From an uncultured archaeon (GTDB taxonomy: Archaea; Asgardarchaeota; Lokiarchaeia; Sigyniarchaeales; SOKP01): a DNA stretch of 64,000 bases. Shown one piece after another: positions 1 through 64,000 of the stretch (positions within the stretch are counted from its first letter, which is position 1; the number at the start of each line of letters is the position of its first letter). A program made the position numbers and the translations under genes. The notes below the pieces were generated by a model. The model was not told where the DNA came from. It searched no databases and saw only the letters and a program-made list of their open reading frames with translations. The stretch covers positions 49,081 to 113,080 of the forward strand of contig CAZWEM010000009.1 of the NCBI GenBank assembly GCA_964632315.1. Direction: 5' to 3'.

Positions 1-1916
1 GTAGTTGCAGGTTTTAACTTACCTATCACGAAGTCTAACCCTAACCTCTTCAATGTGTCATCAGTTGGAATGCCAGTCTCCTTATCCCAGCCTCTTGCTT
101 CATAATAACCACTCAATAACGTCTGAAAACCATCTTCTTTGAGAGTGACTCCCTTGGCTGGACCTTTTGTATGTGCATCCTTAAAGAATTTCTCGGGTGG
201 ATGATCATCTGCTCTTGTCCATCCTTCACGAATGTTGAAACACTTAGAGAGATTAACAATCGCTTCACCTCTGGTTAAAATGGATTCATCTGTTACTGGA
301 ATTCCAGTGACTAATTCATATACTTTTGCCATTTCCGCATCATTTTCATAAATTCCACGAGTAAATTTACAGACAATATAGGAATCAATTATGGCATACA
401 CGTCTTCAAGCTCTTTGATTGCCTTCCCGCGCTCCAATGGCTTGTCATAACCGAATCTGTCGAATTTTCCCTTAGCATCCAAACCATATGCACCATTTCT
501 TAAGTGACAAGCCCCACGAATAGATACACTTTCTCCAACTGCAAATGATGACATGCCATGAAGATCAAAAGCTGGCATTTCTAAACCTTTGATATGCATT
601 CCATAATAACTTGCATTTTTTTTACCCATTTCTTCTAGCCGTAATCCAGCCTGTTTACATCCATCACCAAACACCTCACCGGCAAATCCTTTCCCTAAGA
701 TCATCTCTTCTGTAAAACGAACAAGATTAGTCGTGCTTCCAAATGGAAGTTCATATCCTAAGTCTTTCTTGGTGATTAGCCCCTCTTCGTAGAGCTCACA
801 TGCCATTGAGGCCGTAACGCCACCACTAATGGCATCTATGCCCAAATCATCGCAAAGTGCGACGCATTTGAACACTGTAGGCCAATCCTTACAGCCAGTA
901 TTAGATCCAAATGAATAACACATTTCGACATCGATTGATGCGTATAGGTTTGGATATTCAGGATGCGTTTTTGGTACTTTAGCGATATGATCACATGCGA
1001 TTGAACATTGAGAACATGCAACTTTTTTCACGATCCAATCTTGATTTAATGTATCGCCTGTAAATGCACCATTGTCAATTTCTTCCCATGTACCTTCTCT
1101 ATAATTCATCGTTGGGAACATTCCAAGCTTATTATAGCTTGTTATACCCGCAGGAGTACCAAGATCCCGATATTTAGCTGTGGCAGGTCCATTTGCCACT
1201 TTTATCAGTTTTTTGGCGATTTTATAAAATTCAGCAGGCTGAGCGACTTTAACACCCTTGGTTCCTCGAAAACAGACAGCTTTTAAATTCTTAGAGCCCA
1301 TAACGGCTCCCATTCCCGTTCTTCCAGCTTGCCTATTTCGATCGTTGGTGATACAACCCATTCGACTCATTTTTTCACCAGCAGGGCCTATTGACATGAC
1401 AGCTAAACGATGATCTTGAAATTCTTCTCTTAAAAGTTCTTCAGTTTCCCAGGTTCCTTTTCCCCAAACCGTTTTTTCACACGGTACCAAATAATAGTCA
1501 TCGTCATCTATGACCATATAGACTGGTTCTTCAGCCCTACCTTTAAAAACAACGGTATTGATTCCAGCGCGCCGGGCTTGAGCTCCAACGGAACCAGATG
1601 AAATTGCCATCCCAAACATTCCAGTTAGTGGAGATTTAGCAAATACACCATATTTTGAACTCGTTGGAAGTATTGTTGTTGGGAATGGACCATGAGCATA
1701 AACAAACACGTTGTCAGGACTTAATGGATCAATACCTGGCTTCAGTTCATCCCAAAGGAGTTTTGCTCCAAAGCCATAACCACCGATCCAGTCACGCATG
1801 AACTCTTTGGATAACGTAGTCTTGTTGATTTTCCCGTTTGTTAAATCAACATCAAGTCGAACTTGACTATACCCTTTTACTTGATCGGGTACGGGAATTT
1901 CTTTAGCCTTACTCAT
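1..1916 (-). CDS. aor: Aldehyde:ferredoxin oxidoreductase family (W-pterin) protein, 3' end runs off the window
   Basis: Not in the ORF track. Manual translation from ATG at 1916 gives MSKAKEIPVPDQVKGYSQVRLDVDLTNG...WIGGYGFGAKLLWDELKPGIDPLSPDN...KSPLTG...GRTGMGAVMGSKNLKAV...CSQCSIAC...LCDDLGIDAISGG, all AOR-family motifs. No stop was seen near the window edge. Confidence 0.9.
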   Translation of the reverse strand, partial: MSKAKEIPVPDQVKGYSQVRLDVDLTNGKINKTTLSKEFMRDWIGGYGFGAKLLWDELKPGIDPLSPDNVFVYAHGPFPTTILPTSSKYGVFAKSPLTGMFGMAISSGSVGAQARRAGINTVVFKGRAEEPVYMVIDDDDYYLVPCEKTVWGKGTWETEELLREEFQDHRLAVMSIGPAGEKMSRMGCITNDRNRQAGRTGMGAVMGSKNLKAVCFRGTKGVKVAQPAEFYKIAKKLIKVANGPATAKYRDLGTPAGITSYNKLGMFPTMNYREGTWEEIDNGAFTGDTLNQDWIVKKVACSQCSIACDHIAKVPKTHPEYPNLYASIDVEMCYSFGSNTGCKDWPTVFKCVALCDDLGIDAISGGVTASMACELYEEGLITKKDLGYELPFGSTTNLVRFTEEMILGKGFAGEVFGDGCKQAGLRLEEMGKKNASYYGMHIKGLEMPAFDLHGMSSFAVGESVSIRGACHLRNGAYGLDAKGKFDRFGYDKPLERGKAIKELEDVYAIIDSYIVCKFTRGIYENDAEMAKVYELVTGIPVTDESILTRGEAIVNLSKCFNIREGWTRADDHPPEKFFKDAHTKGPAKGVTLKEDGFQTLLSGYYEARGWDKETGIPTDDTLKRLGLDFVIGKLKPAT

Positions 1917-2437
1917 ATTTCTTCACGTATATCTGTTCAATATTTTTGATTTTTTTTAATTAAACAATTTATTATTATTAATTACTATTTATTAGCTTAC
2001 CTCTTATATTGAGCAATAAGAGAGTTTTAATCTTCAACTAATAAATTAATTAAAACTCACTTTAGTTGAAAGATATTTTAACTTGGTTTTTATTCTATTT
2101 AAACTATTGATAATCGGATAATATGAAAGCTGATAAACAATTAAATTTTAGTGACAGTTATTAAACATGGGTTTAAAGAACCTAAATTATTCTTAGTGTT
2201 GGCTCAAATGCCATTCTTAAAGCAACTTTTATTTTACTGATAAATAAATACCTTCATGTTTTATATCTCTTAAATCTACAAAGAGAAATTTTAACCTTTA
2301 AAAACGTGATCAAGTTCTGAAAAAATGATTGAAAATGTTAAAGGGAAAAAGAAAAACTCCTTTTTTACTATAATCATACTATATAAAAATTTTGTATCTC
2401 TATATTTATCAACAATAAACACTTAATTTGATTTATA

Positions 2438-5167
2438 ATGACTGAATCTGGAGAAATCGCAGATCAAAAAAAGGCTAAGAAAAAGATTTCAACTGAATTG
2501 TTTAGAGATGTAATTAATTCTGTGAATTATTGTTATAGTTGTAATCGATGTAACACTTCTTGTCCTGTTTCATTTTTAGGTACATTTTTTCCAAGAAATC
2601 TAATAACTGATATAAGTTTCTCATCAGTTGAAGAAGCACTAGAGAAAAATAATATTTGGAATTGCTTGACTTGTGGACAATGTGTTGAGTATTGTCCAAT
2701 GTCAAAAGAAGGAACAGGTGTAAATTTTCTTGATCTCATTTTAAACCTTAGAAGTCTCGTTTCTACTTATGAACCCTTGCAACAAGAAATGAAAAGTTGT
2801 CAGCATGATAGAGAATATACCAATATTGCCCAAATGATGGCGAATGATGAAATTGAAGTTAATGATAGGCTTGGATTTCTTAGTAGCACTAATCTAAAAA
2901 TAACAGAAAAAGGTGAGATTGGATACTTCATGGGTTGTACTCCTTATATGACCTCTATTCCTCCTTGTACAGATGCCTGTCCAGCCGGAGTTGATGTTCA
3001 GGGATATGTTGCTTTGATAAAGGAAGGTAAATTTCAAGAAGCTTTAGATTTGATAAGAGAACGAAATCCTTTACCAATCGTATGTGGTAGAGTATGTACC
3101 CATCCCTGTGAAGAAAATTGTAATCGGGAAGAGATCGACAATCCTATTGCAATACGTGCCCTTAAAAGATTCGTCTCAGATTGGGAAATCCAAAATAAAG
3201 GACATTCAAGATTTAAATCTGTTGATCAGAAAAAGGAGAAGGTTGCTATTATTGGTGCAGGACCTGCAGGTTTGTCAGCAGCATTTTATCTGGCATTAAA
3301 AGGCTATAGACCAACAATATTTGAAGAATCGGCTTTTAAAGGAGGTAAATTAAGAAGTGGGATTCCTGAATATCGCTTACCTCAAGAAGTTTTGGATTAT
3401 GAAATTGAGTTTATTGAAAAAATGGGAGTGGAAATAAGGACTAATACACCAATTGGTCCGAACCTGACTTTTAGTGATCTTAAAAAACAAGGTTATAAAG
3501 CGATTTTTATAGGAGTTGGATTAGGTGAAAGTCGTGGTATGGGAATAGAAGGAGAAGATTTAGATGATGTTATTCATGGTTTACAATTTTTAGAAGATGT
3601 AAATATTAATAACAAATCTTACGATTTTAAAGGCAAGGTTATCGGCGTTGTAGGTGGAGGAAATGTAGCCATTGACTCCGCCCGCACTGCTTTAAGATTA
3701 GGTGCTAAAAAAGTAATGGTAATTTACAGGAGATCTGAAAATGAAATGCCTGCTTTAAACGAGGAAGTTGAAGATGCTAAACGTGAAGGCATTGAATTCC
3801 AATTTTTAACTAATCCAATTCATTTGATTAGTGGAGAATCGGGTAGTTGTGAGGAAGCAGAATGCATTCAAATGGAATTAGGTGAACCTGACGCTTCGGG
3901 GAGAAGAAGACCTGTTGAAATCGAAGGTTCTCAATTCAAAATTAAAATAGATGCAATTATCCTCGCAATCGGTCAAATTGCCAATTTTAAACTTATCAAA
4001 GCTGCAGAAGATGAATTAGAGATTGATAAGCGGGGGCATATAAAATATGATAAACAAACTTTAGAAACTAATATTCCAGGAGTCTTTGCTGGAGGAGATA
4101 TATTGGCGCAAAAAGGAATTGCTATCAATGCCATCGCTAATGGATATGAAGTAGCAATATCAATTGATCGATACTTAAGAGGTCAAGATCTAAGAAAAGA
4201 TAGAGTTAATAGAGCTGATTTTAAAATATCCCCAATTCCGAAAAAGAGAATTAATGAAAAAGCGAGAAATAACATGCAAGAATTAAGCATTGAAAAAAGA
4301 GTCAGCTCTTTTGATGAGGTAGAGCAAGGATTAACTGAAGCAATTGCAATCACAGAAGCAAATCGCTGTTTAAACTGTGCAAGTTGCAACAATATCGATC
4401 AGCGTATTAACGATCCCACAGGAAAAGTAAACTACGGTAAAAATCCCACTGTCCCTCTTTATAAAACTCTTGATTATTTAGAAATTCCAAAAACCGTTAT
4501 TGGACTACTCAACCATAAAGAAATAACTCCAGTAGTTTTAAGAGAAGAGAAATGTTGTGGACATGACAGTTTGTGGAAAGGAGATGTAGAAACTTTCGAG
4601 AAGTTAGCAAAACATAATGTAAGAATCTATAAAGAAGCGGGGGTTAAAACCTTAGTTTTTAGTTGCGCGGAAGGATACTATACTTGGAAATATAAATATC
4701 CAGAGCTATTTGAAGATGATTCAGAATTTGATTTTGATATATATCATATTTCAGAATACATTTTAAAAGAAAATTTACTGGATGGTTTAAAATTTCCAGT
4801 TACAAATAAATTAAAAGTAACTTATCATGATGCGTGCCGTTTAGGAAGATTTAGTAAAATTTACGACCAACCAAGAGAAGTAATACAGTCCATACCATTC
4901 GTTCAGCTAATCGAAATGGAGAATATCAGAGAAGATGCCTTATGTTGTGGAGTAAATGCCTATATAAGTTGTAATGAATATTCGAAAACGCTTCAAAGAG
5001 ATAGGATTCTAGAAGCAATAGAAACTGGAGCTGACTACTTAATAGTGAGTTGCCCAAAATGTTTAACTCACTTTAATTGTTACCTAGATGAGCACCCTGA
5101 ATTAAAAGAAAAAATTAAAGTTATTGATCTTACTACTTTTCTAGGAAAATTACTCTTTCTTAATTAA
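2438..5167 (+). CDS. Fusion oxidoreductase: HdrC-like 2x[4Fe-4S] + CCG-domain (HdrD/GlpC-like) protein with an inserted GltD/NfnB-like FAD/NAD(P) module
   Basis: N-terminal CYSCNRCNTSCP and WNCLTCGQCVEYCP. Central PPCTDACPAG..CGRVCTHPCEENC, IIGAGPAG, VVGGGNVAIDSAR, VFAGGD. C-terminal EKCCGH, VTYHDACRLGR, LCCG, SCPKC. Confidence 0.88.
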   Translation: MTESGEIADQKKAKKKISTELFRDVINSVNYCYSCNRCNTSCPVSFLGTFFPRNLITDISFSSVEEALEKNNIWNCLTCGQCVEYCPMSKEGTGVNFLDLILNLRSLVSTYEPLQQEMKSCQHDREYTNIAQMMANDEIEVNDRLGFLSSTNLKITEKGEIGYFMGCTPYMTSIPPCTDACPAGVDVQGYVALIKEGKFQEALDLIRERNPLPIVCGRVCTHPCEENCNREEIDNPIAIRALKRFVSDWEIQNKGHSRFKSVDQKKEKVAIIGAGPAGLSAAFYLALKGYRPTIFEESAFKGGKLRSGIPEYRLPQEVLDYEIEFIEKMGVEIRTNTPIGPNLTFSDLKKQGYKAIFIGVGLGESRGMGIEGEDLDDVIHGLQFLEDVNINNKSYDFKGKVIGVVGGGNVAIDSARTALRLGAKKVMVIYRRSENEMPALNEEVEDAKREGIEFQFLTNPIHLISGESGSCEEAECIQMELGEPDASGRRRPVEIEGSQFKIKIDAIILAIGQIANFKLIKAAEDELEIDKRGHIKYDKQTLETNIPGVFAGGDILAQKGIAINAIANGYEVAISIDRYLRGQDLRKDRVNRADFKISPIPKKRINEKARNNMQELSIEKRVSSFDEVEQGLTEAIAITEANRCLNCASCNNIDQRINDPTGKVNYGKNPTVPLYKTLDYLEIPKTVIGLLNHKEITPVVLREEKCCGHDSLWKGDVETFEKLAKHNVRIYKEAGVKTLVFSCAEGYYTWKYKYPELFEDDSEFDFDIYHISEYILKENLLDGLKFPVTNKLKVTYHDACRLGRFSKIYDQPREVIQSIPFVQLIEMENIREDALCCGVNAYISCNEYSKTLQRDRILEAIETGADYLIVSCPKCLTHFNCYLDEHPELKEKIKVIDLTTFLGKLLFLN

Positions 5168-5316
5168 AGGTTTTATAAATTTCTTGATTAAAAAAATTAT
5201 TTTCTTTTTACAATGCTTTACATTTTTATAATAATCAATTTAAAAATAAGTGCTTAATTTAGATTGCTTGGATATAAACATTTTAATAACAATAATTAAA
5301 ATCACGTTGTTCAAGA

Positions 5317-6201
5317 ATGGCATATAAGATATTAGAGAAAAAAGAACTTGGTAGAAGTGGCATATTAATTGAAATGGTTCTACATACTCCACTGATAGCT
5401 CGAAAAGCACGTGCTGGAAATTTTATCTTATTAAGAATAAATGAAACTGGAGAAAGGTTCCCATTAACTATAGCAGATTATGATAGAATTAAAGGAACGA
5501 TAACCATTGTGTTCCAAGTTGTGGGGAAAAGTACAAAACTTTTATCAAACCAAAACATTGGAGATGAAATCCTTGATGTGGTTGGTCCTTTAGGGAATCC
5601 AATACACATTCAGAAATATGACTATCCCGTAGTTCTTATTGGGGGTGGTGTAGGAATCGCACCTATATATCCTCAAGCCAAAGAATTGAAAGAAGCAGGA
5701 AACACAATAATTTCGATTATGGGCGCTAGAAATACAGATTTATTGTTCTGGCGTGACAAAATGCGAAGCGTGAGTGATCAGTTAATCATATGCACCGATG
5801 ATGGAACTGAAGGCATTAAAGGAGTGGTGACTGAGCCATTAAAAGAAATTATCATACATCAGAAAATAAGTATAGTGATTGCTATCGGACCATTAATAAT
5901 GATGAAATATGTGTCCCTTACCACGGATGGGAAAGGAGATTTACCCAAGGTCAAAACTTATGCATCCTTAAACACTATCATGATTGATGGAACTGGAATG
6001 TGTGGAGGGTGTAGGTTTACCACATTAGATGGTGATGTTTATTATGCGTGTGTAGATGGTCCAGATGTTGATGCTCATGCGGTTGATTTCGATAACTTGT
6101 TAAATCGATCAAGAAGATTCATTGATCTTGAAAAAGAATCCTTGGAGAAATATGATCACGAATGTAAAGCAATGAATAAATTTAAGAGCGAGGTTCAATA
6201 A
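5317..6201 (+). CDS. nfnA: NfnA/SudB-type small subunit (FAD/NAD-binding, [2Fe-2S]) of ferredoxin-dependent transhydrogenase
   Basis: GERFPLTIAD, DVVGPLG, IGGGVGIAP, TDDGT, and IMIDGTGMCGGCR...ACVDGP (Asp/Cys-ligated 2Fe-2S motif). Directly upstream of an NfnB-containing gene (1-nt gap). Confidence 0.88.
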   Translation: MAYKILEKKELGRSGILIEMVLHTPLIARKARAGNFILLRINETGERFPLTIADYDRIKGTITIVFQVVGKSTKLLSNQNIGDEILDVVGPLGNPIHIQKYDYPVVLIGGGVGIAPIYPQAKELKEAGNTIISIMGARNTDLLFWRDKMRSVSDQLIICTDDGTEGIKGVVTEPLKEIIIHQKISIVIAIGPLIMMKYVSLTTDGKGDLPKVKTYASLNTIMIDGTGMCGGCRFTTLDGDVYYACVDGPDVDAHAVDFDNLLNRSRRFIDLEKESLEKYDHECKAMNKFKSEVQ

Positions 6202-6202
6202 G

Positions 6203-8920
6203 ATGGAAATTCAATCCCCTTTAATTAACGTACTAAAAGAAAATGAAAACAAAATCTTAGAGAGAGGAAAATATAATAAAAGTCAGTACGATTTTTTAAT
6301 TCATTCCTTAACTGAGGCAGAAAAGACGAGAATTCTAATACTCGAGAAAATCAAGGAATTAGGAAAGATTGATTATGATAAAATCCAAGCGGATTTAGGA
6401 TTATCAAGTGATATATTAAATATTAGCATCGATTATCTCAGGGAATTAGGATTATTAGCATTTCTTGGTGAACATCCTAGATTCTTCAAAGAAATAATCG
6501 AAAACTCAGACCATCCAGGATTATTTCCAAGTACTAAATTGATAAAAGATAAAAATCTGTGTTGTGGCTGTGGATTATGCGTAGCTATCTGTCCTGTTAA
6601 TGCCATAGATTATTTGGAAGGCACATTTGAAATTGATGAAGAGGTGTGTATGAATTGTGGATTGTGTTTTTCGGCTTGTCCAAGATCTTTTTTTCCAAGC
6701 CAATTAAACAAATTAAATGATGAGGATGTTGAAATCCAATTCACAGATGAATTAAAATATTATCGTCAACTCTGTACAGCCCAAACTACGGAAGATAGGA
6801 TAAGAAATGTTGCCCAAGATGGTGGAATAGTAACAACCATGCTTAAAACTGCATTTAAAGAAGGGTATATTGATGGTACTTTTGCTGTTACCTTAGGAGA
6901 TCAACCATTAAAACCCTTGCCAGTTTTTGTTGAAAATGAGGAAGAACTGCTAAAAACAGCTGGAACAAAATACACCAACGTCCCTTTACTCAAGATATTT
7001 TATGATGCTAAAGATCACAAGCGAATTGCCGTTGTAGGAACACCTTGCATAATGAAAGCTTTAAAAAAGATTTCAATGCTCCCTCTTAATAGGCCTTTCT
7101 TCGATAATATTGCCCTTAAAATCGGTGTTTTTTGCATGGAAAGTTTTGATTATGATAAAATCGTGGAACTATTAAAAAATGAGTTTCACGTTTATCCTTC
7201 AGATATCAAGAAGATGGATATCAATAAAGGTTCATTTATAATTTATGATCAAGAAAGTAATATTTCAAAAATTCCGATTAAAAGAATTAAAAAGTATGGA
7301 AGATTTGGATGCTTTTTCTGTGATGATTTGACTGCAGAACATGCGGATATTTCTGTAGGATCGATAGGCTCAGAACCGGGATGGTCAACTGTCATTATTC
7401 GTACCAAGAAAGGTGCAGATTTTTGTCAGAAAGCTTTTGATATGAATTTGATTAGGAAACAAGAAATTCGAGCAGGTGATAAGAATTTTAAGAGTTTAAG
7501 TAGAATTTCCAAATCTAAACACAAGAGATACATCGAACAACAGAGAGTAAAAATGATTGAACAAGAACCGAGTGAAAGAATCACTAATTTTGAAGAAGTA
7601 CCCCATGGATTAAGTGATGAGATGATGAAACAAGAAGCTCAGAGATGTTTACAATGCGGTTTGCCATTGTGTGTTACTGGATGTCCAGTAAACATTAGAA
7701 TTCCTGAATTTATAAAACTTTTAAGGGAAGGAAAGCAAATTGAAGCACTTTACAAAATAAAATCTAGTAACCTATTACCTGCTATATGTGGGCGAGTATG
7801 TCCACAAGAAGTACAATGCGAAAACTCGTGTTTGCTTGGATCCCTTGGAGAACCAATCGCAATTGGGTATTTAGAACGATATATCGCAGATTGGGAACGT
7901 AAAAACCAATTAAAGGAATGTCCAGAATGTAAACCTCCCAACGGAATTAAAGTTGCAGTGATAGGATCCGGACCTGCTGGATTATCATGTGCAGGAGAAT
8001 TAGCAATGAGAGGTTATGACGTGACAATATTCGAAGCTTTTCATGCCGGTGGAGGAGTTTTATCATATGGAATCCCTGAATTTCGTTTACCGAAAGAGAT
8101 CGTAAAAGAAGAAATTGAAACCCTTAAGATGCTTGATGTAAAAGTAAACTATAATGCAATCATTGGGAAGACATTAACGATTGAGGATCTCAATGAAATG
8201 GGATTTAAAGCTTATTTTATCGGTGTTGGTGCAGGTCTTCCCGCATTTTTAAATATATCCGGGTTAAATCTAAATGGAGTTTTATCAGCCAATGAATTTT
8301 TAACACGATCCAATCTTATGAAAGCATATAGATTTCCCGAATATGATACCCCTATCAAAATTGGAAAAATCGTAACAGTAATCGGTGGAGGAAATGTAGC
8401 TTTAGATTCTGCAAGAACTGCTTTAAGATTAGGTGCTGAAAAAGCTGTAATTGTATATAGAAGATCTGAAGCAGAAATGCCTGCCAGAAGAGAAGAATAT
8501 CATCATGCTGTCGAGGAGGGAGTAGAATTTCAATTTTTAACTAATCCCGTGAGATTTGTTGGAGATGAAAATGGGAACGTGACGAAAATGGAAGTGGTGA
8601 AAATGAGATTAGGAGAACCGGATGATTCAGGGCGTAGACGTCCAATTGCGATTGAAAATTCAGAATACTTCATAAAGACAGACACAATAATAGTCGCAGT
8701 AGGAACAAAAGCAAATCCTGTTCTAACTAAATCGATTCCTGAATTAAATGTGAATAAGTGGGGTTACATCCAAACTAATGAAGATGGGCAGACAAATATC
8801 GAAAATATCTTCGCTGGAGGAGATATTGTCACGGGAAGTGCCACGGTAATATCAGCTATGGGTGCTGGAAAGAAAGCAGCTAAAGCAATAGATGAATATT
8901 TACAAAAAAAAATTAACTGA
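6203..8920 (+). CDS. Fusion: helical/wHTH-like N-terminus + 2x[4Fe-4S] + FrhB/FdhB (F420-binding) domain + NfnB/SudA (GltD-like) large subunit
   Basis: CCGCGLCVAICP and CMNCGLCFSACPR. FrhB motifs AQDGGIVT, GTKYT, VVGTPC, IGVFCMESF, GCFFCDDLTAEHADISVGSIG..GWSTVIIRT. NfnB motifs EAQRCLQC..CVTGCPV, CGRVCPQEVQCE, GSGPAG, EFLTRSNLMKAY, GGDIVTGSATVISAMGAG. Confidence 0.9.
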   Translation: MEIQSPLINVLKENENKILERGKYNKSQYDFLIHSLTEAEKTRILILEKIKELGKIDYDKIQADLGLSSDILNISIDYLRELGLLAFLGEHPRFFKEIIENSDHPGLFPSTKLIKDKNLCCGCGLCVAICPVNAIDYLEGTFEIDEEVCMNCGLCFSACPRSFFPSQLNKLNDEDVEIQFTDELKYYRQLCTAQTTEDRIRNVAQDGGIVTTMLKTAFKEGYIDGTFAVTLGDQPLKPLPVFVENEEELLKTAGTKYTNVPLLKIFYDAKDHKRIAVVGTPCIMKALKKISMLPLNRPFFDNIALKIGVFCMESFDYDKIVELLKNEFHVYPSDIKKMDINKGSFIIYDQESNISKIPIKRIKKYGRFGCFFCDDLTAEHADISVGSIGSEPGWSTVIIRTKKGADFCQKAFDMNLIRKQEIRAGDKNFKSLSRISKSKHKRYIEQQRVKMIEQEPSERITNFEEVPHGLSDEMMKQEAQRCLQCGLPLCVTGCPVNIRIPEFIKLLREGKQIEALYKIKSSNLLPAICGRVCPQEVQCENSCLLGSLGEPIAIGYLERYIADWERKNQLKECPECKPPNGIKVAVIGSGPAGLSCAGELAMRGYDVTIFEAFHAGGGVLSYGIPEFRLPKEIVKEEIETLKMLDVKVNYNAIIGKTLTIEDLNEMGFKAYFIGVGAGLPAFLNISGLNLNGVLSANEFLTRSNLMKAYRFPEYDTPIKIGKIVTVIGGGNVALDSARTALRLGAEKAVIVYRRSEAEMPARREEYHHAVEEGVEFQFLTNPVRFVGDENGNVTKMEVVKMRLGEPDDSGRRRPIAIENSEYFIKTDTIIVAVGTKANPVLTKSIPELNVNKWGYIQTNEDGQTNIENIFAGGDIVTGSATVISAMGAGKKAAKAIDEYLQKKIN

Positions 8921-9034
8921 GAAAGGAATATAGAAGCATTCTTGTGAAATTTCTTTATTTTTTTAGAAAGAAGATTTATCAAAAATAAAGCCCTAACGTT
9001 ACTTGTAATAGTTAATCTTAATGAGAAGTCTCGA

Positions 9035-10156
9035 ATGAAAAAGCATAAACATACTCTTCAGGAAAAAATGGGACCATCACTCGGTACTTCGGTACGAAAT
9101 TGGAGTAAGATGGTGATTTCAAATCGTTCCTTTTCTTTAAGATATTTTCCTAGAATTTTCTTTGTAGATTTTCTTAGTTCTATTGGAATTCCTTTCAGGA
9201 TTTATGAAAGGTGGAGATACGATAAATTAATCGATAAAATTGAGATTAAAAAGGCCCCAATCTTCATATTGGGCCACTGGAGAAGTGGAACTACTCATCT
9301 GCATAATTTATTATGCCAAGATCCTCAATTTGGGTTCGTAACAATGTTAGAAGCAATGTTTCCCAATGCTTTCTTAGAAAATCCTTTATTCAAATTCTTT
9401 ATGCGTGTATTTCTGCCGAAAAAGAGACCCATGGATAACATGGAGATGGGACTTGAAAAAGCTCAAGAGGAAGAGATGGCACTTTCCAACTTATTTCCAT
9501 ATACTTTCTATAATGGTTTTTACTTCCCAAAAAAGCTCAGGGAATTTTATTTCAAATACATAAGATTTGAAAATCTTCCTAAAAAAATACAGGAAAAGTG
9601 GATAGATATCTATAATTACCTCCTGAGAAAGACTACTTGGAACATGCATGGTAAACAGTTAATCTTGAAAAATCCTGCAAATACGGGAAGAATAAAATTT
9701 CTTTTGAAATTGTTCCCAGATGCTAAATTCATACATATTTATAGGAATCCATTTGTCGTCTTTGCATCGACGAAGCGTTTTTATCAGAAAACAGTTGATG
9801 CATTTAAGTTGCAAAGAATTTCTGATGAAGAAATTGAAGGAGATATTCTCTGGATATATAAAAATATGATGAAAACTTATTTTAAAGAGAGAGAGTTGAT
9901 TCCAAAAGAAAATTTAATTGAAGTAAAGTTTGAAGATTTGGAAACACAACCTCTTGTCGAGTTAGAAAAAATATATAAAAATTTGAGAATTGACGGTTTT
10001 AATAAAGCTGTTCCATTATTTTGTTCTTATTTAGATAGTCAGCATAGCTATAAGAAAAATCTTTACAAATTTTCTCGAAGAATGATTGAAAAGGTAAAAT
10101 CATATTGGAGATTCACGATAGACAGATGGAAATATGATTCTCCTGAAAGCGATTAA
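9035..10156 (+). CDS. PAPS-dependent sulfotransferase family protein
   Basis: 5'-PSB loop PIFILGHWRSGTTHLHNLL, LKNP, FPDAKFIHIYRNP (3'-PB), and V-K-F-E-D-L motif. Confidence 0.85.
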   Translation: MKKHKHTLQEKMGPSLGTSVRNWSKMVISNRSFSLRYFPRIFFVDFLSSIGIPFRIYERWRYDKLIDKIEIKKAPIFILGHWRSGTTHLHNLLCQDPQFGFVTMLEAMFPNAFLENPLFKFFMRVFLPKKRPMDNMEMGLEKAQEEEMALSNLFPYTFYNGFYFPKKLREFYFKYIRFENLPKKIQEKWIDIYNYLLRKTTWNMHGKQLILKNPANTGRIKFLLKLFPDAKFIHIYRNPFVVFASTKRFYQKTVDAFKLQRISDEEIEGDILWIYKNMMKTYFKERELIPKENLIEVKFEDLETQPLVELEKIYKNLRIDGFNKAVPLFCSYLDSQHSYKKNLYKFSRRMIEKVKSYWRFTIDRWKYDSPESD

Positions 10157-10322
10157 GCTTTTTTCATTGAAAAAAAGTCAATAAAGACTAAATTTCTATT
10201 CTTCCCTACATAGGTACGTTTAATTTTTTCTATTATTTCCACTTTTGCAGCGCTTAGAGTTTAAAAAGACAAAACTTATACTTTTTACTTCATTTAGTAA
10301 AGATATAGAGAAAAATAGTCTT

Positions 10323-13300
10323 ATGGTTATAAATATTAAAGGTTATACTTGCCCTTTCTGTAGCAACGATTTAGAATCAAAATATTCTAAATGTTTCAAT
10401 ATATATTGCCAAGGCCAAGAATTTAATATAGGAAATTTAATCAATTATAGATTTAACCTTGAATTAGGTATAGGGAGAATAATAGGGAAATTAGAAATTC
10501 CGACCTCTAAATCTCTTGATGAAGAGGATACTCAGTATATTATTAAATATAAAGTCAGATTTGAGAATAATGTCACTAAGATAATCCATCCTATTGACTT
10601 AATTCATCATGTTTTTCAATTGAATGAGCGAGTAGTCACTCGTAATGGAGTTGGAGTTATCAATTCCAATGATTTTCTACTAGAAAATGGAAAGATTTCA
10701 TATGAAGTCCTTTATCCAAATGGGAAACTCGATCAAGTCTCTGAATCTGATACTTTCTCCATTTATCAAGAACCAGTGAAGAAAATTTTAGAACAAAAGA
10801 AACTTGATCCGCCGAGACAATTCCTAATTAAATATTGGGCGAATCTCTTTCATTCATTTTATACTTCGTATCAAATTAAATGTATAACAAACTCTAGACT
10901 TACTTTAATGCCACATCAAATAAATGTCGCTCACCGATTATCAGAGGAATATTTTCCAAGAGTCATTTTAGCAGATGAGGTTGGGCTTGGAAAGACTATT
11001 GAAGCAGGAATATACGTAAAGGAAATGATGGCCAGGAACTTGGCAGAAAGAGTTTTAATCATTGTGCCAGCAACTTTAGTAAGACAATGGCAATTCGAAA
11101 TGGAAAACAAATTCAACATGGAATTTGTAATCTATGATGGACAAAAAATAAAAGAACTCAAAAAAAATGGGAATATTTATAGTCAAGATAAATTAAGAAA
11201 TCCTTTTTTTTACGATAATTGTATTATATGCTCACTTCAATTTGCCAGAAATCCGAAATATGCAGAACTTTTAGGTCAAGTTTCATGGGATATAATCATA
11301 TTTGATGAGGCACATCATTTAAGGAGATATATTACAAATTTATCCACAGGAAATTATAGAGAAACTCTTAATTATAGTTTAGCGAGAAATTTAAGTGATA
11401 GTTGCCAGAGCTTATTATTATTAACTGCCACCCCACTTCAACTTCATTCATTTGAATTATTTTCTTTAATCGAACTAATAAAGGGGGGTACTTTCGAGAA
11501 TTTTTCTGACTTTGAGCATTTTAGGAAAAATCTACCGTTCATAAATTTACTTGTTTTTAACTTGAATAATATAAGTCATCTTAATAATTTTGAAGTAAAA
11601 AACACCATAAAATTATTAAAAAATTTAGGGTATATCAACAAGCGGGATTCCGATATTAAAATACTTGAGCATCTTAATTCAGATGATTACAAATTTGAAC
11701 TCATTAAAAAGGTTGAAAAGGACCATACATTATCAAAATTTCTAATTCGCAATCGTAAAAAGAATGTATTCTTTGATGAATATTTGAATAAAAGAATTGT
11801 CCAAACTATAATGGTACATCCAAAAAACGAAGAACTTGAAATCTATAATGAAATTCGCCTTTATCTTGCAAAAATTTACAATACCTCCGTGAGTAAAACA
11901 AATGTAGGACTCGGATTTGTTATTACAACCTTGCAAAAATTACTTACTAGCTCTAAAATTGCATTTTTAAAGAGCATTGAGAGACGCCTAGATCAAATTG
12001 AGCGCTCGAAGAGCTTAAGTTCCCAAGTTGATGACATTTTTGATGAAGATCCCGAGTTTTTTGAATCTGAATTAGAAGATGAATATTTAGACTCAGAAAT
12101 TTCTTTCAATTCAAATCGGGAAAAAGAACCATTGTTAAACTTAACCAACCAAGAACGAATCTTAAAGCATTTTTATGAGAAATTAATATCAATTCCATAT
12201 GATTCCAAATTAGATGCTCTTTTAAACTTGATGGAATCAATTTATAGAGATAATCCAAAAGAAAAGATATTAGTTTTTACTCAATTCGTCGATACACTTT
12301 TTTATCTACGAGATCTATTATCCAAACAAGGATATTCTACTTATATTTTTTATGGAGGGATGGATAAAGTAGAGAAACAGCATGCTGTGGAAAAATTTAG
12401 GGCAGACGAGGATTTTTCAATTCTACTATCTACAGAAATAGGAGGAGAGGGTCGCAATTTTCAATTCTGTAGGATTCTTATGAATTATGATCTTCCATGG
12501 AACCCCATGAAGTTAGAACAGAGAATAGGACGTTTAGATAGAATTGGTCAGCAATCGAAAGAAATTTTCATTTATAATTTTTTCTTAGAAGGAACTATTG
12601 AAACAGATATAATATTTGCCTTAGATAAACGCATAAACCTATTCGAAGAATCAATTGGACAACTTGAACCGATCATAGGAAACATCGAAAAAGATATGAA
12701 GGATTTAATATTTGCCTCAGAGAAAGAAAAACGTAGAAAATTAAACGAATTCACGCGTAAGCTTGATATGGAAGTAAAAAGGGCTAAAGAAATTGAAGTT
12801 CAATTGGACGATTTAATGATTGATAAGAAATCATTTCAAGTTGATGATTTAGTCACTTCTAGGGATAGTTGCGAAGAAGTGAAGCTTAGTCATAATGAAC
12901 TTTATTTATTGATAAAATATTTCTTCAACTTGGAAGAAGGAAAATATGGATTCTTTATTCCCGAAAAAGAAAATACAGTGAATAGTGAAGTCACGATTAA
13001 AATCTCGGAGGAATTGCGTAATAATGAACGATTAAGATTGTTTGAGGAATATTCTGGCACATTTGGATTGAATCTTGCGCGTGAAATGGAAGAGATCGAT
13101 TTTTTTGCCTTAGGTCATCCTCTCATTACGAATTTAATTGAATACTGTGAATCTAGGGCTTTCAATGGCTTATATACAATTTTATTTTTGAAGAAAAATG
13201 CACTTCCCTCAAGATTGGTAAATAAGATAAACCAGTCCAATACATTTTATCTCTTTATTTTTAGCATAAAGTTTCAAGGATATATCATTGAAAATCAATA

Positions 13301-13883
13301 CAATGCCATTATTATTGATAAAAATGGTAATGAGATTGAACATTTGGCTGAATTTTGTTTAGATATAGGACAATATGACAAAATTTTTGATTTTACCAAT
13401 TCAACTCCTAAAAATATAGAAGTAGATTCTCAAAAAATTGATACTTTAAGAGATCATGCTAAAAAAATCCTTAAAAGGAAAACCTCCGCATGGAAAAAGG
13501 AAATTAAGCGATTGAACGATAAAATTTTTGAGATTGAAAGATCTAAAAAAGAGAAAATTCACCTAAATAAGAAACGATTGCTTAAATACAAAAAAGAAAT
13601 TCTTTTTATAAAACTAGAGAGAAAAGAACGTCAAAGACCTACGAAACGTCAGATGCGAAATATCTATGATTTGACTGACAAGAAGAAGCAAGAAGAGAAA
13701 TTAGATAATATTAACTCTTTAGAGGAAGAAATTAAGTTCATTAAAAAGGATATTGAAATTGTTGAGAGAAAATTGGATGATTTAGAGTTTCAATTCGAAG
13801 ATGCGAAAAAGGACTTAAAAAAGCAAAATTTGGCGAAATTCTATACGAATATTAGTTCGTTCGCTATTATTAAGGTGCTTTAA
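10323..13883 (+). CDS. SNF2-family (RapA/HepA-like) ATPase with N-terminal Zn-ribbon and C-terminal coiled coil
   Basis: LMPHQ, ILADEVGLGKT, DEAHH, LLTATP, STEIGGEGRNFQ, YDLPWNPMKLEQRIGRLDRIGQ. N-terminal CPFC..C..YC. ATG at 10323 preferred over the track's TTG at 10245. Confidence 0.88.
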   Translation: MVINIKGYTCPFCSNDLESKYSKCFNIYCQGQEFNIGNLINYRFNLELGIGRIIGKLEIPTSKSLDEEDTQYIIKYKVRFENNVTKIIHPIDLIHHVFQLNERVVTRNGVGVINSNDFLLENGKISYEVLYPNGKLDQVSESDTFSIYQEPVKKILEQKKLDPPRQFLIKYWANLFHSFYTSYQIKCITNSRLTLMPHQINVAHRLSEEYFPRVILADEVGLGKTIEAGIYVKEMMARNLAERVLIIVPATLVRQWQFEMENKFNMEFVIYDGQKIKELKKNGNIYSQDKLRNPFFYDNCIICSLQFARNPKYAELLGQVSWDIIIFDEAHHLRRYITNLSTGNYRETLNYSLARNLSDSCQSLLLLTATPLQLHSFELFSLIELIKGGTFENFSDFEHFRKNLPFINLLVFNLNNISHLNNFEVKNTIKLLKNLGYINKRDSDIKILEHLNSDDYKFELIKKVEKDHTLSKFLIRNRKKNVFFDEYLNKRIVQTIMVHPKNEELEIYNEIRLYLAKIYNTSVSKTNVGLGFVITTLQKLLTSSKIAFLKSIERRLDQIERSKSLSSQVDDIFDEDPEFFESELEDEYLDSEISFNSNREKEPLLNLTNQERILKHFYEKLISIPYDSKLDALLNLMESIYRDNPKEKILVFTQFVDTLFYLRDLLSKQGYSTYIFYGGMDKVEKQHAVEKFRADEDFSILLSTEIGGEGRNFQFCRILMNYDLPWNPMKLEQRIGRLDRIGQQSKEIFIYNFFLEGTIETDIIFALDKRINLFEESIGQLEPIIGNIEKDMKDLIFASEKEKRRKLNEFTRKLDMEVKRAKEIEVQLDDLMIDKKSFQVDDLVTSRDSCEEVKLSHNELYLLIKYFFNLEEGKYGFFIPEKENTVNSEVTIKISEELRNNERLRLFEEYSGTFGLNLAREMEEIDFFALGHPLITNLIEYCESRAFNGLYTILFLKKNALPSRLVNKINQSNTFYLFIFSIKFQGYIIENQYNAIIIDKNGNEIEHLAEFCLDIGQYDKIFDFTNSTPKNIEVDSQKIDTLRDHAKKILKRKTSAWKKEIKRLNDKIFEIERSKKEKIHLNKKRLLKYKKEILFIKLERKERQRPTKRQMRNIYDLTDKKKQEEKLDNINSLEEEIKFIKKDIEIVERKLDDLEFQFEDAKKDLKKQNLAKFYTNISSFAIIKVL

Positions 13884-13918
13884 TTATTTCGAGTAAATAT
13901 TTCTTTATTTTTTTCACC

Positions 13919-14098
13919 TTATAACCAAGTATATTCGCTTTTATCAAGTTTCTCATGGAATTTTTTTTCTTCTTTTTTCAATTGGCTTAGTTTGTTGTTT
14001 CTTGAATATGGCTTGAATTCTTTTTGATGATGTTTCCCTTCTTTATGATGTTTATTATTTTTAAGATGATTTACTCGGTGCTCGTATTTTTCACTCAT
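13919..14098 (-). CDS. Small basic His/Lys-rich hypothetical protein
   Basis: 59-aa ORF filling the intergenic space. Start at ATG 14098 is uncertain. Confidence 0.5.
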   Translation of the reverse strand: MSEKYEHRVNHLKNNKHHKEGKHHQKEFKPYSRNNKLSQLKKEEKKFHEKLDKSEYTWL

Positions 14099-14282
14099 AT
14101 TGATCATTAATGTTACAATAAATAGTATATTTATAGGTCTCTATAATCATTTTTTATGCTTTTCTTTATAAGTACCAAGAAATTCGAGAGTAATTCCTAA
14201 TTTGACTAAATAGTCCAAGAAGATTTATATTTTGAATCATCAAATATATTGATCAATTAATTTAATAGAGGTACGAAAAAAA

Positions 14283-16043
14283 ATGGAACCACCTAAGTGG
14301 CATATTAGTGATGATCGTCCTTGGTTTAATTCTGGTTTATGGCAAGAAGGCGTGCCAAAACACCCTACATTTCCTCTAATTTCATTAGGAGACTGGTTTG
14401 ATGAAAAATCTGAAGAATTTGGGAAAAATAAATATGCTTGGTTTTCGAAAACATTCATGAACTACAGAGTTTTGAGGAAGTATGTCGATTCTTTAGCAAC
14501 TTCATTATCACGTCAAGGAATTCAAAAAGGAGATGTAATTGCAATATTGCTTCCCAATAGTTTTCAATTTACAATTGGATACTTTGCTACTGTGAAATTA
14601 GGAGCAATAGTTGTTCCAATTAATCCTACGTACAAGCCAATAGAAATTTTAAGTGTGCTGCAAAAAGTGAAAGCTAAGGCTCTAATTTGCATGGATGCGA
14701 TGTATGGATTAATTAAACCCATTAAAGAAAAGCATAACTTCGAATTTGTAATCTCCACAAATATTGTGGATTTAGCGGCAATCCCCCCTGCAATCAAGGA
14801 ACAACTTATCGCAGAGGGAACAATTCCAACTGGAGAAGTACCTGGCGCAATTAATTTTCTCGATGCTTGCCAAAAACGAGGGGAAGTGGATATTCCTGAA
14901 GTCGAGATTGATCCTCTCAATGATCCGGCTGTTTATTTAATGACTGGGGGCACAACAGGTGTTCCTAAACCGGCAATTATTACACATTATAATTGCGTGT
15001 CAAATGCTAAGCAAAACTTCATGTGGATGCCTGATGCAACTCACCCTATGGCTTGTGTTGGGATATTACCAATGTTTCACGCTTTTGGAATGACAATTGT
15101 TCAAAATGTAGTAATTGAAGGAGGAGACTATAGCATCCTATTCCCAAGGCCTCCGTCTTCTATGAAGGAAGTAGTTGATACTATCTTAGAAGTAGGACCT
15201 GAAGGGGGAGTGATCCTTCCCGGAGTGGAAAACCTCTTCATTGGACTTACTAGATATTTAGAAGCTAATCCTAAGCCCGAACTTAAAAATATGTTTAGGC
15301 TCTGCGTGAGTGGAGCAGGAGCGCTTCATAAACCAGTAAAAGACAAATTTGAAGCAGTAAGTGGAGGCAGGCTTGTGGAAGCTTATGGCTTAACTGAATG
15401 CACTACTGCTGTAAGTGCTGGACCATTTAATGGCATGGATGAACCGGGTAAAATAGGATTACCATATCCAGGTGTTGACTGGACTATTTTTGATCAGGAA
15501 GACTTTTCTAAGGGTCCCATAAAAGGATTTGGCATCGAAAATACAGGTGAGATTTGTGTCTGTGGACCTCAGGTGATGAAAGGATATTTAAGCAACCCAG
15601 AAGCAACAGAAAATACTCTGAAAGAATGGGATGGAAGATTATGGTGTCTTACGGGAGATATTGGATTTATGGACAAAACTGGTCAGATCACTATAAGGGA
15701 TCGGAAAAAACAAATGATAAAATATAAGGGATACTCTGTTTTCCCTAAGGAAGTCGAAGAGTTAGTAGGGAATCATCCAGATGTAATTGAAGTAGCAGTA
15801 GCAGGTCTTCCAGATGAAGAAACAGGGGAGATGGTTAAAGCATGGATTCAATTGAAAGAAGGTACAAAAACAAATTTAAATGATCTTATTAATTGGTGTA
15901 AAGATAACATTACGCATTATAAATGTCCTAAAACAATAGAAATAATTGAAGAAATACCCAAATCTATGGTTGGAAAAGTACAACGGCGAGAGTTACAAAT
16001 TAATGATCCTATTTGGAAAGCCAAATATGAAGAATCTAAATAA
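14283..16043 (+). CDS. Long-chain acyl-CoA synthetase (AMP-binding family)
   Basis: MTGGTTGVPK P-loop, YGLTE, TGDIG, DRKKQMI, PKSMVGKV. GAGGT SD-like site upstream. Confidence 0.9.
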   Translation: MEPPKWHISDDRPWFNSGLWQEGVPKHPTFPLISLGDWFDEKSEEFGKNKYAWFSKTFMNYRVLRKYVDSLATSLSRQGIQKGDVIAILLPNSFQFTIGYFATVKLGAIVVPINPTYKPIEILSVLQKVKAKALICMDAMYGLIKPIKEKHNFEFVISTNIVDLAAIPPAIKEQLIAEGTIPTGEVPGAINFLDACQKRGEVDIPEVEIDPLNDPAVYLMTGGTTGVPKPAIITHYNCVSNAKQNFMWMPDATHPMACVGILPMFHAFGMTIVQNVVIEGGDYSILFPRPPSSMKEVVDTILEVGPEGGVILPGVENLFIGLTRYLEANPKPELKNMFRLCVSGAGALHKPVKDKFEAVSGGRLVEAYGLTECTTAVSAGPFNGMDEPGKIGLPYPGVDWTIFDQEDFSKGPIKGFGIENTGEICVCGPQVMKGYLSNPEATENTLKEWDGRLWCLTGDIGFMDKTGQITIRDRKKQMIKYKGYSVFPKEVEELVGNHPDVIEVAVAGLPDEETGEMVKAWIQLKEGTKTNLNDLINWCKDNITHYKCPKTIEIIEEIPKSMVGKVQRRELQINDPIWKAKYEESK

Positions 16044-16125
16044 ACTTATTTCTAAATTTTTTTTTGACAAACAATTTTTTCGTACATTCGCTACTTTTAT
16101 ATATACTATTTTTTACTGAAGATCG

Positions 16126-16770
16126 ATGAATATGGCATCAGATTCGAATAATGCAGAGAATAATAATGCTAATTATGTAAAAAAATGGAAAAGACTTTGG
16201 ATTGGCATAATTGTTTCTTATGGAGCTTTAAGCATTTTCAGCTTGCTCTTTTTCCCCGAATTCTTTCTTCCAAATTTAACTTTTGTTGTACTGTTTGGTT
16301 TAATAATCTTAATTACATTTTTTTGGCAGAGAAGTATATCTAAAGAGAAGTATCGAAAAAAAGGAACGACTTTAAAATCGGTCTATTGGAAGAGATATTG
16401 GATTGCGTTATTTATTTCATATGTTGGTTCATCTATCGTTCTTATCATTTTCCTTAAAGAAGAATTCATCAGATTTTTAATTTTATCAATTATCTTTGGA
16501 GTAGCTCTTATAGGTGCTTATTATATTCGCGTAAGACCTTCCTTAATGGTAAATAAAATACTATACACTTCCTTGGGAGTTACGTTAATTGGATTTGGAT
16601 TATGTTTACTTTATGGGCTTATAGGGATTAGTAGATTTTTGATAAGTCTTGGATCGTGGTATATATATCTTAATTTAATTGATTTTGCCATTCTCATGAT
16701 AATTGGTGGTATTTTGGGGTTCCATATTGGAAAAAGACGCGATTTTCGGCTTCCTTATAGTCTCCACTAA
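16126..16770 (+). CDS. Hypothetical multi-pass membrane protein
   Basis: About six hydrophobic segments. An internal two-fold repeat is suggested by KKWKRLWIGIIVSY vs VYWKRYWIALFISY. Confidence 0.7.
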   Translation: MNMASDSNNAENNNANYVKKWKRLWIGIIVSYGALSIFSLLFFPEFFLPNLTFVVLFGLIILITFFWQRSISKEKYRKKGTTLKSVYWKRYWIALFISYVGSSIVLIIFLKEEFIRFLILSIIFGVALIGAYYIRVRPSLMVNKILYTSLGVTLIGFGLCLLYGLIGISRFLISLGSWYIYLNLIDFAILMIIGGILGFHIGKRRDFRLPYSLH

Positions 16771-16861
16771 ATCGGGTTTATATTCTATATCAAGAAAAAT
16801 TAATAAATATAATAAATATGTTATCAGATATAGCACCATAAAATAAAAGGGGAACTAATTT

Positions 16862-17239
16862 ATGGAATATATCATCATAGAGAATGAAAAAATAGGCGCA
16901 ATTAAAGCAAAGTTATTAATAGATAAAAATCCTAAGACCTGTAAGGCAATTTGGGAAAAATTACCCCTTAATTTGAATCTTTCAAGATGGGGAGAAGAAC
17001 TCTACGGAGAGATACCCGTTGCTTTAGGTAGGGAAAAATCTCAAGTTGATTGTGAGGTTGGTGATGTGGGATATTGGCCAGATGGCAATGGATTTTGCAT
17101 TTTTTTTGGTCCTACACCTGCAAGTAAAGACGATAAGCCAAAAGCAGCTTCACCTGTTAATATTTTTGCTAAAATTGAAGGAGATGCTAAGATTTTTGCT
17201 CAATTTTCTTCTTTTAATGGTTTAGTTAAAAAAGGTTAA
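16862..17239 (+). CDS. Cyclophilin-like fold protein (DUF369/TM1367-like)
   Basis: PKT..AIWEKLP, RWGEELY, GDVGYWPDGNGFCIFFGPTPAS, AASPVN. Confidence 0.85.
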   Translation: MEYIIIENEKIGAIKAKLLIDKNPKTCKAIWEKLPLNLNLSRWGEELYGEIPVALGREKSQVDCEVGDVGYWPDGNGFCIFFGPTPASKDDKPKAASPVNIFAKIEGDAKIFAQFSSFNGLVKKG

Positions 17240-17356
17240 AAAAACTCAAAAGCTAAAAGTACTTTCTTTTTGAATTTTATAATTCATAAAAAGCACTTTC
17301 TTAATATCAGCTACTTTGAATAAACTAAATAAATTACATATCACATACAGAATAAA

Positions 17357-18276
17357 ATGAATTTTTCAAAAAGGCTTGTTCTTTATTTTACTTAGCTATT
17401 GGGATTATATGGCTATTTTGGATACCTACGATAGTGATCTCCATTTCTAATAATTATTTTCTACCAAGTATCTTGACTTTTAATCAATTGATTTCTGAAG
17501 GGTTTGTTGATGATATACATCCAATAATATTTATTCTAAATCAAATCTGAGTGTATGCTCCGATAATTGCTGCCTTTCTATTACTCAATTTTACTGAAAA
17601 AAGGGATGGGATAAAAGATTTACTTAAAAGGATGGGAAAAGTTAAAGTCCATATTAAATGGTATGGAATAATAGTGGTTCTACCTGTATTAATTTTCCTT
17701 CTTGGAGCTCTCTTATCATTAGTGGATTTAACTAACCTATTTAACCCTGGAATTTCAGCTATCTTCTTACTTGTAATGTTTCTAAATACAACTCTAACTA
17801 GTGGTTTAGAGGAGCCTGGATGGAGAGGATACGCTTTACCCGAACTTCAAAAGGGGTATAATGCATATAACTCTAGTTTGATTCTTGGAACTTTTTGGGC
17901 AATATGGCATTTTCCTTACCTAATTTACCTTTATCTCTTCCAATTTGATTATGGGATATATTTAAGTATTTTATCACTGGTAGGATTCACGGCAAGCACG
18001 ATGGGTATTTCAATAATATACACCTGGATTTACAATAACACTCAAAATGTTTTCTTGGTGATATTATTCCACGGTTTAACGAATTTCATACCTCAGGTGA
18101 TGTTAGGAGGTGTTACTAGCAGTGCAGGAGGAGTATTTGCTGCTTTGGTGACGTGGGCTATAGCTATTATTTTAACTAAAAAATATGGTCAAGAAACTTT
18201 AACTGGGCTAACAGAAGACGAAATAAGAAGAAAAGAAGAGAAAAAGCGATTAAAAGCGGAAAAAAAAGCAAACTAA
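17357..18276 (+). pseudogene. Disrupted CPBP/Abi (CAAX-protease-like) intramembrane metalloprotease
   Basis: EEPGWRG, WAIWH and LFHGLTN motifs in the 3' part. ATG 17357 reads MNFSKRLVLYF, then shifts frame near 17390 into LAIGIIWLFWIP...LNQI, then meets an in-frame TGA at 17548-17550 before VYAP. Confidence 0.75.
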
Positions 18277-18320
18277 ATTTTTTTATTGTTTTTTATGTAA
18301 GTAGGATTTTACTATCTTTT

Positions 18321-21300
18321 TCAATCTAAATAGAGAGAGTATCTCTGACTTTGTGGAATAATCAACTCATATGCGATAAGAGATTCTATTGCAATGATCA
18401 AGCTGTCTTCATCTACATTTTGCAAAAGAGAAGTGAATAAATCATTTAAATAGAATTGCTTATTGTACTTTGATTGTGATTCAAGAACATTCAAGACTCG
18501 TAGCTCTAAATTCGATAAATCTCCCGAAAGTTTTAATGAATGATATTTTTCATTTTTATTAAGAGTGAACGATCCTTTATAATAAAATGCGAGGTGGCGA
18601 TCAATTACTTCTTCGAATGGTTTCTTTAAAGCCTTTATATTTCCAATAAATCCTATGATGAGATCCTCACATTCTGAATACAGATCCCTTGCGAGGTGTT
18701 CAATTTCTTGTCTTAATTGTTCAGAACTCTTTTCTCTGAGAAGTAAGATTAACCGAATTTGCTCATGATCGCAAATCAAGGAATGGAAAAAGTTAAAGTC
18801 TAATTCTTTTAATTCATTACCAGTTTCTATCAACTGATCTTTAGATTCTAATTTCACACCCTCCTTAGTATATTGTTTTCCTAAAATAGTAATTGCTTGA
18901 ATAAAACCTGAAAATCCTGTGATGTAATCCTCATCCAAAATTGAAAAGGTTCTACTGTATAGGGTCATTCCACTTATTTTACTACTGATAATAAGTGCTT
19001 CAATATTTCTTATATCTTTATATCCTTGAGTCTTCTCTGCGATTAATTGCCGTTTTCTCCTTTTCCTTGGAAGAATGACATAAGATCTCACACTTAAAGT
19101 TCCTAGAATCCCAACAATTGCGATAAGACCTATAACTGTTATTAATAAAATATAATTCGGAGTCGGTTTTTCAGTAATTATAATTAAAAAGGAATCTTCA
19201 GTAGTTTTGTAAATGTTTTGTTTTGGTGTAATAACTAAATTGAAGCGATGAGTACCTATCTCTGTTTGCGAACCAAGATCCAGCTTATACGTACCAGAAT
19301 CGATATATTCAAAGTAGTATGTACCAAATTCCCAATAACAATATACAGTGGCATTCTCTATAGGAATATTAGAATTTATTTCTGTAAGATTAATCAAAAT
19401 GGATATTTTATCCCCTGATTGTACGTTTAAAGAGTCTGTAAAGTCAATTCTTTGTACATGTATTGGGATTTGATTTACTTGGATTTGAAACGAAAATGTA
19501 GTAGTAGTATAATTAGTAAGTTCAAATTTGACATAAACATAGTTAATTCCTAAAGAAAAAGTATTAGTAAGGATGCTAATACTTTCATTATACCAATAAT
19601 AATCTCTCTCTGGAAGAATAAATTCCTGAGTATTAACAATAAATTTTGCAGTAGCACCAGACAAATAAATGGCTTCTTTTTCAGCTAATCCTCTACAAGA
19701 TAACGTAATCAAATCATTAAAGTACTTATTTTCTATTAAATCATTCTCTTGAATATTATTGCCATCGAAATTTACCTCTAAAACTACATTTTGGGTACGA
19801 ATATAAAACTGGAATGAGAAAATTATAGTAGAGTAATTAACATGTTCAAATTTGATATAAGCATAATTGATTCCTACAATGAAAAAGTTTGGAGCTATGT
19901 TGAATGTTCTATTATACCAGTAGTTGGATGTTTCTGAGATATTTAACTCATTAGTTCCAATAGTAAATTTAACTATTCCTCCCGATAGATAAATAGCCTC
20001 ATCTTCAGCAAATGCTCGACAAGATATAGAAATAGATTCATCGTAGAATGCTTCTAACAAATAGTTCTCTGCAATATTTTGATCATCAACTTTCACATCT
20101 AATAGTATGTCTTGAGAACGGACGAATATCTGAAATGAAAATGTAGTCGTAGAATAATTAGAAAGCTCAAATTTAACATAAGCATAATTTATCCCGAGAG
20201 AGAAATTATCAGAAGAAATTCTGATCGACGTATTATACCAGTAAATAGGATCTTCTACCAAACTAAATTCATTTCCCTCTGTTATGAATTTAACATTACC
20301 ACCAGTCAGATAAATCATTTCATCTTCAGCAAACGCTCTACATGACAAGGAAATTAATTCATTGGAATATACTTCTTGTAAATAATTCTCAGGAATAGAG
20401 ACATCATTAATTTTAACATCCATAATTATATTTTGAGAACGGACATAAATCTGAAATGAAAATGTAGTTGTAGAATAATTAGAAAGTTCAAATTTAACAT
20501 AAACATTATTAATTCCGAGCGAGAAATTATCAGAAGAAATTCTGATTGATATATTATACCAATAATTAGATTCTTCTACTAAATCAAATTCATCTCCCTC
20601 CGTTATGAATTTAACACTACCACCAGTCAGATAAATCATTTCATCTTCAGCAAACGCTCTACAAGATATGGAGATTAATTGGTTTGTATATACTTCTTGT
20701 AAATAATTCTCAGGAATAGATACGTCATTAATTTTAACATCTAAAAAAATTTCTTGAGCTCGAATAAAAAATTGAAATGAAAAGATAGAAGTTGTATAAT
20801 TTTGTTTTTCATATCTTAGAAAGATAGAATTGAGACCGGAACTGAAATTTTCCCCGTTTATATTGAATTTTAGACTAAAAAATGTCGGTTGTGTTTCGAC
20901 TAAAATATTTTGATAGTTATCACTTAAAATAGTTAAAACTCCTCCTGATAAATAAGCACCTTCCGGTTCAGCGAAGATCCTAGCTGTTAAATTTATATTT
21001 TCTTTAAAAAATAACTCAACAAGACTATTTTGAGTTATATCAATACTATTAATACTAACTGACATGTTAGTCTCTTGCTCATTGATAACCGTTGTAATAC
21101 TCACTAACGCATCCTCATACCCGGGCTTAGTTATTCTGATTAGACTATTGTATACATCAATGTTTAAACCGGTTGTGTAATATGTGATTTTGAATCCATC
21201 TGATACATCATTAATTTCATAGTAACCTTCCCACGAGACCGTACATGATCCCCCACTAATTAGTTCACCACTGCTTGTATCTGTATAATTTACCTCTACT

Positions 21301-23633
21301 TCAAAGTGTTCGTTAATATAGGTTACTACATTTGTGGTATTCACACATGCTAATGTACTAATTGGATGAATAATGAGCGTGATATAGTCCGTAACACTTC
21401 CAAAACCGGTTTTATTAGCAAATATTTCAATTTCAAAAGCCTCAATAACTCCTCCTATTGGAAGACCACTCGTCGAAAAATTTAACCTATATGTCCCGTT
21501 ACCATAATCAAAAATACTGTAACCATTATCCCAATCGGTACTGACATTTGCATCTGGTATAGGTGTTTTTGAAATCTCACCATTAACAGTTACCTCACAA
21601 ATTGAATAATTATTACTTAAAGCATTAAGAACTCTCGATGAAAAGTCTAATGTTAAAGGTTGCTCGATGATATTTAGTTGAATCAAATTTACTTCCGTTG
21701 TATTCTCATAGAATATTTTTGACGCATTAAATGAAAAATAGTATTCTCCAATTCCTACTCCACTCGTATCAATATCAGCAACATAAATTCCCGAACCAAA
21801 ATATACCATTGTTCCAGAAAATCCAAGAGTAGAATTATAGGAAATAGTTGCAAAATCGATGTAGGTATCGAGATCGTAATCAGTATAATTTAGTTTTATC
21901 AAAAGCGGTTCTCCAGAAACTCTTTCGATGAATGGTTCTACAGGAGTTAAGTTTGTGTGATGCCATAGGCTAAAATTAAACTGTAAATAACCAATTTTGT
22001 CTCGATATACATAAGATTGGTTGTTTGTCCAGAGTAAAATAACACTATAACTACCTACTGGCATATTTTTTCCAACAATAAAACTCCCAAATTCAATATA
22101 ATGAGATGTTAATTGCTCACTGCTTTGATGAAAGAGAGAACCATTTGGATATTCGATAGAGCAATTTATAAATGTGTTTTGATAAGGAACCGAACCATCT
22201 AAGGATACATTAATCTGAAAAGTATCTCCTAAGGTTACACTCGATTTTATTTCAAAAACTGTTCCATTATACACGTTCAAACTTCCTTCCGAGATATAAT
22301 TTTGACTTAATGCCTTTATGATCCACAATCCTGAGCTTAAAACACCTTGTGGAATTATTAATGTCCCAGAGCCGGGATCATATCCTGTACAACTATCTCT
22401 TTGCTCTGAATTGTATTCATCCAAAATAGATGTGATATTCCAGTCGCTAGGCTTCATTATTTTTGCCCAGTTATTAGAATATCCATAAGGAATCATGAAA
22501 GAGCATTCAGTTTGCCAAATAATTTGATTGCTCGTTGTATATTCAGAACTTTCTATTCCGTTCACGGTTGAGTTTAAACTTTTTAAAGCATCAGACATAA
22601 TTGTAATATTATAGACGTATAAATCTTCAATATAGACGGGATTTTTCGAAATTGTGAATTTCACACTACTGGTTTCAGTTCTACTTCTCTCCACATCGAT
22701 AAAAGTTTTACCTTTTCCAAACGTGCTATTTTCATAATAGTAATTTTGATCAAATTCAACATCCTTAGCGATTATCAAATTTGGTTCGTTAGGTTTTGTC
22801 CAAAACGTAAATTGAACATCATCAATATATAAAGTTTGAACTCGATTTGGAGTACTTGTTGCATCATCAACATGCACTCCAACTCGTAATGTAGCATTTT
22901 CCGGGATAATTTGACCGACTTCTGAAATGTCATAGGTCATACTAATAGTATTCCAATTTGCTACATTGGGGACTAAATTGGAAAAACTTACTGAAATATT
23001 CTTTTCAATACCTCCAATAGTAATAGAAATAAAAGCACTAATAGTAGTTGAAGGTGGTGCTGGATTTGGGAGATCATACTTATAATTCATAGACAAGGAC
23101 GCAATTGTGTTTGATGTTGATATTTCAGGAATGGTAAGATTTTCTTCAAAATAGCCGTAATCTCCTTTAGAAAGTGATTGTAAGGCATTAACTTCAATCG
23201 AAGCATATTCGGGTTGCCAATCTCCTTTAACAATTTTACTCGGATTGGAACTTTCATATTCCCATGGGTTTTCTCCATCATCAAAAGTACCATTTATGAC
23301 CCAATCCTTATAATGGGTAACTTCATCATAATTAATTGTTACATTTTTAGAAGTCCAACCTTCTAATAAGGTGAAACTCACATTTGTGGGTAGGCTTAGG
23401 GGGAAATAAGTATTTGAAATTGTCGTATGCTGAGTGATTAATAAAGGTCTTCCCTTAGGATCTTGGTTAGCAGTTTTTAATCTTGAATCTGATTCAGTAT
23501 CTTTATTTCTTAAATTGTAATTATTATTAGAATCATAATTAATGGAGTTATGCAACTTAATGTTTCCTAAGAGAACTAAGAGGAACATTAAAAGAATTGC
23601 CACTTTCCCTTTTTTATGATTCAGAATTTTCAA
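18321..23633 (-). CDS. Giant single-pass surface glycoprotein-like protein (paralog A): signal/anchor, beta-rich ectodomain, 5x ~107-aa repeats, TM helix, ~245-aa cytoplasmic domain
   Basis: N-terminal hydrophobic stretch, many N-x-S/T sequons, TM YILLITVIGLIAIVGILGTL followed by PRKRRKR, then tail DIRNIEALIISSKISGMTLY..GFSGFIQAI. Confidence 0.85.
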   Translation of the reverse strand: MKILNHKKGKVAILLMFLLVLLGNIKLHNSINYDSNNNYNLRNKDTESDSRLKTANQDPKGRPLLITQHTTISNTYFPLSLPTNVSFTLLEGWTSKNVTINYDEVTHYKDWVINGTFDDGENPWEYESSNPSKIVKGDWQPEYASIEVNALQSLSKGDYGYFEENLTIPEISTSNTIASLSMNYKYDLPNPAPPSTTISAFISITIGGIEKNISVSFSNLVPNVANWNTISMTYDISEVGQIIPENATLRVGVHVDDATSTPNRVQTLYIDDVQFTFWTKPNEPNLIIAKDVEFDQNYYYENSTFGKGKTFIDVERSRTETSSVKFTISKNPVYIEDLYVYNITIMSDALKSLNSTVNGIESSEYTTSNQIIWQTECSFMIPYGYSNNWAKIMKPSDWNITSILDEYNSEQRDSCTGYDPGSGTLIIPQGVLSSGLWIIKALSQNYISEGSLNVYNGTVFEIKSSVTLGDTFQINVSLDGSVPYQNTFINCSIEYPNGSLFHQSSEQLTSHYIEFGSFIVGKNMPVGSYSVILLWTNNQSYVYRDKIGYLQFNFSLWHHTNLTPVEPFIERVSGEPLLIKLNYTDYDLDTYIDFATISYNSTLGFSGTMVYFGSGIYVADIDTSGVGIGEYYFSFNASKIFYENTTEVNLIQLNIIEQPLTLDFSSRVLNALSNNYSICEVTVNGEISKTPIPDANVSTDWDNGYSIFDYGNGTYRLNFSTSGLPIGGVIEAFEIEIFANKTGFGSVTDYITLIIHPISTLACVNTTNVVTYINEHFEVEVNYTDTSSGELISGGSCTVSWEGYYEINDVSDGFKITYYTTGLNIDVYNSLIRITKPGYEDALVSITTVINEQETNMSVSINSIDITQNSLVELFFKENINLTARIFAEPEGAYLSGGVLTILSDNYQNILVETQPTFFSLKFNINGENFSSGLNSIFLRYEKQNYTTSIFSFQFFIRAQEIFLDVKINDVSIPENYLQEVYTNQLISISCRAFAEDEMIYLTGGSVKFITEGDEFDLVEESNYWYNISIRISSDNFSLGINNVYVKFELSNYSTTTFSFQIYVRSQNIIMDVKINDVSIPENYLQEVYSNELISLSCRAFAEDEMIYLTGGNVKFITEGNEFSLVEDPIYWYNTSIRISSDNFSLGINYAYVKFELSNYSTTTFSFQIFVRSQDILLDVKVDDQNIAENYLLEAFYDESISISCRAFAEDEAIYLSGGIVKFTIGTNELNISETSNYWYNRTFNIAPNFFIVGINYAYIKFEHVNYSTIIFSFQFYIRTQNVVLEVNFDGNNIQENDLIENKYFNDLITLSCRGLAEKEAIYLSGATAKFIVNTQEFILPERDYYWYNESISILTNTFSLGINYVYVKFELTNYTTTTFSFQIQVNQIPIHVQRIDFTDSLNVQSGDKISILINLTEINSNIPIENATVYCYWEFGTYYFEYIDSGTYKLDLGSQTEIGTHRFNLVITPKQNIYKTTEDSFLIIITEKPTPNYILLITVIGLIAIVGILGTLSVRSYVILPRKRRKRQLIAEKTQGYKDIRNIEALIISSKISGMTLYSRTFSILDEDYITGFSGFIQAITILGKQYTKEGVKLESKDQLIETGNELKELDFNFFHSLICDHEQIRLILLLREKSSEQLRQEIEHLARDLYSECEDLIIGFIGNIKALKKPFEEVIDRHLAFYYKGSFTLNKNEKYHSLKLSGDLSNLELRVLNVLESQSKYNKQFYLNDLFTSLLQNVDEDSLIIAIESLIAYELIIPQSQRYSLYLD
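19470..21080 (-). repeat. Five tandem ~321-nt (107-aa) coding repeats in paralog A
   Basis: Motif SCRAFAE.E.IYL.GG...YWYN...LGINY.YVKFE..NY.TT.FSFQ recurs. Near-identical DNA starts at 20112 and 20433 (321-nt offset). Confidence 0.9.
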
Positions 23634-23815
23634 ACCAAATTTAAAAATTCTTTAATTTTTATAAATAATTTGATAATTGAATTATGAAAATTTTGTCTTT
23701 TAAACATTCCTCTACCTATAAATCCAGTTCTGTTTCAAAAATCTTGAATTATATTTTTGATAGAAAGGTAATTCCATTAAAAATAAGTCATATAGGGAAA
23801 GTACCCTTGAGTATT

Positions 23816-26800
23816 TTAATTCAAATAGAGTGAATATTTCTGACTTTGAGGAATAATTAATTCATGTGCGATAAGGGATTCTATCGCAATGATCAAACTG
23901 TCTTGATCTACATTTTGCAAAAGAGAAGTGAACAAAACGTTTAATAAGAATTGCTTATTGTATTTTGATTGTGATTCAAGCACATTTAAGACCCGTAATT
24001 CCAGATTCGATAAATCTCCCGAGAGTTTTAATAATTGATATTTTTCATTTTTATTGAGAGTAAACGGACCTTTATAATAAAATGCGAGGTGTCTATCAAT
24101 TACTTCTTCGAATGGTGCTCTCACAGCTTTTAAATTCCCCAGAAATCCTACGATGAGATCTTCACATTCTTTATACAGATCCCTTGCGAGGTGTTCAATT
24201 TCTTGTCTTAGTTGTTCAGAACTTTTTTCTCTGAGGAGTAGAATTAATCGAATTTGCTCATGATCGCATATTAAGGAATGGAAAAAATTGAAATCCAATT
24301 CTTTAATTTCATTCGTAGTTTTCATCAATTCATCCTCGGATTCTACTTTTTCACCTGCTTTAGTGTATTGCTTTCCTAGAATGGTGATTGCTTGAATAAA
24401 TCCCGAGAATCCGGTAATATAATCCTCGTCTAAAATTGAAAAGGTCTTGTTATAGAGGGTCATGCCACTCTGTTTACTACTAATGATAATTGCTTCAATA
24501 TTTCTTATATCCTTATATCCTTGAGTTTTTTCTGCGATTAATTGTTGCTTCCTCCTTTTTCTTGGAAGAATAACATAAGATCTCAGACTCAAAACTCCTA
24601 GAATCCCAACCACGGCGATAAGACTTATAATGATGATTAAGAATAAATAGTTAGGGACTGGTTTCTCAGAAATGATTATATCGAATGAAAATTGAGAAAC
24701 TTTATATTCATTTTCTTTTGGGGTAATGATTATATTGAATGGATAGGTTCCTATAGCTGTAAATGGACCAAGTGTTAAATTGTAAATTCCGTTCCCTGTA
24801 TACTCAAAACTATATTGACCAAATCTCCAATTACAAGTTACTGTGGCATTCTCTATAGGTTTATTTGAGTTTAATTCAGTTAAGTTAATTGAAATTAATT
24901 TTTTATCTCCTGAATACATATCTAAAGAATTTGTGAAACCGATTTGTCTGATATTTATACTTATTTGATTAACTTGCAATTGAATGGAAAAAATTGTGGT
25001 TGTATAGTTTTCATGCTCGAATCTCAGATAAATATTATTAAATCCAAGGGAAAAAAGATCCGTAGAAATGATAAATGATCCATTATACCAGTAATTAGCA
25101 TTTTCTGATAAAGATATTTCAGTCGTATCAATAAAGAGGGTTATAGTTCCCCCCGTTAAGTAAATTTTCTCGACATCAGCAAAAGCTCTACACGATATAG
25201 AAACATTTTGATTAAAATCTCTTGTTAATAAATGATTTTCTGTAAAATTTTGATGATCAATCCTTACATCTAAACTAATAGGCTGTGCTCTAAGATAAAT
25301 TTGAAATGAGAAAGTTGTAGTCGTGTAATTTGAAAGATCAAATTTTAAATAAACATAATTTATTCCTTGTGATAAGAGGTCAGAAGAGATGGTAAATGTC
25401 TTATTATACCAAAAATCAAGATCTTCTGATAAGCTAATTTCATTTAATTCAGTAATGAGCACTACAGATCCCCCCGATAAATAAATCGCTTCGATTTCAG
25501 CAAACGCTCTACAAGAAACCGTAATGTTTTGATGATTAAATTTTTCGATTAGATGATTTTCTGGAATTAATTCATTATCAATCCTTACTGTTAAATTGAC
25601 ATTCTGTGCTCGAATGAAAAATTGAAAGGAAAATACTGTTGTTGTATAATTGTTTTTTTCAAATCGTAGATAAATCGTACTTAAACCGGTATCAAAGTAT
25701 TCTCCATCTATAACTTCTACCAAATTGTAATAGGTGGATTGAGGTTCAGTAAGATTCGCCTCATAATGATCACTCATCATTGTAAGAACCCCTCCTGTCA
25801 AGAAGGCATGTTCTCGATCAGCGTATACTCGAGCAGTGACATTGATAGTCTCTTCAAAAGATAGCTCAATCGGTTCATTTTGAGTTACATTATCTCCATT
25901 AATGGATAGATATATGCTGACATCTTGTTCATTAACTATAACCACAATATTTACCAACGCATCTTCATATCCTGGCTTGGATAACGTTATCAAGCTATTG
26001 TAAGCATCGATATTGAGATTTGTTGTATAATATTTAATCACGAATCCGTCGGTAACGTTATCTATTTCATAATCACTATCCCACTGGACAGTACATTCCG
26101 CTCCACTTATTAGTGCATTATTACTTGCAATCGTATAATTTACTTTTATATCAAAGTTCTCATTTATATAACTTACAATATTCGTACGATTTGCCTCTGC
26201 TGATGTAGCAATTGGATGGACAATTAGTGTAATAGAATCAGAAATGCTTTCATAATTTATCTTATTAACAAATATTCCAATTTCATATGTCTCAATAACA
26301 CCTTCAAGAGGTAGTCCATTAGTAGAAAAGTTGAGATCATATGTCCCATTTCCATAATCCATATAAGAATATCCATTATCCCAATCCGTACTGAAATTTG
26401 CTGGAGATAAAGGTGCTCCTGAAATTTCCCCCTCTAGATCAACTCTACACATTGCATAACTGTTTCCAGTAGAATTTATCACTCTTGAAGTAAAAACTAA
26501 TTTGATTGGTTCAGAATTTAACTTTAAATGAATTAGATCCGTAGTAGTTTGATTTTTATAAAATGATTTCGAAGCATTAATTGAAAAATAATAATCTCCG
26601 TTAGGTGAACCACTTGTATCGATTTCAGAAAAATATACTCCTGATCCAATATAAGACATTACTCCAGAACCAAAATATGATTGATAAATGACCTCTCCAA
26701 ACTCAATCGGAACATTTAGGTCAATATCAGTAAAGTTAACTTTGATTAGAAGTGGTTCTCCAGCAATTTGCTCAAAATAGGAATCTACTGCGAATAAACT

Positions 26801-28540
26801 AGTATGGTGGAGTACTTTAAATTCTAATTCATAATATCCAACCTGCGAAATGTTAGTATCGTAATCATTCCATCTTATAGAAGCAAAATATCTTCCAACA
26901 CTCGTATTCTGTGCTCCAAGGGTAATCTCTGAAAACTCTAAATCCCCAGTACTACTAACAGAAGAGATCTCTTCATAATAGAGAGTTCCATTAGGATAAA
27001 AGATTTGCAAGCTTCCATTTGTTAATTCTGGGCTTGATATTAGAGTGTTATCTATTGATGCATTGATTTTGAATTTGTTTGAAGGATAAAAAGTCGAATT
27101 TAGAGTCCAATCTTGTTCATTTTTTTTATAGATTTTCGCATCTTGTACATAATTTGGAGCTTCTGCCACGAATTTCCATATCCCATTAGTTATGATCGAA
27201 TTAGGGATCGAGAAAGTGGTATTCCCGTATCCAGTTCCTAACACCTGAGCTACTTTATTGTCTAAATATGGATCGATTACCTCAGTTATGACCCAATTTA
27301 GGGGCTTAGATACATTGAAATAATAACCTGAAGAATATGATCCTGGTTGATTAACCGTAAAATAGGTAGACCATTGTGTTAAGGAATTGTTTTCAACTTT
27401 GAATATACTTCCTTCTACTCCTAATTGGGTGGTTGTTTTTTTAGAAGAACTCGCTTGTACATTTAGGTTTGAAGAGATTATGACATTTCCCGAAGAATTA
27501 TGAGAAAAAGAGAAATAGTGAGACATATTTCCTTCCCAAGTGTTCTGTGAATTTAATGATCCTTGACCATAATCAACTCCATCCGAAATAGGTACTGTAT
27601 TGTTATGTGTTTCATCTATCATGGTAAGATTTATTTGATGTGGTCTTGGTATGGTTGACAAAGTTAATGTAATATTATCATAATACAATTCCAAATATCC
27701 TGTTGGACTTATTGGTTGAGCACCGATAGCTCTTTCAAAGATTAATGAAAGAGTTCCTGGAAGTTCAAAACTATAAATTTCTGGTTGAAATACAAAACTT
27801 TCAGTGTACCAAACATTCTTATCTAAAGTATCAAGCTTAGGGAGAGAAAATTCTTGGGAATTCCCATTCACATCGATAAATACTGAATGGTAGGCTCCTC
27901 CAGTACTCTTTGTCCAACTGTAATCATCGTACAGCATTCGATATCTGAAACTAATTTCCCAATATGCAAAAGGTATTTGATCCCTTAGAATAGCAAGACT
28001 GTAATCCCAATCATAATATGTATTCATTATTGATGATCCATCTCCATCAAATCTCATGTATATGGAATCATTTGTTCCACTCGAGGCATTATACCAATCG
28101 AAAGTCACATGACTTGGATCATTTGTATCGCTTGTCCAATGGTTTGAATCATATCCTGAATCAAAAGTATCATTTAAAAAATTACCATCATAATCAAGTA
28201 TATTAAAAATGTTGCCACTAATCTCATCAGCATTCCAGCTATTTGGTAATACAATTGAAGCCTTATCATTATTAGTTAAATTTAAATTGTTACTTTGAAA
28301 ATTCCCAGTTCCAAATTCAGATGCATTAAGGGCTTTCCCCAATCCTGAATATTCAGAAGCAGCGGAGTTTAATCCACTTTCGATTTCAGGTTTATTAGAA
28401 TCAATAAATTTTAAATTATCTGAGTTTTGAGTATCCACAAAAAGTAAATTCACACTCATATTTCCTAAACAAAATATGATAAGTATCAAAAACAACCAGA
28501 AACCATTTCTTTTGTTGTGGTTTTGATACTTAAAACTCAA
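23816..28540 (-). CDS. Giant single-pass surface glycoprotein-like protein (paralog B), 3x ~107-aa repeats
   Basis: Same architecture as 18321-23633, with a nearly identical cytoplasmic tail and a divergent N-terminal region. Confidence 0.85.
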   Translation of the reverse strand: MSFKYQNHNKRNGFWLFLILIIFCLGNMSVNLLFVDTQNSDNLKFIDSNKPEIESGLNSAASEYSGLGKALNASEFGTGNFQSNNLNLTNNDKASIVLPNSWNADEISGNIFNILDYDGNFLNDTFDSGYDSNHWTSDTNDPSHVTFDWYNASSGTNDSIYMRFDGDGSSIMNTYYDWDYSLAILRDQIPFAYWEISFRYRMLYDDYSWTKSTGGAYHSVFIDVNGNSQEFSLPKLDTLDKNVWYTESFVFQPEIYSFELPGTLSLIFERAIGAQPISPTGYLELYYDNITLTLSTIPRPHQINLTMIDETHNNTVPISDGVDYGQGSLNSQNTWEGNMSHYFSFSHNSSGNVIISSNLNVQASSSKKTTTQLGVEGSIFKVENNSLTQWSTYFTVNQPGSYSSGYYFNVSKPLNWVITEVIDPYLDNKVAQVLGTGYGNTTFSIPNSIITNGIWKFVAEAPNYVQDAKIYKKNEQDWTLNSTFYPSNKFKINASIDNTLISSPELTNGSLQIFYPNGTLYYEEISSVSSTGDLEFSEITLGAQNTSVGRYFASIRWNDYDTNISQVGYYELEFKVLHHTSLFAVDSYFEQIAGEPLLIKVNFTDIDLNVPIEFGEVIYQSYFGSGVMSYIGSGVYFSEIDTSGSPNGDYYFSINASKSFYKNQTTTDLIHLKLNSEPIKLVFTSRVINSTGNSYAMCRVDLEGEISGAPLSPANFSTDWDNGYSYMDYGNGTYDLNFSTNGLPLEGVIETYEIGIFVNKINYESISDSITLIVHPIATSAEANRTNIVSYINENFDIKVNYTIASNNALISGAECTVQWDSDYEIDNVTDGFVIKYYTTNLNIDAYNSLITLSKPGYEDALVNIVVIVNEQDVSIYLSINGDNVTQNEPIELSFEETINVTARVYADREHAFLTGGVLTMMSDHYEANLTEPQSTYYNLVEVIDGEYFDTGLSTIYLRFEKNNYTTTVFSFQFFIRAQNVNLTVRIDNELIPENHLIEKFNHQNITVSCRAFAEIEAIYLSGGSVVLITELNEISLSEDLDFWYNKTFTISSDLLSQGINYVYLKFDLSNYTTTTFSFQIYLRAQPISLDVRIDHQNFTENHLLTRDFNQNVSISCRAFADVEKIYLTGGTITLFIDTTEISLSENANYWYNGSFIISTDLFSLGFNNIYLRFEHENYTTTIFSIQLQVNQISINIRQIGFTNSLDMYSGDKKLISINLTELNSNKPIENATVTCNWRFGQYSFEYTGNGIYNLTLGPFTAIGTYPFNIIITPKENEYKVSQFSFDIIISEKPVPNYLFLIIIISLIAVVGILGVLSLRSYVILPRKRRKQQLIAEKTQGYKDIRNIEAIIISSKQSGMTLYNKTFSILDEDYITGFSGFIQAITILGKQYTKAGEKVESEDELMKTTNEIKELDFNFFHSLICDHEQIRLILLLREKSSEQLRQEIEHLARDLYKECEDLIVGFLGNLKAVRAPFEEVIDRHLAFYYKGPFTLNKNEKYQLLKLSGDLSNLELRVLNVLESQSKYNKQFLLNVLFTSLLQNVDQDSLIIAIESLIAHELIIPQSQKYSLYLN
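24965..25930 (-). repeat. Three tandem ~107-aa coding repeats in paralog B
   Basis: Units begin QDVSIYL, QNVNLTV and QPISLDV. Each ends NYTTT.FS.Q. Confidence 0.85.
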
Positions 28541-28746
28541 GAGAATAAACCTGTTGATATACTAATTTTATGAATAAAGAATGAAATTACAATTTAATAA
28601 ATATTACTTTAATAAAACATACGATTGATTTTGTCTAACTTGTCATCTGAATAAGTGGAATTTTTTCAATTTATTTTGAATAATGATTCTTTTAAAACTT
28701 TTATTAATAAATTATTATAAAAGAAATCTATAAATCACCTTATACT

Positions 28747-29142
28747 CTAATCAAATAGAGTTAGAAGGTCTTCTTTAGAAAGATCTTGTCTAAGTTTTTG
28801 ATCCTCCCAGAGTTTGCGAAAGAAATAAAAATATTCATATAAATCATACTTATTAGGTGAGTAGATTAATTTTCCATCCTCTATTACTTGGATTTTTATA
28901 AAGAGGGGTAATTCTGTAAAAAGTCGGATATCATATTTTTCTAAATCCTTCTGTGTCCATATAAAGGAAAGAAGATTACCCGCTTCTTCATCTGGAGCTA
29001 CGATGCATATATCAATATCACTTCTATTAGTTTCTGAATCGTTTAGATGTGATCCATAAAGAATAATACCCACTATTTTTTTTTCTTGAAAAATGGTAGC
29101 AAAATCCTTTTTTATTTTATCTACTATTTGTTTTTTAACCAT
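28747..29142 (-). CDS. Minimal nucleotidyltransferase (MNT) antitoxin
   Basis: ILYGSH...RSDIDICIV (GS-x-D-x-D), then D....ELPL....VIEDGKLIY. Overlaps the HEPN gene. Confidence 0.88.
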   Translation of the reverse strand: MVKKQIVDKIKKDFATIFQEKKIVGIILYGSHLNDSETNRSDIDICIVAPDEEAGNLLSFIWTQKDLEKYDIRLFTELPLFIKIQVIEDGKLIYSPNKYDLYEYFYFFRKLWEDQKLRQDLSKEDLLTLFD

Positions 29143-29558
29143 TTTGATATCTCCTCCTTGAAGTCTTTAATGCTTATTTTAAGTTTTATTAAACTTTTAT
29201 ATGCTATGCTACTATCCAATCCATTATAGTCATGTACTATCCGATTTCTTAATCCTACTGATTCTCTTAAATCCTTTGATAGGGTATGTGAAATTAAGGA
29301 TTCATTTTCTAACAATTCTATATTAGTATAATTATCCTTCGTCAAGTGCTTGCTATCCTTTACCATCATAGCGATTAGATCTAGAACTGTCTCGATTGCT
29401 AATTGAAATGCATGATAAATGCCATACTGGTGAATTAAATTGATATTATTATTAAATTCAGCCTCGTCAATATCATTTGTCCATTTGTCAAGATTCTCAA
29501 TTAGTTGGGTTAAGAATTCTATTTTTTCATCATAACGCTTAATTCTTTTCTTTTCCAT
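29124..29558 (-). CDS. HEPN (DUF86/HepT-like) RNase toxin
   Basis: GLRNRIVHDY (R-x4-H-x-Y) motif, YHAFQLAIE helix, paired with MNT. Confidence 0.88.
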   Translation of the reverse strand: MEKKRIKRYDEKIEFLTQLIENLDKWTNDIDEAEFNNNINLIHQYGIYHAFQLAIETVLDLIAMMVKDSKHLTKDNYTNIELLENESLISHTLSKDLRESVGLRNRIVHDYNGLDSSIAYKSLIKLKISIKDFKEEISKWLKNK

Positions 29559-29913
29559 CCCTAATAATAATATTTTTGATTAACTATTTGAACTTGTTTA
29601 TTGTACTTCTAGTTTTTTAAGCTAAAAATCTTCTAATAAGTTCAAATCTAAGAATTTTCTTCATCTTTTATTCCAATGTAAATTATTATCAAACATCACC
29701 AATGGGAAATCTAATTCCCATTAAAAATTCGGATTGCAAAGTAATTAAAAAATTAAGCGAAAAATGATTCTGGTATTACTCGGAAGATATGCACATATCA
29801 TTTAGATGCATCATTAAATTCGTGAAAGTGTGGTTTCACGATCACTATCGTTAATAAAATTCAGATCAATGAAAAATCAAATCCTCTTCCTTCCAAAGAA
29901 TCAATAAATAGAG

Positions 29914-29954
29914 TGTATACAATCATAAGCCTTATAAATATGCGATTGTATACA
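29914..29954 (+). promoter_or_regulatory. Promoter/operator of the PIN-RHH TA operon: TATA box flanked by an 11-bp perfect inverted repeat
   Basis: TGTATACAATC (29914-29924), then TTATAAATA (29932-29940), then GATTGTATACA (29944-29954). The ATG at 29962 lies at leaderless-transcript distance from the TATA box. Confidence 0.75.
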
Positions 29955-29961
29955 TAATATA

Positions 29962-30471
29962 ATGAGATGGATTTTAGATGCTTGTACTTTAATATATTTG
30001 ATTAAAGCAAAGTTATTCAAACAATTCATTGACTTGGTGAAATACCCAGTAGTAATAGATTCAAATGTAAATCAAGAAGTTGTTATTGACGGTAAGACAA
30101 ATAATTATTCTGATGCTTTTGAAGCGGAAGCTCTCTTAAATGAGTTTAGAATACCTATTGTCTCTATAGATATATCTAAGGATTTATATCGTTTTAGTGA
30201 CCCTGGAGAAACAAGCTGCTTCCTTTTAGCTATTGAACAAGGAATCTGCATTACATCAGATGATAAAGCATTCCGTAAACTTTTAAATGAGAATGTGCAA
30301 GTTATAAGGCTTGATACATTCTATTATGAAAAATGTAGGCAAAATCAAATAAATAAAAAAGAATTTTTATCTATTTTAAATAAATTGGAATTAATATATG
30401 CTACAAAACCAAAATCCATATTATTCTTTATGAATAAACTTCAAGAAAAGGAAGAGGATAAAAATGACTGA
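29962..30471 (+). CDS. PIN-domain (VapC/DUF3368-like) toxin
   Basis: ILDACTLI, V..EVV, DPGE, ITSDD acidic PIN residues. Confidence 0.82.
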   Translation: MRWILDACTLIYLIKAKLFKQFIDLVKYPVVIDSNVNQEVVIDGKTNNYSDAFEAEALLNEFRIPIVSIDISKDLYRFSDPGETSCFLLAIEQGICITSDDKAFRKLLNENVQVIRLDTFYYEKCRQNQINKKEFLSILNKLELIYATKPKSILFFMNKLQEKEEDKND

Positions 30472-30790
30472 TGTTGTATCAACAAGATTAGATGAGAAAG
30501 AGATAGAAGAATTGAACCAAATAAGTGAAAAGGAGCGAATGGATCGCTCCTCTTTAATTAGGAAATTTTTATTAGCTCAGATTGAGGAATATAGGTTGAA
30601 GGAAGTTGGAGAGAATTATCGAAAGGGATTAGTAAGCTTGGCAGAAGCGGCTACTTTAGCAAAGGTCTCGATTTATAAAATGATGGATTATATCGAACGT
30701 GAAAAAATTCAAGCCCCATCTTTATCTGAGTCTGAAATGGAAGAGGATTTAAAGCGAAGTAAAAATTTATTTGAAGAAATTAAAAAATAA
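30464..30790 (+). CDS. Ribbon-helix-helix + UPF0175 antitoxin
   Basis: VVSTRL...DRSSLIR (RHH) and YRKGLVSLAEAATLA (UPF0175). 8-nt overlap with the PIN gene. Confidence 0.82.
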   Translation: MTDVVSTRLDEKEIEELNQISEKERMDRSSLIRKFLLAQIEEYRLKEVGENYRKGLVSLAEAATLAKVSIYKMMDYIEREKIQAPSLSESEMEEDLKRSKNLFEEIKK

Positions 30791-30856
30791 AATTTAGAAC
30801 CGTGCGGATTAATAAGATTAATTAAAATAAATTTCAAAACAAAATTTTTTACATGA

Positions 30857-31318
30857 TTAAAAATCTCTTAAAATATGAGTTACTTTTTCAGCTCTATATT
30901 CTGTAAAACCAATTGACTCATAAAATAAAGATGCAGAAGGATTTTCAGTGTATAATCGCAATAAATTAAAATGTTTGGAAGCTAAAAGAATAATCTTATT
31001 CAATAATTGTGTTGCTAAACCTTTACGACGATAACTTCGCGATATGTATAAATGCCTTATTCTTCCAATACTGGGATCATCAATGTAAGGATCAACATTC
31101 AGTCCTCCAATGCCCATGCATGAATTTAATATAAAAATTCCGAATAAAATTTCACCACGCTTAGAAAATGTATTAATGCCACTATTCCATTCATCAATAG
31201 TTCTCTGAACAAAACCATAACCCTCAGATTGAGCTTCAATAGCCAGAGGATTAATAAAATCTAGATTACGTTCGGTTATTTGCTTAATTTTAGATTTCAT
31301 ATCTTTAACAATGCACAA
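30857..31318 (-). CDS. GNAT family N-acetyltransferase
   Basis: GRIRHLYI..YRRKGLA acetyl-CoA motif and ASLFYESIGF. Confidence 0.85.
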   Translation of the reverse strand: MCIVKDMKSKIKQITERNLDFINPLAIEAQSEGYGFVQRTIDEWNSGINTFSKRGEILFGIFILNSCMGIGGLNVDPYIDDPSIGRIRHLYISRSYRRKGLATQLLNKIILLASKHFNLLRLYTENPSASLFYESIGFTEYRAEKVTHILRDF

Positions 31319-31322
31319 GAAT

Positions 31323-32219
31323 TCAAATTAAACTTTTAAGATCTTTAATAGCTAAATCAATTCCCTTGTCAATTGAGACTGATGGTTCAAATCCTAATCT
31401 CTCAATGGCTTTTTTTGGGGATGCATAGAAATGATTCACGTCATAATCTCTTGAGGGGTTAAACATTATTTTGCTATTACTGTTGGTCTTTTCTACAATA
31501 ATCTCTGCTAGTATCTTTAGTGATACTGGTGTTCCGATTGATAAGTTAAAATCGTCAAGCGGGGACTTTGAAGTCCTTATTTCTTCAAAACAACCCCAGA
31601 TGCCTTTTATTACATCAGAAATGTAGGTGAAATCAAATCTTTCTTCACCTGACCCGTTTATATATAAATCTTCATCTTTTAAGGCTTGCAAAATGAATTT
31701 AGGAATGACTCTATCTAAATGATCGTTAACACCCGTATAAACATTTGAGAATCTCAAAATTCGAATTTTAAGATTATAATATTTAGTATAAGTTTCACAG
31801 AGATGCTCTCCAGTGATTTTAGAAAGTCCATAAATGTTAATAGGAATTCTTGGAGATTTTTCGGTGACTGGAAAAATTTCGGGTTCGCCAAACACTTCTC
31901 TTGAAGATCCGAAGATTATCCAAGGAAGTGTGCCATTTCTTGTTCTCGCTAATTCTAATAAGTTAGATGTCCCGCCAATATTCGTGGAAATACACTCATG
32001 TGGCTGTTGCTGGGCTGTAATGACTCTACTTACTGCTGCTAAATGGATAATCCCTTCTACATCTTTAATTAGGTTCCTAAGGTTATTAATGTTTCTTACA
32101 TCATAATCTGGTGCATCCTTTATATCATAAGATACCACTTTAATATCTTTCGCTTCTAAATATTCCCTTAACGCAGAACCTATGAAACCAGCACTCCCAG
32201 TAACTAAAATTTTCGTCAT
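31323..32219 (-). CDS. NAD-dependent epimerase/dehydratase (extended SDR)
   Basis: VTGSAGFIG, IHLAA, YGLSK, RFSNVY, DFTYISD. Confidence 0.88.
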   Translation of the reverse strand: MTKILVTGSAGFIGSALREYLEAKDIKVVSYDIKDAPDYDVRNINNLRNLIKDVEGIIHLAAVSRVITAQQQPHECISTNIGGTSNLLELARTRNGTLPWIIFGSSREVFGEPEIFPVTEKSPRIPINIYGLSKITGEHLCETYTKYYNLKIRILRFSNVYTGVNDHLDRVIPKFILQALKDEDLYINGSGEERFDFTYISDVIKGIWGCFEEIRTSKSPLDDFNLSIGTPVSLKILAEIIVEKTNSNSKIMFNPSRDYDVNHFYASPKKAIERLGFEPSVSIDKGIDLAIKDLKSLI

Positions 32220-32356
32220 GAGTTAAATAGTACAAAAGTATGATTAATTAATAGGTTTAAGTTTCTAATAATGACTAAATTGAATTTTTTAGTAATACTT
32301 TAGTTGTTGAATTAATTCTTACTTCCATTACAAATTGAATTTCATCTTTTTGATTT

Positions 32357-33202
32357 ATGAAAAAAAAATGGTATAAAAGCAAGGTATTTGTGATAACAGG
32401 AGCAACTGGAGATATTGGAAGCGCTATTTGTAGAAAATTTGCCCCTCTTGGAATGAGAATGTATCTGCTAGATCTCCCGACCCTTAAAATAACACAACTA
32501 AAGGATGAATTGTTAGATATGGGTGCAGAAATAGTACACTTCTACGAAGTGGATGTTACTAATCAAGAAATGATAAAGAATGCAATAAGTGATATAAGCC
32601 AGAAAGAACAATATATTGATATTCTTTTTAATAATGCAGGCATAGGTAGTAAATGCTCAATTACCAATGGTTGCTCATTTGAAGAATATCGCAAGGTAAT
32701 GTCTATCAATACTGATGGCGTTTGGTTGGTTTTACAAGCAGCTTTGCCATTTATTGGCAGACCAACTCAAATAAAAGGTGAGAGAAATAAAAGGGTTGGA
32801 CAATTAATTTTCACTTCAAGTGCTGCAGGGAGAACTGGTGTGCCGAATATGGCTGCTTATGCGATGAGCAAGAGTGCTATAATTGCTTTAGCCGATTCTA
32901 TACGATCAGAATATAAAATGCTTGATGAAATGATTAATGTAATAACTATCATTTCAGCGCCAGCTAAAACGGGATTTTATAATACTCCCGAAACTAAAGA
33001 GTGGATCGAAAACTATGAAAAAAGAGGTCTTTTATTTAAGCTACTTGAAGCAAAGGATATTGCAAAACGTGTATTGAAGGCATCAAGAAGAAATAAAAAG
33101 GAAATCTATGTACCTAGATGGTGGAAACTACTAGACATCCTTTTTGTCATTAGTCATAACCTGATTGGTAATTTACTCATCAAAATTGAGAAGTCCAAAT
33201 GA
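32357..33202 (+). CDS. Short-chain dehydrogenase/reductase
   Basis: ITGATGDIG, NNAG, YAMSK. Confidence 0.88.
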   Translation: MKKKWYKSKVFVITGATGDIGSAICRKFAPLGMRMYLLDLPTLKITQLKDELLDMGAEIVHFYEVDVTNQEMIKNAISDISQKEQYIDILFNNAGIGSKCSITNGCSFEEYRKVMSINTDGVWLVLQAALPFIGRPTQIKGERNKRVGQLIFTSSAAGRTGVPNMAAYAMSKSAIIALADSIRSEYKMLDEMINVITIISAPAKTGFYNTPETKEWIENYEKRGLLFKLLEAKDIAKRVLKASRRNKKEIYVPRWWKLLDILFVISHNLIGNLLIKIEKSK

Positions 33203-33214
33203 GAATTATATCAT

Positions 33215-34630
33215 ATGAATACTGAATTAGTTCCTCGCGAGTTAAAGGGAAAACGACTTATTGGATATTGTATTGGAGATTTTGGAGTTTTTTTATCCAA
33301 CATGTTAGAATCAGTATTTGTTTTCCAGTATTATGTTTATACTATCAATTTAAATTCTATACTTGTATCAATTGGAGTCACATCCCAACTAATAATTGGG
33401 TCCGCTCTCGCAATTATTTTTGGCGTAATTGTTGATAATAAAAAGCCAGGAAAATTGGGTAAACGACGGCCATTTTTGTTATACACATTACCTCTCTGGT
33501 TTATTACAGCAATATTATTATGGTTTCCTCCTTGGAAATGTCCCATTGATAATTCGTTTTACATTCCAACTGCTATTTTTTTTTGGACAGTAAGCATTTT
33601 GAAATCGATTGCTCGTTCATTATTCTATAATGTTTATTACTCCATGCTTCCAGAACAATCTCAAACATTAGAAAATCGAGAAAAAGTAGCATCTATCCGT
33701 TCAGCGTTATTGATTATTGGCTCAGTATTGTCTTTATTACTGCCCCTTATCGTACAAAGTTTGCTAGAAGATCCAGCGAACGTGAAGTGGTGGCAACCTT
33801 CTGGACAAGTAATTTTATTTTTTATTCCATTAACAGCGACTATTCTCGCAATTTTTGGATTAATATCCGTAATTTTAACATTCCTTTCTGTTGATGAAAG
33901 TTTTTATAAACTTAAGAAGATTCAACCAGAAAAAATTAAAATTAGCGCTGCCCTTAAAAGAATGAAAATACCATTAAAACATGATAATTTTATCCTCTAT
34001 TCTTTAGCATTATTCTTCATTACAATAACGGGTAAGATCTTAGGGTTACTCGTTTTTCCTTTCCAAACTTTCTTACTTGGTTTTAGGTCTTCAGAATTTT
34101 ACATCTATATTTTTATATCAATATTTGGCAAATTTGGTTGGTATTTTATTTGGAAACAAGCAAATAAGAAAAAGAAACCAGTGGTAAAATCGCTTTATCG
34201 AGTCATCTTTATTGCGATGATGGCTTCAATGCTTGATATAGTATTTTTAGTTCCGAACCTTCCATTTGAAATGAAAATAGTATTGTTTATCATCGTGTGG
34301 AGTACGGTATTAGGCTCATATTATTCATATACCCTTTTCTCAATTCCATTAGGAGCTTCAATTGTTCAAGAAGCCGCAGAAGTAATGAATGGCCCGACTG
34401 GAGATTTAGATGAGAGTTTATCGCTCATCTCAGGATCATATTACGGATTATCATATTTCGTAAGGTGGTTAGGACCCGCTTTTGCATCCATGTTTGTCGG
34501 AATATTTCTTAGCGGTCCTAATGAAGATAATCCAGTAGTCATTGCATTTCTTTTTTTCTCAATGGCTTTCTTCTACTTAGTTAGTCTTTTATTTATAAGA
34601 AAAATTAAGATGAAACAAAAAATCACTTAA
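33215..34630 (+). CDS. MFS transporter, glycoside-pentoside-hexuronide (MelB-like) family
   Basis: GY.IGDFG, D...GKLGKRRPFLL, SMLPE...ENR, about 12 TM segments. Confidence 0.82.
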   Translation: MNTELVPRELKGKRLIGYCIGDFGVFLSNMLESVFVFQYYVYTINLNSILVSIGVTSQLIIGSALAIIFGVIVDNKKPGKLGKRRPFLLYTLPLWFITAILLWFPPWKCPIDNSFYIPTAIFFWTVSILKSIARSLFYNVYYSMLPEQSQTLENREKVASIRSALLIIGSVLSLLLPLIVQSLLEDPANVKWWQPSGQVILFFIPLTATILAIFGLISVILTFLSVDESFYKLKKIQPEKIKISAALKRMKIPLKHDNFILYSLALFFITITGKILGLLVFPFQTFLLGFRSSEFYIYIFISIFGKFGWYFIWKQANKKKKPVVKSLYRVIFIAMMASMLDIVFLVPNLPFEMKIVLFIIVWSTVLGSYYSYTLFSIPLGASIVQEAAEVMNGPTGDLDESLSLISGSYYGLSYFVRWLGPAFASMFVGIFLSGPNEDNPVVIAFLFFSMAFFYLVSLLFIRKIKMKQKIT

Positions 34631-37455
34631 TTATCTAATGAAATTTCGAAGCTGCATATTTCAAATTTATTCAGTCTGAAATTTAATTTACCGTCTTTAT
34701 TCCAATTATACATAAAAATAGTATCTCTTTCAATTAAATCAATGGGTTTTATAGATTTTATTATTTTTCTTAATAGGGGATTAAAATTAACCTCAACATC
34801 AGTAGCTATTCCCATTGCCTCATAAAACCTTACTACTATTGAATGGTTTCCTATCCATTCATTATGTTTAATTGCCCCGAGAAATACGTTAGTAGGATAC
34901 ATGTCTATGAATTTTTCTATATTTAAAGAAGTTTTTTTTGTGCTTGCATTTAAAGGAATGATTGATACTGGCATGTTAAATTCAAGAGATTTTTGCCTTA
35001 CCAAGGGATTGGGAGTTCCATCTCCCTTCTTTAAAGTTCCTCCATTATGGGGTAAAATTGCATATCTACAGATAAAAGGACCTAATCCGCTAAATTCTGG
35101 AACCTGATGGGTAAATTCCTCTTCATTCCACTTTCGTTCTTCATTGACCCAAGCTTCGGGTGCTGGTGGTGGATATTTGCAAGATCTTAGCAAAGTTAAT
35201 CTCATATTCCCATGATCTACATCAAAAGCATATTTTCCCTCATTTATCATTGCTATACCCCAAGAATTATCTGACGTACTTAAATCAAAATATTCTTGGC
35301 AATGTTTTTCATAACGAGCTTTATCACAGGGAACTTCGGGATCTGTCTTGGAATTGATACTACAATACATTCCGTCTGCACATACGATAGCTGCATTGGT
35401 GGACGTGGAGTATAAGATCTTTAACATCACTTTTTTCTGCTTCCAATTGGTATAATATTCAAAGAAAATTTCGGGTATATCTTTGAATAATCTAATTTTT
35501 TGTACAACCTGGCTTATTCCTATAAGTTTTTTAATTTCTAAAGTTACAAAAACTGGACCATTATCAATTATATTTATCTCAACATCCTTATCATTTGCGA
35601 AATTCAGAGGATATTTCCAGTATTCTGGAGTTAAATTCCACGCTGGATCGTTATTATTGTCATCTAAAAATCCAAAGGTTAGATTTGAAGCATTACCATC
35701 AAGTAAATTATTTCCATCATTAATCTGCGCCGAAATTATCTTCAAAATCGCTCCATTTTGAGGATTAATTTCTATTGATAATTTACTATTCGATAATTTT
35801 TTCTCAGATATTTCCAAACCTGATTTATCTAAATTTAGATCATCAAGTAATGTAAATCTTACAGGGATTATGCTTAATGGTGGTAAATGTAATACTGACC
35901 ACCAACCCTCTGGAACCTTATCTTCTAATTCTTTAGGATCAGTTTTACTTCTTTGGCAATAAAACTCCTCATTATTTTTCAAGGATTTAACTTTCGCGAC
36001 TTTATATTTTTCATCTGCATTTATTAATGAATTGGGAAAAAAAACCCTGAAATTGCCACCCCAAGTATGAGGATTAAATATTAAAAAATCATAGAATAAT
36101 TGGTTCTTAATCTCATTGTATTCCTTTAGATTTAATCCAATTGCGGCTTCCTTGAAAATGTCACCTGTTTTTTCTTCCAAATATAGCCAATCGTCATAGC
36201 AATCGTCAAAGACTTCTGGAATTGAGCTTCCCGGTAAAACGTCATGAAATTGGTTCTTGAGGACTATCTTCCATAACTCTTCAAACTTTTCTTGAGGGAA
36301 TTTATAATCGGAATTTAGAATTGATGTAATAGATGCCAATAACTCTAGTGAAATTAATTTGTTTTCAAACTTGCGGTTAAATCTTTTCACGTTCGCGTGA
36401 TTTGAGAAACAACCTCGATGAGTTTCTAAATATAATTCATCCATCCAGATAGGAAACTGATCAGAGGATTTCTTTAACTCATTAAAAAAATCTTTAACTT
36501 TACTCCATTTGTAGTTTTTTAGTTTTGCAAATTCGTTAGCATAAGCTACTTCTTTATGAGTTGGACCATGACCTCCGTCACTTTTCCCGAAAAAATATCC
36601 AACGTGAGGACATATCTCCTCTTGAACGTGATTTTTTAAATTGCTATAATCTAACTCGTAATTCCATACTTTTCTACCTTCTGGCTTCAATAAATGTCTC
36701 CCAACTTGAAATTTTTGCCAAGTATAAAAAACGGAAAAATCCATGTGAAATTGACCCGTCAAAATTTTGGAGCCATCTGCTCCTTGCCACCAAAAATTTA
36801 CAAAAGGAAATGTTGTATCTAAATTCCATCCCATTTTAGTGGTCCAAAAATAATTAGCTCCTGATTTCACTAAAATTTGAGGTAATCCAAAATTATATCC
36901 AAATGAATCTAAAAACCATTCCCCTTCAGGAACTTGATTAAAATTTTTCCAACAAAATCTCATTCCATATAGTCGCTGTCGTATCATTGCCTCTCCGGAT
37001 GGCATCATGCAATCTGGTTCAACATAACATCCTCCTACAAGCTCAATGTTACCTTTTTTTACAAATTTCTGTATCTCTTTGAATAATTCAGGCTCGTCTT
37101 TTTTAATCCACTCAAGTAAGAGAGGTTGGCTTATAGCAAAACAAAAGGTTTCTGGAAACATCTTTGAGTGAGTCACGGCTTTCTGGAAGGTTACTTTTGC
37201 TTTCTTTCTGGTTTGTTCATACCTCCACATCCAAGCACAATCTATATGTGATTGTCCAACGATATGAATCATAAGACTATTTGGATCAGTAGTAGGAGAA
37301 ATTTGTTCATTCCATAACCTCAATTTTCTTCTGATTTTAATCTCTCGATTTCCAGAAAGCCATCTTTTCTTTACTTTTTCAGTATCTTGATCAGGTTCTT
37401 CTAGCTTTGAAACATCTAATCGATGATTTCCAGAATAATGCCCAATTTCTCTCAT
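34627..37455 (-). CDS. Alpha-mannosidase, glycoside hydrolase family 38
   Basis: GQSHIDCAWMW, VEPDC.MPSGE, DSFG, GDGG-like SDGGHGPT, ELYLETHRG, NQFHDVLPGSSI. Confidence 0.92.
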   Translation of the reverse strand: MREIGHYSGNHRLDVSKLEEPDQDTEKVKKRWLSGNREIKIRRKLRLWNEQISPTTDPNSLMIHIVGQSHIDCAWMWRYEQTRKKAKVTFQKAVTHSKMFPETFCFAISQPLLLEWIKKDEPELFKEIQKFVKKGNIELVGGCYVEPDCMMPSGEAMIRQRLYGMRFCWKNFNQVPEGEWFLDSFGYNFGLPQILVKSGANYFWTTKMGWNLDTTFPFVNFWWQGADGSKILTGQFHMDFSVFYTWQKFQVGRHLLKPEGRKVWNYELDYSNLKNHVQEEICPHVGYFFGKSDGGHGPTHKEVAYANEFAKLKNYKWSKVKDFFNELKKSSDQFPIWMDELYLETHRGCFSNHANVKRFNRKFENKLISLELLASITSILNSDYKFPQEKFEELWKIVLKNQFHDVLPGSSIPEVFDDCYDDWLYLEEKTGDIFKEAAIGLNLKEYNEIKNQLFYDFLIFNPHTWGGNFRVFFPNSLINADEKYKVAKVKSLKNNEEFYCQRSKTDPKELEDKVPEGWWSVLHLPPLSIIPVRFTLLDDLNLDKSGLEISEKKLSNSKLSIEINPQNGAILKIISAQINDGNNLLDGNASNLTFGFLDDNNNDPAWNLTPEYWKYPLNFANDKDVEINIIDNGPVFVTLEIKKLIGISQVVQKIRLFKDIPEIFFEYYTNWKQKKVMLKILYSTSTNAAIVCADGMYCSINSKTDPEVPCDKARYEKHCQEYFDLSTSDNSWGIAMINEGKYAFDVDHGNMRLTLLRSCKYPPPAPEAWVNEERKWNEEEFTHQVPEFSGLGPFICRYAILPHNGGTLKKGDGTPNPLVRQKSLEFNMPVSIIPLNASTKKTSLNIEKFIDMYPTNVFLGAIKHNEWIGNHSIVVRFYEAMGIATDVEVNFNPLLRKIIKSIKPIDLIERDTIFMYNWNKDGKLNFRLNKFEICSFEISLDN

Positions 37456-37467
37456 TTCTCCACTCCT

Positions 37468-38157
37468 CTATATTTTCAAAAATTTCTCATAATCATCTGA
37501 AAGTAAGTATAAAGGCTCCTCATCTTCTTCAATTCTAGTAAATCTTTTTGTTGGTTTTAGAAATTTATTATCTCTATAATCATCATTCACACTCGACACT
37601 TCGCCAATTAATACCATTCCATGACCTTTCTTGGCCCAAAATCTATGGTAATGGTTGGGAAATAGCGTTATCGACTCTCCAGGCTTTAATTCTATAACTG
37701 ATCCCGCTTTAATTCTTTTTTGTACTCCATCAACAGATATTTTTACTTCAGAATCGTCTAATTCATCTTCTTGATTTACATTATATAACTCAATCGACAA
37801 AATGCCACCGCCTCTATTTATAATATCCTCAATTTTCGACAAATGATGATGTAGTCTTGTCATTTGGTCTTCTTTTATGATCATGATCTTTTCACAATAT
37901 GGTTTTCCACCCATTAAAGAATGTTTTGGATCTCCATTTCTTGTCGTGAAATGAATTAATCCACTTTTCGCGAAATTTCCGCTTCCGTAATCGGTAATAT
38001 CCCATCCTAATTTATTTTTAATAACTTCATCTATTTCATTTCCCTTAGATTTCCATTCATTTAACTTCCAAAAAGCAAATTTGGGCAAATAGAAGTTTTG
38101 GATTTCTAGGAACTTTGTAGCCTTTTCCATTTCTTTATTTATTTCAGAGCGTTTCAC
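37468..38157 (-). CDS. D-lyxose/D-mannose family sugar isomerase (cupin)
   Basis: MKRSEIN, LGWDITDYG, YCEKIM, H-H..K.EDIINRGGG, PGESITL, H.FW, GEVSSVNDD..DN.F. Confidence 0.88.
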   Translation of the reverse strand: MKRSEINKEMEKATKFLEIQNFYLPKFAFWKLNEWKSKGNEIDEVIKNKLGWDITDYGSGNFAKSGLIHFTTRNGDPKHSLMGGKPYCEKIMIIKEDQMTRLHHHLSKIEDIINRGGGILSIELYNVNQEDELDDSEVKISVDGVQKRIKAGSVIELKPGESITLFPNHYHRFWAKKGHGMVLIGEVSSVNDDYRDNKFLKPTKRFTRIEEDEEPLYLLSDDYEKFLKI

Positions 38158-38284
38158 TTGAAATTTACCTTTTTTAGATATTAAAGAGTTATATTGTTTT
38201 TTTTATATCCGTGAATTGATACTTTTAAATACTAGGGAATTTATGAACTTTATAATCATAAATACAATCTTAAATTAAAAAAAA

Positions 38285-39268
38285 TTGGAGAAAAAACTAA
38301 TGACTATTCAATGGGGTAAAATGATCTTGCACGGTTTACTTAATGCCGTGTTTTATATTGGCATCCCTTACGGTATGATTTACTTACTGGAATATCTTAA
38401 TATCGTATCCTTTACAGAAGTATTTAAAATTTCAATAATTATTTTCGGAGTTATCGGTACCATTATATCCATGATTAAACATGCTTATCCAAAGGATACT
38501 TCTGCTAACCGCTTAATTTCGTTCTTTATTAGTATCTACTCGGGAATTTATTTGTTCTATATTTTTGGAGGTTTTACACCCGGCGTAGAATTAGGAACAT
38601 ATTCAATTAAGACTGATTTACTTCAAGTTAACTTAGGACTGAAGGTAATTGCGTGGTTATTGTTAGCCTCAACAGCGATAAGAGGATTGCAATATTTAGT
38701 TGAGGCAATAGAATTACGCAAAAATAAACAATACAATGTAAAAGTGAAAAGACAATTTAGATTAAGTAAGGTGTTCAAAGCCTTTGGATTTTTAATGAGT
38801 TTAGTAACTATAGGCTATTTTGCCAGTGTAATATTTAGTGGCATGAATCTTAGACCAAATATTGACCCAAACTTCGCTTTAGGATGGAATGATGGAGGAA
38901 CACCACTAAATCCTGCTGATGACACAATCAATATTACAGTTACATTTGACATCATAAATGGTGGTATTTATGCGGTATATGACGTAAATCTATCAATGGA
39001 TGTCTTTACGGAAACTACAAGTAACCCAATTGCTTTACCAGAATATACAAAAATAGGAGAATCACCCAATCATTATTATCCTGCTTTTCATTCATTCACT
39101 TCGACTTTAGGTGAAACTATAACTATAGATATTAACCCGCTCTATGCTCCTGGATTAGCTACAACTGATGCAACCCTACGATTGCAAATTTCCTTTGAAA
39201 CTTTATATGCCTTAATCTATATTGATCTTAATATTTCAGTTACTACACCTTGGAATTCCCTAATATAA
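38285..39268 (+). CDS. Hypothetical membrane protein with C-terminal extracellular beta domain
   Basis: About five TM segments followed by a beta-rich tail. Start uncertain (TTG 38285 or ATG 38300). Confidence 0.7.
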   Translation: MEKKLMTIQWGKMILHGLLNAVFYIGIPYGMIYLLEYLNIVSFTEVFKISIIIFGVIGTIISMIKHAYPKDTSANRLISFFISIYSGIYLFYIFGGFTPGVELGTYSIKTDLLQVNLGLKVIAWLLLASTAIRGLQYLVEAIELRKNKQYNVKVKRQFRLSKVFKAFGFLMSLVTIGYFASVIFSGMNLRPNIDPNFALGWNDGGTPLNPADDTINITVTFDIINGGIYAVYDVNLSMDVFTETTSNPIALPEYTKIGESPNHYYPAFHSFTSTLGETITIDINPLYAPGLATTDATLRLQISFETLYALIYIDLNISVTTPWNSLI

Positions 39269-39361
39269 TTTCATAAACCTTCTTTTTATTTCTTTTTTTA
39301 AATAAAATAATGATTAAACTTATTCGTATTTTTTAAATTATATTAAATAAATATTAATTCT

Positions 39362-39886
39362 ATGAGTCAAGAACCACCAAGACCAAGTGGTTTGTCCGTT
39401 GGTTCCAAAGCACCTATGATTGACACTCAAGATATTTATGGAAAGTCAATTAATCTTAATAAGCTTCTTGAAGAATATGATGGTGTACTTTTAGATTTTT
39501 TCAGAGGAAATTGGTGAAGTCATTGCAAAAAGCATTTAAATCTTTTAACTCGGGAGCATTATAAATTTATTAATAAGAAAATCAAATTAATCTCAATAGC
39601 GAGTGACAGTATAAGATTATTGCAAAAATTTAAAGAAGAAAATAATTTTTCTATAGATCTAATAGCTGATAGAGGAGCAAAAATTGCCAAGGATTATTTT
39701 GTATACTGGTTTGCTCATGGCGGGGGAGGCTCACTGAATGTGAAGCAAGCAGTACCAAGTAAATTTTTAATCAATAAAAATAAGAAGATTGTCTGGACTT
39801 ATATTGGAAAGGATAAAACTGACAGACCTTCTATTGAACTGATGATGGAAGCAATCAATAAAAAAATTTTAAACCCTTTTGAATGA
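39362..39886 (+). CDS. Peroxiredoxin-like (AhpC/TSA, thioredoxin fold) selenoprotein, 174 aa, Sec52
   Basis: Continuous frame from ATG 39362: MSQEPPRPSGLSVGSKAPMIDTQDIYG...LLDFFRGNW[TGA 39515-39517]SHCKKHL...ISIASD...DLIAD...AVPSKFLINKNKKIVWTYIGKDKTDRPS. The TGA occupies the first Cys position of the RGxWCxxC motif. The ORF track shows only the 3' half. Confidence 0.9.
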
Positions 39887-39918
39887 CGCGGATATATAAA
39901 AGTTAGATATCCGTGGAC
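39883..39918 (+). promoter_or_regulatory. Eukaryote-like SECIS element (AUGA...GA kink-turn core)
   Basis: ATGAC-GCGGATAT-ATAAAAGTTAG-ATATCCGT-GGAC: tandem G.A/A.G core, 8-9 bp stem, and an apical A-run. GC-rich relative to its surroundings and directly 3' of the TGA-containing gene. Confidence 0.82.
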
Positions 39919-39941
39919 GGCCCGCAAAGGTTAGGGATCAT

Positions 39942-40802
39942 CTAATTTTTTTTTCTTTTTCTTCTATAGGTATAAAATCCTTTTCCAGATTTCAAACCAA
40001 GATCTCCTTCTTCTACTAATTTCTCTAATTCTTCTGGTGGTTTATCCAATTCATTTCCAGATTCATGATAATAAGAATTTTCCACATCGAGTATTACATC
40101 TAAACCAACTCCATCCATTAAACTAAAAGGTCCCATGGACATCCCAGTGAAGATTTGCCATGCTTTATCCACAGTTTCTATATCCGCATATCCTCCCGCC
40201 CAGATTTTTAGACATTCCTTTTTTACAGCATGCCAGACTCGGTTAAACACAAAACCTAAACACTCCTTTTTAACCTCTAAGGGATAGCATTCTATCGTTT
40301 CTATCCATTTCTTACCTGCTTCAAAAGTTTCTTCACTTGTTTTTGTCCCTCTCATTATGTCCAGCATCGGTCTTGTGGGAATTGGAGGATAAACATGGAG
40401 ATTTAATACTTTATCCTTTCTTTTCACGACAGATTCTATTTTAGAAACAGGAAATGATGAACTATTAGTAGCTATGATGGTATGGGGAGGAGCGAGTTCA
40501 TCAATCTTAGAAAATATTTCTCTCTTTAATTCTAACTTTTCAGGGACTGCTTCTATGACTAAATCTGTATTTTCCAAGGCTTTTAAAAGATCATTGTGAA
40601 AGGAAATAGATTCAGATTTTTCCTCATAGAGATTTCGCCGTTTTAATAAGCCAGTTATCTCCTTTTCACTCTTTAATAAATACTCTTCACTTATATCATA
40701 AACTTTTATGTTAAAATCATACATTATTGCTCTAGATGCAATCTGGGTACCAGTAAATCCTGCTCCTACAATAGTTATATTTGAAATTTCCATTTTGATC
40801 AT
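39942..40802 (-). CDS. 3-hydroxyacyl-CoA dehydrogenase family protein
   Basis: IVGAGFTG, IEAVPE, IATNSSS, GFVFNR, MGPF.LMD.VGLDV, LGLKSGKGFY. Confidence 0.9.
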   Translation of the reverse strand: MIKMEISNITIVGAGFTGTQIASRAIMYDFNIKVYDISEEYLLKSEKEITGLLKRRNLYEEKSESISFHNDLLKALENTDLVIEAVPEKLELKREIFSKIDELAPPHTIIATNSSSFPVSKIESVVKRKDKVLNLHVYPPIPTRPMLDIMRGTKTSEETFEAGKKWIETIECYPLEVKKECLGFVFNRVWHAVKKECLKIWAGGYADIETVDKAWQIFTGMSMGPFSLMDGVGLDVILDVENSYYHESGNELDKPPEELEKLVEEGDLGLKSGKGFYTYRRKRKKN

Positions 40803-40893
40803 TAAAAATTAATTATTAAATGTGATTGATTTTTTGATACTTAAAAAATTTAAGATATGACGATTAAAAAAGAAAAAGAAAGGAAAAATTTTC

Positions 40894-41133
40894 TTAAATT
40901 CCTCTTACTCTAACTCCAAGTATCAACAATATCCAAGCTAGAAACATGAGGAATAACCCGATTATCATCCATATCTCTCCTGAACTCAAGTTCGGTTGAA
41001 AAAAGGTTATCGCTGGTAAGAATGAATAGAAACCTATTACACCCCATATTAATTCAATTATCAAAATCATTCCAAGAATGAAGAAAATAATTGATAAAAC
41101 ATAGGTTATTTTTTTAGGAGGGCTCCATGCCAT
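40894..41133 (-). CDS. Small two-TM membrane protein
   Basis: 79 aa with two hydrophobic helices. Confidence 0.65.
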   Translation of the reverse strand: MAWSPPKKITYVLSIIFFILGMILIIELIWGVIGFYSFLPAITFFQPNLSSGEIWMIIGLFLMFLAWILLILGVRVRGI

Positions 41134-41347
41134 ATACTTTCACTTCATATTCATTTATGATTTGTGATCTTAATTTGTTCTTCATTCTATTTTAATACAT
41201 GGATTTTTTTTAAAAAATTCAGATTTTGCTTGCATCTAATCTTTTTACTTCTTCAAGTTAAAAAGACTTTATTTATGATAATATCCAATATTTGATTTAA
41301 TTAAATTTGAATTAGAAATCGAAAACTTACTTAAAAAGGAATTTAAA

Positions 41348-42640
41348 ATGACAAAAGAACAACCAGCTTGGTATGAAGCTCAAGTTGTTAAAGATATGAT
41401 GGCTTTAATGGGCGGAAGAGCATTGCGAGGAGTTATGTCAAATTACTTTTCCAGTAGAATTTATAAGGGAAAAGTGGGACTACTACAAGTTACAAATTAT
41501 TTAGAAGCTATGTTCGACAAGAAGGACAGACGTGCATTAATAATAACTGATTCCTTCACACAGAAGTATGCTAAAAAGGTGACGGAGTACTTAGATATGA
41601 TAGATATGGAATATCGAATCTGGTCGGGTGCAGAACCCGAAGTTCCAGTCCCTACAATTGAGGTAGGGGCAAAAGTTTGCGAGGAATTCAAGCCACAAGT
41701 GATCTTTGCTATCGGAGGCGGGAGTGTCATGGATACAGCTAAAATGGTGATGATCAAGTATGAACAACCAGAAAAGAATATTTTCATGATTTTACCCTAT
41801 TTTGGCTCTTTAGGTTTGAGGAAAAAGTTTCGATTCTTTATTGCAATTCCCACAACATCTGGTACAGGTTCTGAAGTCTCATCTGCAGCAGTACTCACTG
41901 ATATGGATCGCGATCCTCCTAAAAAGTTAGAAGTAATGAGTGATGAATTTCCTGCTGACATTACCATTTTAGATACAGATTTCGTCAAAGATATGCCCCC
42001 ACTTCTAACTGCCGGAACTGGTTTGGATGCATTATCACATGCGATGGGAAGTTATGTTTCAAATTGGGGCTCTCCCTATATTGACGCGATGAACTATACA
42101 GCAATAAAGGAAATTGTTAAGTTCTTGCCTCGTGCTTATAAATATGGTGCAAAAGACATTGAATCCCGAGATCACATGCACATGGCGGCATTAATGGCGG
42201 GAATAGGATTTGGGAATACTGTTCCTGGCATAGATCACGCTCTTGGTCATTCTTTCGGAAAAATCTTTGGGGTTCATCATGGTTTATCTGTAGGATTGTT
42301 TTTACCTTATTCAATTGATTTTCAATCTAAAATTACAGAGAGATGGATTGATTTATGTCCAATTTTTAATATTGATACTAAAGGTAAAAATACTGAAGTA
42401 TTGTACGATGAATTTAGAGCAAATTTGGTTGAGTTTATTAGATCGATCGACGCTCCAACATGCGTTCAAGAGTTGAAAAATCCTAAACTTTCTAAGGAAG
42501 ATTATTTTGCCAAAATTGATTTACTTGTCCAGTATTCCGAAGATGACGCAGTAAGCTTAACTTCATTAAGGCCTATAAATTCTGAGTTATATAGGAAAAT
42601 CCTTGAATATGCTTGGGAGGGAAAGAAAATCAACTTTTAA
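41348..42640 (+). CDS. Iron-containing alcohol dehydrogenase
   Basis: IGGGSVMDTAK, IPTTSGTGSE, GLDALSHA, DHALGH, HHG. Confidence 0.9.
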   Translation: MTKEQPAWYEAQVVKDMMALMGGRALRGVMSNYFSSRIYKGKVGLLQVTNYLEAMFDKKDRRALIITDSFTQKYAKKVTEYLDMIDMEYRIWSGAEPEVPVPTIEVGAKVCEEFKPQVIFAIGGGSVMDTAKMVMIKYEQPEKNIFMILPYFGSLGLRKKFRFFIAIPTTSGTGSEVSSAAVLTDMDRDPPKKLEVMSDEFPADITILDTDFVKDMPPLLTAGTGLDALSHAMGSYVSNWGSPYIDAMNYTAIKEIVKFLPRAYKYGAKDIESRDHMHMAALMAGIGFGNTVPGIDHALGHSFGKIFGVHHGLSVGLFLPYSIDFQSKITERWIDLCPIFNIDTKGKNTEVLYDEFRANLVEFIRSIDAPTCVQELKNPKLSKEDYFAKIDLLVQYSEDDAVSLTSLRPINSELYRKILEYAWEGKKINF

Positions 42641-42653
42641 GGAGGTCAAACTA

Positions 42654-44537
42654 ATGAGTGAAAATTTGATAGGTTATAATGGAAAAATTGCTTATATTGA
42701 TTTAAATGCGCTAAAAGTGGAAATAAAAGATTTAGATCCTAATTTAGCGAAAGAATATCTTGGCGGTACGGGATTAAGTGCCAAATTGACTTACGATTTA
42801 TTAAATGATGCGGACTTTTCTACGCTTAAACAGGATCCTTTATCGGATATTAACCCCCTAATATTCGCGACAGGACCTGTTACTGGAACTTTAAGGCCCT
42901 CTTCGGGAAGATACTCAGTAACTGGAATTTCTCCTCTTACTGGAATCTGGGGAGAGGGCACATCTGGAGGGTATTTTTGTATTTCATTACGTAATTCGGG
43001 TTTTGATGCGATAGTAATCACTGGAAAGTCAAAGGAACCAGCTTATTTATACATCCACGATCAAGAGATTGAATTTAAAGATGCGACTCATTTATGGGGA
43101 AAAGATACCTATGAGAGTCAAGAAATCTTGAAGAAGGAGTTAAATAATGATAAAATTCGGATTGCAACTATTGGTATAGGCTCAGAAAATCTTGTCAGAT
43201 ATGGCTGTATCATAAATGATGAGGGAAGAGCTATCGGAAGGTGCGGAATGGGAACGATAATGGGCTCAAAAAATCTCAAAGCTGTGGCAATACACGGTAC
43301 CAATAAAGTTAAAATAGCTGACCCTGCAATTGGAAAACAGTATTTAAAGGAAGCAGAAGATGCTAAAAGGAGAATTCTTTTAGCAACAACAGTACCACTG
43401 CTGTTTACTCTGTACGGTACTAATTGCTATTTAGATATTGGAAGCGTTTTAGGTGATGCTCCTGGATATTACTTCACAGATACAGAGTATGTGGCTGCGA
43501 AATTAACAGGTGCAACACTTCGGGAAGAATATCCCGTACTTGACTACGGCTGTGCAGGTTGTACTATGCGATGCGGTAAAACCACACTTCTTGAAGATGA
43601 GGGCAGAGAAATAAGAGTTGATGGACCAGAATATGAGTCCGTAGCGGCGTTTGGACCACTTTGTGGAAATTTTGACTCAAAAAGTGTAGTGCTCTCTCAT
43701 CATCTTTGTAATGTGTATGGAATTGATACGATATCTGCAGGTGTAAGTATCTCATTCTTGATTTATCTAGTAGAAAATAAAATAGGTACTGATAAAATAC
43801 AATCATATTTAGAATCAATTGAACTTGAAAATCTCAAATGGGGAAACGGTGAGACCATACTTCAACTTATAGAGAATATCTCTAAAAGAAAGGGGATTGG
43901 AAATTTGTTGGCTGATGGTGTCCGAGTTATTGCTCAGAAATTGGGAGTAGACCCAGGATTAGCAGCCCACGTGAAGGGTTTAGAGCTACCCATGCATGAT
44001 CCAAGAGCCTTTGCTGGCCAAGGATTAAGTTATGTTACTTGTTGTGTAGGAGCAAATCATGAGAAATGTGATTGGTTTAGCGCTGAGTTAGGGATGGTGA
44101 GTTATCCACTCTTAAGAGTTAAAGCTGGAGATCGCTATTCAATTAAAGGACGGGAAAAAGGAGTGATTGCTCTTCAAAATATTCGGGCTATTGATGACTC
44201 AGCTGTAAATTGTAACTTTATAAATCCTTCATTACCTCATATCATTGGCCATATTAATGCTGCCACAGGACAAGACTATAATAAAAAATCTTTGATACAA
44301 GTGGGAGATCGAATTAACACTTTGAAACGTCTGATAAACATAAAACTAGGAATTACTAAAAAAGATGATTCTTTACCTACTCATATCACAAAAGTATTAT
44401 CCTCAGGAAAGACAATGGGGGTTAAATTAGATCTTGAAGATAATCTTAAGAAGTATTATGAATTAAGAAGCTGGGACTTAGAATCGGGAGCACCTACAGA
44501 AGAAAAATTAAAAGAATTGAACATAATCCCATCTTAA
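42654..44537 (+). CDS. aor: Aldehyde:ferredoxin oxidoreductase family protein
   Basis: GYNGKIAYIDL, YLGG.G, SPLTG, MGSKNLKAV, CAGCTMRC, GPEYES, YGIDTIS, VKGLELPMHDPR. SD GGAGGT at 42641-42646 supports ATG 42654. Confidence 0.92.
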   Translation: MSENLIGYNGKIAYIDLNALKVEIKDLDPNLAKEYLGGTGLSAKLTYDLLNDADFSTLKQDPLSDINPLIFATGPVTGTLRPSSGRYSVTGISPLTGIWGEGTSGGYFCISLRNSGFDAIVITGKSKEPAYLYIHDQEIEFKDATHLWGKDTYESQEILKKELNNDKIRIATIGIGSENLVRYGCIINDEGRAIGRCGMGTIMGSKNLKAVAIHGTNKVKIADPAIGKQYLKEAEDAKRRILLATTVPLLFTLYGTNCYLDIGSVLGDAPGYYFTDTEYVAAKLTGATLREEYPVLDYGCAGCTMRCGKTTLLEDEGREIRVDGPEYESVAAFGPLCGNFDSKSVVLSHHLCNVYGIDTISAGVSISFLIYLVENKIGTDKIQSYLESIELENLKWGNGETILQLIENISKRKGIGNLLADGVRVIAQKLGVDPGLAAHVKGLELPMHDPRAFAGQGLSYVTCCVGANHEKCDWFSAELGMVSYPLLRVKAGDRYSIKGREKGVIALQNIRAIDDSAVNCNFINPSLPHIIGHINAATGQDYNKKSLIQVGDRINTLKRLINIKLGITKKDDSLPTHITKVLSSGKTMGVKLDLEDNLKKYYELRSWDLESGAPTEEKLKELNIIPS

Positions 44538-44620
44538 ATTTTTATTTTATTTATTTAACTTTTTATATACTATGATTCCCTAATTTCATTATACAAATTA
44601 AAAAATTAGAGGAATCTAGA

Positions 44621-45028
44621 ATGTTAAACATTGTGTTTGCGATTTTTCAACTCTTGATCGCTATTGGATTAATTGGATTTTGGCTAATGTTCTACTTTAC
44701 AGAAGTTAAGAATCGGAACATGTCTGAGGTCGAATTTAAACACGAGATGTCCTTTCCCCTCCCAGATTTAGGATGGGTACTTCCAAATCTAATCATTAGT
44801 GCAATAGGTCTTCTTTTAGAACAAAGTTTCGGATATTTTTTTACCATAACGGCAGCAAGCGGTATGATGTTCTTGGGGTTGATAGATTTTGCCTTTAACT
44901 ATCAAAATGGAGGGTTCAGTGTGAAAAAACACGGTTTTGATGCGTACATGAGTATTTTTATCGTAGCGGTGATGCTAATTATGGGGCCTATTTTTCTGGT
45001 TTATGGATGGTTTAGTTTAGGAATATGA
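44621..45028 (+). CDS. Hypothetical four-TM membrane protein
   Basis: Four hydrophobic segments and an HE.SFPLPD motif. Separated from the next gene by 4 nt. Confidence 0.7.
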   Translation: MLNIVFAIFQLLIAIGLIGFWLMFYFTEVKNRNMSEVEFKHEMSFPLPDLGWVLPNLIISAIGLLLEQSFGYFFTITAASGMMFLGLIDFAFNYQNGGFSVKKHGFDAYMSIFIVAVMLIMGPIFLVYGWFSLGI

Positions 45029-45032
45029 GGGG

Positions 45033-45884
45033 ATGATAATGAGCGAAAAATTAATTGAAAAACAACCGTTTAAGGATAAATTTGCCATTTTCTGTGGTGC
45101 TTCAAAGGGAATTGGAAAAGCTACAGCAAGTTTATTTGTTAAATTAGGTGGTAACGCTTGCATTGTAGCGAGAAATTTGGATACATTAAATAGTGCTGCT
45201 GATGAAATCAAGGGAAATAAGTACAGTGAAGATCAGATAGTAGATGTTTTAAGTTGTGATGTATCAAATGAAGAACAAGTACAAGGAGGATTCAATGAAA
45301 TCATTAAAAAGCATGGGGTTCCAGATTACCTGTTTAATTTTGTTGGAATTTCCTTACCAGATTATACAGATAAAATGCCAATAAAAACCTATAAACTTCA
45401 TATGGATACTAACTTTTTTGGGCAATTAAATCCTGTTATTACCCTCCTCCCTCATTTTATGGAACGCCAATCGGGTCATATTATTAATATGTCATCGGTT
45501 GCTGGTTATATTGGATTAATGGGATATGCAGCCTATACTCCAACAAAATTTGCGATTGCAGGACTGAGTGAAGTATTGCGACATGAATATAAACCCTATA
45601 ACATTAAAATTTCGGTTGTATATCCACCTGATACCGATACGTTTGGATTACACGAAGAAGCCAAAACACGTCCTGAAGAATTAAATATAATCTCTGAGAG
45701 GGCAGGTTTAATGAAACCTGAAGAAGTTGCTGAAACAATTCTTAAAGGTGTTTTAAAAAAGAAATTTTATATCTTGCCCGGATCTTCGAAATTTATGTGG
45801 AGAATGATGCGATTCTTCCCAAAATTGGTCCATTGGGTCACTGATGGGGACCTTAAAAAAGCCAGAAAAAAAATGGGTAAATAA
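45033..45884 (+). CDS. SDR of the 3-ketodihydrosphingosine reductase (KDSR/Tsc10)-like subgroup
   Basis: GASKGIG, SSVAG, GYAAYTPTKFA, and YPPDTDT.G..EE.KTRP motif. Confidence 0.75.
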   Translation: MIMSEKLIEKQPFKDKFAIFCGASKGIGKATASLFVKLGGNACIVARNLDTLNSAADEIKGNKYSEDQIVDVLSCDVSNEEQVQGGFNEIIKKHGVPDYLFNFVGISLPDYTDKMPIKTYKLHMDTNFFGQLNPVITLLPHFMERQSGHIINMSSVAGYIGLMGYAAYTPTKFAIAGLSEVLRHEYKPYNIKISVVYPPDTDTFGLHEEAKTRPEELNIISERAGLMKPEEVAETILKGVLKKKFYILPGSSKFMWRMMRFFPKLVHWVTDGDLKKARKKMGK

Positions 45885-45901
45885 TTGCTTTTTATTTTTT
45901 A

Positions 45902-46528
45902 TTATCTTTTTTTAGCGAATATATATCTTAAAATGTGACAATGTTTTCCAAGATTCCCATGATTTTCCTCTTCTTTGATGATTCCATTCTTAATTATGAT
46001 GTAATCGGCGAAGTGTTCGTATAAATCATTTTGAGTGAAATAATGGGTCGGTCTACCTGGTTTAGATTCGAAAGTGTTATGTTCTAATTTCTTTCCCTTG
46101 CCAAAACTTAGTTCTTTTTCAGAAAATACGGTAAAAAAAACATATCCTCCAAATTTTAATTGGTCAAAGCATTTTATGATAAAATTAAAGCGATCTTCTC
46201 TCAAGAAAAGATGTAATACATTAAAGCAATAAATAGCGTCATAGACCTCATTCGAAAAGGGCATGTTTAATATAGACCCTTCAAAAAATCGGCTATTACT
46301 ATCAAAACTTTTTGCTAAATCTATCGCAGTCTTAGATATCTCAATTCCTGTGACCTCAAACTCAGAATCTGATAATAGTTTCGTGTTCCGACCATATCCC
46401 GCTCCAGGAACTAGAATTTTTTTAACATTGTATTTTTTAAATAATTTAATAGCGAGATAAGCAGATTTAGAGGGTTTGACTCCCCAAATTTTTCCTTCAT
46501 CTAAAAATCGCTTTTCCCAATATTCCAT
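45902..46528 (-). CDS. Class I SAM-dependent methyltransferase
   Basis: ILVPGAGYGRN, GIEIS, YDAIYCFNVLH. Confidence 0.85.
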   Translation of the reverse strand: MEYWEKRFLDEGKIWGVKPSKSAYLAIKLFKKYNVKKILVPGAGYGRNTKLLSDSEFEVTGIEISKTAIDLAKSFDSNSRFFEGSILNMPFSNEVYDAIYCFNVLHLFLREDRFNFIIKCFDQLKFGGYVFFTVFSEKELSFGKGKKLEHNTFESKPGRPTHYFTQNDLYEHFADYIIIKNGIIKEEENHGNLGKHCHILRYIFAKKR

Positions 46529-46581
46529 GATAAATTTAATTATTGGTGTAAAATATTTTTAATTCAAAAAATTGAAAGAAA

Positions 46582-47685
46582 ATGAAACTAATCGGTTTTA
46601 TTGTAAATCCCATTGCTGGCCTTGGGGGGAGTGTGGGGCTTAAAGGAACCGATGGCAACTTATACAAGCTTGCTTTACAAATGGGAGCTAAACCTAATAC
46701 TGTAAATATAGTTAATCAATTTCTTAATAGTTTAGAATATAAAAAGGAGATAAAGTTTTTAGCAGCTCCCGCTCAAATGGGGGAAGATTATCTTGGTGAT
46801 TATGAGATTGAATATGAGGTATTTGGAGAAATCGGTGATAAAACAGATGCAGATGATACCAAAAAAATCGCAAATTTATTAATCGTCAAAAATGTTGAGT
46901 GTATTGTCTTTTTTGGAGGAGATGGGACTGCTCGAGATATATTTGACGCTATTGGAAGCGAAATTCCTGTAATTGCTGTACCAAGCGGTGTTAAAATGTT
47001 TAGTGCCGTATTTGCAATTAATCCAAGAGCGGCAGCACACATTCTTGATACATTAGTCTCAGATAGTATTGATTATGAAGAGCGAGAAATATTAGATATA
47101 GATGAAAATTCTTACCGAAAAGGGATTTTAGAATCCAAGTTATATGGCTTCTTAAAAGTTCCTAAAATCACGAACTTAATTCAAGCTAGCAAAGATAATT
47201 CAAGATTGGGTGTCAGCAACACAATTCAAAAGAAAGAAATTGCCCATGAAATAATTGAAAATATGGAGAATGATGCTGTCTATTTACTAGGCCCTGGTAC
47301 AACGGTAAAAGCAATATGTGATGAATTAAAAATTCCCAAAACCTTGCTTGGGATAGATGCTATTTATCAAAATCAAGTTATTGGCCTTGATTTGAATGAA
47401 AGGAGAATATTGAAGTTGATACAAGAATATGATAAATTTTATATCATAATCTCTCCAATTGGCATGCAAGGGTTTATATTTGGGAGAGGAAACAAGCAAT
47501 TTACCCCAAAAATATTAAGAATTATAGGATTAAATAATATTATCGTTATAGCAACGAGAAATAAGTTAAAAGAATTAACTTCACTTAGAGTCGATACCGG
47601 TGAAAAGGAATTAGACGAATTGTTTGAACGTTTTTTTAGGGTGATTGTTGGATATAAAGAAGAATTCATAATGCCAGTAAGATGA
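46582..47685 (+). CDS. ATP-NAD/polyphosphate kinase family protein (COG3199-like)
   Basis: IVNPIAGLGGSVGLKGTDG, GGDGTARD, PSGVKMFS, LGPGTT, QGFIFGRGNKQ, LRVDTG. Confidence 0.85.
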   Translation: MKLIGFIVNPIAGLGGSVGLKGTDGNLYKLALQMGAKPNTVNIVNQFLNSLEYKKEIKFLAAPAQMGEDYLGDYEIEYEVFGEIGDKTDADDTKKIANLLIVKNVECIVFFGGDGTARDIFDAIGSEIPVIAVPSGVKMFSAVFAINPRAAAHILDTLVSDSIDYEEREILDIDENSYRKGILESKLYGFLKVPKITNLIQASKDNSRLGVSNTIQKKEIAHEIIENMENDAVYLLGPGTTVKAICDELKIPKTLLGIDAIYQNQVIGLDLNERRILKLIQEYDKFYIIISPIGMQGFIFGRGNKQFTPKILRIIGLNNIIVIATRNKLKELTSLRVDTGEKELDELFERFFRVIVGYKEEFIMPVR

Positions 47686-47797
47686 TAGAAGTTCTGATTT
47701 TATACAAATAATTCTATGATATCCTTAAATTAATAAGAAAGTTTGATGATTGATATTGTATAAAAATACAATTTAATTAAAAATAGGTATATGAACC

Positions 47798-50386
47798 TTG
47801 AAACTTAAAAATCCAGTGAATATCATATTACTTGCGATATCATTTGTCATATTTGGGGGTTTAGGAATGATATTCATCACGCAAATGGAACTCCTTCCTG
47901 GATATAGTTGGGATGATTTACAAAATAGACATCCCGTAGAACTGAGCCTTCAATTAGCCAATGATTTAAACGAAGATGGAAAAGAAGATATAATAACAAA
48001 TGCATTCCCAAGGAGTATTGAGATAGATGAGTTAACACGATTTTCTAATCAAGATCCTACATTTGGAGGTGTTTATGCCATCAATGGTCAGTCTGGCGGA
48101 GTTATTTGGGAACAAACTTATGAAACACCTGTAATAAAAGTAATGTCAGTTGGAGACATCAATTCGGATGGATTTCAAGACTTTTTCAACAACAGAGTAA
48201 TGGTTAACAGTTCATGGGGAATGAAAATGGAAAATAGAAGTGGAGAACTGGTAGAAGTATATGAGCCTCAAATAATCCATAATGATTTTTCCAATCAAAT
48301 TATGAGCGGTGAAAATGGAGAATTTTTATCAGAAAGTTTAACTAATTGGTTAGTATCTGATGTAATTAGGATTGGAGACTTAGGGGATGATCTTGAGGAT
48401 TTTATTTTATTGGAAGGCAAGTATACGGAATATTCCAACAATTATATAATGAACATTTCAACCTATTTCTTAAATGGTACCAGGACACGAACAATTGAAA
48501 TGGATGCCTACATCTATTCTGACTTGAGAGGAGAGTTTTCCATGCCTGCTTTAAAAGAATTTCCTTATAAAGGTACAACGCAAGCATTATTTATTGACTA
48601 TGATACAATTATTCTGTTCAATACTAGTAAAAGTAGCTTTATGGATCAAATATATAATAAAACAGCTCTCCATTTTCAGCAATATTCTTTCATTGAAGAT
48701 CTTAATCTCGATGGCGTCCCGGAGATCATTATAGCCTCAGAATATGGTAATGTGAGTATTCTTAGTGGAGTCGATGGCACTTTGATACAAGATTTTGTGC
48801 TTCCAACCTCCTCTTGGAATCTTAAAATTGATGAGATAGGAAACCCTTTAGGGGATCACTCAACATATATCTTGATTAAGAATAATGATTATAACAATAA
48901 AGAATTCTATACTTACATTTATTCTATATCTTTGACTGAAAGGGAATTAATTTGGGAATATTTTAAACCTTATGGGGATCAAGATGAAAGACCAAGGCTT
49001 TTTCCGTTAAGTGATGATCTAACTGGTGATGACATTAATGAGATTATTTTAATCTATAGATACCAACCAGCATTTCCTTTTTCCACGGATGTAAGAAGAT
49101 ATGTGACGCTTAATTTCATTACTGATGAAGAACTCGGAATTGTAAATTCTGATCGTTGGATAGAATCGCCTATCAACATTCCCGATTTTGACGGTGATGG
49201 AATTAAGGATTTTGCGTTCGAAGATGGGCTTTCAATTTATGCAATTGCTACTCAAAAACCATATGCTATATGGCAATCACCCTTATTTGATTTAGGAATG
49301 CCTTTATTCATCCTTTTAGCTAGTATTCTCTTAATTGGGATAATAATATTACTAATCAATGTCAAAAAATTGAAGCCAAAACGCGAGAGATTACGCCAAA
49401 GCAAGATGGCTGTGACGGCTAATATTATATCAATTGCAATCACAACAATTAGCTTTTCATTGTTCTTATTCTTATTAAACGTTTTTAATAGAACATTAAT
49501 TGCTGGAGATCCGATGACAAACATTACTATTGTTTATCTCACAACTACAATAGTATGGTTCGGATTGCTTCCATTAACAGCGGCTATCTTTAATCAATTT
49601 GCTGCTCGGTTTGCTTATGGTTTTATAAAGCTTAGGAACTTCTTTTTTAAATTCTCTCGAAACTATAAGCATGCTATATTTGTTGAAGATTTACAAGGGA
49701 GGTTTCAGTTGAGTACGACAATAAGATTAAAAAGAGTTATACTCCCCATGCTTCTTTCGATTTCAATCGGCTTTTATACATACAATACTTTAGCTCCCAT
49801 ATTAGGATACTTGCAAGATTTTGATACATTTGGAGGACAAGAGTTCTTTTCTTTTATGATTGGGTATAATTTATTATGCATTTTACCCATGATTCTCAGT
49901 TTCATTGTATTTTCCTTTTTCATCTCAGGAAATTACATGCTTGATGATGCGGGGATTGCATATTACTTAGAGTCCAAAAAACATAGAAGACCTGGAGATG
50001 TTGAACCCATAAGTATTTGGTCACAATCAATCATCAAAGGAATTGCGGGTTTTTCCGCTATTATAACTTTTGTCTCCTTTTTTCAAACCGTTGATTTATC
50101 CGGACTTTATACACAAACTGGAGATGATCCTATGATTTCGTTCTTCTTTGGTTTGTTCATTAGCATAGCGATGTTTTATGGTACTCCGTTTCTGACTTCG
50201 TTCGCCTATATCTTATTTGCCATTGAAATTATGGATTTCTCTTATGAAAATAACACTGAAAAATTGTATAGGATAATGAAAAAACATGGATATGATACCA
50301 CACCTAGATCCATTACGAATTTATTTCCCTCAGGTTATGAACGCTTGAGAGAAGATAAGAATTTATCTAAAAAAAGAGAAAAATAA
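47798..50386 (+). CDS. FG-GAP/VCBS-type beta-propeller ectodomain fused to a ~7-TM domain
   Basis: N-terminal anchor, six D-x-N/D-x-D-G-like Ca-binding loops, then about seven hydrophobic helices. Confidence 0.75.
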   Translation: MKLKNPVNIILLAISFVIFGGLGMIFITQMELLPGYSWDDLQNRHPVELSLQLANDLNEDGKEDIITNAFPRSIEIDELTRFSNQDPTFGGVYAINGQSGGVIWEQTYETPVIKVMSVGDINSDGFQDFFNNRVMVNSSWGMKMENRSGELVEVYEPQIIHNDFSNQIMSGENGEFLSESLTNWLVSDVIRIGDLGDDLEDFILLEGKYTEYSNNYIMNISTYFLNGTRTRTIEMDAYIYSDLRGEFSMPALKEFPYKGTTQALFIDYDTIILFNTSKSSFMDQIYNKTALHFQQYSFIEDLNLDGVPEIIIASEYGNVSILSGVDGTLIQDFVLPTSSWNLKIDEIGNPLGDHSTYILIKNNDYNNKEFYTYIYSISLTERELIWEYFKPYGDQDERPRLFPLSDDLTGDDINEIILIYRYQPAFPFSTDVRRYVTLNFITDEELGIVNSDRWIESPINIPDFDGDGIKDFAFEDGLSIYAIATQKPYAIWQSPLFDLGMPLFILLASILLIGIIILLINVKKLKPKRERLRQSKMAVTANIISIAITTISFSLFLFLLNVFNRTLIAGDPMTNITIVYLTTTIVWFGLLPLTAAIFNQFAARFAYGFIKLRNFFFKFSRNYKHAIFVEDLQGRFQLSTTIRLKRVILPMLLSISIGFYTYNTLAPILGYLQDFDTFGGQEFFSFMIGYNLLCILPMILSFIVFSFFISGNYMLDDAGIAYYLESKKHRRPGDVEPISIWSQSIIKGIAGFSAIITFVSFFQTVDLSGLYTQTGDDPMISFFFGLFISIAMFYGTPFLTSFAYILFAIEIMDFSYENNTEKLYRIMKKHGYDTTPRSITNLFPSGYERLREDKNLSKKREK

Positions 50387-50392
50387 TTTTTT

Positions 50393-51214
50393 TTAATATT
50401 CTATTTCTTTTAATTTATGGGGTGGGACTCCAACTTCAGACATTCCCCCATCTACAGGAAAACAGTGTCCTGTTATATAGTTTGAAGCAGGAGAAGCAAG
50501 AAATAGCACCATATTCACTATATCTTCTACTGTACCGATTCTTTGTTGTGGGATCTTTAAATTTCCATCTCGCATAGTCACTCTCATGGATTCTTCGTCA
50601 TTGAGATAAATCCCCGTGACATGAAAACCCGGTGCAATCGAATTTACAGTTATATTTGGCGCTAAAGTTTTAGCTAATAATTGTGTAAGTGCAATTACCC
50701 CTACTTTTGTTAAACTGTATGCAGGAATCGCTGGATCGACAACTATTCCCGCTGCTGAAGCCGTATTTACCATTTTCCCAGATAATTCTTCATTCTCATA
50801 CTCTTGTGATTTCATTTTTCGCCATAATGATTTAGCAACGAGCCATTGACCTTTAAAGTTGACTCCCATAATTTTATCCCAATCTGCCTCCTTTATTCTG
50901 CAAATATTCCTTCCATAAGATACACCAATTCCAGCATTATTGAATAAGAAAAAAATGTTCTCCAATTCTTTATATGCCTGTTTAGCCATAGCTTCTACTT
51001 GATCGGATTTTGAAACATCACATACTATTGGAATTACTTTTGCTTTAAATTTATCTTGTATTTCTTTGCTCGTTTCTTCCAATAACTCTTCATTAACATC
51101 AATAAGAGCAAGTTTTGCCCCTCTTTCAGCGAATGCTCGTGCGACACCTTTACCAAATCCACTTGCTGCTCCAGTAATAAGTGCACCTTTTCCATCTAAA
51201 AATTTATCATCCAT
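50393..51214 (-). CDS. Short-chain dehydrogenase/reductase (FabG-like)
   Basis: ITGAASGFG, NNAG, YSLTK, VNSIAPG, YITG..FPVDGG. Confidence 0.9.
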   Translation of the reverse strand: MDDKFLDGKGALITGAASGFGKGVARAFAERGAKLALIDVNEELLEETSKEIQDKFKAKVIPIVCDVSKSDQVEAMAKQAYKELENIFFLFNNAGIGVSYGRNICRIKEADWDKIMGVNFKGQWLVAKSLWRKMKSQEYENEELSGKMVNTASAAGIVVDPAIPAYSLTKVGVIALTQLLAKTLAPNITVNSIAPGFHVTGIYLNDEESMRVTMRDGNLKIPQQRIGTVEDIVNMVLFLASPASNYITGHCFPVDGGMSEVGVPPHKLKEIEY

Positions 51215-51359
51215 TATTAAAAGCTCCTACAATCTATATCTTCAATTTTTTTTCATCTGTATTTATATTTTTATAATTTTTTAAATTGATATCTTTAAGG
51301 CATAAATTTAATTGCATGAGTAAATTTAGAATTTAATATAGAAATCATAGGTAATCAAA

Positions 51360-52943
51360 ATGGCTGTTGATAGGATAATTCCTTTTCTGATGAATATTGG
51401 TGAAGTAATACCCACGAGATCAAAAGCGACGTTATTGGATGAAATGGCAATCGCATTAATAGAAGCGATAAATATTCAGGGTAAAAAATTAAAAAAATTA
51501 GGGAAAATAAATAGAATTAGTGTCTGTTTTTGGCCAGTACGCTTAATTCCATTAAATGAAACAAGAGCTAGTGTTTGTAGTTATCTACTTAATGAACAAG
51601 AAAAATTAAGCGTGGGTAAATTTGCACAAGTTCCTCCTAATCCAGAAAATTTGATCAAAGGAGCTGATCCAGAATCTTTTTTAAGTTCATTACAATCATA
51701 TAACACTACTTACTTGAAAAAATCTAAAAACTACAAGCGAGGAACAGTAATTCAAGAAGCTCTATTTAGTGCTGATGAGGTTGATTATTTTAAAAGCTTT
51801 TTCTTGAATCAATATAATATAAACTCATTTAATGAACCATATTTTCTCCTTGAAGGTGGGCCGATTCCAAAGAGCATTAGCCAGGCGAAAATCGTTCCTG
51901 ATGTCTACGACTATATTGAGCAGAAAGATGTTAAAATGTTGGATGACTACGGCTTACTCATAACAAAATTGTGCGATCAATGGATTCAGAGAGGCTCAAA
52001 AAATGTTGACCAAATCAGAAGCAAAAAAATCGATACTAGTGAAGAAGAAAAACAATTAGAATTACTTAACAAGGAAATAGAGACTGAAAAAGCCAAAAAA
52101 ATTGAAGGAACTCCTGAAGAATTAGTAAAGTCAGGAAAGTACAAAATAAATGATAAAACAAGTGAGTTACATAATGATAACAATCAAATAAAGAGCAGCA
52201 TCGATCGTCTTAAAGCTGCAATCAATAAAAGTGATTTATTCGAAGTTGAAAACTCATTAAAAGACTTAGAAATTAAGTATCAAGATTTAGGTAATGCTAT
52301 AAGTAGATATAATAATGAAATGATGCAACTGAGAAAAAATGTTCAAAAAGAAATCTCAGATTTAGAAAGTACAAAACAACAAAAAATTAGAGAATTAGAA
52401 CGAAAAAGATCTGAAGTGGAGAGCAAGGTTCAATCTAAACATAGTGAATTAAGTAGTGATTTGAGTGATGCAGAATCTATAATAGCTACTATTAAACAAG
52501 AAAAACAAGCGTGTTTAGATAATATTGAATCCATTAAAGATAAAGAAATGAGCGATGTTCAAGACTTCTTTAGAAATTATTCTATTGAGATTAACACTCA
52601 AAATGTTATAGTTGGTGTTCCAATGTTTATATTTTATTTTGTAGATCCTAACACTCGAAGAACTACCTTAAGATCTCCAGTACTTCCTTTACTCGTTGAA
52701 AAAGGAAAAGTGCATAAAACAAAAGTTACTGAAGGATTTAGGAGCAAATTAGAAGATTTAATGAATAAAGACAATGCAATGATTAACTTAGTTGAAAAAG
52801 GCGGAGAAAAGGGAAATTTAATGGATATGAAGAATTTAGATACGCACCTTGATGAATCGATAAATGATCTTCGGATGCGAAAAATAATAGGTAAAAAAGA
52901 AGCAGAAAAAGCCAAAGATGTGGTAAATAATTTAGTTTGGTAA
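51360..52943 (+). CDS. Hypothetical long coiled-coil protein
   Basis: Central E/K/Q-rich heptad region flanked by globular segments (CFWPVRLIP and VGVPMFIFYF). Confidence 0.75.
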   Translation: MAVDRIIPFLMNIGEVIPTRSKATLLDEMAIALIEAINIQGKKLKKLGKINRISVCFWPVRLIPLNETRASVCSYLLNEQEKLSVGKFAQVPPNPENLIKGADPESFLSSLQSYNTTYLKKSKNYKRGTVIQEALFSADEVDYFKSFFLNQYNINSFNEPYFLLEGGPIPKSISQAKIVPDVYDYIEQKDVKMLDDYGLLITKLCDQWIQRGSKNVDQIRSKKIDTSEEEKQLELLNKEIETEKAKKIEGTPEELVKSGKYKINDKTSELHNDNNQIKSSIDRLKAAINKSDLFEVENSLKDLEIKYQDLGNAISRYNNEMMQLRKNVQKEISDLESTKQQKIRELERKRSEVESKVQSKHSELSSDLSDAESIIATIKQEKQACLDNIESIKDKEMSDVQDFFRNYSIEINTQNVIVGVPMFIFYFVDPNTRRTTLRSPVLPLLVEKGKVHKTKVTEGFRSKLEDLMNKDNAMINLVEKGGEKGNLMDMKNLDTHLDESINDLRMRKIIGKKEAEKAKDVVNNLVW

Positions 52944-52964
52944 TAATATTATTTCTTTTTTTTA

Positions 52965-53141
52965 TTAAATATATCTCATTTGTTGCCCACAACAAATTGG
53001 AATTGCTTTATGTTCACAAGTATCTGGATTACAGCAGCATAAAAGATGGCTATCTCTCGCAATCATGGATTCACCACAGCAAGTGGGAACTTCTAACGTA
53101 CGACCACATATTTCACATTCAAGTTGAGTAATTTCAATCAC
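52965..53141 (-). CDS. Small Cys-rich tandem desulforedoxin-like metal-binding protein (58 aa)
   Basis: Below the ORF-track cutoff. GTG start gives MIEITQLECEICGRTLEVPTCCGESMIARDSHLLCCCNPDTCEHKAIPICCGQQMRYI, with 10 Cys and two P-x-CCG-x-x-M motifs. Confidence 0.8.
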   Translation of the reverse strand: MIEITQLECEICGRTLEVPTCCGESMIARDSHLLCCCNPDTCEHKAIPICCGQQMRYI

Positions 53142-53327
53142 CAAAAATTTTATTTTTAATCAACATACCCTAAAAAATCAAATTAAAAAAAAGCTCTATT
53201 TATATAATATAAAATAAACCCAAAGAACCAATTATATTTGATTCGCTTCGCTTTAGCACTGATTTAAAAACCTTCAATTATCATGCTTCATACTAATTAG
53301 TAGACTTATTTTAACTGGAGATAATTG

Positions 53328-54581
53328 ATGGCTGAAAAATTAAATCTAGACAATTCCTTTCGCTTATATGATGAAGCCTTAAAGGTGATTCCTGGAGCCA
53401 TATTAGGAATTAGGCGACCCTATAATTTCGTAGAAGGAGAATACCCGATATTTTTCGAAAAAGCAAAAGGGGGTAAAGTTATAGATGTTGACGGAAATGA
53501 ATATATTGATATGCTATGTGCCTATGGTCCAATAATTATCGGTCATAGAGAAGAGGAAATTGATAATGCTGTAATAGATCAGATAAAAAATAAAGGTTTC
53601 TGTTTTTCATTAACTCAGCCCATTCAAAATGAGTTAGCTAAAACCTTAAGAAATTTAATACCCTCATGTGAGAAAATAGTATTCATGAAAATGGGATCGG
53701 ACGCAACTACTGCTGCTATTCGCACAGCAAGAGCATATACTAAAAGAACAAAGATCTTACATTGTGGATATCATGGTTGGCATGATTGGAGTTGCGAGGT
53801 TTATGGAAATGATGCAGGTATTCCAGACAAATTAAAGGAGGACATAATCCCATTTGAATATAATAATTTAGTGCAAATTGAATCAATATTAAAGAAGAAT
53901 AAAGATCAAATCGCGGGAATTATTCTCACTCCAATAAACACGCCCGGTGGTAGAGAAGTAGAGATGCCCAAGCCAGGATATTTAGAAGGATTACGTAAAA
54001 TCTGTGATGAAAAAGATATAATGTTGATATTTGATGAAATAAGAACTGGTTTTCGGGTTGATATGGGGGGAGCACAAAAGATGTTTGGTGTCACACCCGA
54101 CTTAGCCGCATTTGGAAAGGCAATGGGTAATGGTTATCCCATAAGTACTCTAGTTGGCAAAAAAGAAGTAATGGATGTATTGGTTGATAAAGTTTTTCTG
54201 AGTTCAACGTTTTTCCCAAATAGTTTATCACAGATTGCTTCTATTAAGACTCTCGAGATTTTACAACGGGAAAATGTATTAAACGTAATTGCAGAAAGAG
54301 GAAAAAGATTTGCAAAATGTGTAAACGATACTATCCAAGATAACAATATCCCTTGTACCTTCACGGGTGAACCTTGGATGCCATATATTACGTTTGATCC
54401 TGATCCCGACTTTGTCTACCGTAAATTAAGAGAAGAATTCTATAGGCAATTAATACGTAGGAGGATTTTCTTGCAGCCATTCCATCATGGGTATATAGCA
54501 TATCGTCATTCAGAAGAAGACCTAAATTATGCAGCTGAAATGATTGATGAGTCTTTGAGGTTGTGTAAACGACAAGCATAA
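53328..54581 (+). CDS. kat: 3-aminobutyryl-CoA aminotransferase (class III PLP enzyme)
   Basis: Class III motifs FDEIRTGFR and FGKAMGNG. Motifs GIRRPYNFVEGEYPIFF, KGFCFSLTQ, VFLSSTFFPNS, PWMPYITF and QPFHHGYI match my recollection of Kat from Ca. Cloacimonas acidaminovorans. kce lies in the same window. Confidence 0.78.
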   Translation: MAEKLNLDNSFRLYDEALKVIPGAILGIRRPYNFVEGEYPIFFEKAKGGKVIDVDGNEYIDMLCAYGPIIIGHREEEIDNAVIDQIKNKGFCFSLTQPIQNELAKTLRNLIPSCEKIVFMKMGSDATTAAIRTARAYTKRTKILHCGYHGWHDWSCEVYGNDAGIPDKLKEDIIPFEYNNLVQIESILKKNKDQIAGIILTPINTPGGREVEMPKPGYLEGLRKICDEKDIMLIFDEIRTGFRVDMGGAQKMFGVTPDLAAFGKAMGNGYPISTLVGKKEVMDVLVDKVFLSSTFFPNSLSQIASIKTLEILQRENVLNVIAERGKRFAKCVNDTIQDNNIPCTFTGEPWMPYITFDPDPDFVYRKLREEFYRQLIRRRIFLQPFHHGYIAYRHSEEDLNYAAEMIDESLRLCKRQA

Positions 54582-54622
54582 AAAAAAATTAAATTGAGAG
54601 AATATGGAATTTACTTTTCATA

Positions 54623-55237
54623 TTAAGTGGGTATTGTTCCATATACAAAGTAAGGCTTGAAACTGAGAATTGCTGGAATTAACGAAAATGTAAAACAAAT
54701 TAGAGCAATTATAGCACCCAATACTTGCATTTTCTTATTAAAGGCCTTACTTTCTAACATTTTATTCTCGCTCTTTAATGGGACGGAACTTTCGGGATTC
54801 CAAACTTCATCCATTCTAAACGCGCTAGCAGCTGGCACAGAGCCTTGCATGCCATAAGTTAGATGGGTTACCCCGGGATCATGGTGAAACACATTACCTT
54901 TTTTATTTACTTTCATTTTATAGTAATTAGACCCTTGCTCAAGCGAGCTAATGAGTAATAAAACAAGGATAATAGACTCTGGGATAGTTAGAAAACCACT
55001 ATAAGGAATTACTAATATTAGAGGAATGCTACTAATTATCATAGCAATATAGAAATAGAAAAAATACGATTTGGATGCTAAGAATGTATAAAAACCCACT
55101 CCAATTAGACTTATAAAAGCTATTGAACTCAAAATCGTAAAAGTGAGATTAACGAACGCATTAAGTAAGAAATATGTAAAGATAAATGCGTGCAATCCCA
55201 TTATTATTAAATAACCAAGATTTTTGAGAAAGGCCAA
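54623..55237 (-). CDS. Hypothetical membrane protein
   Basis: Several hydrophobic segments. TTG start. Confidence 0.6.
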   Translation of the reverse strand: MAFLKNLGYLIIMGLHAFIFTYFLLNAFVNLTFTILSSIAFISLIGVGFYTFLASKSYFFYFYIAMIISSIPLILVIPYSGFLTIPESIILVLLLISSLEQGSNYYKMKVNKKGNVFHHDPGVTHLTYGMQGSVPAASAFRMDEVWNPESSVPLKSENKMLESKAFNKKMQVLGAIIALICFTFSLIPAILSFKPYFVYGTIPT

Positions 55238-55439
55238 TTTTCCATTGAAAATTTTTTATTTCACCCTTTTTTTCAGATTTGTAAATTTATAATTTTACCA
55301 TTAGTATAGAATAAAACCGATATTTAAAACTTATGGCATAGACTTTTTTAGGTTTAAAGTATTAAATCAACATGTTATAAAGAGATTAGAATAATTAGGA
55401 GTAAAAAAAAAGAGTTTGTCTAAAGAGAAACAACGCGAT

Positions 55440-56597
55440 TTATTTCCTTTTAATTAGTTTCAAGAATTTATGTTCACAATACCACCAGAAGACGCCCACA
55501 GAGAAGCATATGATCCAGTTTATAATCAAAAATCCAATATTGGTCAAAAAATCATCAGCTACAATTCCAAAAACATTTACTAATCCATTAAAACCGGGAG
55601 CTATCCACACGTCATTATAAAGTATGTATAGGGTGATATAAAATACGTCCTGGGTTAAATAAACATGAAAGGTAGATTTACTCATTGCTGATATTGATTT
55701 TGACATCCAATTGTGGGGGTTTTTTGGAACAAGGCGTAGAACTATTAAAAAAATTAACGCAGAGTAAATGAATGTTATGTAATTGTAATCTCCCCTAACT
55801 ATACCCGAACCATCAAACTCTAAACGAAAATTGAAAAAATCCCAAGCTATCATGTATACTAAACTAAATGGAAAAAGGCTCCAAACAAATAAGTTCTTTT
55901 TACTAAAAAGATCATGATCTCGTGAAAACCAGAGCCCCATACCAATAGCAGAAAGAACCACAAGTATTGTCTGACGGAAATATATCTCTTTGTTCCAAAG
56001 GTCAAGACTTGTTATAGGCCCTATAAAAAAGAATAGGAATAGATGCATGCTAAACTCAATTATAAAACAGAGTGTTAACGTGAGTATGGGCGATTTAATA
56101 AAAAACCAATATAACAATGGAATTAGTAATATGGATTGGAATAAAACTGGAATGAACCAATTACCAGGACCTTGTAAAAGTGATTTTTGAAAAACAATAT
56201 ATTCTAAAAACCAATTTTCACTGAATATTTCTGGAAAAATGCTTCCATAAATGATAAAACCAACAGTTGTTGATACGAGGTAAAAAATCAAGTAAGGAAA
56301 AAGAAACCGCCAAAATTTTTTCTTAAAATATTCAATCGAGTATAATTCTCTGAGAGTTTCTTTCCCTTGCTTTTTAAATGAATTACCCCAATTAAAACCT
56401 AATATAATCAAGAACATAGGAATAGCTGTTCGTTCCCATAGTTCGAGTCCAAAACCCCAATGGTTTGTATATCCTAAAGAGTGGTCAATAATCACAAATG
56501 CAATCATGACTGCTTTCAATAAATCAATCTGGAAATAATTTCCTTTACTCTTCATGAAACTAGGATTTTTTTCAACAGTAGAGATATTATTTTTCAT
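55440..56597 (-). CDS. Acyltransferase family 3 (OafA-like) membrane protein
   Basis: QIDLLKAVMIAFVIIDH, AIPMF.IILG, KKFWRFLFPY, WFI, STFHVYLTQ. Confidence 0.82.
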   Translation of the reverse strand: MKNNISTVEKNPSFMKSKGNYFQIDLLKAVMIAFVIIDHSLGYTNHWGFGLELWERTAIPMFLIILGFNWGNSFKKQGKETLRELYSIEYFKKKFWRFLFPYLIFYLVSTTVGFIIYGSIFPEIFSENWFLEYIVFQKSLLQGPGNWFIPVLFQSILLIPLLYWFFIKSPILTLTLCFIIEFSMHLFLFFFIGPITSLDLWNKEIYFRQTILVVLSAIGMGLWFSRDHDLFSKKNLFVWSLFPFSLVYMIAWDFFNFRLEFDGSGIVRGDYNYITFIYSALIFLIVLRLVPKNPHNWMSKSISAMSKSTFHVYLTQDVFYITLYILYNDVWIAPGFNGLVNVFGIVADDFLTNIGFLIINWIICFSVGVFWWYCEHKFLKLIKRK

Positions 56598-56847
56598 TTT
56601 TTTTAGAACTCTTTATTGGAAATATAATTTATTTCTAATTCACGTAAATTATTAAATCCCACCTTAACCTTATTCATTTTTTATTCAAAAAATTTCTTAC
56701 CACATACCAAGAGTAGTTTCAAAATCTTTTTGGTATCTTCGTTTGATTGTGAAATTTAAAATAATTTAATAAGCTTGAAAATTCAAGCTAAGTTTATTAA
56801 TTTAAAAAAAATATCTTTTGTACATGAATTTAAAAGGGTTAATAGAA

Positions 56848-57657
56848 ATGCCATATTTTGATAATGAAGGTGTTAAAATATATTATGAAATTATAGGGGA
56901 AGGACCACCCGTGATAATGATACACGGGTTTGCTTCAAACATCCAAGGTAATTGGAAAGATAGCAACTGGGTAGAGTTTCTAAAGAATAATTATCAATTA
57001 GTACTTGTGGACTGTCGTGGACACGGAAAAAGTGATAAGCCTAAAGATTCTACTCAGTATGGAGAAAAAATAAATGAGGATATCGTCAAATTACTTGAGT
57101 ATTTATCTATTCAGAAAGCTAATTTTTTCGGATATTCTATGGGGGGAAGAATTACTACAGATATTTTACTTGAAAATCAGGATCTTTTTATTAGTGCTAT
57201 TATTGGAGGATTCCCCCTCCACTATTCCAAAAAAAGAACAAAATTTATTGGTAAAGTAATGATGAAAAAATGGATAAAGGGTTTAAAAAAAGCAGATCTT
57301 AATGATGTAAAAAATAAAAGCGCGCTAAGATTCCGAAAAGTAATATCAACTTATACGGATTCTAACTCCCAAGATCTTGAAGCGTTAATGTATGTTTTGG
57401 AAGGAGATATTCAACGTCCCGATGGTATAATTCCAACTGATCCCAGAAGGAAAGAAGCGCTTAAAAAAATCTATGTGCCAATTCTGAACGTTTTTGGATC
57501 TGAGGATTCCTTATCAAAAGATAAATCTGTCTTAGCTCAATTAGTACCAGGCTCTATTCTGATCCAAATCGAAGGAAAAGACCATATCAGTGTTGTCAGT
57601 GATCCCAGGTTTCACATGGTAGTAAAGGCTTTTTTAGATTATGTAAACAAGAATTAA
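56848..57657 (+). CDS. Alpha/beta hydrolase
   Basis: GPPVIMIHGF, DCRGHGKS, GYSMGG, GSED, DH. ATG 56848 preferred. Confidence 0.88.
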   Translation: MPYFDNEGVKIYYEIIGEGPPVIMIHGFASNIQGNWKDSNWVEFLKNNYQLVLVDCRGHGKSDKPKDSTQYGEKINEDIVKLLEYLSIQKANFFGYSMGGRITTDILLENQDLFISAIIGGFPLHYSKKRTKFIGKVMMKKWIKGLKKADLNDVKNKSALRFRKVISTYTDSNSQDLEALMYVLEGDIQRPDGIIPTDPRRKEALKKIYVPILNVFGSEDSLSKDKSVLAQLVPGSILIQIEGKDHISVVSDPRFHMVVKAFLDYVNKN

Positions 57658-57924
57658 CTAGATTTTAACTTATAAAAAACAAGAAGTATAGAAAAAACTG
57701 AATTAAAAGTTTTAAATTTAAGAAGGAGTATTATAATGGAAGAAAAAATAACTCCTGAATCAATCATTCACTTTTTCCACTTTTTTTTAATTTTATTTCT
57801 CTCTAGATCATTTAAGAGAGATTGATAAATTCCAGTTAAGCTGATTAAAAACTTGTCGAATTTAGAGTTAAAGAAAATTCCTTCAAGTAGAATACTATTT
57901 ATATTTTGGATGGGATTAGAACAT

Positions 57925-59343
57925 ATGGAAAAAAAGTCATATCCAAACATAGTTTTTATACTTGCTGACGATTTAGGCTATGGTGATGTGGGTTGTTATG
58001 GCTCTAAAAAAATACCCACCCCTCATTTGGATAAAATTGCTTCAAAGGGTATAAGATTTACAGATGCGCATTCTACTTCTGCAGTTTGTTCACCAAGTAG
58101 ATATTCAATAATTACAGGCAGGTATAATTGGAGATCTTCATTAAAGCGAGGAGTATTGTGGGGATATAGTTGGCCCATTATTGAAAAATACAGGTCAACT
58201 ATTGCTTCTATACTTAAAAAGAAAGGTTATCATACTGCTGCGATAGGAAAATGGCATTTAGGCCTCAAATGGCCTACTCCTGATTATGAACCAGTCATGA
58301 ATTTAATGGAGAAAGATCCTGATATTGATTATACTAAACCAATAAAAGGGGGTCCAATCTCCTTAGGATTTGACTATTTTTTTGGAATTCCAGGTTCTCT
58401 TGACATGCATCCTTACTGCTTCATTGAAAATGACCACACCGTAGGAATTCCCAGCATTATGAAAGAAGAATTGTACCAACAACAAGTAGAGGGGTTAATG
58501 AGCCCGGGATGGCGAGATGAAGAAGTTGATATTAAATTCACAGATAAAGCTAAAGAATTCATAAATAAACACGTGGAGGAGCAGAATGATAAACCATTCT
58601 TTTTATATTTTTGTACCTCAGCTCCTCATCGTCCATGTGATATTAGACCAAGTTTTGTTATTGGGAAAAGTAATGCAGGAGATCGAGGAGATATGGTTGT
58701 ATTTTTTGATTGGATTGTAGGTCAGATTTATCAAGAGCTCGAACGTTTACAATTGTTGGATAATACTTTATTAATTATTTCAAGTGATAATGGAGCTCGA
58801 GCTACTTGTTATAACGGGAAAGATTATGATCATAAATCAAATGGTAATTGGAGAGGTCAGAAAGGTGATATATGGGAAGGTGGTCATCGAATACCATTAA
58901 TTGCCAAATGGGAGGGGCATATTCACGAAAATCAAGTTTCAGAGGAGAGCATTTGCTTAGTAGACATTTTTTCAACCTTGAGTGCAATAATCGAAGAAAG
59001 TATCCCAAATGGAGCAGCAGAAGATAGTAAGAATATGATTAATGCATTGATTGGTAATAAAAAACAAAAAAGTATAAGAACTTCTATGATACATCATTCT
59101 GATATTGGAATCTTCGCAATTCGTAAAGGTGACTGGAAATTAATTAAAGGACTTGGTTCGGGTGGATTCACACCACCAAAAAGAAAAAGAGCAAAAGAAG
59201 GGGAACCGAATGGCCAATTATACAATTTAAGAAAAGATCCACAAGAAAAAAATAATCTTTGGAATGAAAAATTTGAACTTGTTGAAGAACTAAAACAGAA
59301 TTTGGCTAAGATTCGAAATAAGAACGAATTTAATGAATATTGA
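57925..59343 (+). CDS. Arylsulfatase (Cys-type formylglycine sulfatase)
   Basis: PNIVFILADDLGYGD, VCSPSRYSIITGRY (CxPxR), GKWHLG, SSDNG, KGDIWEGGHRIP. ATG 57925 preferred. Confidence 0.92.
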   Translation: MEKKSYPNIVFILADDLGYGDVGCYGSKKIPTPHLDKIASKGIRFTDAHSTSAVCSPSRYSIITGRYNWRSSLKRGVLWGYSWPIIEKYRSTIASILKKKGYHTAAIGKWHLGLKWPTPDYEPVMNLMEKDPDIDYTKPIKGGPISLGFDYFFGIPGSLDMHPYCFIENDHTVGIPSIMKEELYQQQVEGLMSPGWRDEEVDIKFTDKAKEFINKHVEEQNDKPFFLYFCTSAPHRPCDIRPSFVIGKSNAGDRGDMVVFFDWIVGQIYQELERLQLLDNTLLIISSDNGARATCYNGKDYDHKSNGNWRGQKGDIWEGGHRIPLIAKWEGHIHENQVSEESICLVDIFSTLSAIIEESIPNGAAEDSKNMINALIGNKKQKSIRTSMIHHSDIGIFAIRKGDWKLIKGLGSGGFTPPKRKRAKEGEPNGQLYNLRKDPQEKNNLWNEKFELVEELKQNLAKIRNKNEFNEY

Positions 59344-59412
59344 AGTTAGATTGATAAACCATCGTCTTCTCTTCCATTCATCTGGGAATCAGATAAAATT
59401 ACTACTTAGGAT

Positions 59413-59934
59413 TTAATCTTCCTCCAACTCAACCCTATATCGACAGCATTTATCACCTTTGGTGAGCAATTTAGTGAACCCTTCAGTTTTAAACTTCGGG
59501 TTTAGCGCCTTGACAAAGCTTCTAAGAGATTCGCCAATTAATACTTCACAAAGATCAGGTTCCGCTGACCATGGTTCCGTGACAGGGCAAGTAAAGAGTT
59601 CTTTTTCAAAAGCTTTAGGGGTGTTTTCAACATAACCTTCCCAGAAATTCGCATATCTATCATCTATGAAATCAACCATCTTAGGAATCTTCATGCAATC
59701 CCTGAAATCTTCTGGTTTGCAGCCCACTATTTTCATAATTGTTTCTGCATCTCTTTTACCCCTTTCTCGATTTACTTCCTTAAGTTTTTCCACGAATTTT
59801 TCGCCTCCGGTTTCCTTACCTACTGTATAAAGTAAGACTGCCATCTGAGCCAAAGCTTTTGTCCAATTCTTATAACGCTTTCCCATTTCTTCCTCGCTAA
59901 TCGGATACTTTTCATAATCAGGTATTTCTTTCAT
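59413..59934 (-). CDS. V4R/ATC-hydrolase-like small-ligand-binding protein
   Basis: TCP...W...LC...LNP......LL.KGD.CC.Y motif pattern. Confidence 0.7.
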   Translation of the reverse strand: MKEIPDYEKYPISEEEMGKRYKNWTKALAQMAVLLYTVGKETGGEKFVEKLKEVNRERGKRDAETIMKIVGCKPEDFRDCMKIPKMVDFIDDRYANFWEGYVENTPKAFEKELFTCPVTEPWSAEPDLCEVLIGESLRSFVKALNPKFKTEGFTKLLTKGDKCCRYRVELEED

Positions 59935-60197
59935 GATATTTTTTCCTCATAAAAATAATCATCACTAAACTAATTTTAGCGATTTTTCACTACTATATTT
60001 TGCTAATATATTGTCGTTTAAATTACTTTTTGTTTATAATTCGATTTTAATGCCTACTAATCACTACAGACCCAATTAGGTTTTATACATCTTGTCTCTT
60101 CATCTTTGAAGTAAACAATGAAATATAAAGATAAATTATCGTTCTTGAATATATTAACATAAAAAAATAAAATAATAAGAAGAAGATTAGTTTTAAA

Positions 60198-61007
60198 TTA
60201 TTTTGTTCCCCATTTAGCTAATTTCATGTAGCGACGAATCGTGCCTTTTCTTGCTGTAGGATTAAATAATTTTAATAAAATTCGACCAAGTGTACCAGGC
60301 ATCACCATCATTTTTTTCGCTTTCAATGCTTCATACGCCTTTCTTGCCACGTAATCTGGATCATGGGCAATTCTATTGTCTTTATCAAAAGTTTTTAAAT
60401 CATCCATTCTGGCAGCATGTTGAAATCCCGTTCTTGTTGGTGGCGGTAATAAAACAGTGATGTTTACATTTACTCCAAGATCTTTCAATTCTTCATTTAT
60501 TGCTACCCCATAATAAAAGCTGAAAGATTTCGCGGCACTATATGCTGCAGATTTAGGAGTAGGCCCTAAGCCTCCCTGTGAGGAGGTAATTAAGATTTTT
60601 CCACTGTTTTTGGTAACCATATCTTTCAAATAATAACGCGTTATAAGATAGTTTGTAACGACGTTCAAATTGATCATGGCTAAATCACGTTCTATTTCAA
60701 ATTCATGATACCATCCATAAGCTCCAAAACCCGCATTATTGCATAAAATTTCGATATCATACCCGTTTTGAGTGGTAAACTCATGTAGTTCCTTCGCAGC
60801 CTTTTGAACGGCTAAATCTTGTTGATGATAAATGATATTAACTGTTGGCATATTTTCGTCAAACCATGCTTTCGCACGGTCTAATTCTTCCTGAGGTTTT
60901 GCCACTATAATAAGATTATAACCATCTTTTGCCAATAATTTGGAGAGTTCCATTCCAATTCCGCTGGAACCACCAGTGATTAAAGCAAATTTTTGATTTT
61001 TTTCCAT
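60198..61007 (-). CDS. Short-chain dehydrogenase/reductase (DltE-like)
   Basis: ITGGSSGIG, NNAGFG, YSAAK. Confidence 0.88.
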   Translation of the reverse strand: MEKNQKFALITGGSSGIGMELSKLLAKDGYNLIIVAKPQEELDRAKAWFDENMPTVNIIYHQQDLAVQKAAKELHEFTTQNGYDIEILCNNAGFGAYGWYHEFEIERDLAMINLNVVTNYLITRYYLKDMVTKNSGKILITSSQGGLGPTPKSAAYSAAKSFSFYYGVAINEELKDLGVNVNITVLLPPPTRTGFQHAARMDDLKTFDKDNRIAHDPDYVARKAYEALKAKKMMVMPGTLGRILLKLFNPTARKGTIRRYMKLAKWGTK

Positions 61008-61053
61008 TTATTTTCTCCCTTTTAGATTGAGTCTATAAATAAATTTTAAAAAA

Positions 61054-63153
61054 CTATCCCCCACTCAATGGTACTAATTTAGAGGCAGGATTAAACTCTT
61101 TTTTACTTTGAGATATTAAATATTCATTTTCCAAGATATCTGAAACACCTTTGGTATTAGCTAAATCTGACAGTGTAAAATCCAAATCTAAAAGCTTTAA
61201 AGTTTCTTTTTTCGGAAGCCCATTTTTCTCATATCCCATTGCTTCATAGTAATCTTGAGCAATAAGTTCTACATCATAAGATTTACCTTTTAATGGGCCT
61301 TTAGTTAAAGGTGGAGAACCAATTGCCCGTTGGGCGATATAATGGTGTATTGCTTTCTCACGAGCGTTAAACATTTGACGAAGTGTCTGAATTCTATGCC
61401 CAGTTTCCAATAATTCATCAATATTAACATCCCATCCGGTTATAGCATGAATCACTTCTAAATAAGGATATGCTCCCATGTTGAGAGGAAGAATGCACAT
61501 GCCATTGGCTTCTATTGTTTGTTTGAATTTAGCATTTTTTGCCTGTAAAATCCCCAAATCATTTTCATCTTTTATCTCGAATGTACCTAATTCTTCCAGA
61601 AAGTGCTTCGCACCCATTTTATCCATGTTAAGTGTAGCTGCTGTATGTCGTCCGGGTGTAGGATCAGCAATGTAGGTTACTCCTAACATGGGATCTGCTC
61701 TTGCATCATGCATGGGAATTTCTTGTCCATTTGCGTGCATGGCATAATCTTTTGAACCAGGAATTTTTTCAGAAGCAACTTTCGTGCCATCAGCCAAAGT
61801 ATCACCAATCCCCTCACGGTTTACCATCATTTCCAATAATTGAAGTAAGTATGTATTATCCCCCCATTTGGGTAAAAATCCTTTCGGATATGATGTACAT
61901 TTGAAGTCTGTTTCGGTTAATAATCCTTGTTCACAACATTCATACACAAAACCAATAATAACTCCGGCAGAAATTGAATCCATGCCTGCACGATTTAATA
62001 ACTCATTTGCTTTGATAAGTAAATCTAAATCATCATTTAAGATTAAGCATCCTAGTGAGGCGCAAGTTTCATATTCTGGTCTATGAGTCTCTTTCTCAGC
62101 ATATGGTAAGGCTTCGTATTCTAAAATTGCTCCACATCGAGCTGGACATGAAAAGCAACCATATTGTGTTTTGATGAATTTTCTAATTCTTTTACCGCTA
62201 ATCTTGTTTGCGGATTTCATCGGAAAATCTTTATAGCCTACTCCCATAAAATTCTTTACAGGAGAATCTCCCATTTGAGAAGATATCACATTCGCTGAAG
62301 TGGTTCCTAATTGAGTGGTCGAAAACATTTGGATAATTATCTTTGGCATTGAAGGAGAATCAAACGCATCGGCTCCCAATTTAAATATTCGCATTAATGG
62401 TGCGAATGTTCCCATATTTGCTATAACTCTGGTCATAAGCCCTTTTTTTGCCATTTCATTAAACTTGGAAAGGTACAGTTTAATATGATTCATTAACCCA
62501 TCTTTGTCATGTAATTCAAGCTTTCCACTTTCTTTATCTCTACGTATACATACAGCCTTTAGCTTTTTAGATCCCATAACTGCCCCAAGACCACTTCGAG
62601 CAGCAATTCTTCCCGAATCATTAATTACACCTGAAATTAAAGAGAGATTTTCACCCGCGGGACCAATACAAGCTACTTTAACTCTGGGACCATGTATCTT
62701 TTCAATTACTTTTTCCGTTTCTATACCATCCTTTCCCCCTAGCTCAGAAGCGTCTAGTAATTGAATTTCTTTTCCATCAATAAACAAATAGGTTGGTTTT
62801 TCTGCTTTTCCTTCAAAAAAAATAGCATCAAGGCCGACTTTTTTAATTTCTGGACCAAATGTCCCTCCAGAATTGGCGTTACCCCATCCTCCTGTTAGAG
62901 GACTTTTTCCACATACCATATAGCGTCCTGAGAAGGGGGTTGCAGTTCCAGTAAATAATCCAGGGCATATGCCCAATATATTTTCTGGTCCCAAAGGATC
63001 AACACCGGGTTTTAGATGAGTATAGATGTAATATACTCCTAATCCATATCCCCCATAATATTGACGATAAATCTTATCTGGGAGCGTCTCAATTTGCCAA
63101 CTTGAATCAGATAAATTGACTACTAAAATTTTTCCATAATAACCGAGTGGCAT
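61054..63153 (-). CDS. aor: Aldehyde:ferredoxin oxidoreductase family protein
   Basis: GYYGKILVVNL, YYGGYG, KSPLTG, GLGAVMGSKKLKAV, CFSCPARC, PEYET, GMDSIS, EIPMHD. ATG 63153 or GTG 63162. Confidence 0.92.
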   Translation of the reverse strand: MPLGYYGKILVVNLSDSSWQIETLPDKIYRQYYGGYGLGVYYIYTHLKPGVDPLGPENILGICPGLFTGTATPFSGRYMVCGKSPLTGGWGNANSGGTFGPEIKKVGLDAIFFEGKAEKPTYLFIDGKEIQLLDASELGGKDGIETEKVIEKIHGPRVKVACIGPAGENLSLISGVINDSGRIAARSGLGAVMGSKKLKAVCIRRDKESGKLELHDKDGLMNHIKLYLSKFNEMAKKGLMTRVIANMGTFAPLMRIFKLGADAFDSPSMPKIIIQMFSTTQLGTTSANVISSQMGDSPVKNFMGVGYKDFPMKSANKISGKRIRKFIKTQYGCFSCPARCGAILEYEALPYAEKETHRPEYETCASLGCLILNDDLDLLIKANELLNRAGMDSISAGVIIGFVYECCEQGLLTETDFKCTSYPKGFLPKWGDNTYLLQLLEMMVNREGIGDTLADGTKVASEKIPGSKDYAMHANGQEIPMHDARADPMLGVTYIADPTPGRHTAATLNMDKMGAKHFLEELGTFEIKDENDLGILQAKNAKFKQTIEANGMCILPLNMGAYPYLEVIHAITGWDVNIDELLETGHRIQTLRQMFNAREKAIHHYIAQRAIGSPPLTKGPLKGKSYDVELIAQDYYEAMGYEKNGLPKKETLKLLDLDFTLSDLANTKGVSDILENEYLISQSKKEFNPASKLVPLSGG

Positions 63154-63378
63154 AATTTTCACACAATTGATACTAAGAATTTATACTAGTATGATTGGAA
63201 TTTATGATCTGTTTATTTTATTCTCTTATTAAGTTTATTTCTTTAATTTTTTCAATGTTATCAATCGTGGAACGCGTGCTTAGACCATTCAATGCACTAT
63301 TTTGGATCCCAATTTATTAAGGTATATTTACATTGTTATTTATAAATGATATCAAAAGAGGTAATAGAGTGACTAAAA

Positions 63379-64000
63379 ATGGAAAAAAAATTAATAATTA
63401 CCGCAGGGATTTGCGGTGCCGAGGTCACTAAAGAACAAAATCCCTCAATTCCTTATACTATAGAGGAAATCGGAAGGGAAGCAAGATTAGCCTACGAAGC
63501 TGGTGCTAGTATAATTCATCTACATGTTAGGGACGATGATGGAACTCCTACTCAATCTAAATCAAGATTTAAGGAATGCATAGCAGAAATCCAAAAGACT
63601 TGTCCTGACATTATCATTCAACCTTCTACTGGCGGTGCAGTGGGAATGACAAATGAACAAAGGTTACAACCGATTTACCTCGATCCTCCTCCTCTCATGG
63701 CATCGTTAGATTGTGGAACTATGAATTTTGGAGGAGATGAGATATTCATTAATACTGAGACGACAATAATTCATTTTGTCAATGAGATGATCAAAAGAAA
63801 TATTAAACCTGAACTAGAATGCTTTGATAAGGGAATGGTTGATATGGCCTTGAAACTTCATTCAAAAGGAATAATTCATGATCCAATGCATTTTAACTTG
63901 GTATTTGGAGTTAGTGGGGGTATAAGCGCTACTCCTCGAGATGTCAACTTTTTAATTGAAAGCCTTCCAAGCAACTCAACATATACTGTGACTGGTATAG
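63379..64000 (+). CDS. kce: 3-keto-5-aminohexanoate cleavage enzyme (BKACE/DUF849), truncated by the window end
   Basis: Manual translation: MEKKLIITAGICGAEVTKEQNPSIPYTIEEI...AGASIIHLHVRDDDGTPTQ...IIQPSTGGAVGM...MASLDCGTMNFGGDEIF..KPELECFDKG. Confidence 0.88.
   Translation, partial: MEKKLIITAGICGAEVTKEQNPSIPYTIEEIGREARLAYEAGASIIHLHVRDDDGTPTQSKSRFKECIAEIQKTCPDIIIQPSTGGAVGMTNEQRLQPIYLDPPPLMASLDCGTMNFGGDEIFINTETTIIHFVNEMIKRNIKPELECFDKGMVDMALKLHSKGIIHDPMHFNLVFGVSGGISATPRDVNFLIESLPSNSTYTVTGI

Follow-up and report, generated by a model that had tools for sequence, protein, structure and literature searches.

Described Systems with Hdr-Type Clusters or Nested Flavoprotein Modules

Anaerobic energy coupling makes use of Hdr-type CCG proteins and NfnB-type flavoproteins as its building blocks. 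HdrD and HdrBC, the mycobacterial EtfD (9ojn_A), and BamD of class II benzoyl-CoA reductase all have two cubane motifs and two CCG domains, and in BamD and EtfD one of the CCG motifs is degenerate. The clusters of EtfD follow the order CCG1, CCG2, then cubanes (PMC13083937). BamD, which is found beside the tungsten enzyme BamB and the polyferredoxin BamC, relays electrons to an ETF (bioRxiv 10.64898/2026.04.10.717634). In the HdrD, EtfD, and BamD systems, the flavoprotein docks onto its partner.

Flavoprotein modules of the GltD/NfnB type are also found nested within other proteins. In HdrL, or type III HdrA, such a module lies beside the cluster ligands of an inserted ferredoxin domain. StnC of StnABC (8oh5_C) and the Bfu-type NfnA proteins (9bov_A, 9n5u_A) carry the module in a permuted order, which in StnC is nested in a NuoG-like domain (aa 102-565; PMC10482914); in their complexes, bifurcation takes place at an FMN site in HydBC-like subunits. 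In the third group of relevance here, which includes AorABC of Aromatoleum and the WOR1-type enzymes, a tungsten aldehyde:ferredoxin oxidoreductase (AOR) is combined with a four-cluster polyferredoxin and an FAD/NAD(P) protein (PMC6365974, PMC12318220). Neither an insertion into a CCG domain, such as that of GltD into HdrD or CCG proteins, nor the permutation was found described in the open-access literature searched.

An HdrD-Type Protein Interrupted Within its First CCG Domain

The gene considered here, P0001, lies in a 64,000-nucleotide stretch of lokiarchaeial DNA (hereafter the window), whose numbering is used below. It has the following features.

2438..5167, + strand: whole gene P0001, an intact open reading frame for an HdrD-like protein of 909 aa in which a permuted GltD/NfnB module is nested
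2513..2701, + strand: HdrC-like ferredoxin domain, with two CxxCxxCxxxCP motifs (C32/35/38/42 and C76/79/82/86)
2912..2950, + strand: N-terminal fragment of CCG domain 1, comprising strand beta-1 (IGYF) and C167, the first cysteine of the cluster
2951..4462, + strand: insert, residues 172-675 (504 aa), made up of a circularly permuted FAD/NAD(P)H module of the GltD/NfnB type and a linker
2957..4186, + strand: module core, residues 174-583, with C177 and C181 as third and fourth cysteines of the first cluster motif, C216/220/224/228, a FAD fold marked by GAGPAG, and an NAD(P)H fold marked by GGGNVA...IYRRSENEMPA
4265..4387, + strand: permuted segment, residues 610-650, which corresponds to the N-terminal end of canonical NfnB and closes with RC644LNC647ASC650
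4388..4462, + strand: variable linker, residues 651-675, through which the chain returns to CCG domain 1 (pLDDT 67-70)
4463..4747, + strand: remainder of CCG domain 1, residues 676-770, with the helix LDYLEIPKTVIGLLN, C706-C707-G, and C743-A-E745-G746-Y (Pfam CCG profile 14-78)
4805..5080, + strand: CCG domain 2 (residues 790-881), whose five-Cys motif is complete (C800, C836, C837, C872, C875)

P0001 is an HdrD-type protein, in which an HdrC-like two-cubane domain is fused to two HdrB-like CCG domains. In the Pfam results, residues 26-88 match an HdrC-like dicluster, residues 175-253 match Fer4_20 (over no more than profile positions 30-111), residues 268-567 match Pyr_redox_2, and CCG is matched by two separate stretches. 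The assignment of the first domain is backed by Pfam Fer4_8/9/10, by the NCBIfam HdrC model, and by a match to the HdrC chain 5odc_C; both of its HdrD-type motifs are present, and their eight cysteines, like all cluster cysteines of the protein, are invariant in 71 homologs. The HdrB-like fold of the two CCG domains is supported by Pfam, by alignment of the flanks, and by VIA comparisons. The second domain covers CCG profile positions 1-84 (residues 794-879), and its cysteines pair with C637/672/673/709/712 of EtfD, whereas the first Pfam match begins only at residue 680, which corresponds to profile position 14, the leading 13 positions being absent there. Unlike the HdrD, EtfD, and BamD proteins with which it is compared, P0001 has no membrane anchor. 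Proteins of this type are currently annotated merely as 'FAD-dependent oxidoreductase', though they are common in one Lokiarchaeial family.

The missing start of CCG1 is found upstream of the insert. This short fragment pairs with 'VLYHVGCLPYF' of a paralog in the same genome (G000:C52:15207-16457) and with 'IALFIGCLPLM' of P0275; its residues F164, G166, C167, and P169 are invariant in the 71 homologs, and strand beta-1 (E161-164) is modeled by AF2 with pLDDT above 90. The insertion site is thus the beta1-alpha1 loop of CCG1, immediately after C167. In the alignment with the paralog, residues 32-171 of P0001 pair with 35-167 and residues 683-902 with 177-405, nine residues of the paralog replacing about 511 of P0001. 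P0141 and P0275, two closer uninterrupted homologs of 414 aa, pair with P0001 over 1-171 (their residues 1-170, 43% identity) and 678-908 (179-413, 59%), and uninterrupted homologs carry a loop of 8-9 residues at the insert position. Excised in silico, the insert leaves flanks that align as contiguous HdrD-like sequence with all three proteins, which upholds the initial annotation in its claim of a genuine domain insertion rather than an end-to-end fusion; the positions that it gave for the two junctions were also correct (IGYFMGCTPY at 2918-2947, PPC...RCLNC at about 2960-4378). Reassembly of the split domain, for which it suggested a test by AlphaFold, is supported by the AF2 model (pLDDT 87.3, pTM 0.87), in which the predicted flanks superpose on solved HdrB and EtfD. 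VIA aligned 239 residues of HdrB 8rvu_B (1..274) with residues 159..909 of the model (Z 20.5, rmsd 2.6), and 362 residues of EtfD 9ojn_A with residues 17..908 (Z 24.3). A Foldseek search with the whole model was dominated by GltD, NfnB, and DPD chains and is uninformative on the CCG part.

An artifact, whether through chimeric assembly or through the miscalling of separate hdrD and gltD genes as one fusion, is hardly credible and was rejected on the basis of more than 100 full-length homologs (51-93% identity) from independent assemblies. The reading frame is open, without a stop, the homologs include contigs of 0.3-1.8 Mb, about 84 genomes from a single Lokiarchaeial family have matches spanning the junction, and the AF2 model is confident; no point favoring an artifact was found.

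The Permuted NAD(P)H Module

The initial description of the insert as GltD/NfnB-like stands as to family but not as to architecture, since the module is not a canonical GltD but is circularly permuted in the manner of StnC and Bfu-type NfnA. Membership in the family is indicated by Fer4_20 and Pyr_redox_2, together with the eight GltD cluster ligands (C177, C181, C216, C220, C224, C228, C644, and C647), all of them invariant, and NCBIfam PRK12771 matches P0001 over 166-655. With NfnB of the NfnAB (NfnSL) type, under which the neighbors P0002 and P0003 fall, the module core shares 44-45% identity: it pairs with residues 45-462 of Thermotoga maritima NfnB and with 487-901 of P0003 (45% identity), and the permuted segment pairs with 5-43 and 417-485 of the same proteins, respectively. 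Canonical NfnB is unpermuted, with an N-terminal helix and RCxxC before CX3CP and the flavin folds; in P0001, in contrast, residues 175-583 are equivalent to NfnB 45-462 and are followed by residues 610-648, equivalent to NfnB 5-43. The first cluster motif, CX2C...CX3CP, is split by this arrangement, with C177/C181 at the N-terminal and C644/C647 at the C-terminal end of the module, and both ends therefore lie at the distal [4Fe-4S] site. C644, C647, and C650 are invariant in the 71 homologs, and the linker that follows varies among homologs in length and in Cys content.

The insert shares its permuted order with StnC and Bfu-type NfnA, being colinear over residues 175-651 (with 102-567 of 8oh5_C and 102-570 of Csac NfnA 9bov_A). 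VIA gave a Z of 47 for the insert against both StnC and Thermococcus sibiricus NfnA, and of 39 for the module against NfnB 4ylf_B. P0001 differs from StnC and Bfu-type NfnA in host domain and complex, and also in C216, the fourth cysteine of the second motif, which is Ile or Leu in the Bfu-type proteins. The YRRS/EMPA motif is common to P0001 and the NADPH enzymes NfnB, StnC, and NfnA; the form IYRRSExEMPA in the subtype of this window would, if specificity can be read from the motif, make it an NADPH-type module.

The CCG1 Site

Catalytic Hdr has both CCG motifs complete (C-X31-39-CC-X35-36-C-X2-C), and the bridging cysteines of catalytic HdrB are Cys81 and Cys234 (PMC13083937). CCG2 of P0001 keeps the full catalytic-type five-Cys motif. 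CCG1, on the other hand, has four cysteines, with CxEG in place of CxxC, and is devoid of the bridging cysteine, whose place is taken by G746. This pattern (C, CC, C, then G) is distinct both from the five cysteines of Hdr and from the C, C-T, CxxC of EtfD; it is invariant in the family, and the motif C[ASP]EGY is common to the whole subfamily. Alignment with EtfD pairs C706/C707 with C538/T539, C743 with C581, E745 with H583, and G746 with C584. In EtfD, His583 renders the CCG1 cluster non-catalytic (PMC13083937). A disulfide substrate for P0001 is possible in view of its complete CCG2, and 'heterodisulfide reductase' would be at most a putative name for it.

Origin of the Insert

The nearest relatives of the insert are modules within HdrA proteins that are encoded beside an uninterrupted sister hdrD. 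In 9 of 20 loci, the sister hdrD is followed by a gene for a 1648-aa HdrA-MvhD protein with a permuted GltD module, which forms the sister group of the HdrD-hosted inserts with moderate support (SH-aLRT 84-93 for module sister relationships). The modules hosted by Asgard HdrA proteins have the same boundaries as in P0001 (IPPC ... RCLNCxxC), and 'EANRCLNCASC' is identical in that of L092. The names of sequence clusters said next to nothing about the taxonomy of the HdrA-hosted sister modules. Apart from the GltD module, no domains of HdrA are present in P0001, which thus differs from HdrL; in particular, the thioredoxin-reductase-like bifurcating FAD domain of HdrA is absent. The sister gene is followed by a module-bearing HdrA gene and the inserted form is not, in agreement, as far as HdrA in cis is concerned, with the earlier suggestion that HdrA is not needed. 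Related modules are found nested in FrhB as well, and end-to-end fusions of a permuted GltD with HdrD have arisen independently in Syntropharchaeia.

It appears that the module moved from a neighboring HdrA into HdrD. A phylogeny of the insert with the NfnB encoded nearby, as proposed in the initial annotation, bore out no relation between the two. Origin from that gene, or gene conversion with it, was rejected because P0003, which is unpermuted, falls outside the clade of HdrD- and HdrA-hosted modules; P0003 is the root of the FastTree tree, and in the IQ-TREE run it lies outside this clade without being a clean outgroup. The YRRSE/EMPA motif that the insert shares with P0003 is general to NADPH-type GltD. 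Secondary loss in the 414-aa uninterrupted form was likewise considered, as a free quick tree nested it among inserted forms, but the tree constrained to a single gain was preferred, being 13.8 lnL better (p-AU 0.755), with a root that rests on long branches. A single gain, which fits the host tree, is thus the preferred interpretation.

Gene Neighborhood

Two genes upstream of P0001 bear on its possible partners.

3..1916, - strand: AOR, divergently transcribed (Pfam AFOR_N and AFOR_C)
G000:C9:48504-49061, just outside the window: 185-aa four-cluster polyferredoxin (Fer4_11), adjoining the AOR gene, divergent upstream

The locus thus brings together a gene set like that of AorABC, namely a tungsten AOR, a four-cluster polyferredoxin, and a flavoprotein, although the resemblance to AorABC and WOR1 is here one of gene adjacency. 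Unlike the flavoproteins of those enzymes, P0001 carries Hdr-type CCG clusters, and no sign of kinship to AorC or WorABC was found. Among 40 loci with the inserted gene, all from related genomes of one family, an AOR ortholog lies 0.2-5.6 kb away in 29, in two different layouts, and the polyferredoxin is present in 27; the polyferredoxins are 74-77% identical across subtypes. No AOR is nearby in the remaining 11 loci, nor in any of 20 sister-gene loci. A complex prediction that combined the polyferredoxin with the two flanks of P0001, run without controls, gave no answer (score 0.00) and is neutral on binding.

An NfnAB-type bifurcating unit has an NfnA/NfnS partner that brings a [2Fe-2S] cluster and a second FAD, the latter touching the bifurcating one. 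Downstream of P0001, an NfnA-like gene is found in this window and in about 10 of the 40 loci. Its product most likely partners the FrhB-NfnB protein, since only 1 nt separates it from the gene for the latter as compared to 150 bp from P0001.

Proposed Electron Path and Alternatives

The AOR and polyferredoxin neighbors point to P0001 serving either as a through-wire to NAD(P) or as a hub with three ports, insofar as gene order reflects function. The reading preferred here, to which a probability of about one half is given, is that P0001 is an HdrD wire coupled to the AOR, with an HdrA-independent NAD(P)(H) port provided by a module relocated from HdrA. Electrons would follow a linear path from the two HdrC-like cubanes to the CCG2 cluster, the CCG1 cluster, the distal and proximal [4Fe-4S] clusters of the GltD module, the FAD, and finally NAD(P)(H). 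This order is based on homology to the solved EtfD, HdrB, NfnB, and StnC, with residues mapped by the EtfD alignment. The cubane end would dock the adjacent AOR and four-cluster polyferredoxin, as the neighborhood suggests, and the unit would hand the electrons released by aldehyde oxidation on to NAD(P)+. HdrA would be dispensable, NAD(P)H being wired directly to Hdr-type clusters, and the CCG pair in mid-wire may double as a disulfide-reducing site. By analogy, P0001 would act as AorC does in AorABC and, like BamD and EtfD with their one degenerate CCG motif, would relay electrons between iron-sulfur partners and a flavoprotein, which in its case is covalently nested in CCG1. AorABC (PMC6365974), the WOR nanowire with its NAD-reducing module (PMC12318220), and the relay from BamD to ETF (bioRxiv 10.64898/2026.04.10.717634) are precedents for such a path.

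The same cofactors could be read in the opposite direction, as a stand-alone single-chain reductase of heterodisulfide or another disulfide, in which electrons would pass from NAD(P)H through the FAD and both clusters of the GltD module to the CCG pair, with the cubanes as vestiges or as a side entrance. With its full set of cofactors, its complete five-Cys CCG2, and a predicted HdrB-like fold that is preserved, P0001 might be suited to this task; its gene also stands alone in some loci, and the independent fusions in Syntropharchaeia indicate that the pairing recurs. However, CCG1 has G746 instead of the equivalent of Cys81 of HdrB and an invariant E745 at the position of His583 of EtfD, the HdrD-like BamD and EtfD are relays rather than disulfide reductases, and the adjacency of AOR and polyferredoxin in 29 of the 40 loci is left unaccounted for. 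This reading is therefore regarded as possible but on the unlikely side.

P0001 might also be a bifurcating or confurcating hub that joins the AOR-polyferredoxin pair, at very low potential, with NAD(P)(H) and with a disulfide or thiol at the CCG pair, and in which the downstream NfnA-like protein might take part in some genomes. The three possible entry or exit points along one wire, the NfnA-like genes mentioned above, the bifurcating FAD of NfnB in NfnAB (PMC10482914), and the coupling of the nanowire to a bifurcating module in WOR1 (PMC12318220) are all compatible with this idea. It is nevertheless quite improbable, and the bifurcation envisaged initially has gained no support: in StnC, the closest solved relative whose FAD has been tested, the FAD is a non-bifurcating NADPH input (PMC10482914), and the bifurcation site of Csac NfnABC is in NfnB/NfnC and not in the NfnL-like domain of NfnA (PMC11829005). 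Moreover, the chain shows only a single route by which electrons could leave the FAD, and NfnA, besides having a more likely partner, is missing from most loci. A broader proposal, held to be rather unlikely, is that P0001, the AOR, and the polyferredoxin form an undescribed HdrA-free Asgard complex, with a six-cluster wire, three ports (for aldehyde/acid, for NAD(P)(H), and, at the CCG pair, for thiol/disulfide), and coupling by bifurcation or confurcation, built around a permuted plug-in module that jumped from HdrA to a CCG domain.

Implications for Asgard Archaea

The rewiring of Hdr-type and NfnB-type parts shows how new redox enzymes arise. A principle emerges from the permutation: the N- and C-termini of the NAD(P)H module come to lie together at its outermost iron-sulfur cluster, such that the module can be dropped into cluster-binding loops of unrelated hosts. 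HdrA and NuoG-like proteins were already known as hosts, to which HdrD and FrhB are now added. For the Asgard archaea, P0001 would offer a testable connection, independent of HdrA, that joins NAD(P)H and Hdr-type clusters with tungsten-dependent aldehyde oxidation, and electron flow in these organisms bears on the syntrophy models of eukaryote origins.

Domain layout and site of the insertion

P0001, an HdrD-like protein with a nested FAD/NAD(P)H module, is encoded by a single open frame of 909 codons (window 2438-5167, plus strand).

Profile matches of P0001 (residues)
26-88: HdrC-like dicluster domain (Pfam and NCBIfam)
166-655: PRK12771 (NCBIfam)
175-253: Fer4_20, covering profile positions 30-111 only (Pfam)
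268-567: Pyr_redox_2 (Pfam)
680-904: two CCG domains (TfrB/GlpC-type models)

The Fer4_20, Pyr_redox_2 and PRK12771 matches represent a GltD/NfnB-type module. The first CCG match starts at residue 680 with position 14 of the 85-position profile, and thus the first 13 CCG positions are absent at that place. In an uninterrupted paralog from the same genome (G000:C52:15207-16457), residues 35-167 and 177-405 match P0001 32-171 and 683-902, with 30% and 37% identity, respectively, and about 511 residues of P0001 face nine in the paralog (KFEFDELDP). A closer uninterrupted protein of 414 aa, found in Promethearchaeota MAGs (P0141/P0275, the sister HdrD), aligns over residues 1-170 with P0001 1-171 (43%) and over 179-413 with 678-908 (59%).

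Junction in the sister protein and in P0001
P0275: ...IALFIGCLPLM-EDMIYNFK-VDYLANPKSIIGMLN...
P0001: ...IGYFMGCTPYM-[504 aa]-LDYLEIPKTVIGLLN...

This alignment delimits the insert to residues 172-675, in place of an 8-residue loop immediately C-terminal to the first cluster cysteine of the first CCG domain (CCG1). F164, G166, C167, P169 and every other predicted cluster cysteine are invariant among 71 full-length homologs. With that alignment as input, AlphaFold2 yielded a model of P0001 (mean pLDDT 87.3, pTM 0.87) in which residues 161-164 form a strand (pLDDT >90). Exhaustive structural comparison with solved chains matched residues 1-274 of HdrB (8rvu_B) to model residues 159-909 (Z 20.5, rmsd 2.6 Å, 239 aligned residues), and the HdrD-like EtfD (9ojn_A) to model residues 17-908 (Z 24.3, rmsd 2.9 Å, 362 aligned residues). 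In the model, therefore, the split CCG halves rejoin around the insert as an HdrD fold. The initial annotation had proposed a domain insertion within CCG1, which is borne out by flanks contiguous with both uninterrupted proteins, where a loop of 8-9 residues occupies the site, and by the predicted reassembly. An assembly chimera, the alternative that it had raised, is excluded by more than 100 full-length homologs (900-930 aa, 51-93% identity) that were assembled independently, some of them on contigs of 0.3-1.8 Mb.

In a set of 1.84 billion cluster representatives (50% identity), the whole architecture recurs in only one other; the remaining strong matches cover the module alone (173-650), which is variously placed within proteins 494-1504 aa long. 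A junction-spanning probe (residues 600-770) was run against 400 species genomes of the phylum, and the full-length matches listed, in frames of 800-930 aa, all belonged to the window's own GTDB family. A junction match to this architecture, HdrD[pGltD] (pGltD, permuted GltD module), is present in about 84 of the 134 genomes of that family, some with two or three copies.

A circularly permuted module

The module of P0001 is circularly permuted relative to canonical NfnB. Residues 174-581 match 487-901 (45%) of P0003, the neighbouring FrhB-NfnB fusion, and 585-647 match 417-485; the earlier of the two segments in P0003 thus comes later in the insert. HMMER comparison with T. maritima NfnB (4ylf_B) also gave two pieces, P0001 610-648 with NfnB 5-43 and 175-583 with 45-462. 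The canonical first motif, C-X2-C-X4-C-X3-C-P, is split between its second and third cysteines, with C177 and C181 at the module start and C644 and C647 at its end, so that the entry and exit points meet at the distal [4Fe-4S] site.

StnC (8oh5_C 102-567) and the NfnA proteins of C. saccharolyticus (9bov_A 102-570) and T. sibiricus (9n5u_A) have the same permuted order, colinear with the P0001 module, and the model matches such chains with a Z score of 47. In StnC, too, the GltD domain (aa 102-565) lies nested within a NuoG-like subunit (PMC10482914). No mention of the permutation was found in the Stn and NfnABC papers. The GltD/NfnB-like identity initially given to the insert thus stands for the family but not for the canonical order, the module being permuted as in StnC and Bfu-type NfnA.

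Cofactor ligands and nucleotide site

The clusters of solved EtfD are ordered CCG1, CCG2, cubane, cubane (PMC13083937).

Aligned positions in P0001 and EtfD
C706/C707: C538/T539
C743: C581
E745: H583
G746: C584
C800, C836, C837, C872, C875: the five ligands of the noncubane cluster

Homology predicts that the chain in P0001 runs from the two cubanes through CCG2, CCG1 and the distal and then the proximal GltD cluster to FAD and NAD(P)H. The whole P0001 family, the uninterrupted sister and the paralog have the motif C[ASP]EGY in common; it is absent from the other CCG proteins examined in the genome (about 25), most of which keep CxxC. The operon of the CxEGY-type paralog, outside the window (G000:C52:10679-21161; locus L020:1679-12161), encodes a 443-aa polyferredoxin, two FrhB-like proteins, HdrD, a 1036-aa double HdrA, MvhD and a URO-D-like protein.

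The family alignment reveals two subtypes of the NAD(P) fold (residues 396-470; window 3623-3847). That of this window, 'GGGNVAIDSART...IYRRSExEMPA', occurs in the NADPH enzymes NfnB, StnC and NfnA and appears NADPH-like; the other, 'GGGAVAVD...LVDILxEE', has an acidic residue and looks NADH-like from its sequence. The LVDILxEE subtype is a clade nested within the IYRRSExEMPA subtype on both host and module trees. P0001 probably uses NADPH.

Other hosts and origin of the module

The insert is most closely related to modules that lie within other host proteins. In HdrA (P0118-P0125), the module lies within the ferredoxin domain, an arrangement known as HdrL (PMC2702500), type III HdrA (PMC12054007) and ANME-1 HdrA9-11 (PMC9012536). 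In an 822-aa FrhB-like protein of the same genome, outside the window (G000:C39:2430-4898, minus strand; locus L021:2430-4898), the permuted module sits inside the FrhB_C domain, immediately ahead of FrhB's own CxxC; the gene closes a DsrE-HdrC-HdrB-HdrA-MvhD-(Oxidored_q6) operon, and its module branches as sister of the HdrD inserts with the 'VDIL' motif. While insertions of NfnB/GltD into HdrA and NuoG-like subunits are already published, the open-access literature searched yielded no insertion into an HdrD CCG domain or into FrhB, no permutation as an enabling feature and no AOR link.

HdrD-hosted, FrhB-hosted and some HdrA-hosted modules form one clade (FastTree 99; IQ-TREE SH-aLRT 92-93). 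P0003 and the second NfnB of the genome, used to root the FastTree, were not a clean outgroup in the IQ-TREE run; P0003 still fell outside the clade, and derivation of the insert from the adjacent nfnB was therefore rejected. Independently of the insertion, end-to-end fusions of an N-terminal pGltD with an uninterrupted HdrD occur in Ca. Methanoxibalbensis and Syntropharchaeia (947 and 864 aa; L083:6961-10844 and L084:1680-17560). One fusion gene directly follows an MTHFR/MetF-like gene; the other lies in a cluster of acyl-CoA dehydrogenase, ETF, HdrD, HdrA, MvhD, FrhB and FdhA-like genes.

In the host-flank tree, one branch (support 100) parts 32 inserted from 20 uninterrupted sequences, and constraining the inserted forms to one group gains 13.8 log-likelihood units over the free quick tree (p-AU 0.755); the data fit one insertion event. 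At nine of 20 uninterrupted loci, a large gene lies within about 60-90 bp downstream of the sister hdrD; it encodes 1648 aa in both loci inspected (L092:10291-15234 and L086:9923-14869, plus strand). The one product scanned with Pfam is of HdrA type; its ferredoxin domain harbours the same permuted module, and its C-terminus is an MvhD domain. Two thioredoxin-reductase-like FAD regions were also noted in the 1648-aa protein, and an NfnA-like 279-aa gene lies beyond its gene on the opposite strand. The modules of these HdrA proteins group as sister to the HdrD-hosted inserts (57-59% identity, supports 84-93). They end in 'EANRCLNCASC-CECFECVRAC', the last four cysteines being HdrA's own CX2CX2CX3C motif, and the P0001 module ends in 'EANRCLNCASC650'; invariant in the family, C650 therefore appears to be a remnant of the HdrA motif. 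Relocation of the module from a neighbouring HdrA into HdrD is the most economical reading.

Gene neighbourhood and proposed function

Genes flanking the P0001 gene
3-1916, minus: tungsten aldehyde:ferredoxin oxidoreductase (AOR), divergent
after AOR, just beyond the window edge: 185-aa four-cluster polyferredoxin
5317-6201, plus: NfnA-like gene (P0002), 150 bp downstream
6203-8920, plus: 905-aa fusion of ferredoxin, FrhB and canonical, unpermuted NfnB (P0003), after a 1-nt gap

Among 40 inserted-gene loci, which are related to each other and not independent samples, 29 have an AOR gene nearby (within 0.2-5.6 kb) and 27 a polyferredoxin gene, compared with none for either at 20 sister-gene loci; the nfnA and frhB-nfnB pair follows in about 10 of the 40. 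The AOR is in all 29 an ortholog of that in the window (81-89% identical in 26, about 60% in three), placed either immediately downstream on the same strand or divergently upstream. As AOR-family (AFOR_C) genes number about 16 in the genome, including three in the window, recurrence of one ortholog indicates that the pairing is specific and not due to gene density. The other two lie at about 43401-44525 (plus) and 61183-62319 (minus). With about 25 CCG-domain proteins, the Hdr/AOR inventory is unusually large for an organism not shown to make methane. The window also holds a sulfotransferase gene (9035-10156) upstream of a TTG-initiated ORF of 1212 aa (10245-13883, plus).

The analysis shows the architecture, permutation and conserved ligands of P0001, as well as its independence of HdrA in cis; the initial claim that no HdrA is needed holds within this limit. 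The protein had also been taken for a single-chain NAD(P)H:disulfide oxidoreductase, possibly bifurcating. A stand-alone NAD(P)H:disulfide reductase seems rather unlikely: CCG1 is devoid of the bridging cysteine used by catalytic HdrB (Cys81 equivalent). A bifurcating three-port hub is more doubtful still; the FAD of StnC, the colinear permuted protein, was shown to be non-bifurcating (PMC10482914).

We favor, with a probability of about 0.5, a through-wire or port function for P0001. Electrons from AOR and the polyferredoxin would enter at the cubane end and the FAD end would reduce NAD(P)+, as suggested by the neighbourhood and by the precedents of AorABC (PMC6365974), the WOR nanowire (PMC12318220) and the BamD relay to ETF beside BamBC (bioRxiv 10.64898/2026.04.10.717634). 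The cofactors would form one linear wire, in which the CCG pair would relay electrons and might in addition provide a disulfide site.

Follow-up and report, generated by a model that had tools for sequence, protein, structure and literature searches.

Introduction

How do peptide-fermenting archaea with an H4MPT Wood-Ljungdahl pathway come by reduced F420? Fermentation yields no F420H2, and ad hoc FrhB/Hdr complexes have been proposed (PMC10667645). The window analysed here, a stretch of 64,000 nucleotides from an uncultured Lokiarchaeial genome, contains a two-gene locus that bears on this question, in which nfnA is followed by a gene fusing an FrhB-family domain to NfnB. The same genome encodes F420 biosynthesis and Mtd, with neither Fno nor an F420-reducing hydrogenase above cut-off, and its sole Nfn is the one that bears the F420-reductase module. 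No paper describing an FrhB-NfnB fusion was found in the literature.

Layout of the locus

The 294-aa small-subunit gene ends with a TAA stop at 6199-6201 and is separated from the 905-aa fusion ORF by the single base G6202. The preliminary description of this DNA, which had placed nfnA one nucleotide ahead of a 905-aa reading frame, was exact in its coordinates, and the domain order that it gave for the fusion (Fer4, FrhB_FdhB_N/C, Fer4_20, Pyr_redox_2) is borne out by Pfam. Its account of the N-terminal half as a ferredoxin followed by a complete FrhB domain likewise holds, although it left unmentioned an additional helical domain at residues 1-110. The features of the locus, all on the forward strand, are as follows.

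5168..5316 (+), AT-rich intergenic stretch 5' of nfnA, judged from its sequence to be a putative promoter region for a two-gene operon
5317..6201 (+), nfnA, small subunit of the NfnA/NfnS type with FAD, NAD(H) site and [2Fe-2S] (NF004862, PF10418)
6190..6194 (+), GAGGT, Shine-Dalgarno-like motif within the 3' end of nfnA, 8 nt ahead of the fusion ATG
6203..8920 (+), fusion gene, 905 aa, with N-domain, ferredoxin domain, FrhB domain, linker and NfnB (37 full-length orthologs aligned)
6203..6517 (+), N-terminal domain, helical and HTH-like, residues 1-105 (AF2 model; no Pfam match)
6539..6688 (+), 2x[4Fe-4S] ferredoxin domain, residues 113-162 (Fer4_7, Fer4 and Fer4_10 matches)
6776..7468 (+), FrhB-family F420-reductase domain with FAD and [4Fe-4S], FrhB_N at 192-265 and FrhB_C at 273-422 (PF04422, PF04432)
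7469..7576 (+), conserved basic linker and fusion junction, residues 423-458, from FrhB to the NfnB N-terminus (invariant residues, predicted helix)
7577..8869 (+), NfnB/NfnL module, made up of Fer4_20 (459-569, two [4Fe-4S]) and Rossmann domains for FAD/NADPH (583-889) (4ylf_B and 5jca_L matches)
8950..8964 (+), oligo-T run TTTCTTTATTTTTTT, 30 nt past the fusion stop, noted on reading the sequence

The position of the GAGGT motif suggests that translation of the two genes is coupled, and the oligo-T run is a plausible archaeal terminator at the end of an nfnA-fusion operon. In public annotation the fusion gene is misnamed "glutamate synthase small chain".

The NfnAB core

The protein encoded by nfnA matches NF004862 at 356 bits in addition to PF10418, and has the make-up of the PyrK/NfnA type: an FAD/NAD fold, a C-terminal [2Fe-2S] motif of the form D-x4-C-x2-C...C and an adjoining large subunit. 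It aligns at 300 bits with the small subunit of P. furiosus NfnI (5jca_S) and at 247 bits with T. maritima NfnA (4ylf_A); the alignment takes in the DGTGMCGxCR...ACVDGP motif, with MIDGTGMCGGCR...ACVDGP set against MVDGTGMCGACR...ACVDGP, and the Asp/Cys cluster motif is kept.

The C-terminal half of the fusion is a complete NfnB. Fer4_20 is found at residues 459-569 and Pyr_redox_2 at 583-889 (134 bits each), TIGR01316 is matched at 592 bits over a cut-off of 472, and the module aligns at 564 bits with 4ylf_B, covering positions 5-460 of the 468 in that chain, and at 531 bits with 5jca_L. It shares about 60% identity with Thermotoga NfnB and resembles NfnB much more than GltD (6s6s_G, about 285 bits) or DPD, and the AF2 model superposes on 5jca_L with a TM score of 0.83. 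Unlike a free-standing NfnB of about 460 aa, the large subunit carries a 445-aa extension, which is attached at the N-terminus of the Fer4_20 domain, the cluster-bearing end. In the characterized enzymes (4YLF, 5JCA) the clusters of this domain normally pass electrons to ferredoxin.

The ferredoxin, FrhB and helical domains

A dicluster Fer4 match at residues 113-162 defines the ferredoxin domain, which aligns with those of 8riu_B, 8rja_E and Fsr. The FrhB domain behind it is covered over nearly the full profiles by FrhB_FdhB_N (PF04422, 192-265, 73 bits) and FrhB_FdhB_C (PF04432, 273-422, 144 bits). Residues 111-440 find their best solved match in the zeta subunit of the F420-reducing CODH (8riu_B, 185 bits), followed by M. 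barkeri FrhB (6qgr_B, 173 bits), FwdI (8rja_E, 172 bits) and Fsr (7npa_A, 157 bits). Every solved relative of this region at E < 1e-14 is an F420 enzyme, and in the same comparison no FrhB-family member with a substrate other than F420 appears at E < 1e-5. The motifs QDGGIVT, GTKYT, VGTPC, GVFCME, GCFFCDD, ADISVGSIGS and GWSTVIIRT align to all four of these structures; as regards the F420 pocket, what the alignment shows is overall conservation of motifs. The NCBIfam models specific to FrhB do not reach their cut-offs (NF006807, 252 versus 269 bits; TIGR03289, 225 versus 331.5 bits), which makes the domain a member of the family and not an FrhB equivalog. On the TIGR03289 score, and with no FrhA above cut-off in the genome, an identity as FrhB proper, the beta subunit of the F420-reducing hydrogenase, was rejected.

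Residues 1 to 105-110 have no family match in Pfam. They are modelled as six helices (AF2, pLDDT 86.8), for which Foldseek returned nothing with E < 1, the only likeness being a local one to the HTH of Lrp/AsnC and Z-alpha. The AF2 pTM is 0.57, and inter-domain packing in the model is unreliable.

Reality and conservation of the fusion

The full-length fusion occurs in about 59 of the 134 genomes of one Lokiarchaeial family, and an identical reading frame through it recurs in many independent assemblies. The junction at about 7530-7560 is spanned without gaps by contigs from three sequencing runs of three studies (X2 rec14, X3 rec21 and X4 rec28). Together with the many metagenome contigs that contain the fusion, these observations exclude an assembly chimera. 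Directly 5' of the fusion, nfnA is present at every orthologous locus checked (11/11 and 9/9).

An alignment of 37 full-length orthologs with 58-92% identity shows all 20 cluster cysteines to be invariant: Cys120, 123, 126, 130, 149, 152, 155 and 159 in the ferredoxin domain, Cys282, 311, 370 and 373 for the FrhB [4Fe-4S], and Cys482, 485, 490, 494, 529, 533, 539 and 543 in NfnB. In the NfnB part Glu536, Glu540 and the NADPH-binding YRR motif (752-754) are equally invariant. The same is true of K439, K441, Q454 and R459 in the linker, of which residues 427-439 form a predicted helix, and the N-terminal helical domain is also conserved across orthologs.

F420 metabolism and the wider genome

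In the genome that bears the locus, the cut-offs are exceeded by cofH (475 bits), cofD (318 bits), Mtd (363 bits) and each of two cofE copies (272 and 185 bits). Neither Fno (61 versus 149.8 bits) nor FrhA (152 versus 392.5) reaches its cut-off, Mer has no match above its family cut-off, and there is no second NfnA/NfnB pair besides the fusion locus. Across the fusion-bearing family cofH is found in 115 of 134 genomes (86%), compared with none of 14 in the neighbouring family, where FrhB is matched in two of the 14, weakly in both. Eight of the approximately 59 fusion-bearing genomes, four of them at least 90% complete, are without a cofH match.

Sister genomes have an unfused nfnAB, whose NfnB of 467-480 aa nests among the fused forms. 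The F420-reductase module is thus an optional add-on, and the Nfn core, to judge from these unfused pairs, evidently works without it as well; as the sister lineages have lost the module, reactivity with ferredoxin may persist. In another genus (g12, three loci), one to three glutamate dehydrogenase genes lie 3' of the fusion on the same strand, a neighbourhood that fits NADPH as the electron donor.

Proposed function

Our preferred reading, to which we assign a probability of roughly 0.55, is that nfnA and the fusion gene encode an NfnAB-type bifurcating complex with a fused ferredoxin and FrhB F420-reductase module, in which F420 is the third partner, probably in place of free ferredoxin. 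We infer the following route. NADPH would give a hydride to the bifurcating FAD in the NfnB part, and one electron would leave through the [2Fe-2S] and FAD of NfnA to NAD+, while the other would run along the two [4Fe-4S] clusters of NfnB, the two clusters of the ferredoxin domain and the [4Fe-4S] of FrhB to the FrhB FAD. This flavin would gather two electrons and reduce F420, for a net and reversible reaction of 2 NADPH + NAD+ + F420 -> 2 NADP+ + NADH + F420H2. In the cell, NADPH from amino-acid oxidation by glutamate dehydrogenase might in this way hold F420 strongly reduced for Mtd and the H4MPT Wood-Ljungdahl pathway. The solved complexes 8RIU and 8RJA offer an experimentally proven precedent for an F420-reductase module replacing ferredoxin: Lemaire (2024) showed this pairing of ferredoxin and F420-reductase domains to divert electrons to F420 in presumed ferredoxin-reducing enzymes (PMC11493965).

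The preliminary description had already proposed F420-coupled bifurcation. The bioinformatic results that bear on its proposal, namely contigs of three studies across the junction, retention of the fusion in relatives, intact [4Fe-4S] cysteines and family motifs in FrhB, and cofH, cofD and cofE alongside the F420-dependent Mtd, are all favourable; less so are the loss of the module in sister lineages and the energetics. With F420 as acceptor, at an E0' of about -340 mV (PMC10667645), the low-potential branch loses much of its driving force and bifurcation is not needed energetically, so that the direction of the reaction and the role given to NfnA are matters of inference. A stronger version of the preferred reading, in which this would be the first bifurcating flavoenzyme with three hydride-carrier substrates (NADPH, NAD+ and F420) and no soluble ferredoxin, pushing the F420 pool well below the potential of NADPH, is tentative, with the odds somewhat against it.

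Alternative explanations

The nesting of unfused nfnAB among the fused forms, which points to a core that is a working Nfn alone, the existence of other NfnB proteins extended at the N-terminus by a ferredoxin or polyferredoxin only, and the proposal, made for related archaea (PMC10667645), of a soluble ferredoxin:F420 oxidoreductase activity of the FqoF/FrhB type would all suit a four-way hub. Such an enzyme would go on working with free ferredoxin as an ordinary Nfn and have F420 as a second partner on the low-potential side, equilibrating ferredoxin, F420, NADH and NADPH; in a variant, it could be a ferredoxin:F420 oxidoreductase riding on Nfn. We consider the hub unlikely, as the end that faces ferredoxin bears a tethered domain, which probably blocks the docking site. 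Less likely again is an FrhB-like domain that does not use F420 and acts as an FAD/[4Fe-4S] relay to some other substrate or partner, in the manner of the ferredoxin-dependent members of the FrhB superfamily. The sub-threshold equivalog models, the few fairly complete fusion-bearing genomes without cofH, and the many FrhB paralogs that the genome holds in unusual fusions, one with a GltD-like module nested inside FrhB, are in keeping with such a relay, but the close solved relatives are F420 enzymes throughout, the motifs that FrhB, Fsr and the zeta subunit have in common are retained, F420 biosynthesis and Mtd are encoded in the genome, and cofH follows the fusion-bearing family and not its neighbour.

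The complex might also dispense with bifurcation altogether and serve as an F420H2:NAD(P)+ oxidoreductase, a large stand-in for the Fno that is missing, in which NfnA would offer pyridine nucleotides a second entry without obligatory coupling. F420, NAD and NADP have standard potentials within 20 mV of one another, the NAD(P) value being well established, and coupling is therefore thermodynamically unneeded. Both NfnB and NfnA, however, show about 60% identity to bona fide bifurcating Nfn with all ligand sets kept, including the Glu/Asp positions, and nfnA is kept at every locus checked, which leaves this explanation improbable. Most improbable of all is an electron-input subunit of the glutamate synthase type, that is an F420-dependent GltS, a grade that we extend to the assembly chimera already rejected. 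The name in the source annotations, a GltS FMN-domain gene elsewhere in the genome and the glutamate dehydrogenase neighbours in one other genus speak for a GltS role; against it, the one gene with a strong Glu_synthase domain lies unlinked on another contig (C68), the partner gene is NfnA and not a GltB-type large subunit, and the bit scores place the module far nearer to NfnB than to GltD.

Significance

If the preferred reading is true, the enzyme links the NADPH, NADH and F420 pools across a large family of Lokiarchaeia, and the exchange of ferredoxin for an FrhB module, known for CODH and Fwd, would take in a bifurcating flavoenzyme too. Should the stronger version with three hydride carriers also be true, a peptide-fermenting Asgard archaeon could use NADPH derived from amino acids to power the F420-dependent step of its H4MPT Wood-Ljungdahl pathway, with no need of H2, Frh or Fno, and the easy reduction of NAD+ coupled to NADPH oxidation could push the F420 pool down.

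Comparison with known systems

Fno (F420H2:NADP+ oxidoreductase) would join the same pools, F420 and NADP, but is an unrelated small single-domain enzyme working by direct hydride transfer. A similar recombining of NfnB-like and FrhB-like modules into new electron-transfer complexes is also known from ANME-1, where NfnB is inserted into HdrA and FrhB paralogs stand beside Pfor, CODH or Hdr, with no FrhB-NfnB fusion described (Chadwick 2022, PMC9012536). The NfnABC/StnABC complexes and polyferredoxin-NfnB fusions (9N5U, 9BOV, 8OH5) likewise build an NfnB-like module into a bigger multi-domain protein that has further Fe-S domains, yet they are without FrhB and match less closely in the NfnB-like part (264-340 bits). 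The F420H2-dependent sulfite reductase Fsr (7NP8, 7NPA) shares the single-chain plan of an N-terminal ferredoxin and FrhB half with a C-terminal catalytic half, the latter being a siroheme sulfite reductase instead of NfnB, and it has no NfnA partner.

Closest in the N-terminal half are CODH zeta and FwdI of Ca. Ethanoperedens thermophilum (8RIU, 8RJA; PMC11493965), which have the same order of a 2x[4Fe-4S] ferredoxin and an F420-reductase domain and wire a normally ferredoxin-reducing enzyme to F420, as may be the case here by analogy. There, in Halobacteriota, the module is a separate subunit on CODH or Fwd, whereas in the Asgard protein it is fused covalently to a bifurcating enzyme. With NfnAB the locus shares the two adjoining genes, a small subunit with FAD, NAD site and Asp/Cys-ligated [2Fe-2S], and a large subunit with two [4Fe-4S] and an FAD/NADPH site, both aligning near full length; it differs in the 445-residue N-terminal extension of the large subunit (helical, 2x[4Fe-4S] and FrhB) and in a third substrate that is probably F420 and not free ferredoxin.

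Operon and Domain Architecture

The preliminary description placed a 905-aa protein one nucleotide behind nfnA and read it as a 2x[4Fe-4S] ferredoxin, an FrhB domain and NfnB. Both open reading frames and the gap between them were found as described, and the Pfam run returned all of these domains.

Features of the nfnA-fusion locus (nucleotide positions in the window; domains as fusion residues, from Pfam/NCBIfam)
5317-6201, +, nfnA, 294-aa ORF (NF004862 356 bits, PF10418; Pfam, NCBIfam)
8 nt 5' of the fusion ATG, +, GAGGT motif
6203-8920, +, fusion gene, 905-aa ORF
residues 113-162, 4Fe-4S dicluster domain
residues 192-265, FrhB_FdhB_N
residues 273-422, FrhB_FdhB_C
residues 459-569, Fer4_20
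residues 583-889, Pyr_redox_2
8950-8964, +, oligo-T run downstream of the fusion stop

The single base between the nfnA TAA and the fusion ATG, together with the GAGGT motif and the oligo-T run, suggests that the two genes form an operon. The fusion also matches TIGR01316 (592 bits, NCBIfam). Beyond the domains described earlier, residues 1-110 make up an extra N-terminal domain, for which a relaxed Pfam search (E = 10) gives no family beyond a chance-level Myb match and tblastn finds no paralog in the genome. AF2 models this domain with confidence (pLDDT 86.8) as a bundle of six helices, for which a Foldseek search of the PDB returned nothing below E = 1 and only a local, non-significant HTH-like resemblance. 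The pTM of the full-length AF2 model is 0.57, too low for its domain packing to be trusted.

Conservation of the Fusion

When 5.8 billion proteins were searched, full-length homologs (900-935 aa, 58-92% identity) were found in more than 90 clusters; they come, where named, from Lokiarchaeota or Promethearchaeota MAGs and are usually annotated as 'glutamate synthase small chain'. In an alignment of 37 full-length homologs, all eight cysteines of the ferredoxin domain, all four of the FrhB cluster and all eight of the NfnB clusters are invariant, as are Glu536, Glu540, the YRR motif (NADPH-type) and several residues of the linker. The junction at about 7530-7560, singled out in the preliminary description as the point to be secured, is spanned gap-free by contigs from three runs of three independent studies (salt-marsh/marsh metagenomes, one of the three runs having no recorded habitat), and relatives keep the fusion. 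No RNA run covering this stretch was found. Further contigs span the nfnA/fusion boundary, and nfnA lies directly upstream of the fusion in 11 of 11 orthologous loci and 9 of 9 larger loci. An assembly chimera or a frameshift at the junction is ruled out by the full-length homologs, the genome survey, the conserved loci and the bridging contigs.

Relation to Solved Structures

The NfnB part (residues 447-901) matches T. maritima NfnB at 564 bits and about 60% identity, covering residues 5-460 of its 468, and P. furiosus NfnI-L at 531 bits; GltD and DPD score far below NfnB, and the AF2 model and 5JCA_L superpose at TM 0.83. The nfnA product matches NfnI-S at 300 bits and keeps the cluster motif DGTGMCGxCR...ACVDGP. 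For residues 111-440 the best solved match is 8RIU chain B (185 bits), followed by M. barkeri FrhB (173), 8RJA chain E (172), and Fsr and M. marburgensis FrhB (157 bits each); at E < 1e-14 the solved relatives of this half are F420 enzymes without exception.

F420-Related Genes in the Genome and Family

The genome that holds the window (G000; 4.45 Mb, 99.5% complete) contains cofH, cofD, two cofE and an F420-dependent Mtd above curated cut-offs, so the cof genes that the preliminary description proposed to look for are present. It has no match above these cut-offs to Fno, FrhA or Mer, and no second NfnA/NfnB pair. In the archaeon's own family cofH was found in 115 of 134 genomes, versus 0 of 14 in the neighbouring family, where FrhB matches were seen in two of the 14, both weak. 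Genomes bearing the fusion are not enriched in cofH: about 86% of them have it, a share equal to that in the family as a whole.

The genome is rich in other FrhB paralogs, including two Fd-FrhB proteins of about 500 aa. A 608-aa protein (L004:937-2763 (+), G000:C2 ~119.6-121.4 kb) has FrhB_N and FrhB_C fused to an NfnA/PyrK-like C-terminal part (DHODB_Fe-S_bind), that is, an F420-reductase module joined to the other Nfn-type subunit. A second, nested type of FrhB/GltD chimera is encoded at locus L007 (G000:C39:1182-4400 (-)), where FrhB_C is split by a complete GltD/NfnB-like module (Fer4_20 + Pyr_redox_2) in an open frame that spans about 828 aa; its representative in the public library is P0182 (821 aa). 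Loci L002 and L006 (G000:C52:12036-16617) encode a 501-aa protein with an N-extension, Fd and FrhB, a 371-aa FrhB paralog and a 416-aa HdrD-like protein (Fer4_8 + 2 CCG), possibly an F420-linked Hdr-type complex. At L016 (G000:C7:66649-67935 (-)) a [NiFe]-hydrogenase large-subunit-like sequence, below cut-off at 135 bits to the FrhA model, has one in-frame TAA, which may reflect a pseudogene, two separate genes or a micro-intron.

Distribution and Evolutionary History

The distribution of the fusion, which the preliminary description suggested surveying, was followed through 400 genomes of the phylum as a match to residues 1-456 within an open frame of 910-940 aa. With at most four candidates scored per genome, the fusion is confined to the family of the window, where about 59 of 134 genomes, in seven genera, have it and some carry two copies. 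In one genome, G175, a tandem pair of fusion genes (906 and 913 aa) follows a single nfnA (L046:7361-12871 (-), G175:C211). The whole fusion makes up one cluster and two fragments in a 50%-identity library of 1.84 billion representatives, and no other protein among the best 150 matches covers both halves. Other NfnB fusions in this library carry an added ferredoxin, polyferredoxin or NfnA part, and in another type a GltD-like module is nested within FrhB.

Five family members that have no fusion carry a plain nfnA-nfnB pair, with an NfnB of 467-480 aa that is 65-74% identical to the C-terminal half of the fusion and with no FrhB gene near any of the five pairs. These unfused genes nest among the fused ones in a maximum-likelihood tree of the NfnB parts, which needs at least two changes of state; a single change is allowed by none of 200 bootstrap trees, and by the AU test a monophyletic fused clade of single origin can be rejected (p = 0.019). 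Both fused halves share homology across all copies, as does the linker, so a single fusion with two or more later losses of the module is the simplest history, on a tree whose root is not established. By all appearances the core enzyme works both with the module and without it.

Gene Neighbourhood

Upstream of nfnA, in the same genus and in G175, lies a gene whose 909-aa product in the window (2438-5167 (+)) combines an HdrC-like dicluster domain and a flavoprotein module similar to GltD/NfnB with two CCG domains of HdrB/D type. Divergent from it, as a feature of this genus, stands a tungsten-type aldehyde:ferredoxin oxidoreductase gene (window 3-1916 (-); AFOR_N + AFOR_C, 638 aa, running past the window edge), followed in orthologous loci by a 185-aa 4Fe-4S protein. 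Between the two genes, same-genus loci hold one or two Kelch-repeat beta-propeller proteins of 350-396 aa (for example L042:4168-5358 (-) and L047:2866-5145 (-)), of which the window is empty at that position. On the 3' side, same-genus loci share with the window a sulfotransferase-family protein (9035-10156 (+); 124 bits to Sulfotransfer_3) and an ORF of 1212 aa (10245-13883 (+)), and the window has two very large minus-strand ORFs (18321-23633, 1770 aa; 23816-28540, 1574 aa).

Another genus of the family, g12, has a conserved context unlike that of the window, with one to three glutamate dehydrogenase (GDH) genes downstream of the fusion in the same orientation and a gene for a CitMHS-type transporter close by.

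Loci of genus g12 with GDH genes
L043:6237-7487 (-)
L044:12345-13604 (+)
L048:3733-7825 (-)

Proposed Mechanism and Alternatives

In Nfn, NADPH supplies the electrons to the bifurcating FAD of NfnB, from which one electron passes through the [2Fe-2S] cluster and FAD of NfnA to NAD+ and the other through the two [4Fe-4S] clusters of NfnB to ferredoxin (4YLF, 5JCA). For the fusion it would be most economical if the low-potential electron continued into the fused module with F420 as acceptor, and we give an NfnAB with F420 as its third substrate a probability of roughly 0.55. The low-potential electron would then move past the two NfnB clusters and over three more to the FrhB FAD, which would gather two electrons before reducing F420, the net reaction being 2 NADPH + NAD+ + F420 -> 2 NADP+ + NADH + F420H2. 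The complex of NfnA and the fusion, probably a dimer, would be expected to contain 3 FAD, one [2Fe-2S] and five [4Fe-4S]. The standard potential of NAD(P) is -320 mV, and in cells NADPH is mostly reduced and NAD mostly oxidised. That of F420 is about -340 mV (PMC10667645); with standard potentials so nearly equal the reaction would be reversible, and because of the cellular NADPH/NAD ratios it should run toward F420H2, which could hold the F420 pool well below the NADPH potential. The NfnA branch would be needed mechanistically, in making the reactive flavin semiquinone, and not energetically. The potential of methenyl-H4MPT is about -390 mV, and F420 so strongly reduced would aid Mtd in methenyl-H4MPT reduction. 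The GDH genes beside the fusion are in keeping with NADPH from amino acids being the donor.

Because the unfused forms nest among the fused ones, the possibility that ferredoxin is still in use and F420 is an extra outlet has to be taken seriously, unlikely as we hold it to be. It is improbable that the FrhB domain acts on a substrate other than F420. In favour of this reading, the FrhB equivalog scores are below cut-off, and no cofH match came from a few MAGs that bear the fusion and are fairly complete; on the other side stand the F420 enzymes that are the closest solved relatives of this half. An uncoupled F420H2:NAD(P)+ oxidoreductase substituting for Fno seems very unlikely to us, and a glutamate-synthase-type function, or an artefact, is hardly credible given the low GltD score and the contigs that span the junction.

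Comparison With Known Systems

No published description of an FrhB-NfnB fusion was found in a searched literature that omits much Asgard work, so an earlier mention is possible; in that literature the fusion is a combination, not characterised so far, of two well-understood modules. The nearest published cases come from ANME-1, with its HdrA-NfnB insertions and FrhB paralogs (PMC9012536), and from Ethanoperedens, with its F420-reductase modules (PMC11493965). In the latter, 8RIU chain B and 8RJA chain E are subunits composed of a ferredoxin domain and an F420 reductase (Lemaire et al., 2024; PMC11493965), and structure and assay have shown that through them electrons from CODH and formylmethanofuran dehydrogenase pass to F420 and not to ferredoxin. 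The module that feeds F420 in those complexes is what here extends the cluster-bearing chain of NfnB at its N-terminal side.

Follow-up and report, generated by a model that had tools for sequence, protein, structure and literature searches.

A predicted PrxL selenoprotein gene with a lokiSECIS-type element at its stop codon in a Lokiarchaeia-type Asgard archaeon

Introduction

In the 64,000-nucleotide stretch of archaeal DNA analysed here (the window), a reading frame for a small redoxin-like protein is interrupted by one TGA codon, and an RNA hairpin is predicted at its 3' end. Is this TGA read as selenocysteine (Sec), and is the hairpin the SECIS element that directs its recoding?

Five selenoprotein families have been described in Lokiarchaeota, PrxL among them (Mariotti 2016, PMC4989117). 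PrxL proteins lack the T/S-x-x-C motif; their redox box is of the thioredoxin type, reading UxxU in PrxL.1 and UxxC in PrxL.2, and there is no Cys elsewhere (PMC4989117). The lokiSECIS of these genes is built on a stem of 9 bp that is flanked by AUGA on its 5' side and by GA (or AA) on its 3' side; the loop of 11 nt begins A-rich and ends in G, usually with an A before it, and the element lies near the end of the CDS (PMC4989117). SECIS prediction tools miss such elements, many of the Loki selenoprotein genes end in UGA, and in VhuU.1 the AUGA itself supplies the stop codon, which was explained by a minimal-distance requirement; SBP2 was not detected in Lokiarchaeota (all PMC4989117). A later study found Prx-like selenoproteins in 43.2% of the Asgard archaea that use Sec, the associated elements being mostly eSECIS-like of type I (Huang 2024, PMC11227280), and a 2026 review lists a 'Prx-like thiol:disulfide oxidoreductase, UxxC/UxxU' as an archaeal selenoprotein family.

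Results

One reading frame with a single internal TGA

Translation bore out the frame proposed in the preliminary description, which runs from the ATG at 39362 to the TGA at 39884-39886 with a single interruption, TGA 39515-39517 at codon 52, set in the residues DFFRGNW-U-SHC. The features of the gene and of its 3' flank are the following.

39362..39886, plus strand: predicted PrxL CDS, 174 codons plus stop, for a Prx-like thioredoxin-fold protein with a UxxC redox box
39515..39517, plus strand: in-frame UGA, predicted Sec52, first redox-box position (TGA conservation; alignment with Cys of ResA and of a bacterial homolog)
39524..39526, plus strand: TGC, Cys55, second redox-box position (from the sequence; C or U in orthologs)
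39946..39954, plus strand: run of nine T, probable archaeal transcription stop signal (from the sequence; putative terminator)

Cys55 is the sole Cys among the 174 residues. Read with translation table 11, the frame yields two ORFs, one of 51 aa (39362-39517) and one of 88 aa with TTG 39620 as its start, and the earlier statement that annotation shortens the gene to 88 aa was correct.

T-runs 3' of the element are also found at orthologous loci. A scan for sigma-70 promoters and intrinsic terminators was uninformative, the host being an archaeon. Next to the gene lies a convergent 3-hydroxyacyl-CoA dehydrogenase gene (Pfam match; 39942-40802, minus strand), whose 3' end overlaps the T-run.

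A thioredoxin-type redox box in a peroxiredoxin-like fold

Pfam AhpC-TSA (PF00578) matched residues 13-145 with an E-value of 9e-20 and bridges the TGA; taken together with the Redoxin match (PF08534, E 8e-14), it spans residues 13-158 across this codon. The nearest folds to the AlphaFold model (pLDDT 89.8) were those of Bcp4, PrxQ, AhpE and ResA, with TM scores of 0.81/0.89 against Bcp4 (PDB entry 3hjp). In the model, U52 opens a helix formed by residues 52-64. Solved structures of ResA, a membrane-anchored, extracytoplasmic protein, have the first Cys of their WCxxC box at the position of U52 and the second at that of C55. A Flavobacteriaceae homolog with the same RGNWCSHCKKHL motif likewise carries Cys at the U52 position (RGNWCSHC). 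The Cys that had been expected at position 52 of homologs is present in ResA and in the Flavobacteriaceae protein. An exact-peptide pattern search of genome contigs returned only one distant bacterial Cys homolog; patterns of this kind miss Sec genes.

The site had been likened to the catalytic Cys of AhpC/TSA-like proteins. As to domain and Cys position this held, but the box is a thioredoxin-type UxxC and not the T/S-x-x-C of peroxiredoxins: Gly49 stands at -3 from U52, DFFRGNWU has neither Pro nor Thr, and the typical peroxiredoxin PxxxT/SxxC(U) site is absent from the sequence. The NCBIfam PrxU model scored 19 bits against a cut-off of 270, and the NCBIfam model 'SelL-related redox protein' gave a weak match (E 9e-12) below its cut-off. 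The product is most likely a thiol/selenol-disulfide oxidoreductase acting via a selenenylsulfide bond; possibly it serves as a peroxide or disulfide reductase.

A short-stemmed SECIS-like hairpin that contains the stop codon

The hairpin starts 366 nt downstream of the Sec codon and comprises the following parts.

39874..39877, plus strand: 5' arm of the lower stem, CCCU, within the CDS (codons for N-P-F), pairing with 39933-39936 in the MFE fold
39883..39886, plus strand: AUGA, 5' half of the predicted SECIS core; UGA 39884-86 doubles as the stop codon
39887..39915, plus strand: upper stem and apical loop (fold, covariation, RNAalifold)
39916..39918, plus strand: GA (39916-17), 3' half of the predicted SECIS core, followed by an invariant C (22-sequence alignment)
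39919..39932, plus strand: 3' mini-hairpin, GGCC, loop CGCAAA, GGUU (from the fold; function putative)
39933..39936, plus strand: 3' arm of the lower stem, AGGG (MFE fold; ortholog comparison)

The upper stem counts 9 bp, positions 39887-39895 pairing with 39907-39915, closing C-G included. The apical loop of 11 nt (39896-39906, AUAAAAGUUAG) has four A among its first five bases and a final AG. With its AUGA/GA flanks, 9-bp stem, 11-nt A-rich loop ending in AG and location at the CDS end, the element corresponds to the published lokiSECIS. The hairpin with an AUGA/GA core that had been noticed at this place is present, with a stem of 9 bp instead of the 8 first given and with an AUGA that also contains the stop codon of the gene.

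Calling it a eukaryote-type SECIS was right for the AUGA/GA core and the apical adenines, but not for the element as a whole, which is a short-stemmed lokiSECIS rather than a canonical eukaryotic SECIS. Rfam SECIS families gave no match at the gathering threshold in the whole window, nor at E-values up to 10 in 39300-40000. Weak Rfam matches to a plastid intron, a thermometer and an miRNA were set aside as chance. Methanococcal archaeal SECIS elements have GC-rich stems separated by an asymmetric GAA/A bulge; no GAA_A bulge is present here, and the predicted stem is continuous and AU-rich at its top. The fold energy is unremarkable against shuffled sequences (z -1.1), and it is motif specificity and covariation, rather than stability, that speak for the hairpin.

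Conservation of the TGA and covariation of the stem

In a six-frame search of 60 related genomes, the gene was found in 25 of the 36 congeneric genomes and in five of the 14 sister-family genomes, with TGA at residue 52 in every match covering that site. In the reconstructed orthologs the site has the form FFRGNW-U-[SNET]-H-[C/U], and identity amounts to 63-75% both before and after the TGA. Orthologs lacking TGA and hairpin were to count against the recoding proposal; instead, both features are kept in more than 20 congeneric genomes. Several congeners also have a UxxU paralog of the PrxL.1 type, which this query did not find in the host genome.

We aligned the element across 22 orthologous sequences. 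No variation occurs at the G and the final A of AUGA, at three adenines of the loop, at the G that ends the loop or in GAC; AUGA as a whole is nearly invariant, one of the 22 elements having AGGA. In the upper stem 93.9% of cells are paired, compared with 28-60% when the partners are slid. All nine stem pairs show compensatory changes, and RNAalifold independently gave the same stem. The mini-hairpin is 90.9% paired across the PrxL orthologs, chiefly through sequence conservation of ACC...GGU. Most orthologs have CCC/GGG-like or longer lower stems, the figure of only 64% pairing in the MAFFT alignment being owed to register shifts.

The layout with the stop codon inside the core recurs in the two database relatives nearest to the gene, at 84% and 83% identity, and in a few others. 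Most congeneric orthologs are without it and end in TAA or TAG, from a few to about 20 nt upstream of the core.

Database entries reflect the interrupted frame. 'Full-length' relatives, which lie on short contigs, have W at the Sec site, that is, TGA called as Trp. All remaining relatives stem from Lokiarchaeota, Promethearchaeota or Thorarchaeota MAGs and comprise only a 3' part of 95-120 aa, under the name redoxin or peroxiredoxin. These entries place the host in this group of archaea and bear out that annotation truncates the gene. The nearest named relatives, shortened at the 5' side, are 67-75% identical.

Sec machinery and further lokiSECIS-type elements in the host genome

The host genome, a 4.45-Mb draft with 32.9% G+C, contains the Sec machinery whose presence had been put forward as a check of the recoding proposal. 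A tRNA-Sec gene with a tca anticodon scores 61 bits, which exceeds the Rfam cut-off, and adjoins a SepSecS gene (373 bits); a SelB-like gene (E 5e-70) lies on that contig too, at a distance of 3 kb. There is also a PSTK-like gene (E 6e-46); it and the SelB-like gene score below the NCBIfam trusted cut-offs of models that were built on other lineages. Two SelD genes each have an in-frame TGA (G-U-S/N-C-K) at the known Sec site. ARAGORN found no tRNA in the window.

We then scanned the genome with a strict motif: AUGA, a 9-bp stem in which one mismatch was tolerated, a loop of 11 nt ending in AG and with four or more A in its first five bases, and GA. Five matches were obtained in 4.45 Mb, against none in each of six Markov-1 simulated genomes. 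These five, and a sixth from a looser scan, each lie directly 3' of a TGA-containing ORF. The six belong to two hdrA-mvhD pairs with several TGAs, a tandem TGA-TGA ORF, an ORF adjacent to a P-type ATPase, a small membrane ORF and PrxL. The expectation that the same hairpin follows other TGA genes was therefore confirmed for the hdrA-mvhD pairs and for other TGA-containing ORFs. At the position of the mini-hairpin, the other five elements have hairpins of unrelated sequence. The small membrane ORF, on another contig, ends in GGGG-U-G-C and has its own lokiSECIS; this combination is possibly unreported.

Alternative readings of the TGA and the hairpin

Could TGA 39515-39517 be something other than a Sec codon? 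It could be a genuine nonsense codon, in a pseudogene or between two separate small ORFs, in which case only 51-aa or 88-aa fragments would be made, if any. The table 11 split into these two ORFs and the public annotations of relatives, which call only 3' fragments of 95-120 aa, would agree with this. We regard it as exceedingly unlikely: TGA occupies the same codon in more than 20 species, with the 63-75% identity continuing on both sides, a single Pfam domain bridges it, it replaces the catalytic Cys and a covarying SECIS lies 3' of the gene. Conservation thus largely refutes the pseudogene reading. There is virtually no chance that the TGA is a sequencing or assembly error for TGC or TGT. 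Such an error might be suspected, the genome being a draft assembled from a metagenome, in 119 contigs and with 8.6% contamination; depth in the sequencing runs is low, at 4-9, run X5 yielded no contig here, and no single contig spans the whole stretch. However, a salt-marsh run of another study (X2) has contigs over 39415-39778 that list no change at 39515-17, where TGC or TGT would have counted against the preliminary description, and all orthologs from other assemblies have the same TGA. Reassignment of TGA to Trp or Gly, as in codes 4 or 25, would fit the full-length relatives to which gene callers gave W at the site on short contigs. Against it, TGA terminates 21% of the open frames with 300 or more codons (392 of 1877), and in-frame TGAs are restricted to SECIS-followed genes, at Cys positions. 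In addition, the only tRNA found with a tca anticodon was the tRNA-Sec (ARAGORN, no intron mode; 11 tRNAs found, an incomplete census). The probability that we leave to reassignment is vanishingly small.

The hairpin itself might only be a transcript-end or stability element, UGA-52 being read through by another mechanism or signal. It does stand at the 3' end of the gene, followed by a T-run, and its energy is not unusual. A plain terminator, however, would have no need of conserved unpaired AUGA and GA(C), of an A-rich loop start or of a loop-final G; further hairpins of exactly this 9-bp/11-nt geometry were found only 3' of TGA-containing genes, and the hairpin fits the published lokiSECIS. 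This makes a mere transcript-end role very unlikely. We also considered whether the terminal UGA might be read through as Sec, which would extend the protein by 16 codons to a TAG. Such an extension is unlikely because the ribosome must unfold the SECIS there and because the sequence of the extension is dictated by the RNA stem.

Discussion

The locus is very probably a monocistronic PrxL selenoprotein gene of a Lokiarchaeia/Promethearchaeota-type Asgard archaeon, with UGA-52 decoded as Sec via a lokiSECIS located at the stop codon. The earlier proposal that the UGA is recoded is supported by its conservation, the covarying SECIS, the Cys homologs and the machinery, from which we infer Sec insertion itself. 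The gene is a rediscovery of the catalogued PrxL family, of the UxxC type PrxL.2, as matched by the published descriptions of its features. It had been called hidden, which is true for gene callers; the family and its SECIS were already published for this lineage.

A mechanism consistent with these results can be proposed. Sec-tRNA(Sec) would be charged via SerRS, PSTK, SepSecS and SelD and delivered by SelB (EFSec) of the archaeal/eukaryotic type. The mRNA would end shortly 3' of the element, at the T-run 39946-54. The element would be built from a kink-turn-like AUGA/GA core, the 9-bp upper stem with its 11-nt loop, the 3' mini-hairpin and the short lower stem. Once folded, it may recruit SelB.GTP.Sec-tRNA(Sec), directly or through a putative SECIS-binding protein, and the SelB complex would decode UGA-52, 366 nt 5' of the element. 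On reaching codons 171-174, the ribosome would unwind the lower stem and core, and the UGA within AUGA would then be read as stop. The terminal UGA 39884-86 would thus act as a stop because the arriving ribosome has already melted the element. In the product, U52 and C55 would form a selenenylsulfide redox pair.

More tentatively, the PrxL SECIS could be a three-way structure made up of the lower stem, the upper stem on its kink-turn core, and the conserved 3' mini-hairpin that follows GAC, with a translated 5' part and an AUGA that supplies the stop. We consider this rather improbable. Should the mini-hairpin have a function and be new to the literature, it would amount to a SECIS module specific to this lineage, which might serve to dock a factor that replaces SBP2; the stop-in-core arrangement would be a built-in means of keeping the UGA for Sec apart from the UGA for termination.

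What we describe is a confirmation of published biology: Loki-type Asgard archaea use eukaryote-like 3' SECIS elements, and PrxL is a catalogued family. Its value lies partly in annotation, since databases keep PrxL as 'redoxin' fragments of 95-120 aa or as Trp read-through products, and SECIS-aware gene calling would fix both errors. We found no direct evidence for Sec insertion in any Asgard selenoprotein in the literature; a well-defined, monocistronic gene with a single Sec codon is a convenient test case for reporter or mass-spectrometry work.

Among known systems, ResA/TlpA and BCP/PrxQ have the same fold, and U52 and C55 align with the WCxxC box of ResA. These proteins use Cys, however, and the PxxxT/SxxC site of BCP/PrxQ is absent here. 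Bacterial Prx-like oxidoreductase selenoproteins and metazoan SelL (UxxU) share a Prx-like fold and a UxxC or UxxU box with the present protein, but belong to other domains of life and have low sequence identity to it. The SECIS types also differ, the bacterial one being an in-frame hairpin and that of SelL a eukaryotic 3' UTR element.

The type I eukaryotic SECIS resembles the present element in its post-CDS location, in an AUGA...GA core where tandem sheared G.A pairs can form, in apical-loop adenines that stay unpaired and in action at a distance (366 nt here). It differs in that the upper helix here, at 9 bp, is shorter than in eukaryotes (PMC4989117) and the element has no Rfam match at E 10. 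Moreover, the present element overlaps the CDS, and SBP2 is not known in Asgard archaea (PMC4989117).

Likeness to the lokiSECIS extends over AUGA, the 9-bp stem, the 11-nt loop with its AG end and GA, and VhuU.1 is a precedent for AUGA as the stop. The loop here starts AUAAA and not AAAAA, and a conserved 3' mini-hairpin stands between GAC and the lower stem. The main texts of PMC4989117 and PMC11227280 do not mention the mini-hairpin; it may be an undescribed detail, and a minor one, as may the spread of the stop-in-core layout among the relatives of the gene. The closest counterpart of the gene as a whole is PrxL.2 of Lokiarchaeota, with which it shares the thioredoxin/Prx fold, the box with Sec first and Cys second, the lack of any other Cys and of T/S-x-x-C, the single-gene unit, the lokiSECIS at the CDS end and a Lokiarchaeia-type host with full Sec machinery. 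Compared by description, the two differ in nothing essential.

Selenocysteine machinery

Genes for the decoding of UGA as selenocysteine (Sec, U) were located on two other contigs of the same genome.

C35, 1160-6640: Sec machinery cluster with tRNA-Sec, SepSecS and a SelB-like gene
C3, 81340-84049: pair of SelD paralogs, separated by about 1 kb

SepSecS lies directly downstream of tRNA-Sec, with the SelB-like gene about 3 kb off, and both SelD paralogs carry a Sec codon themselves.

Other genes followed by a lokiSECIS

The element called lokiSECIS (AUGA, a 9-bp stem, an 11-nt A-rich loop ending in AG, then GA) also occurs at five loci outside the window (L054-L058). At three of these, a perfect copy stands 3' of a short TGA-containing ORF.

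C3, 40577-40762, minus strand (L056, 278-463): 62-codon ORF with C-terminal GGGG-U(TGA)-G-C
C3, 40531-40565, minus strand: its lokiSECIS
C14, 57703-58173, minus strand (L054): ORF of 157 codons containing an in-frame TGA-TGA tandem (HAD-U-U-ADN)
C14, 57651-57685, minus strand: its lokiSECIS
C8, 107421-107738, minus strand (L055, 322-639): ORF of ~106 codons that contains a single in-frame TGA (FYHSSES-U-LLSFC)
C8, 107369-107403, minus strand: its lokiSECIS

The 62-codon ORF, which has no Pfam match, contains one predicted transmembrane helix, and 11 nt separate its TAA stop from the downstream lokiSECIS. Weak relatives with one TGA were found in seven congeneric genomes, five of these loci carrying the same SECIS, and the two relatives that were reconstructed have the motifs GGGUGC and GGGUPC. 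Neither PMC11227280 nor PMC13188914 includes the ORF in its list of Asgard selenoprotein families, and we regard it as a candidate new small membrane selenoprotein. Pfam likewise gave no match for the tandem-TGA ORF, two-TGA homologues of which are present in 34 of 40 congeneric genomes; a paralog lies on contig C44 of the same genome. The ORF on C8, also without a Pfam match, is divergent to a P-type ATPase gene.

Hairpin after the SECIS core

A small hairpin directly follows the core GA(C/U) in all six lokiSECIS of the genome (window 39919-39932; L054-L058). The sequences of these hairpins are unrelated between genes. In most orthologs of PrxL, the Prx-like selenoprotein gene of the window, the hairpin and the lower stem form a three-way arrangement.

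PrxL gene neighbourhood

Ordinary metabolic genes surround PrxL (window 34627-38157, minus strand, and 39942-42640), and no functional link to PrxL was visible. Among them are genes for GH38 alpha-mannosidase, D-lyxose isomerase, Fe-alcohol dehydrogenase and, convergent, 3-hydroxyacyl-CoA dehydrogenase. One nearby ORF has no Pfam match.

Window 38285-39268: 327-aa ORF

hdrA-mvhD pairs

The remaining two loci, L057 and L058, are tandem gene pairs.

C52, ~10400-12500, plus strand: hdrA-mvhD (vhuD), several in-frame TGAs
C2, ~100100-102600, minus strand: hdrA-mvhD (vhuD), several in-frame TGAs

Each pair has a single lokiSECIS, 3' of the second gene, the same arrangement as that published in PMC4989117.
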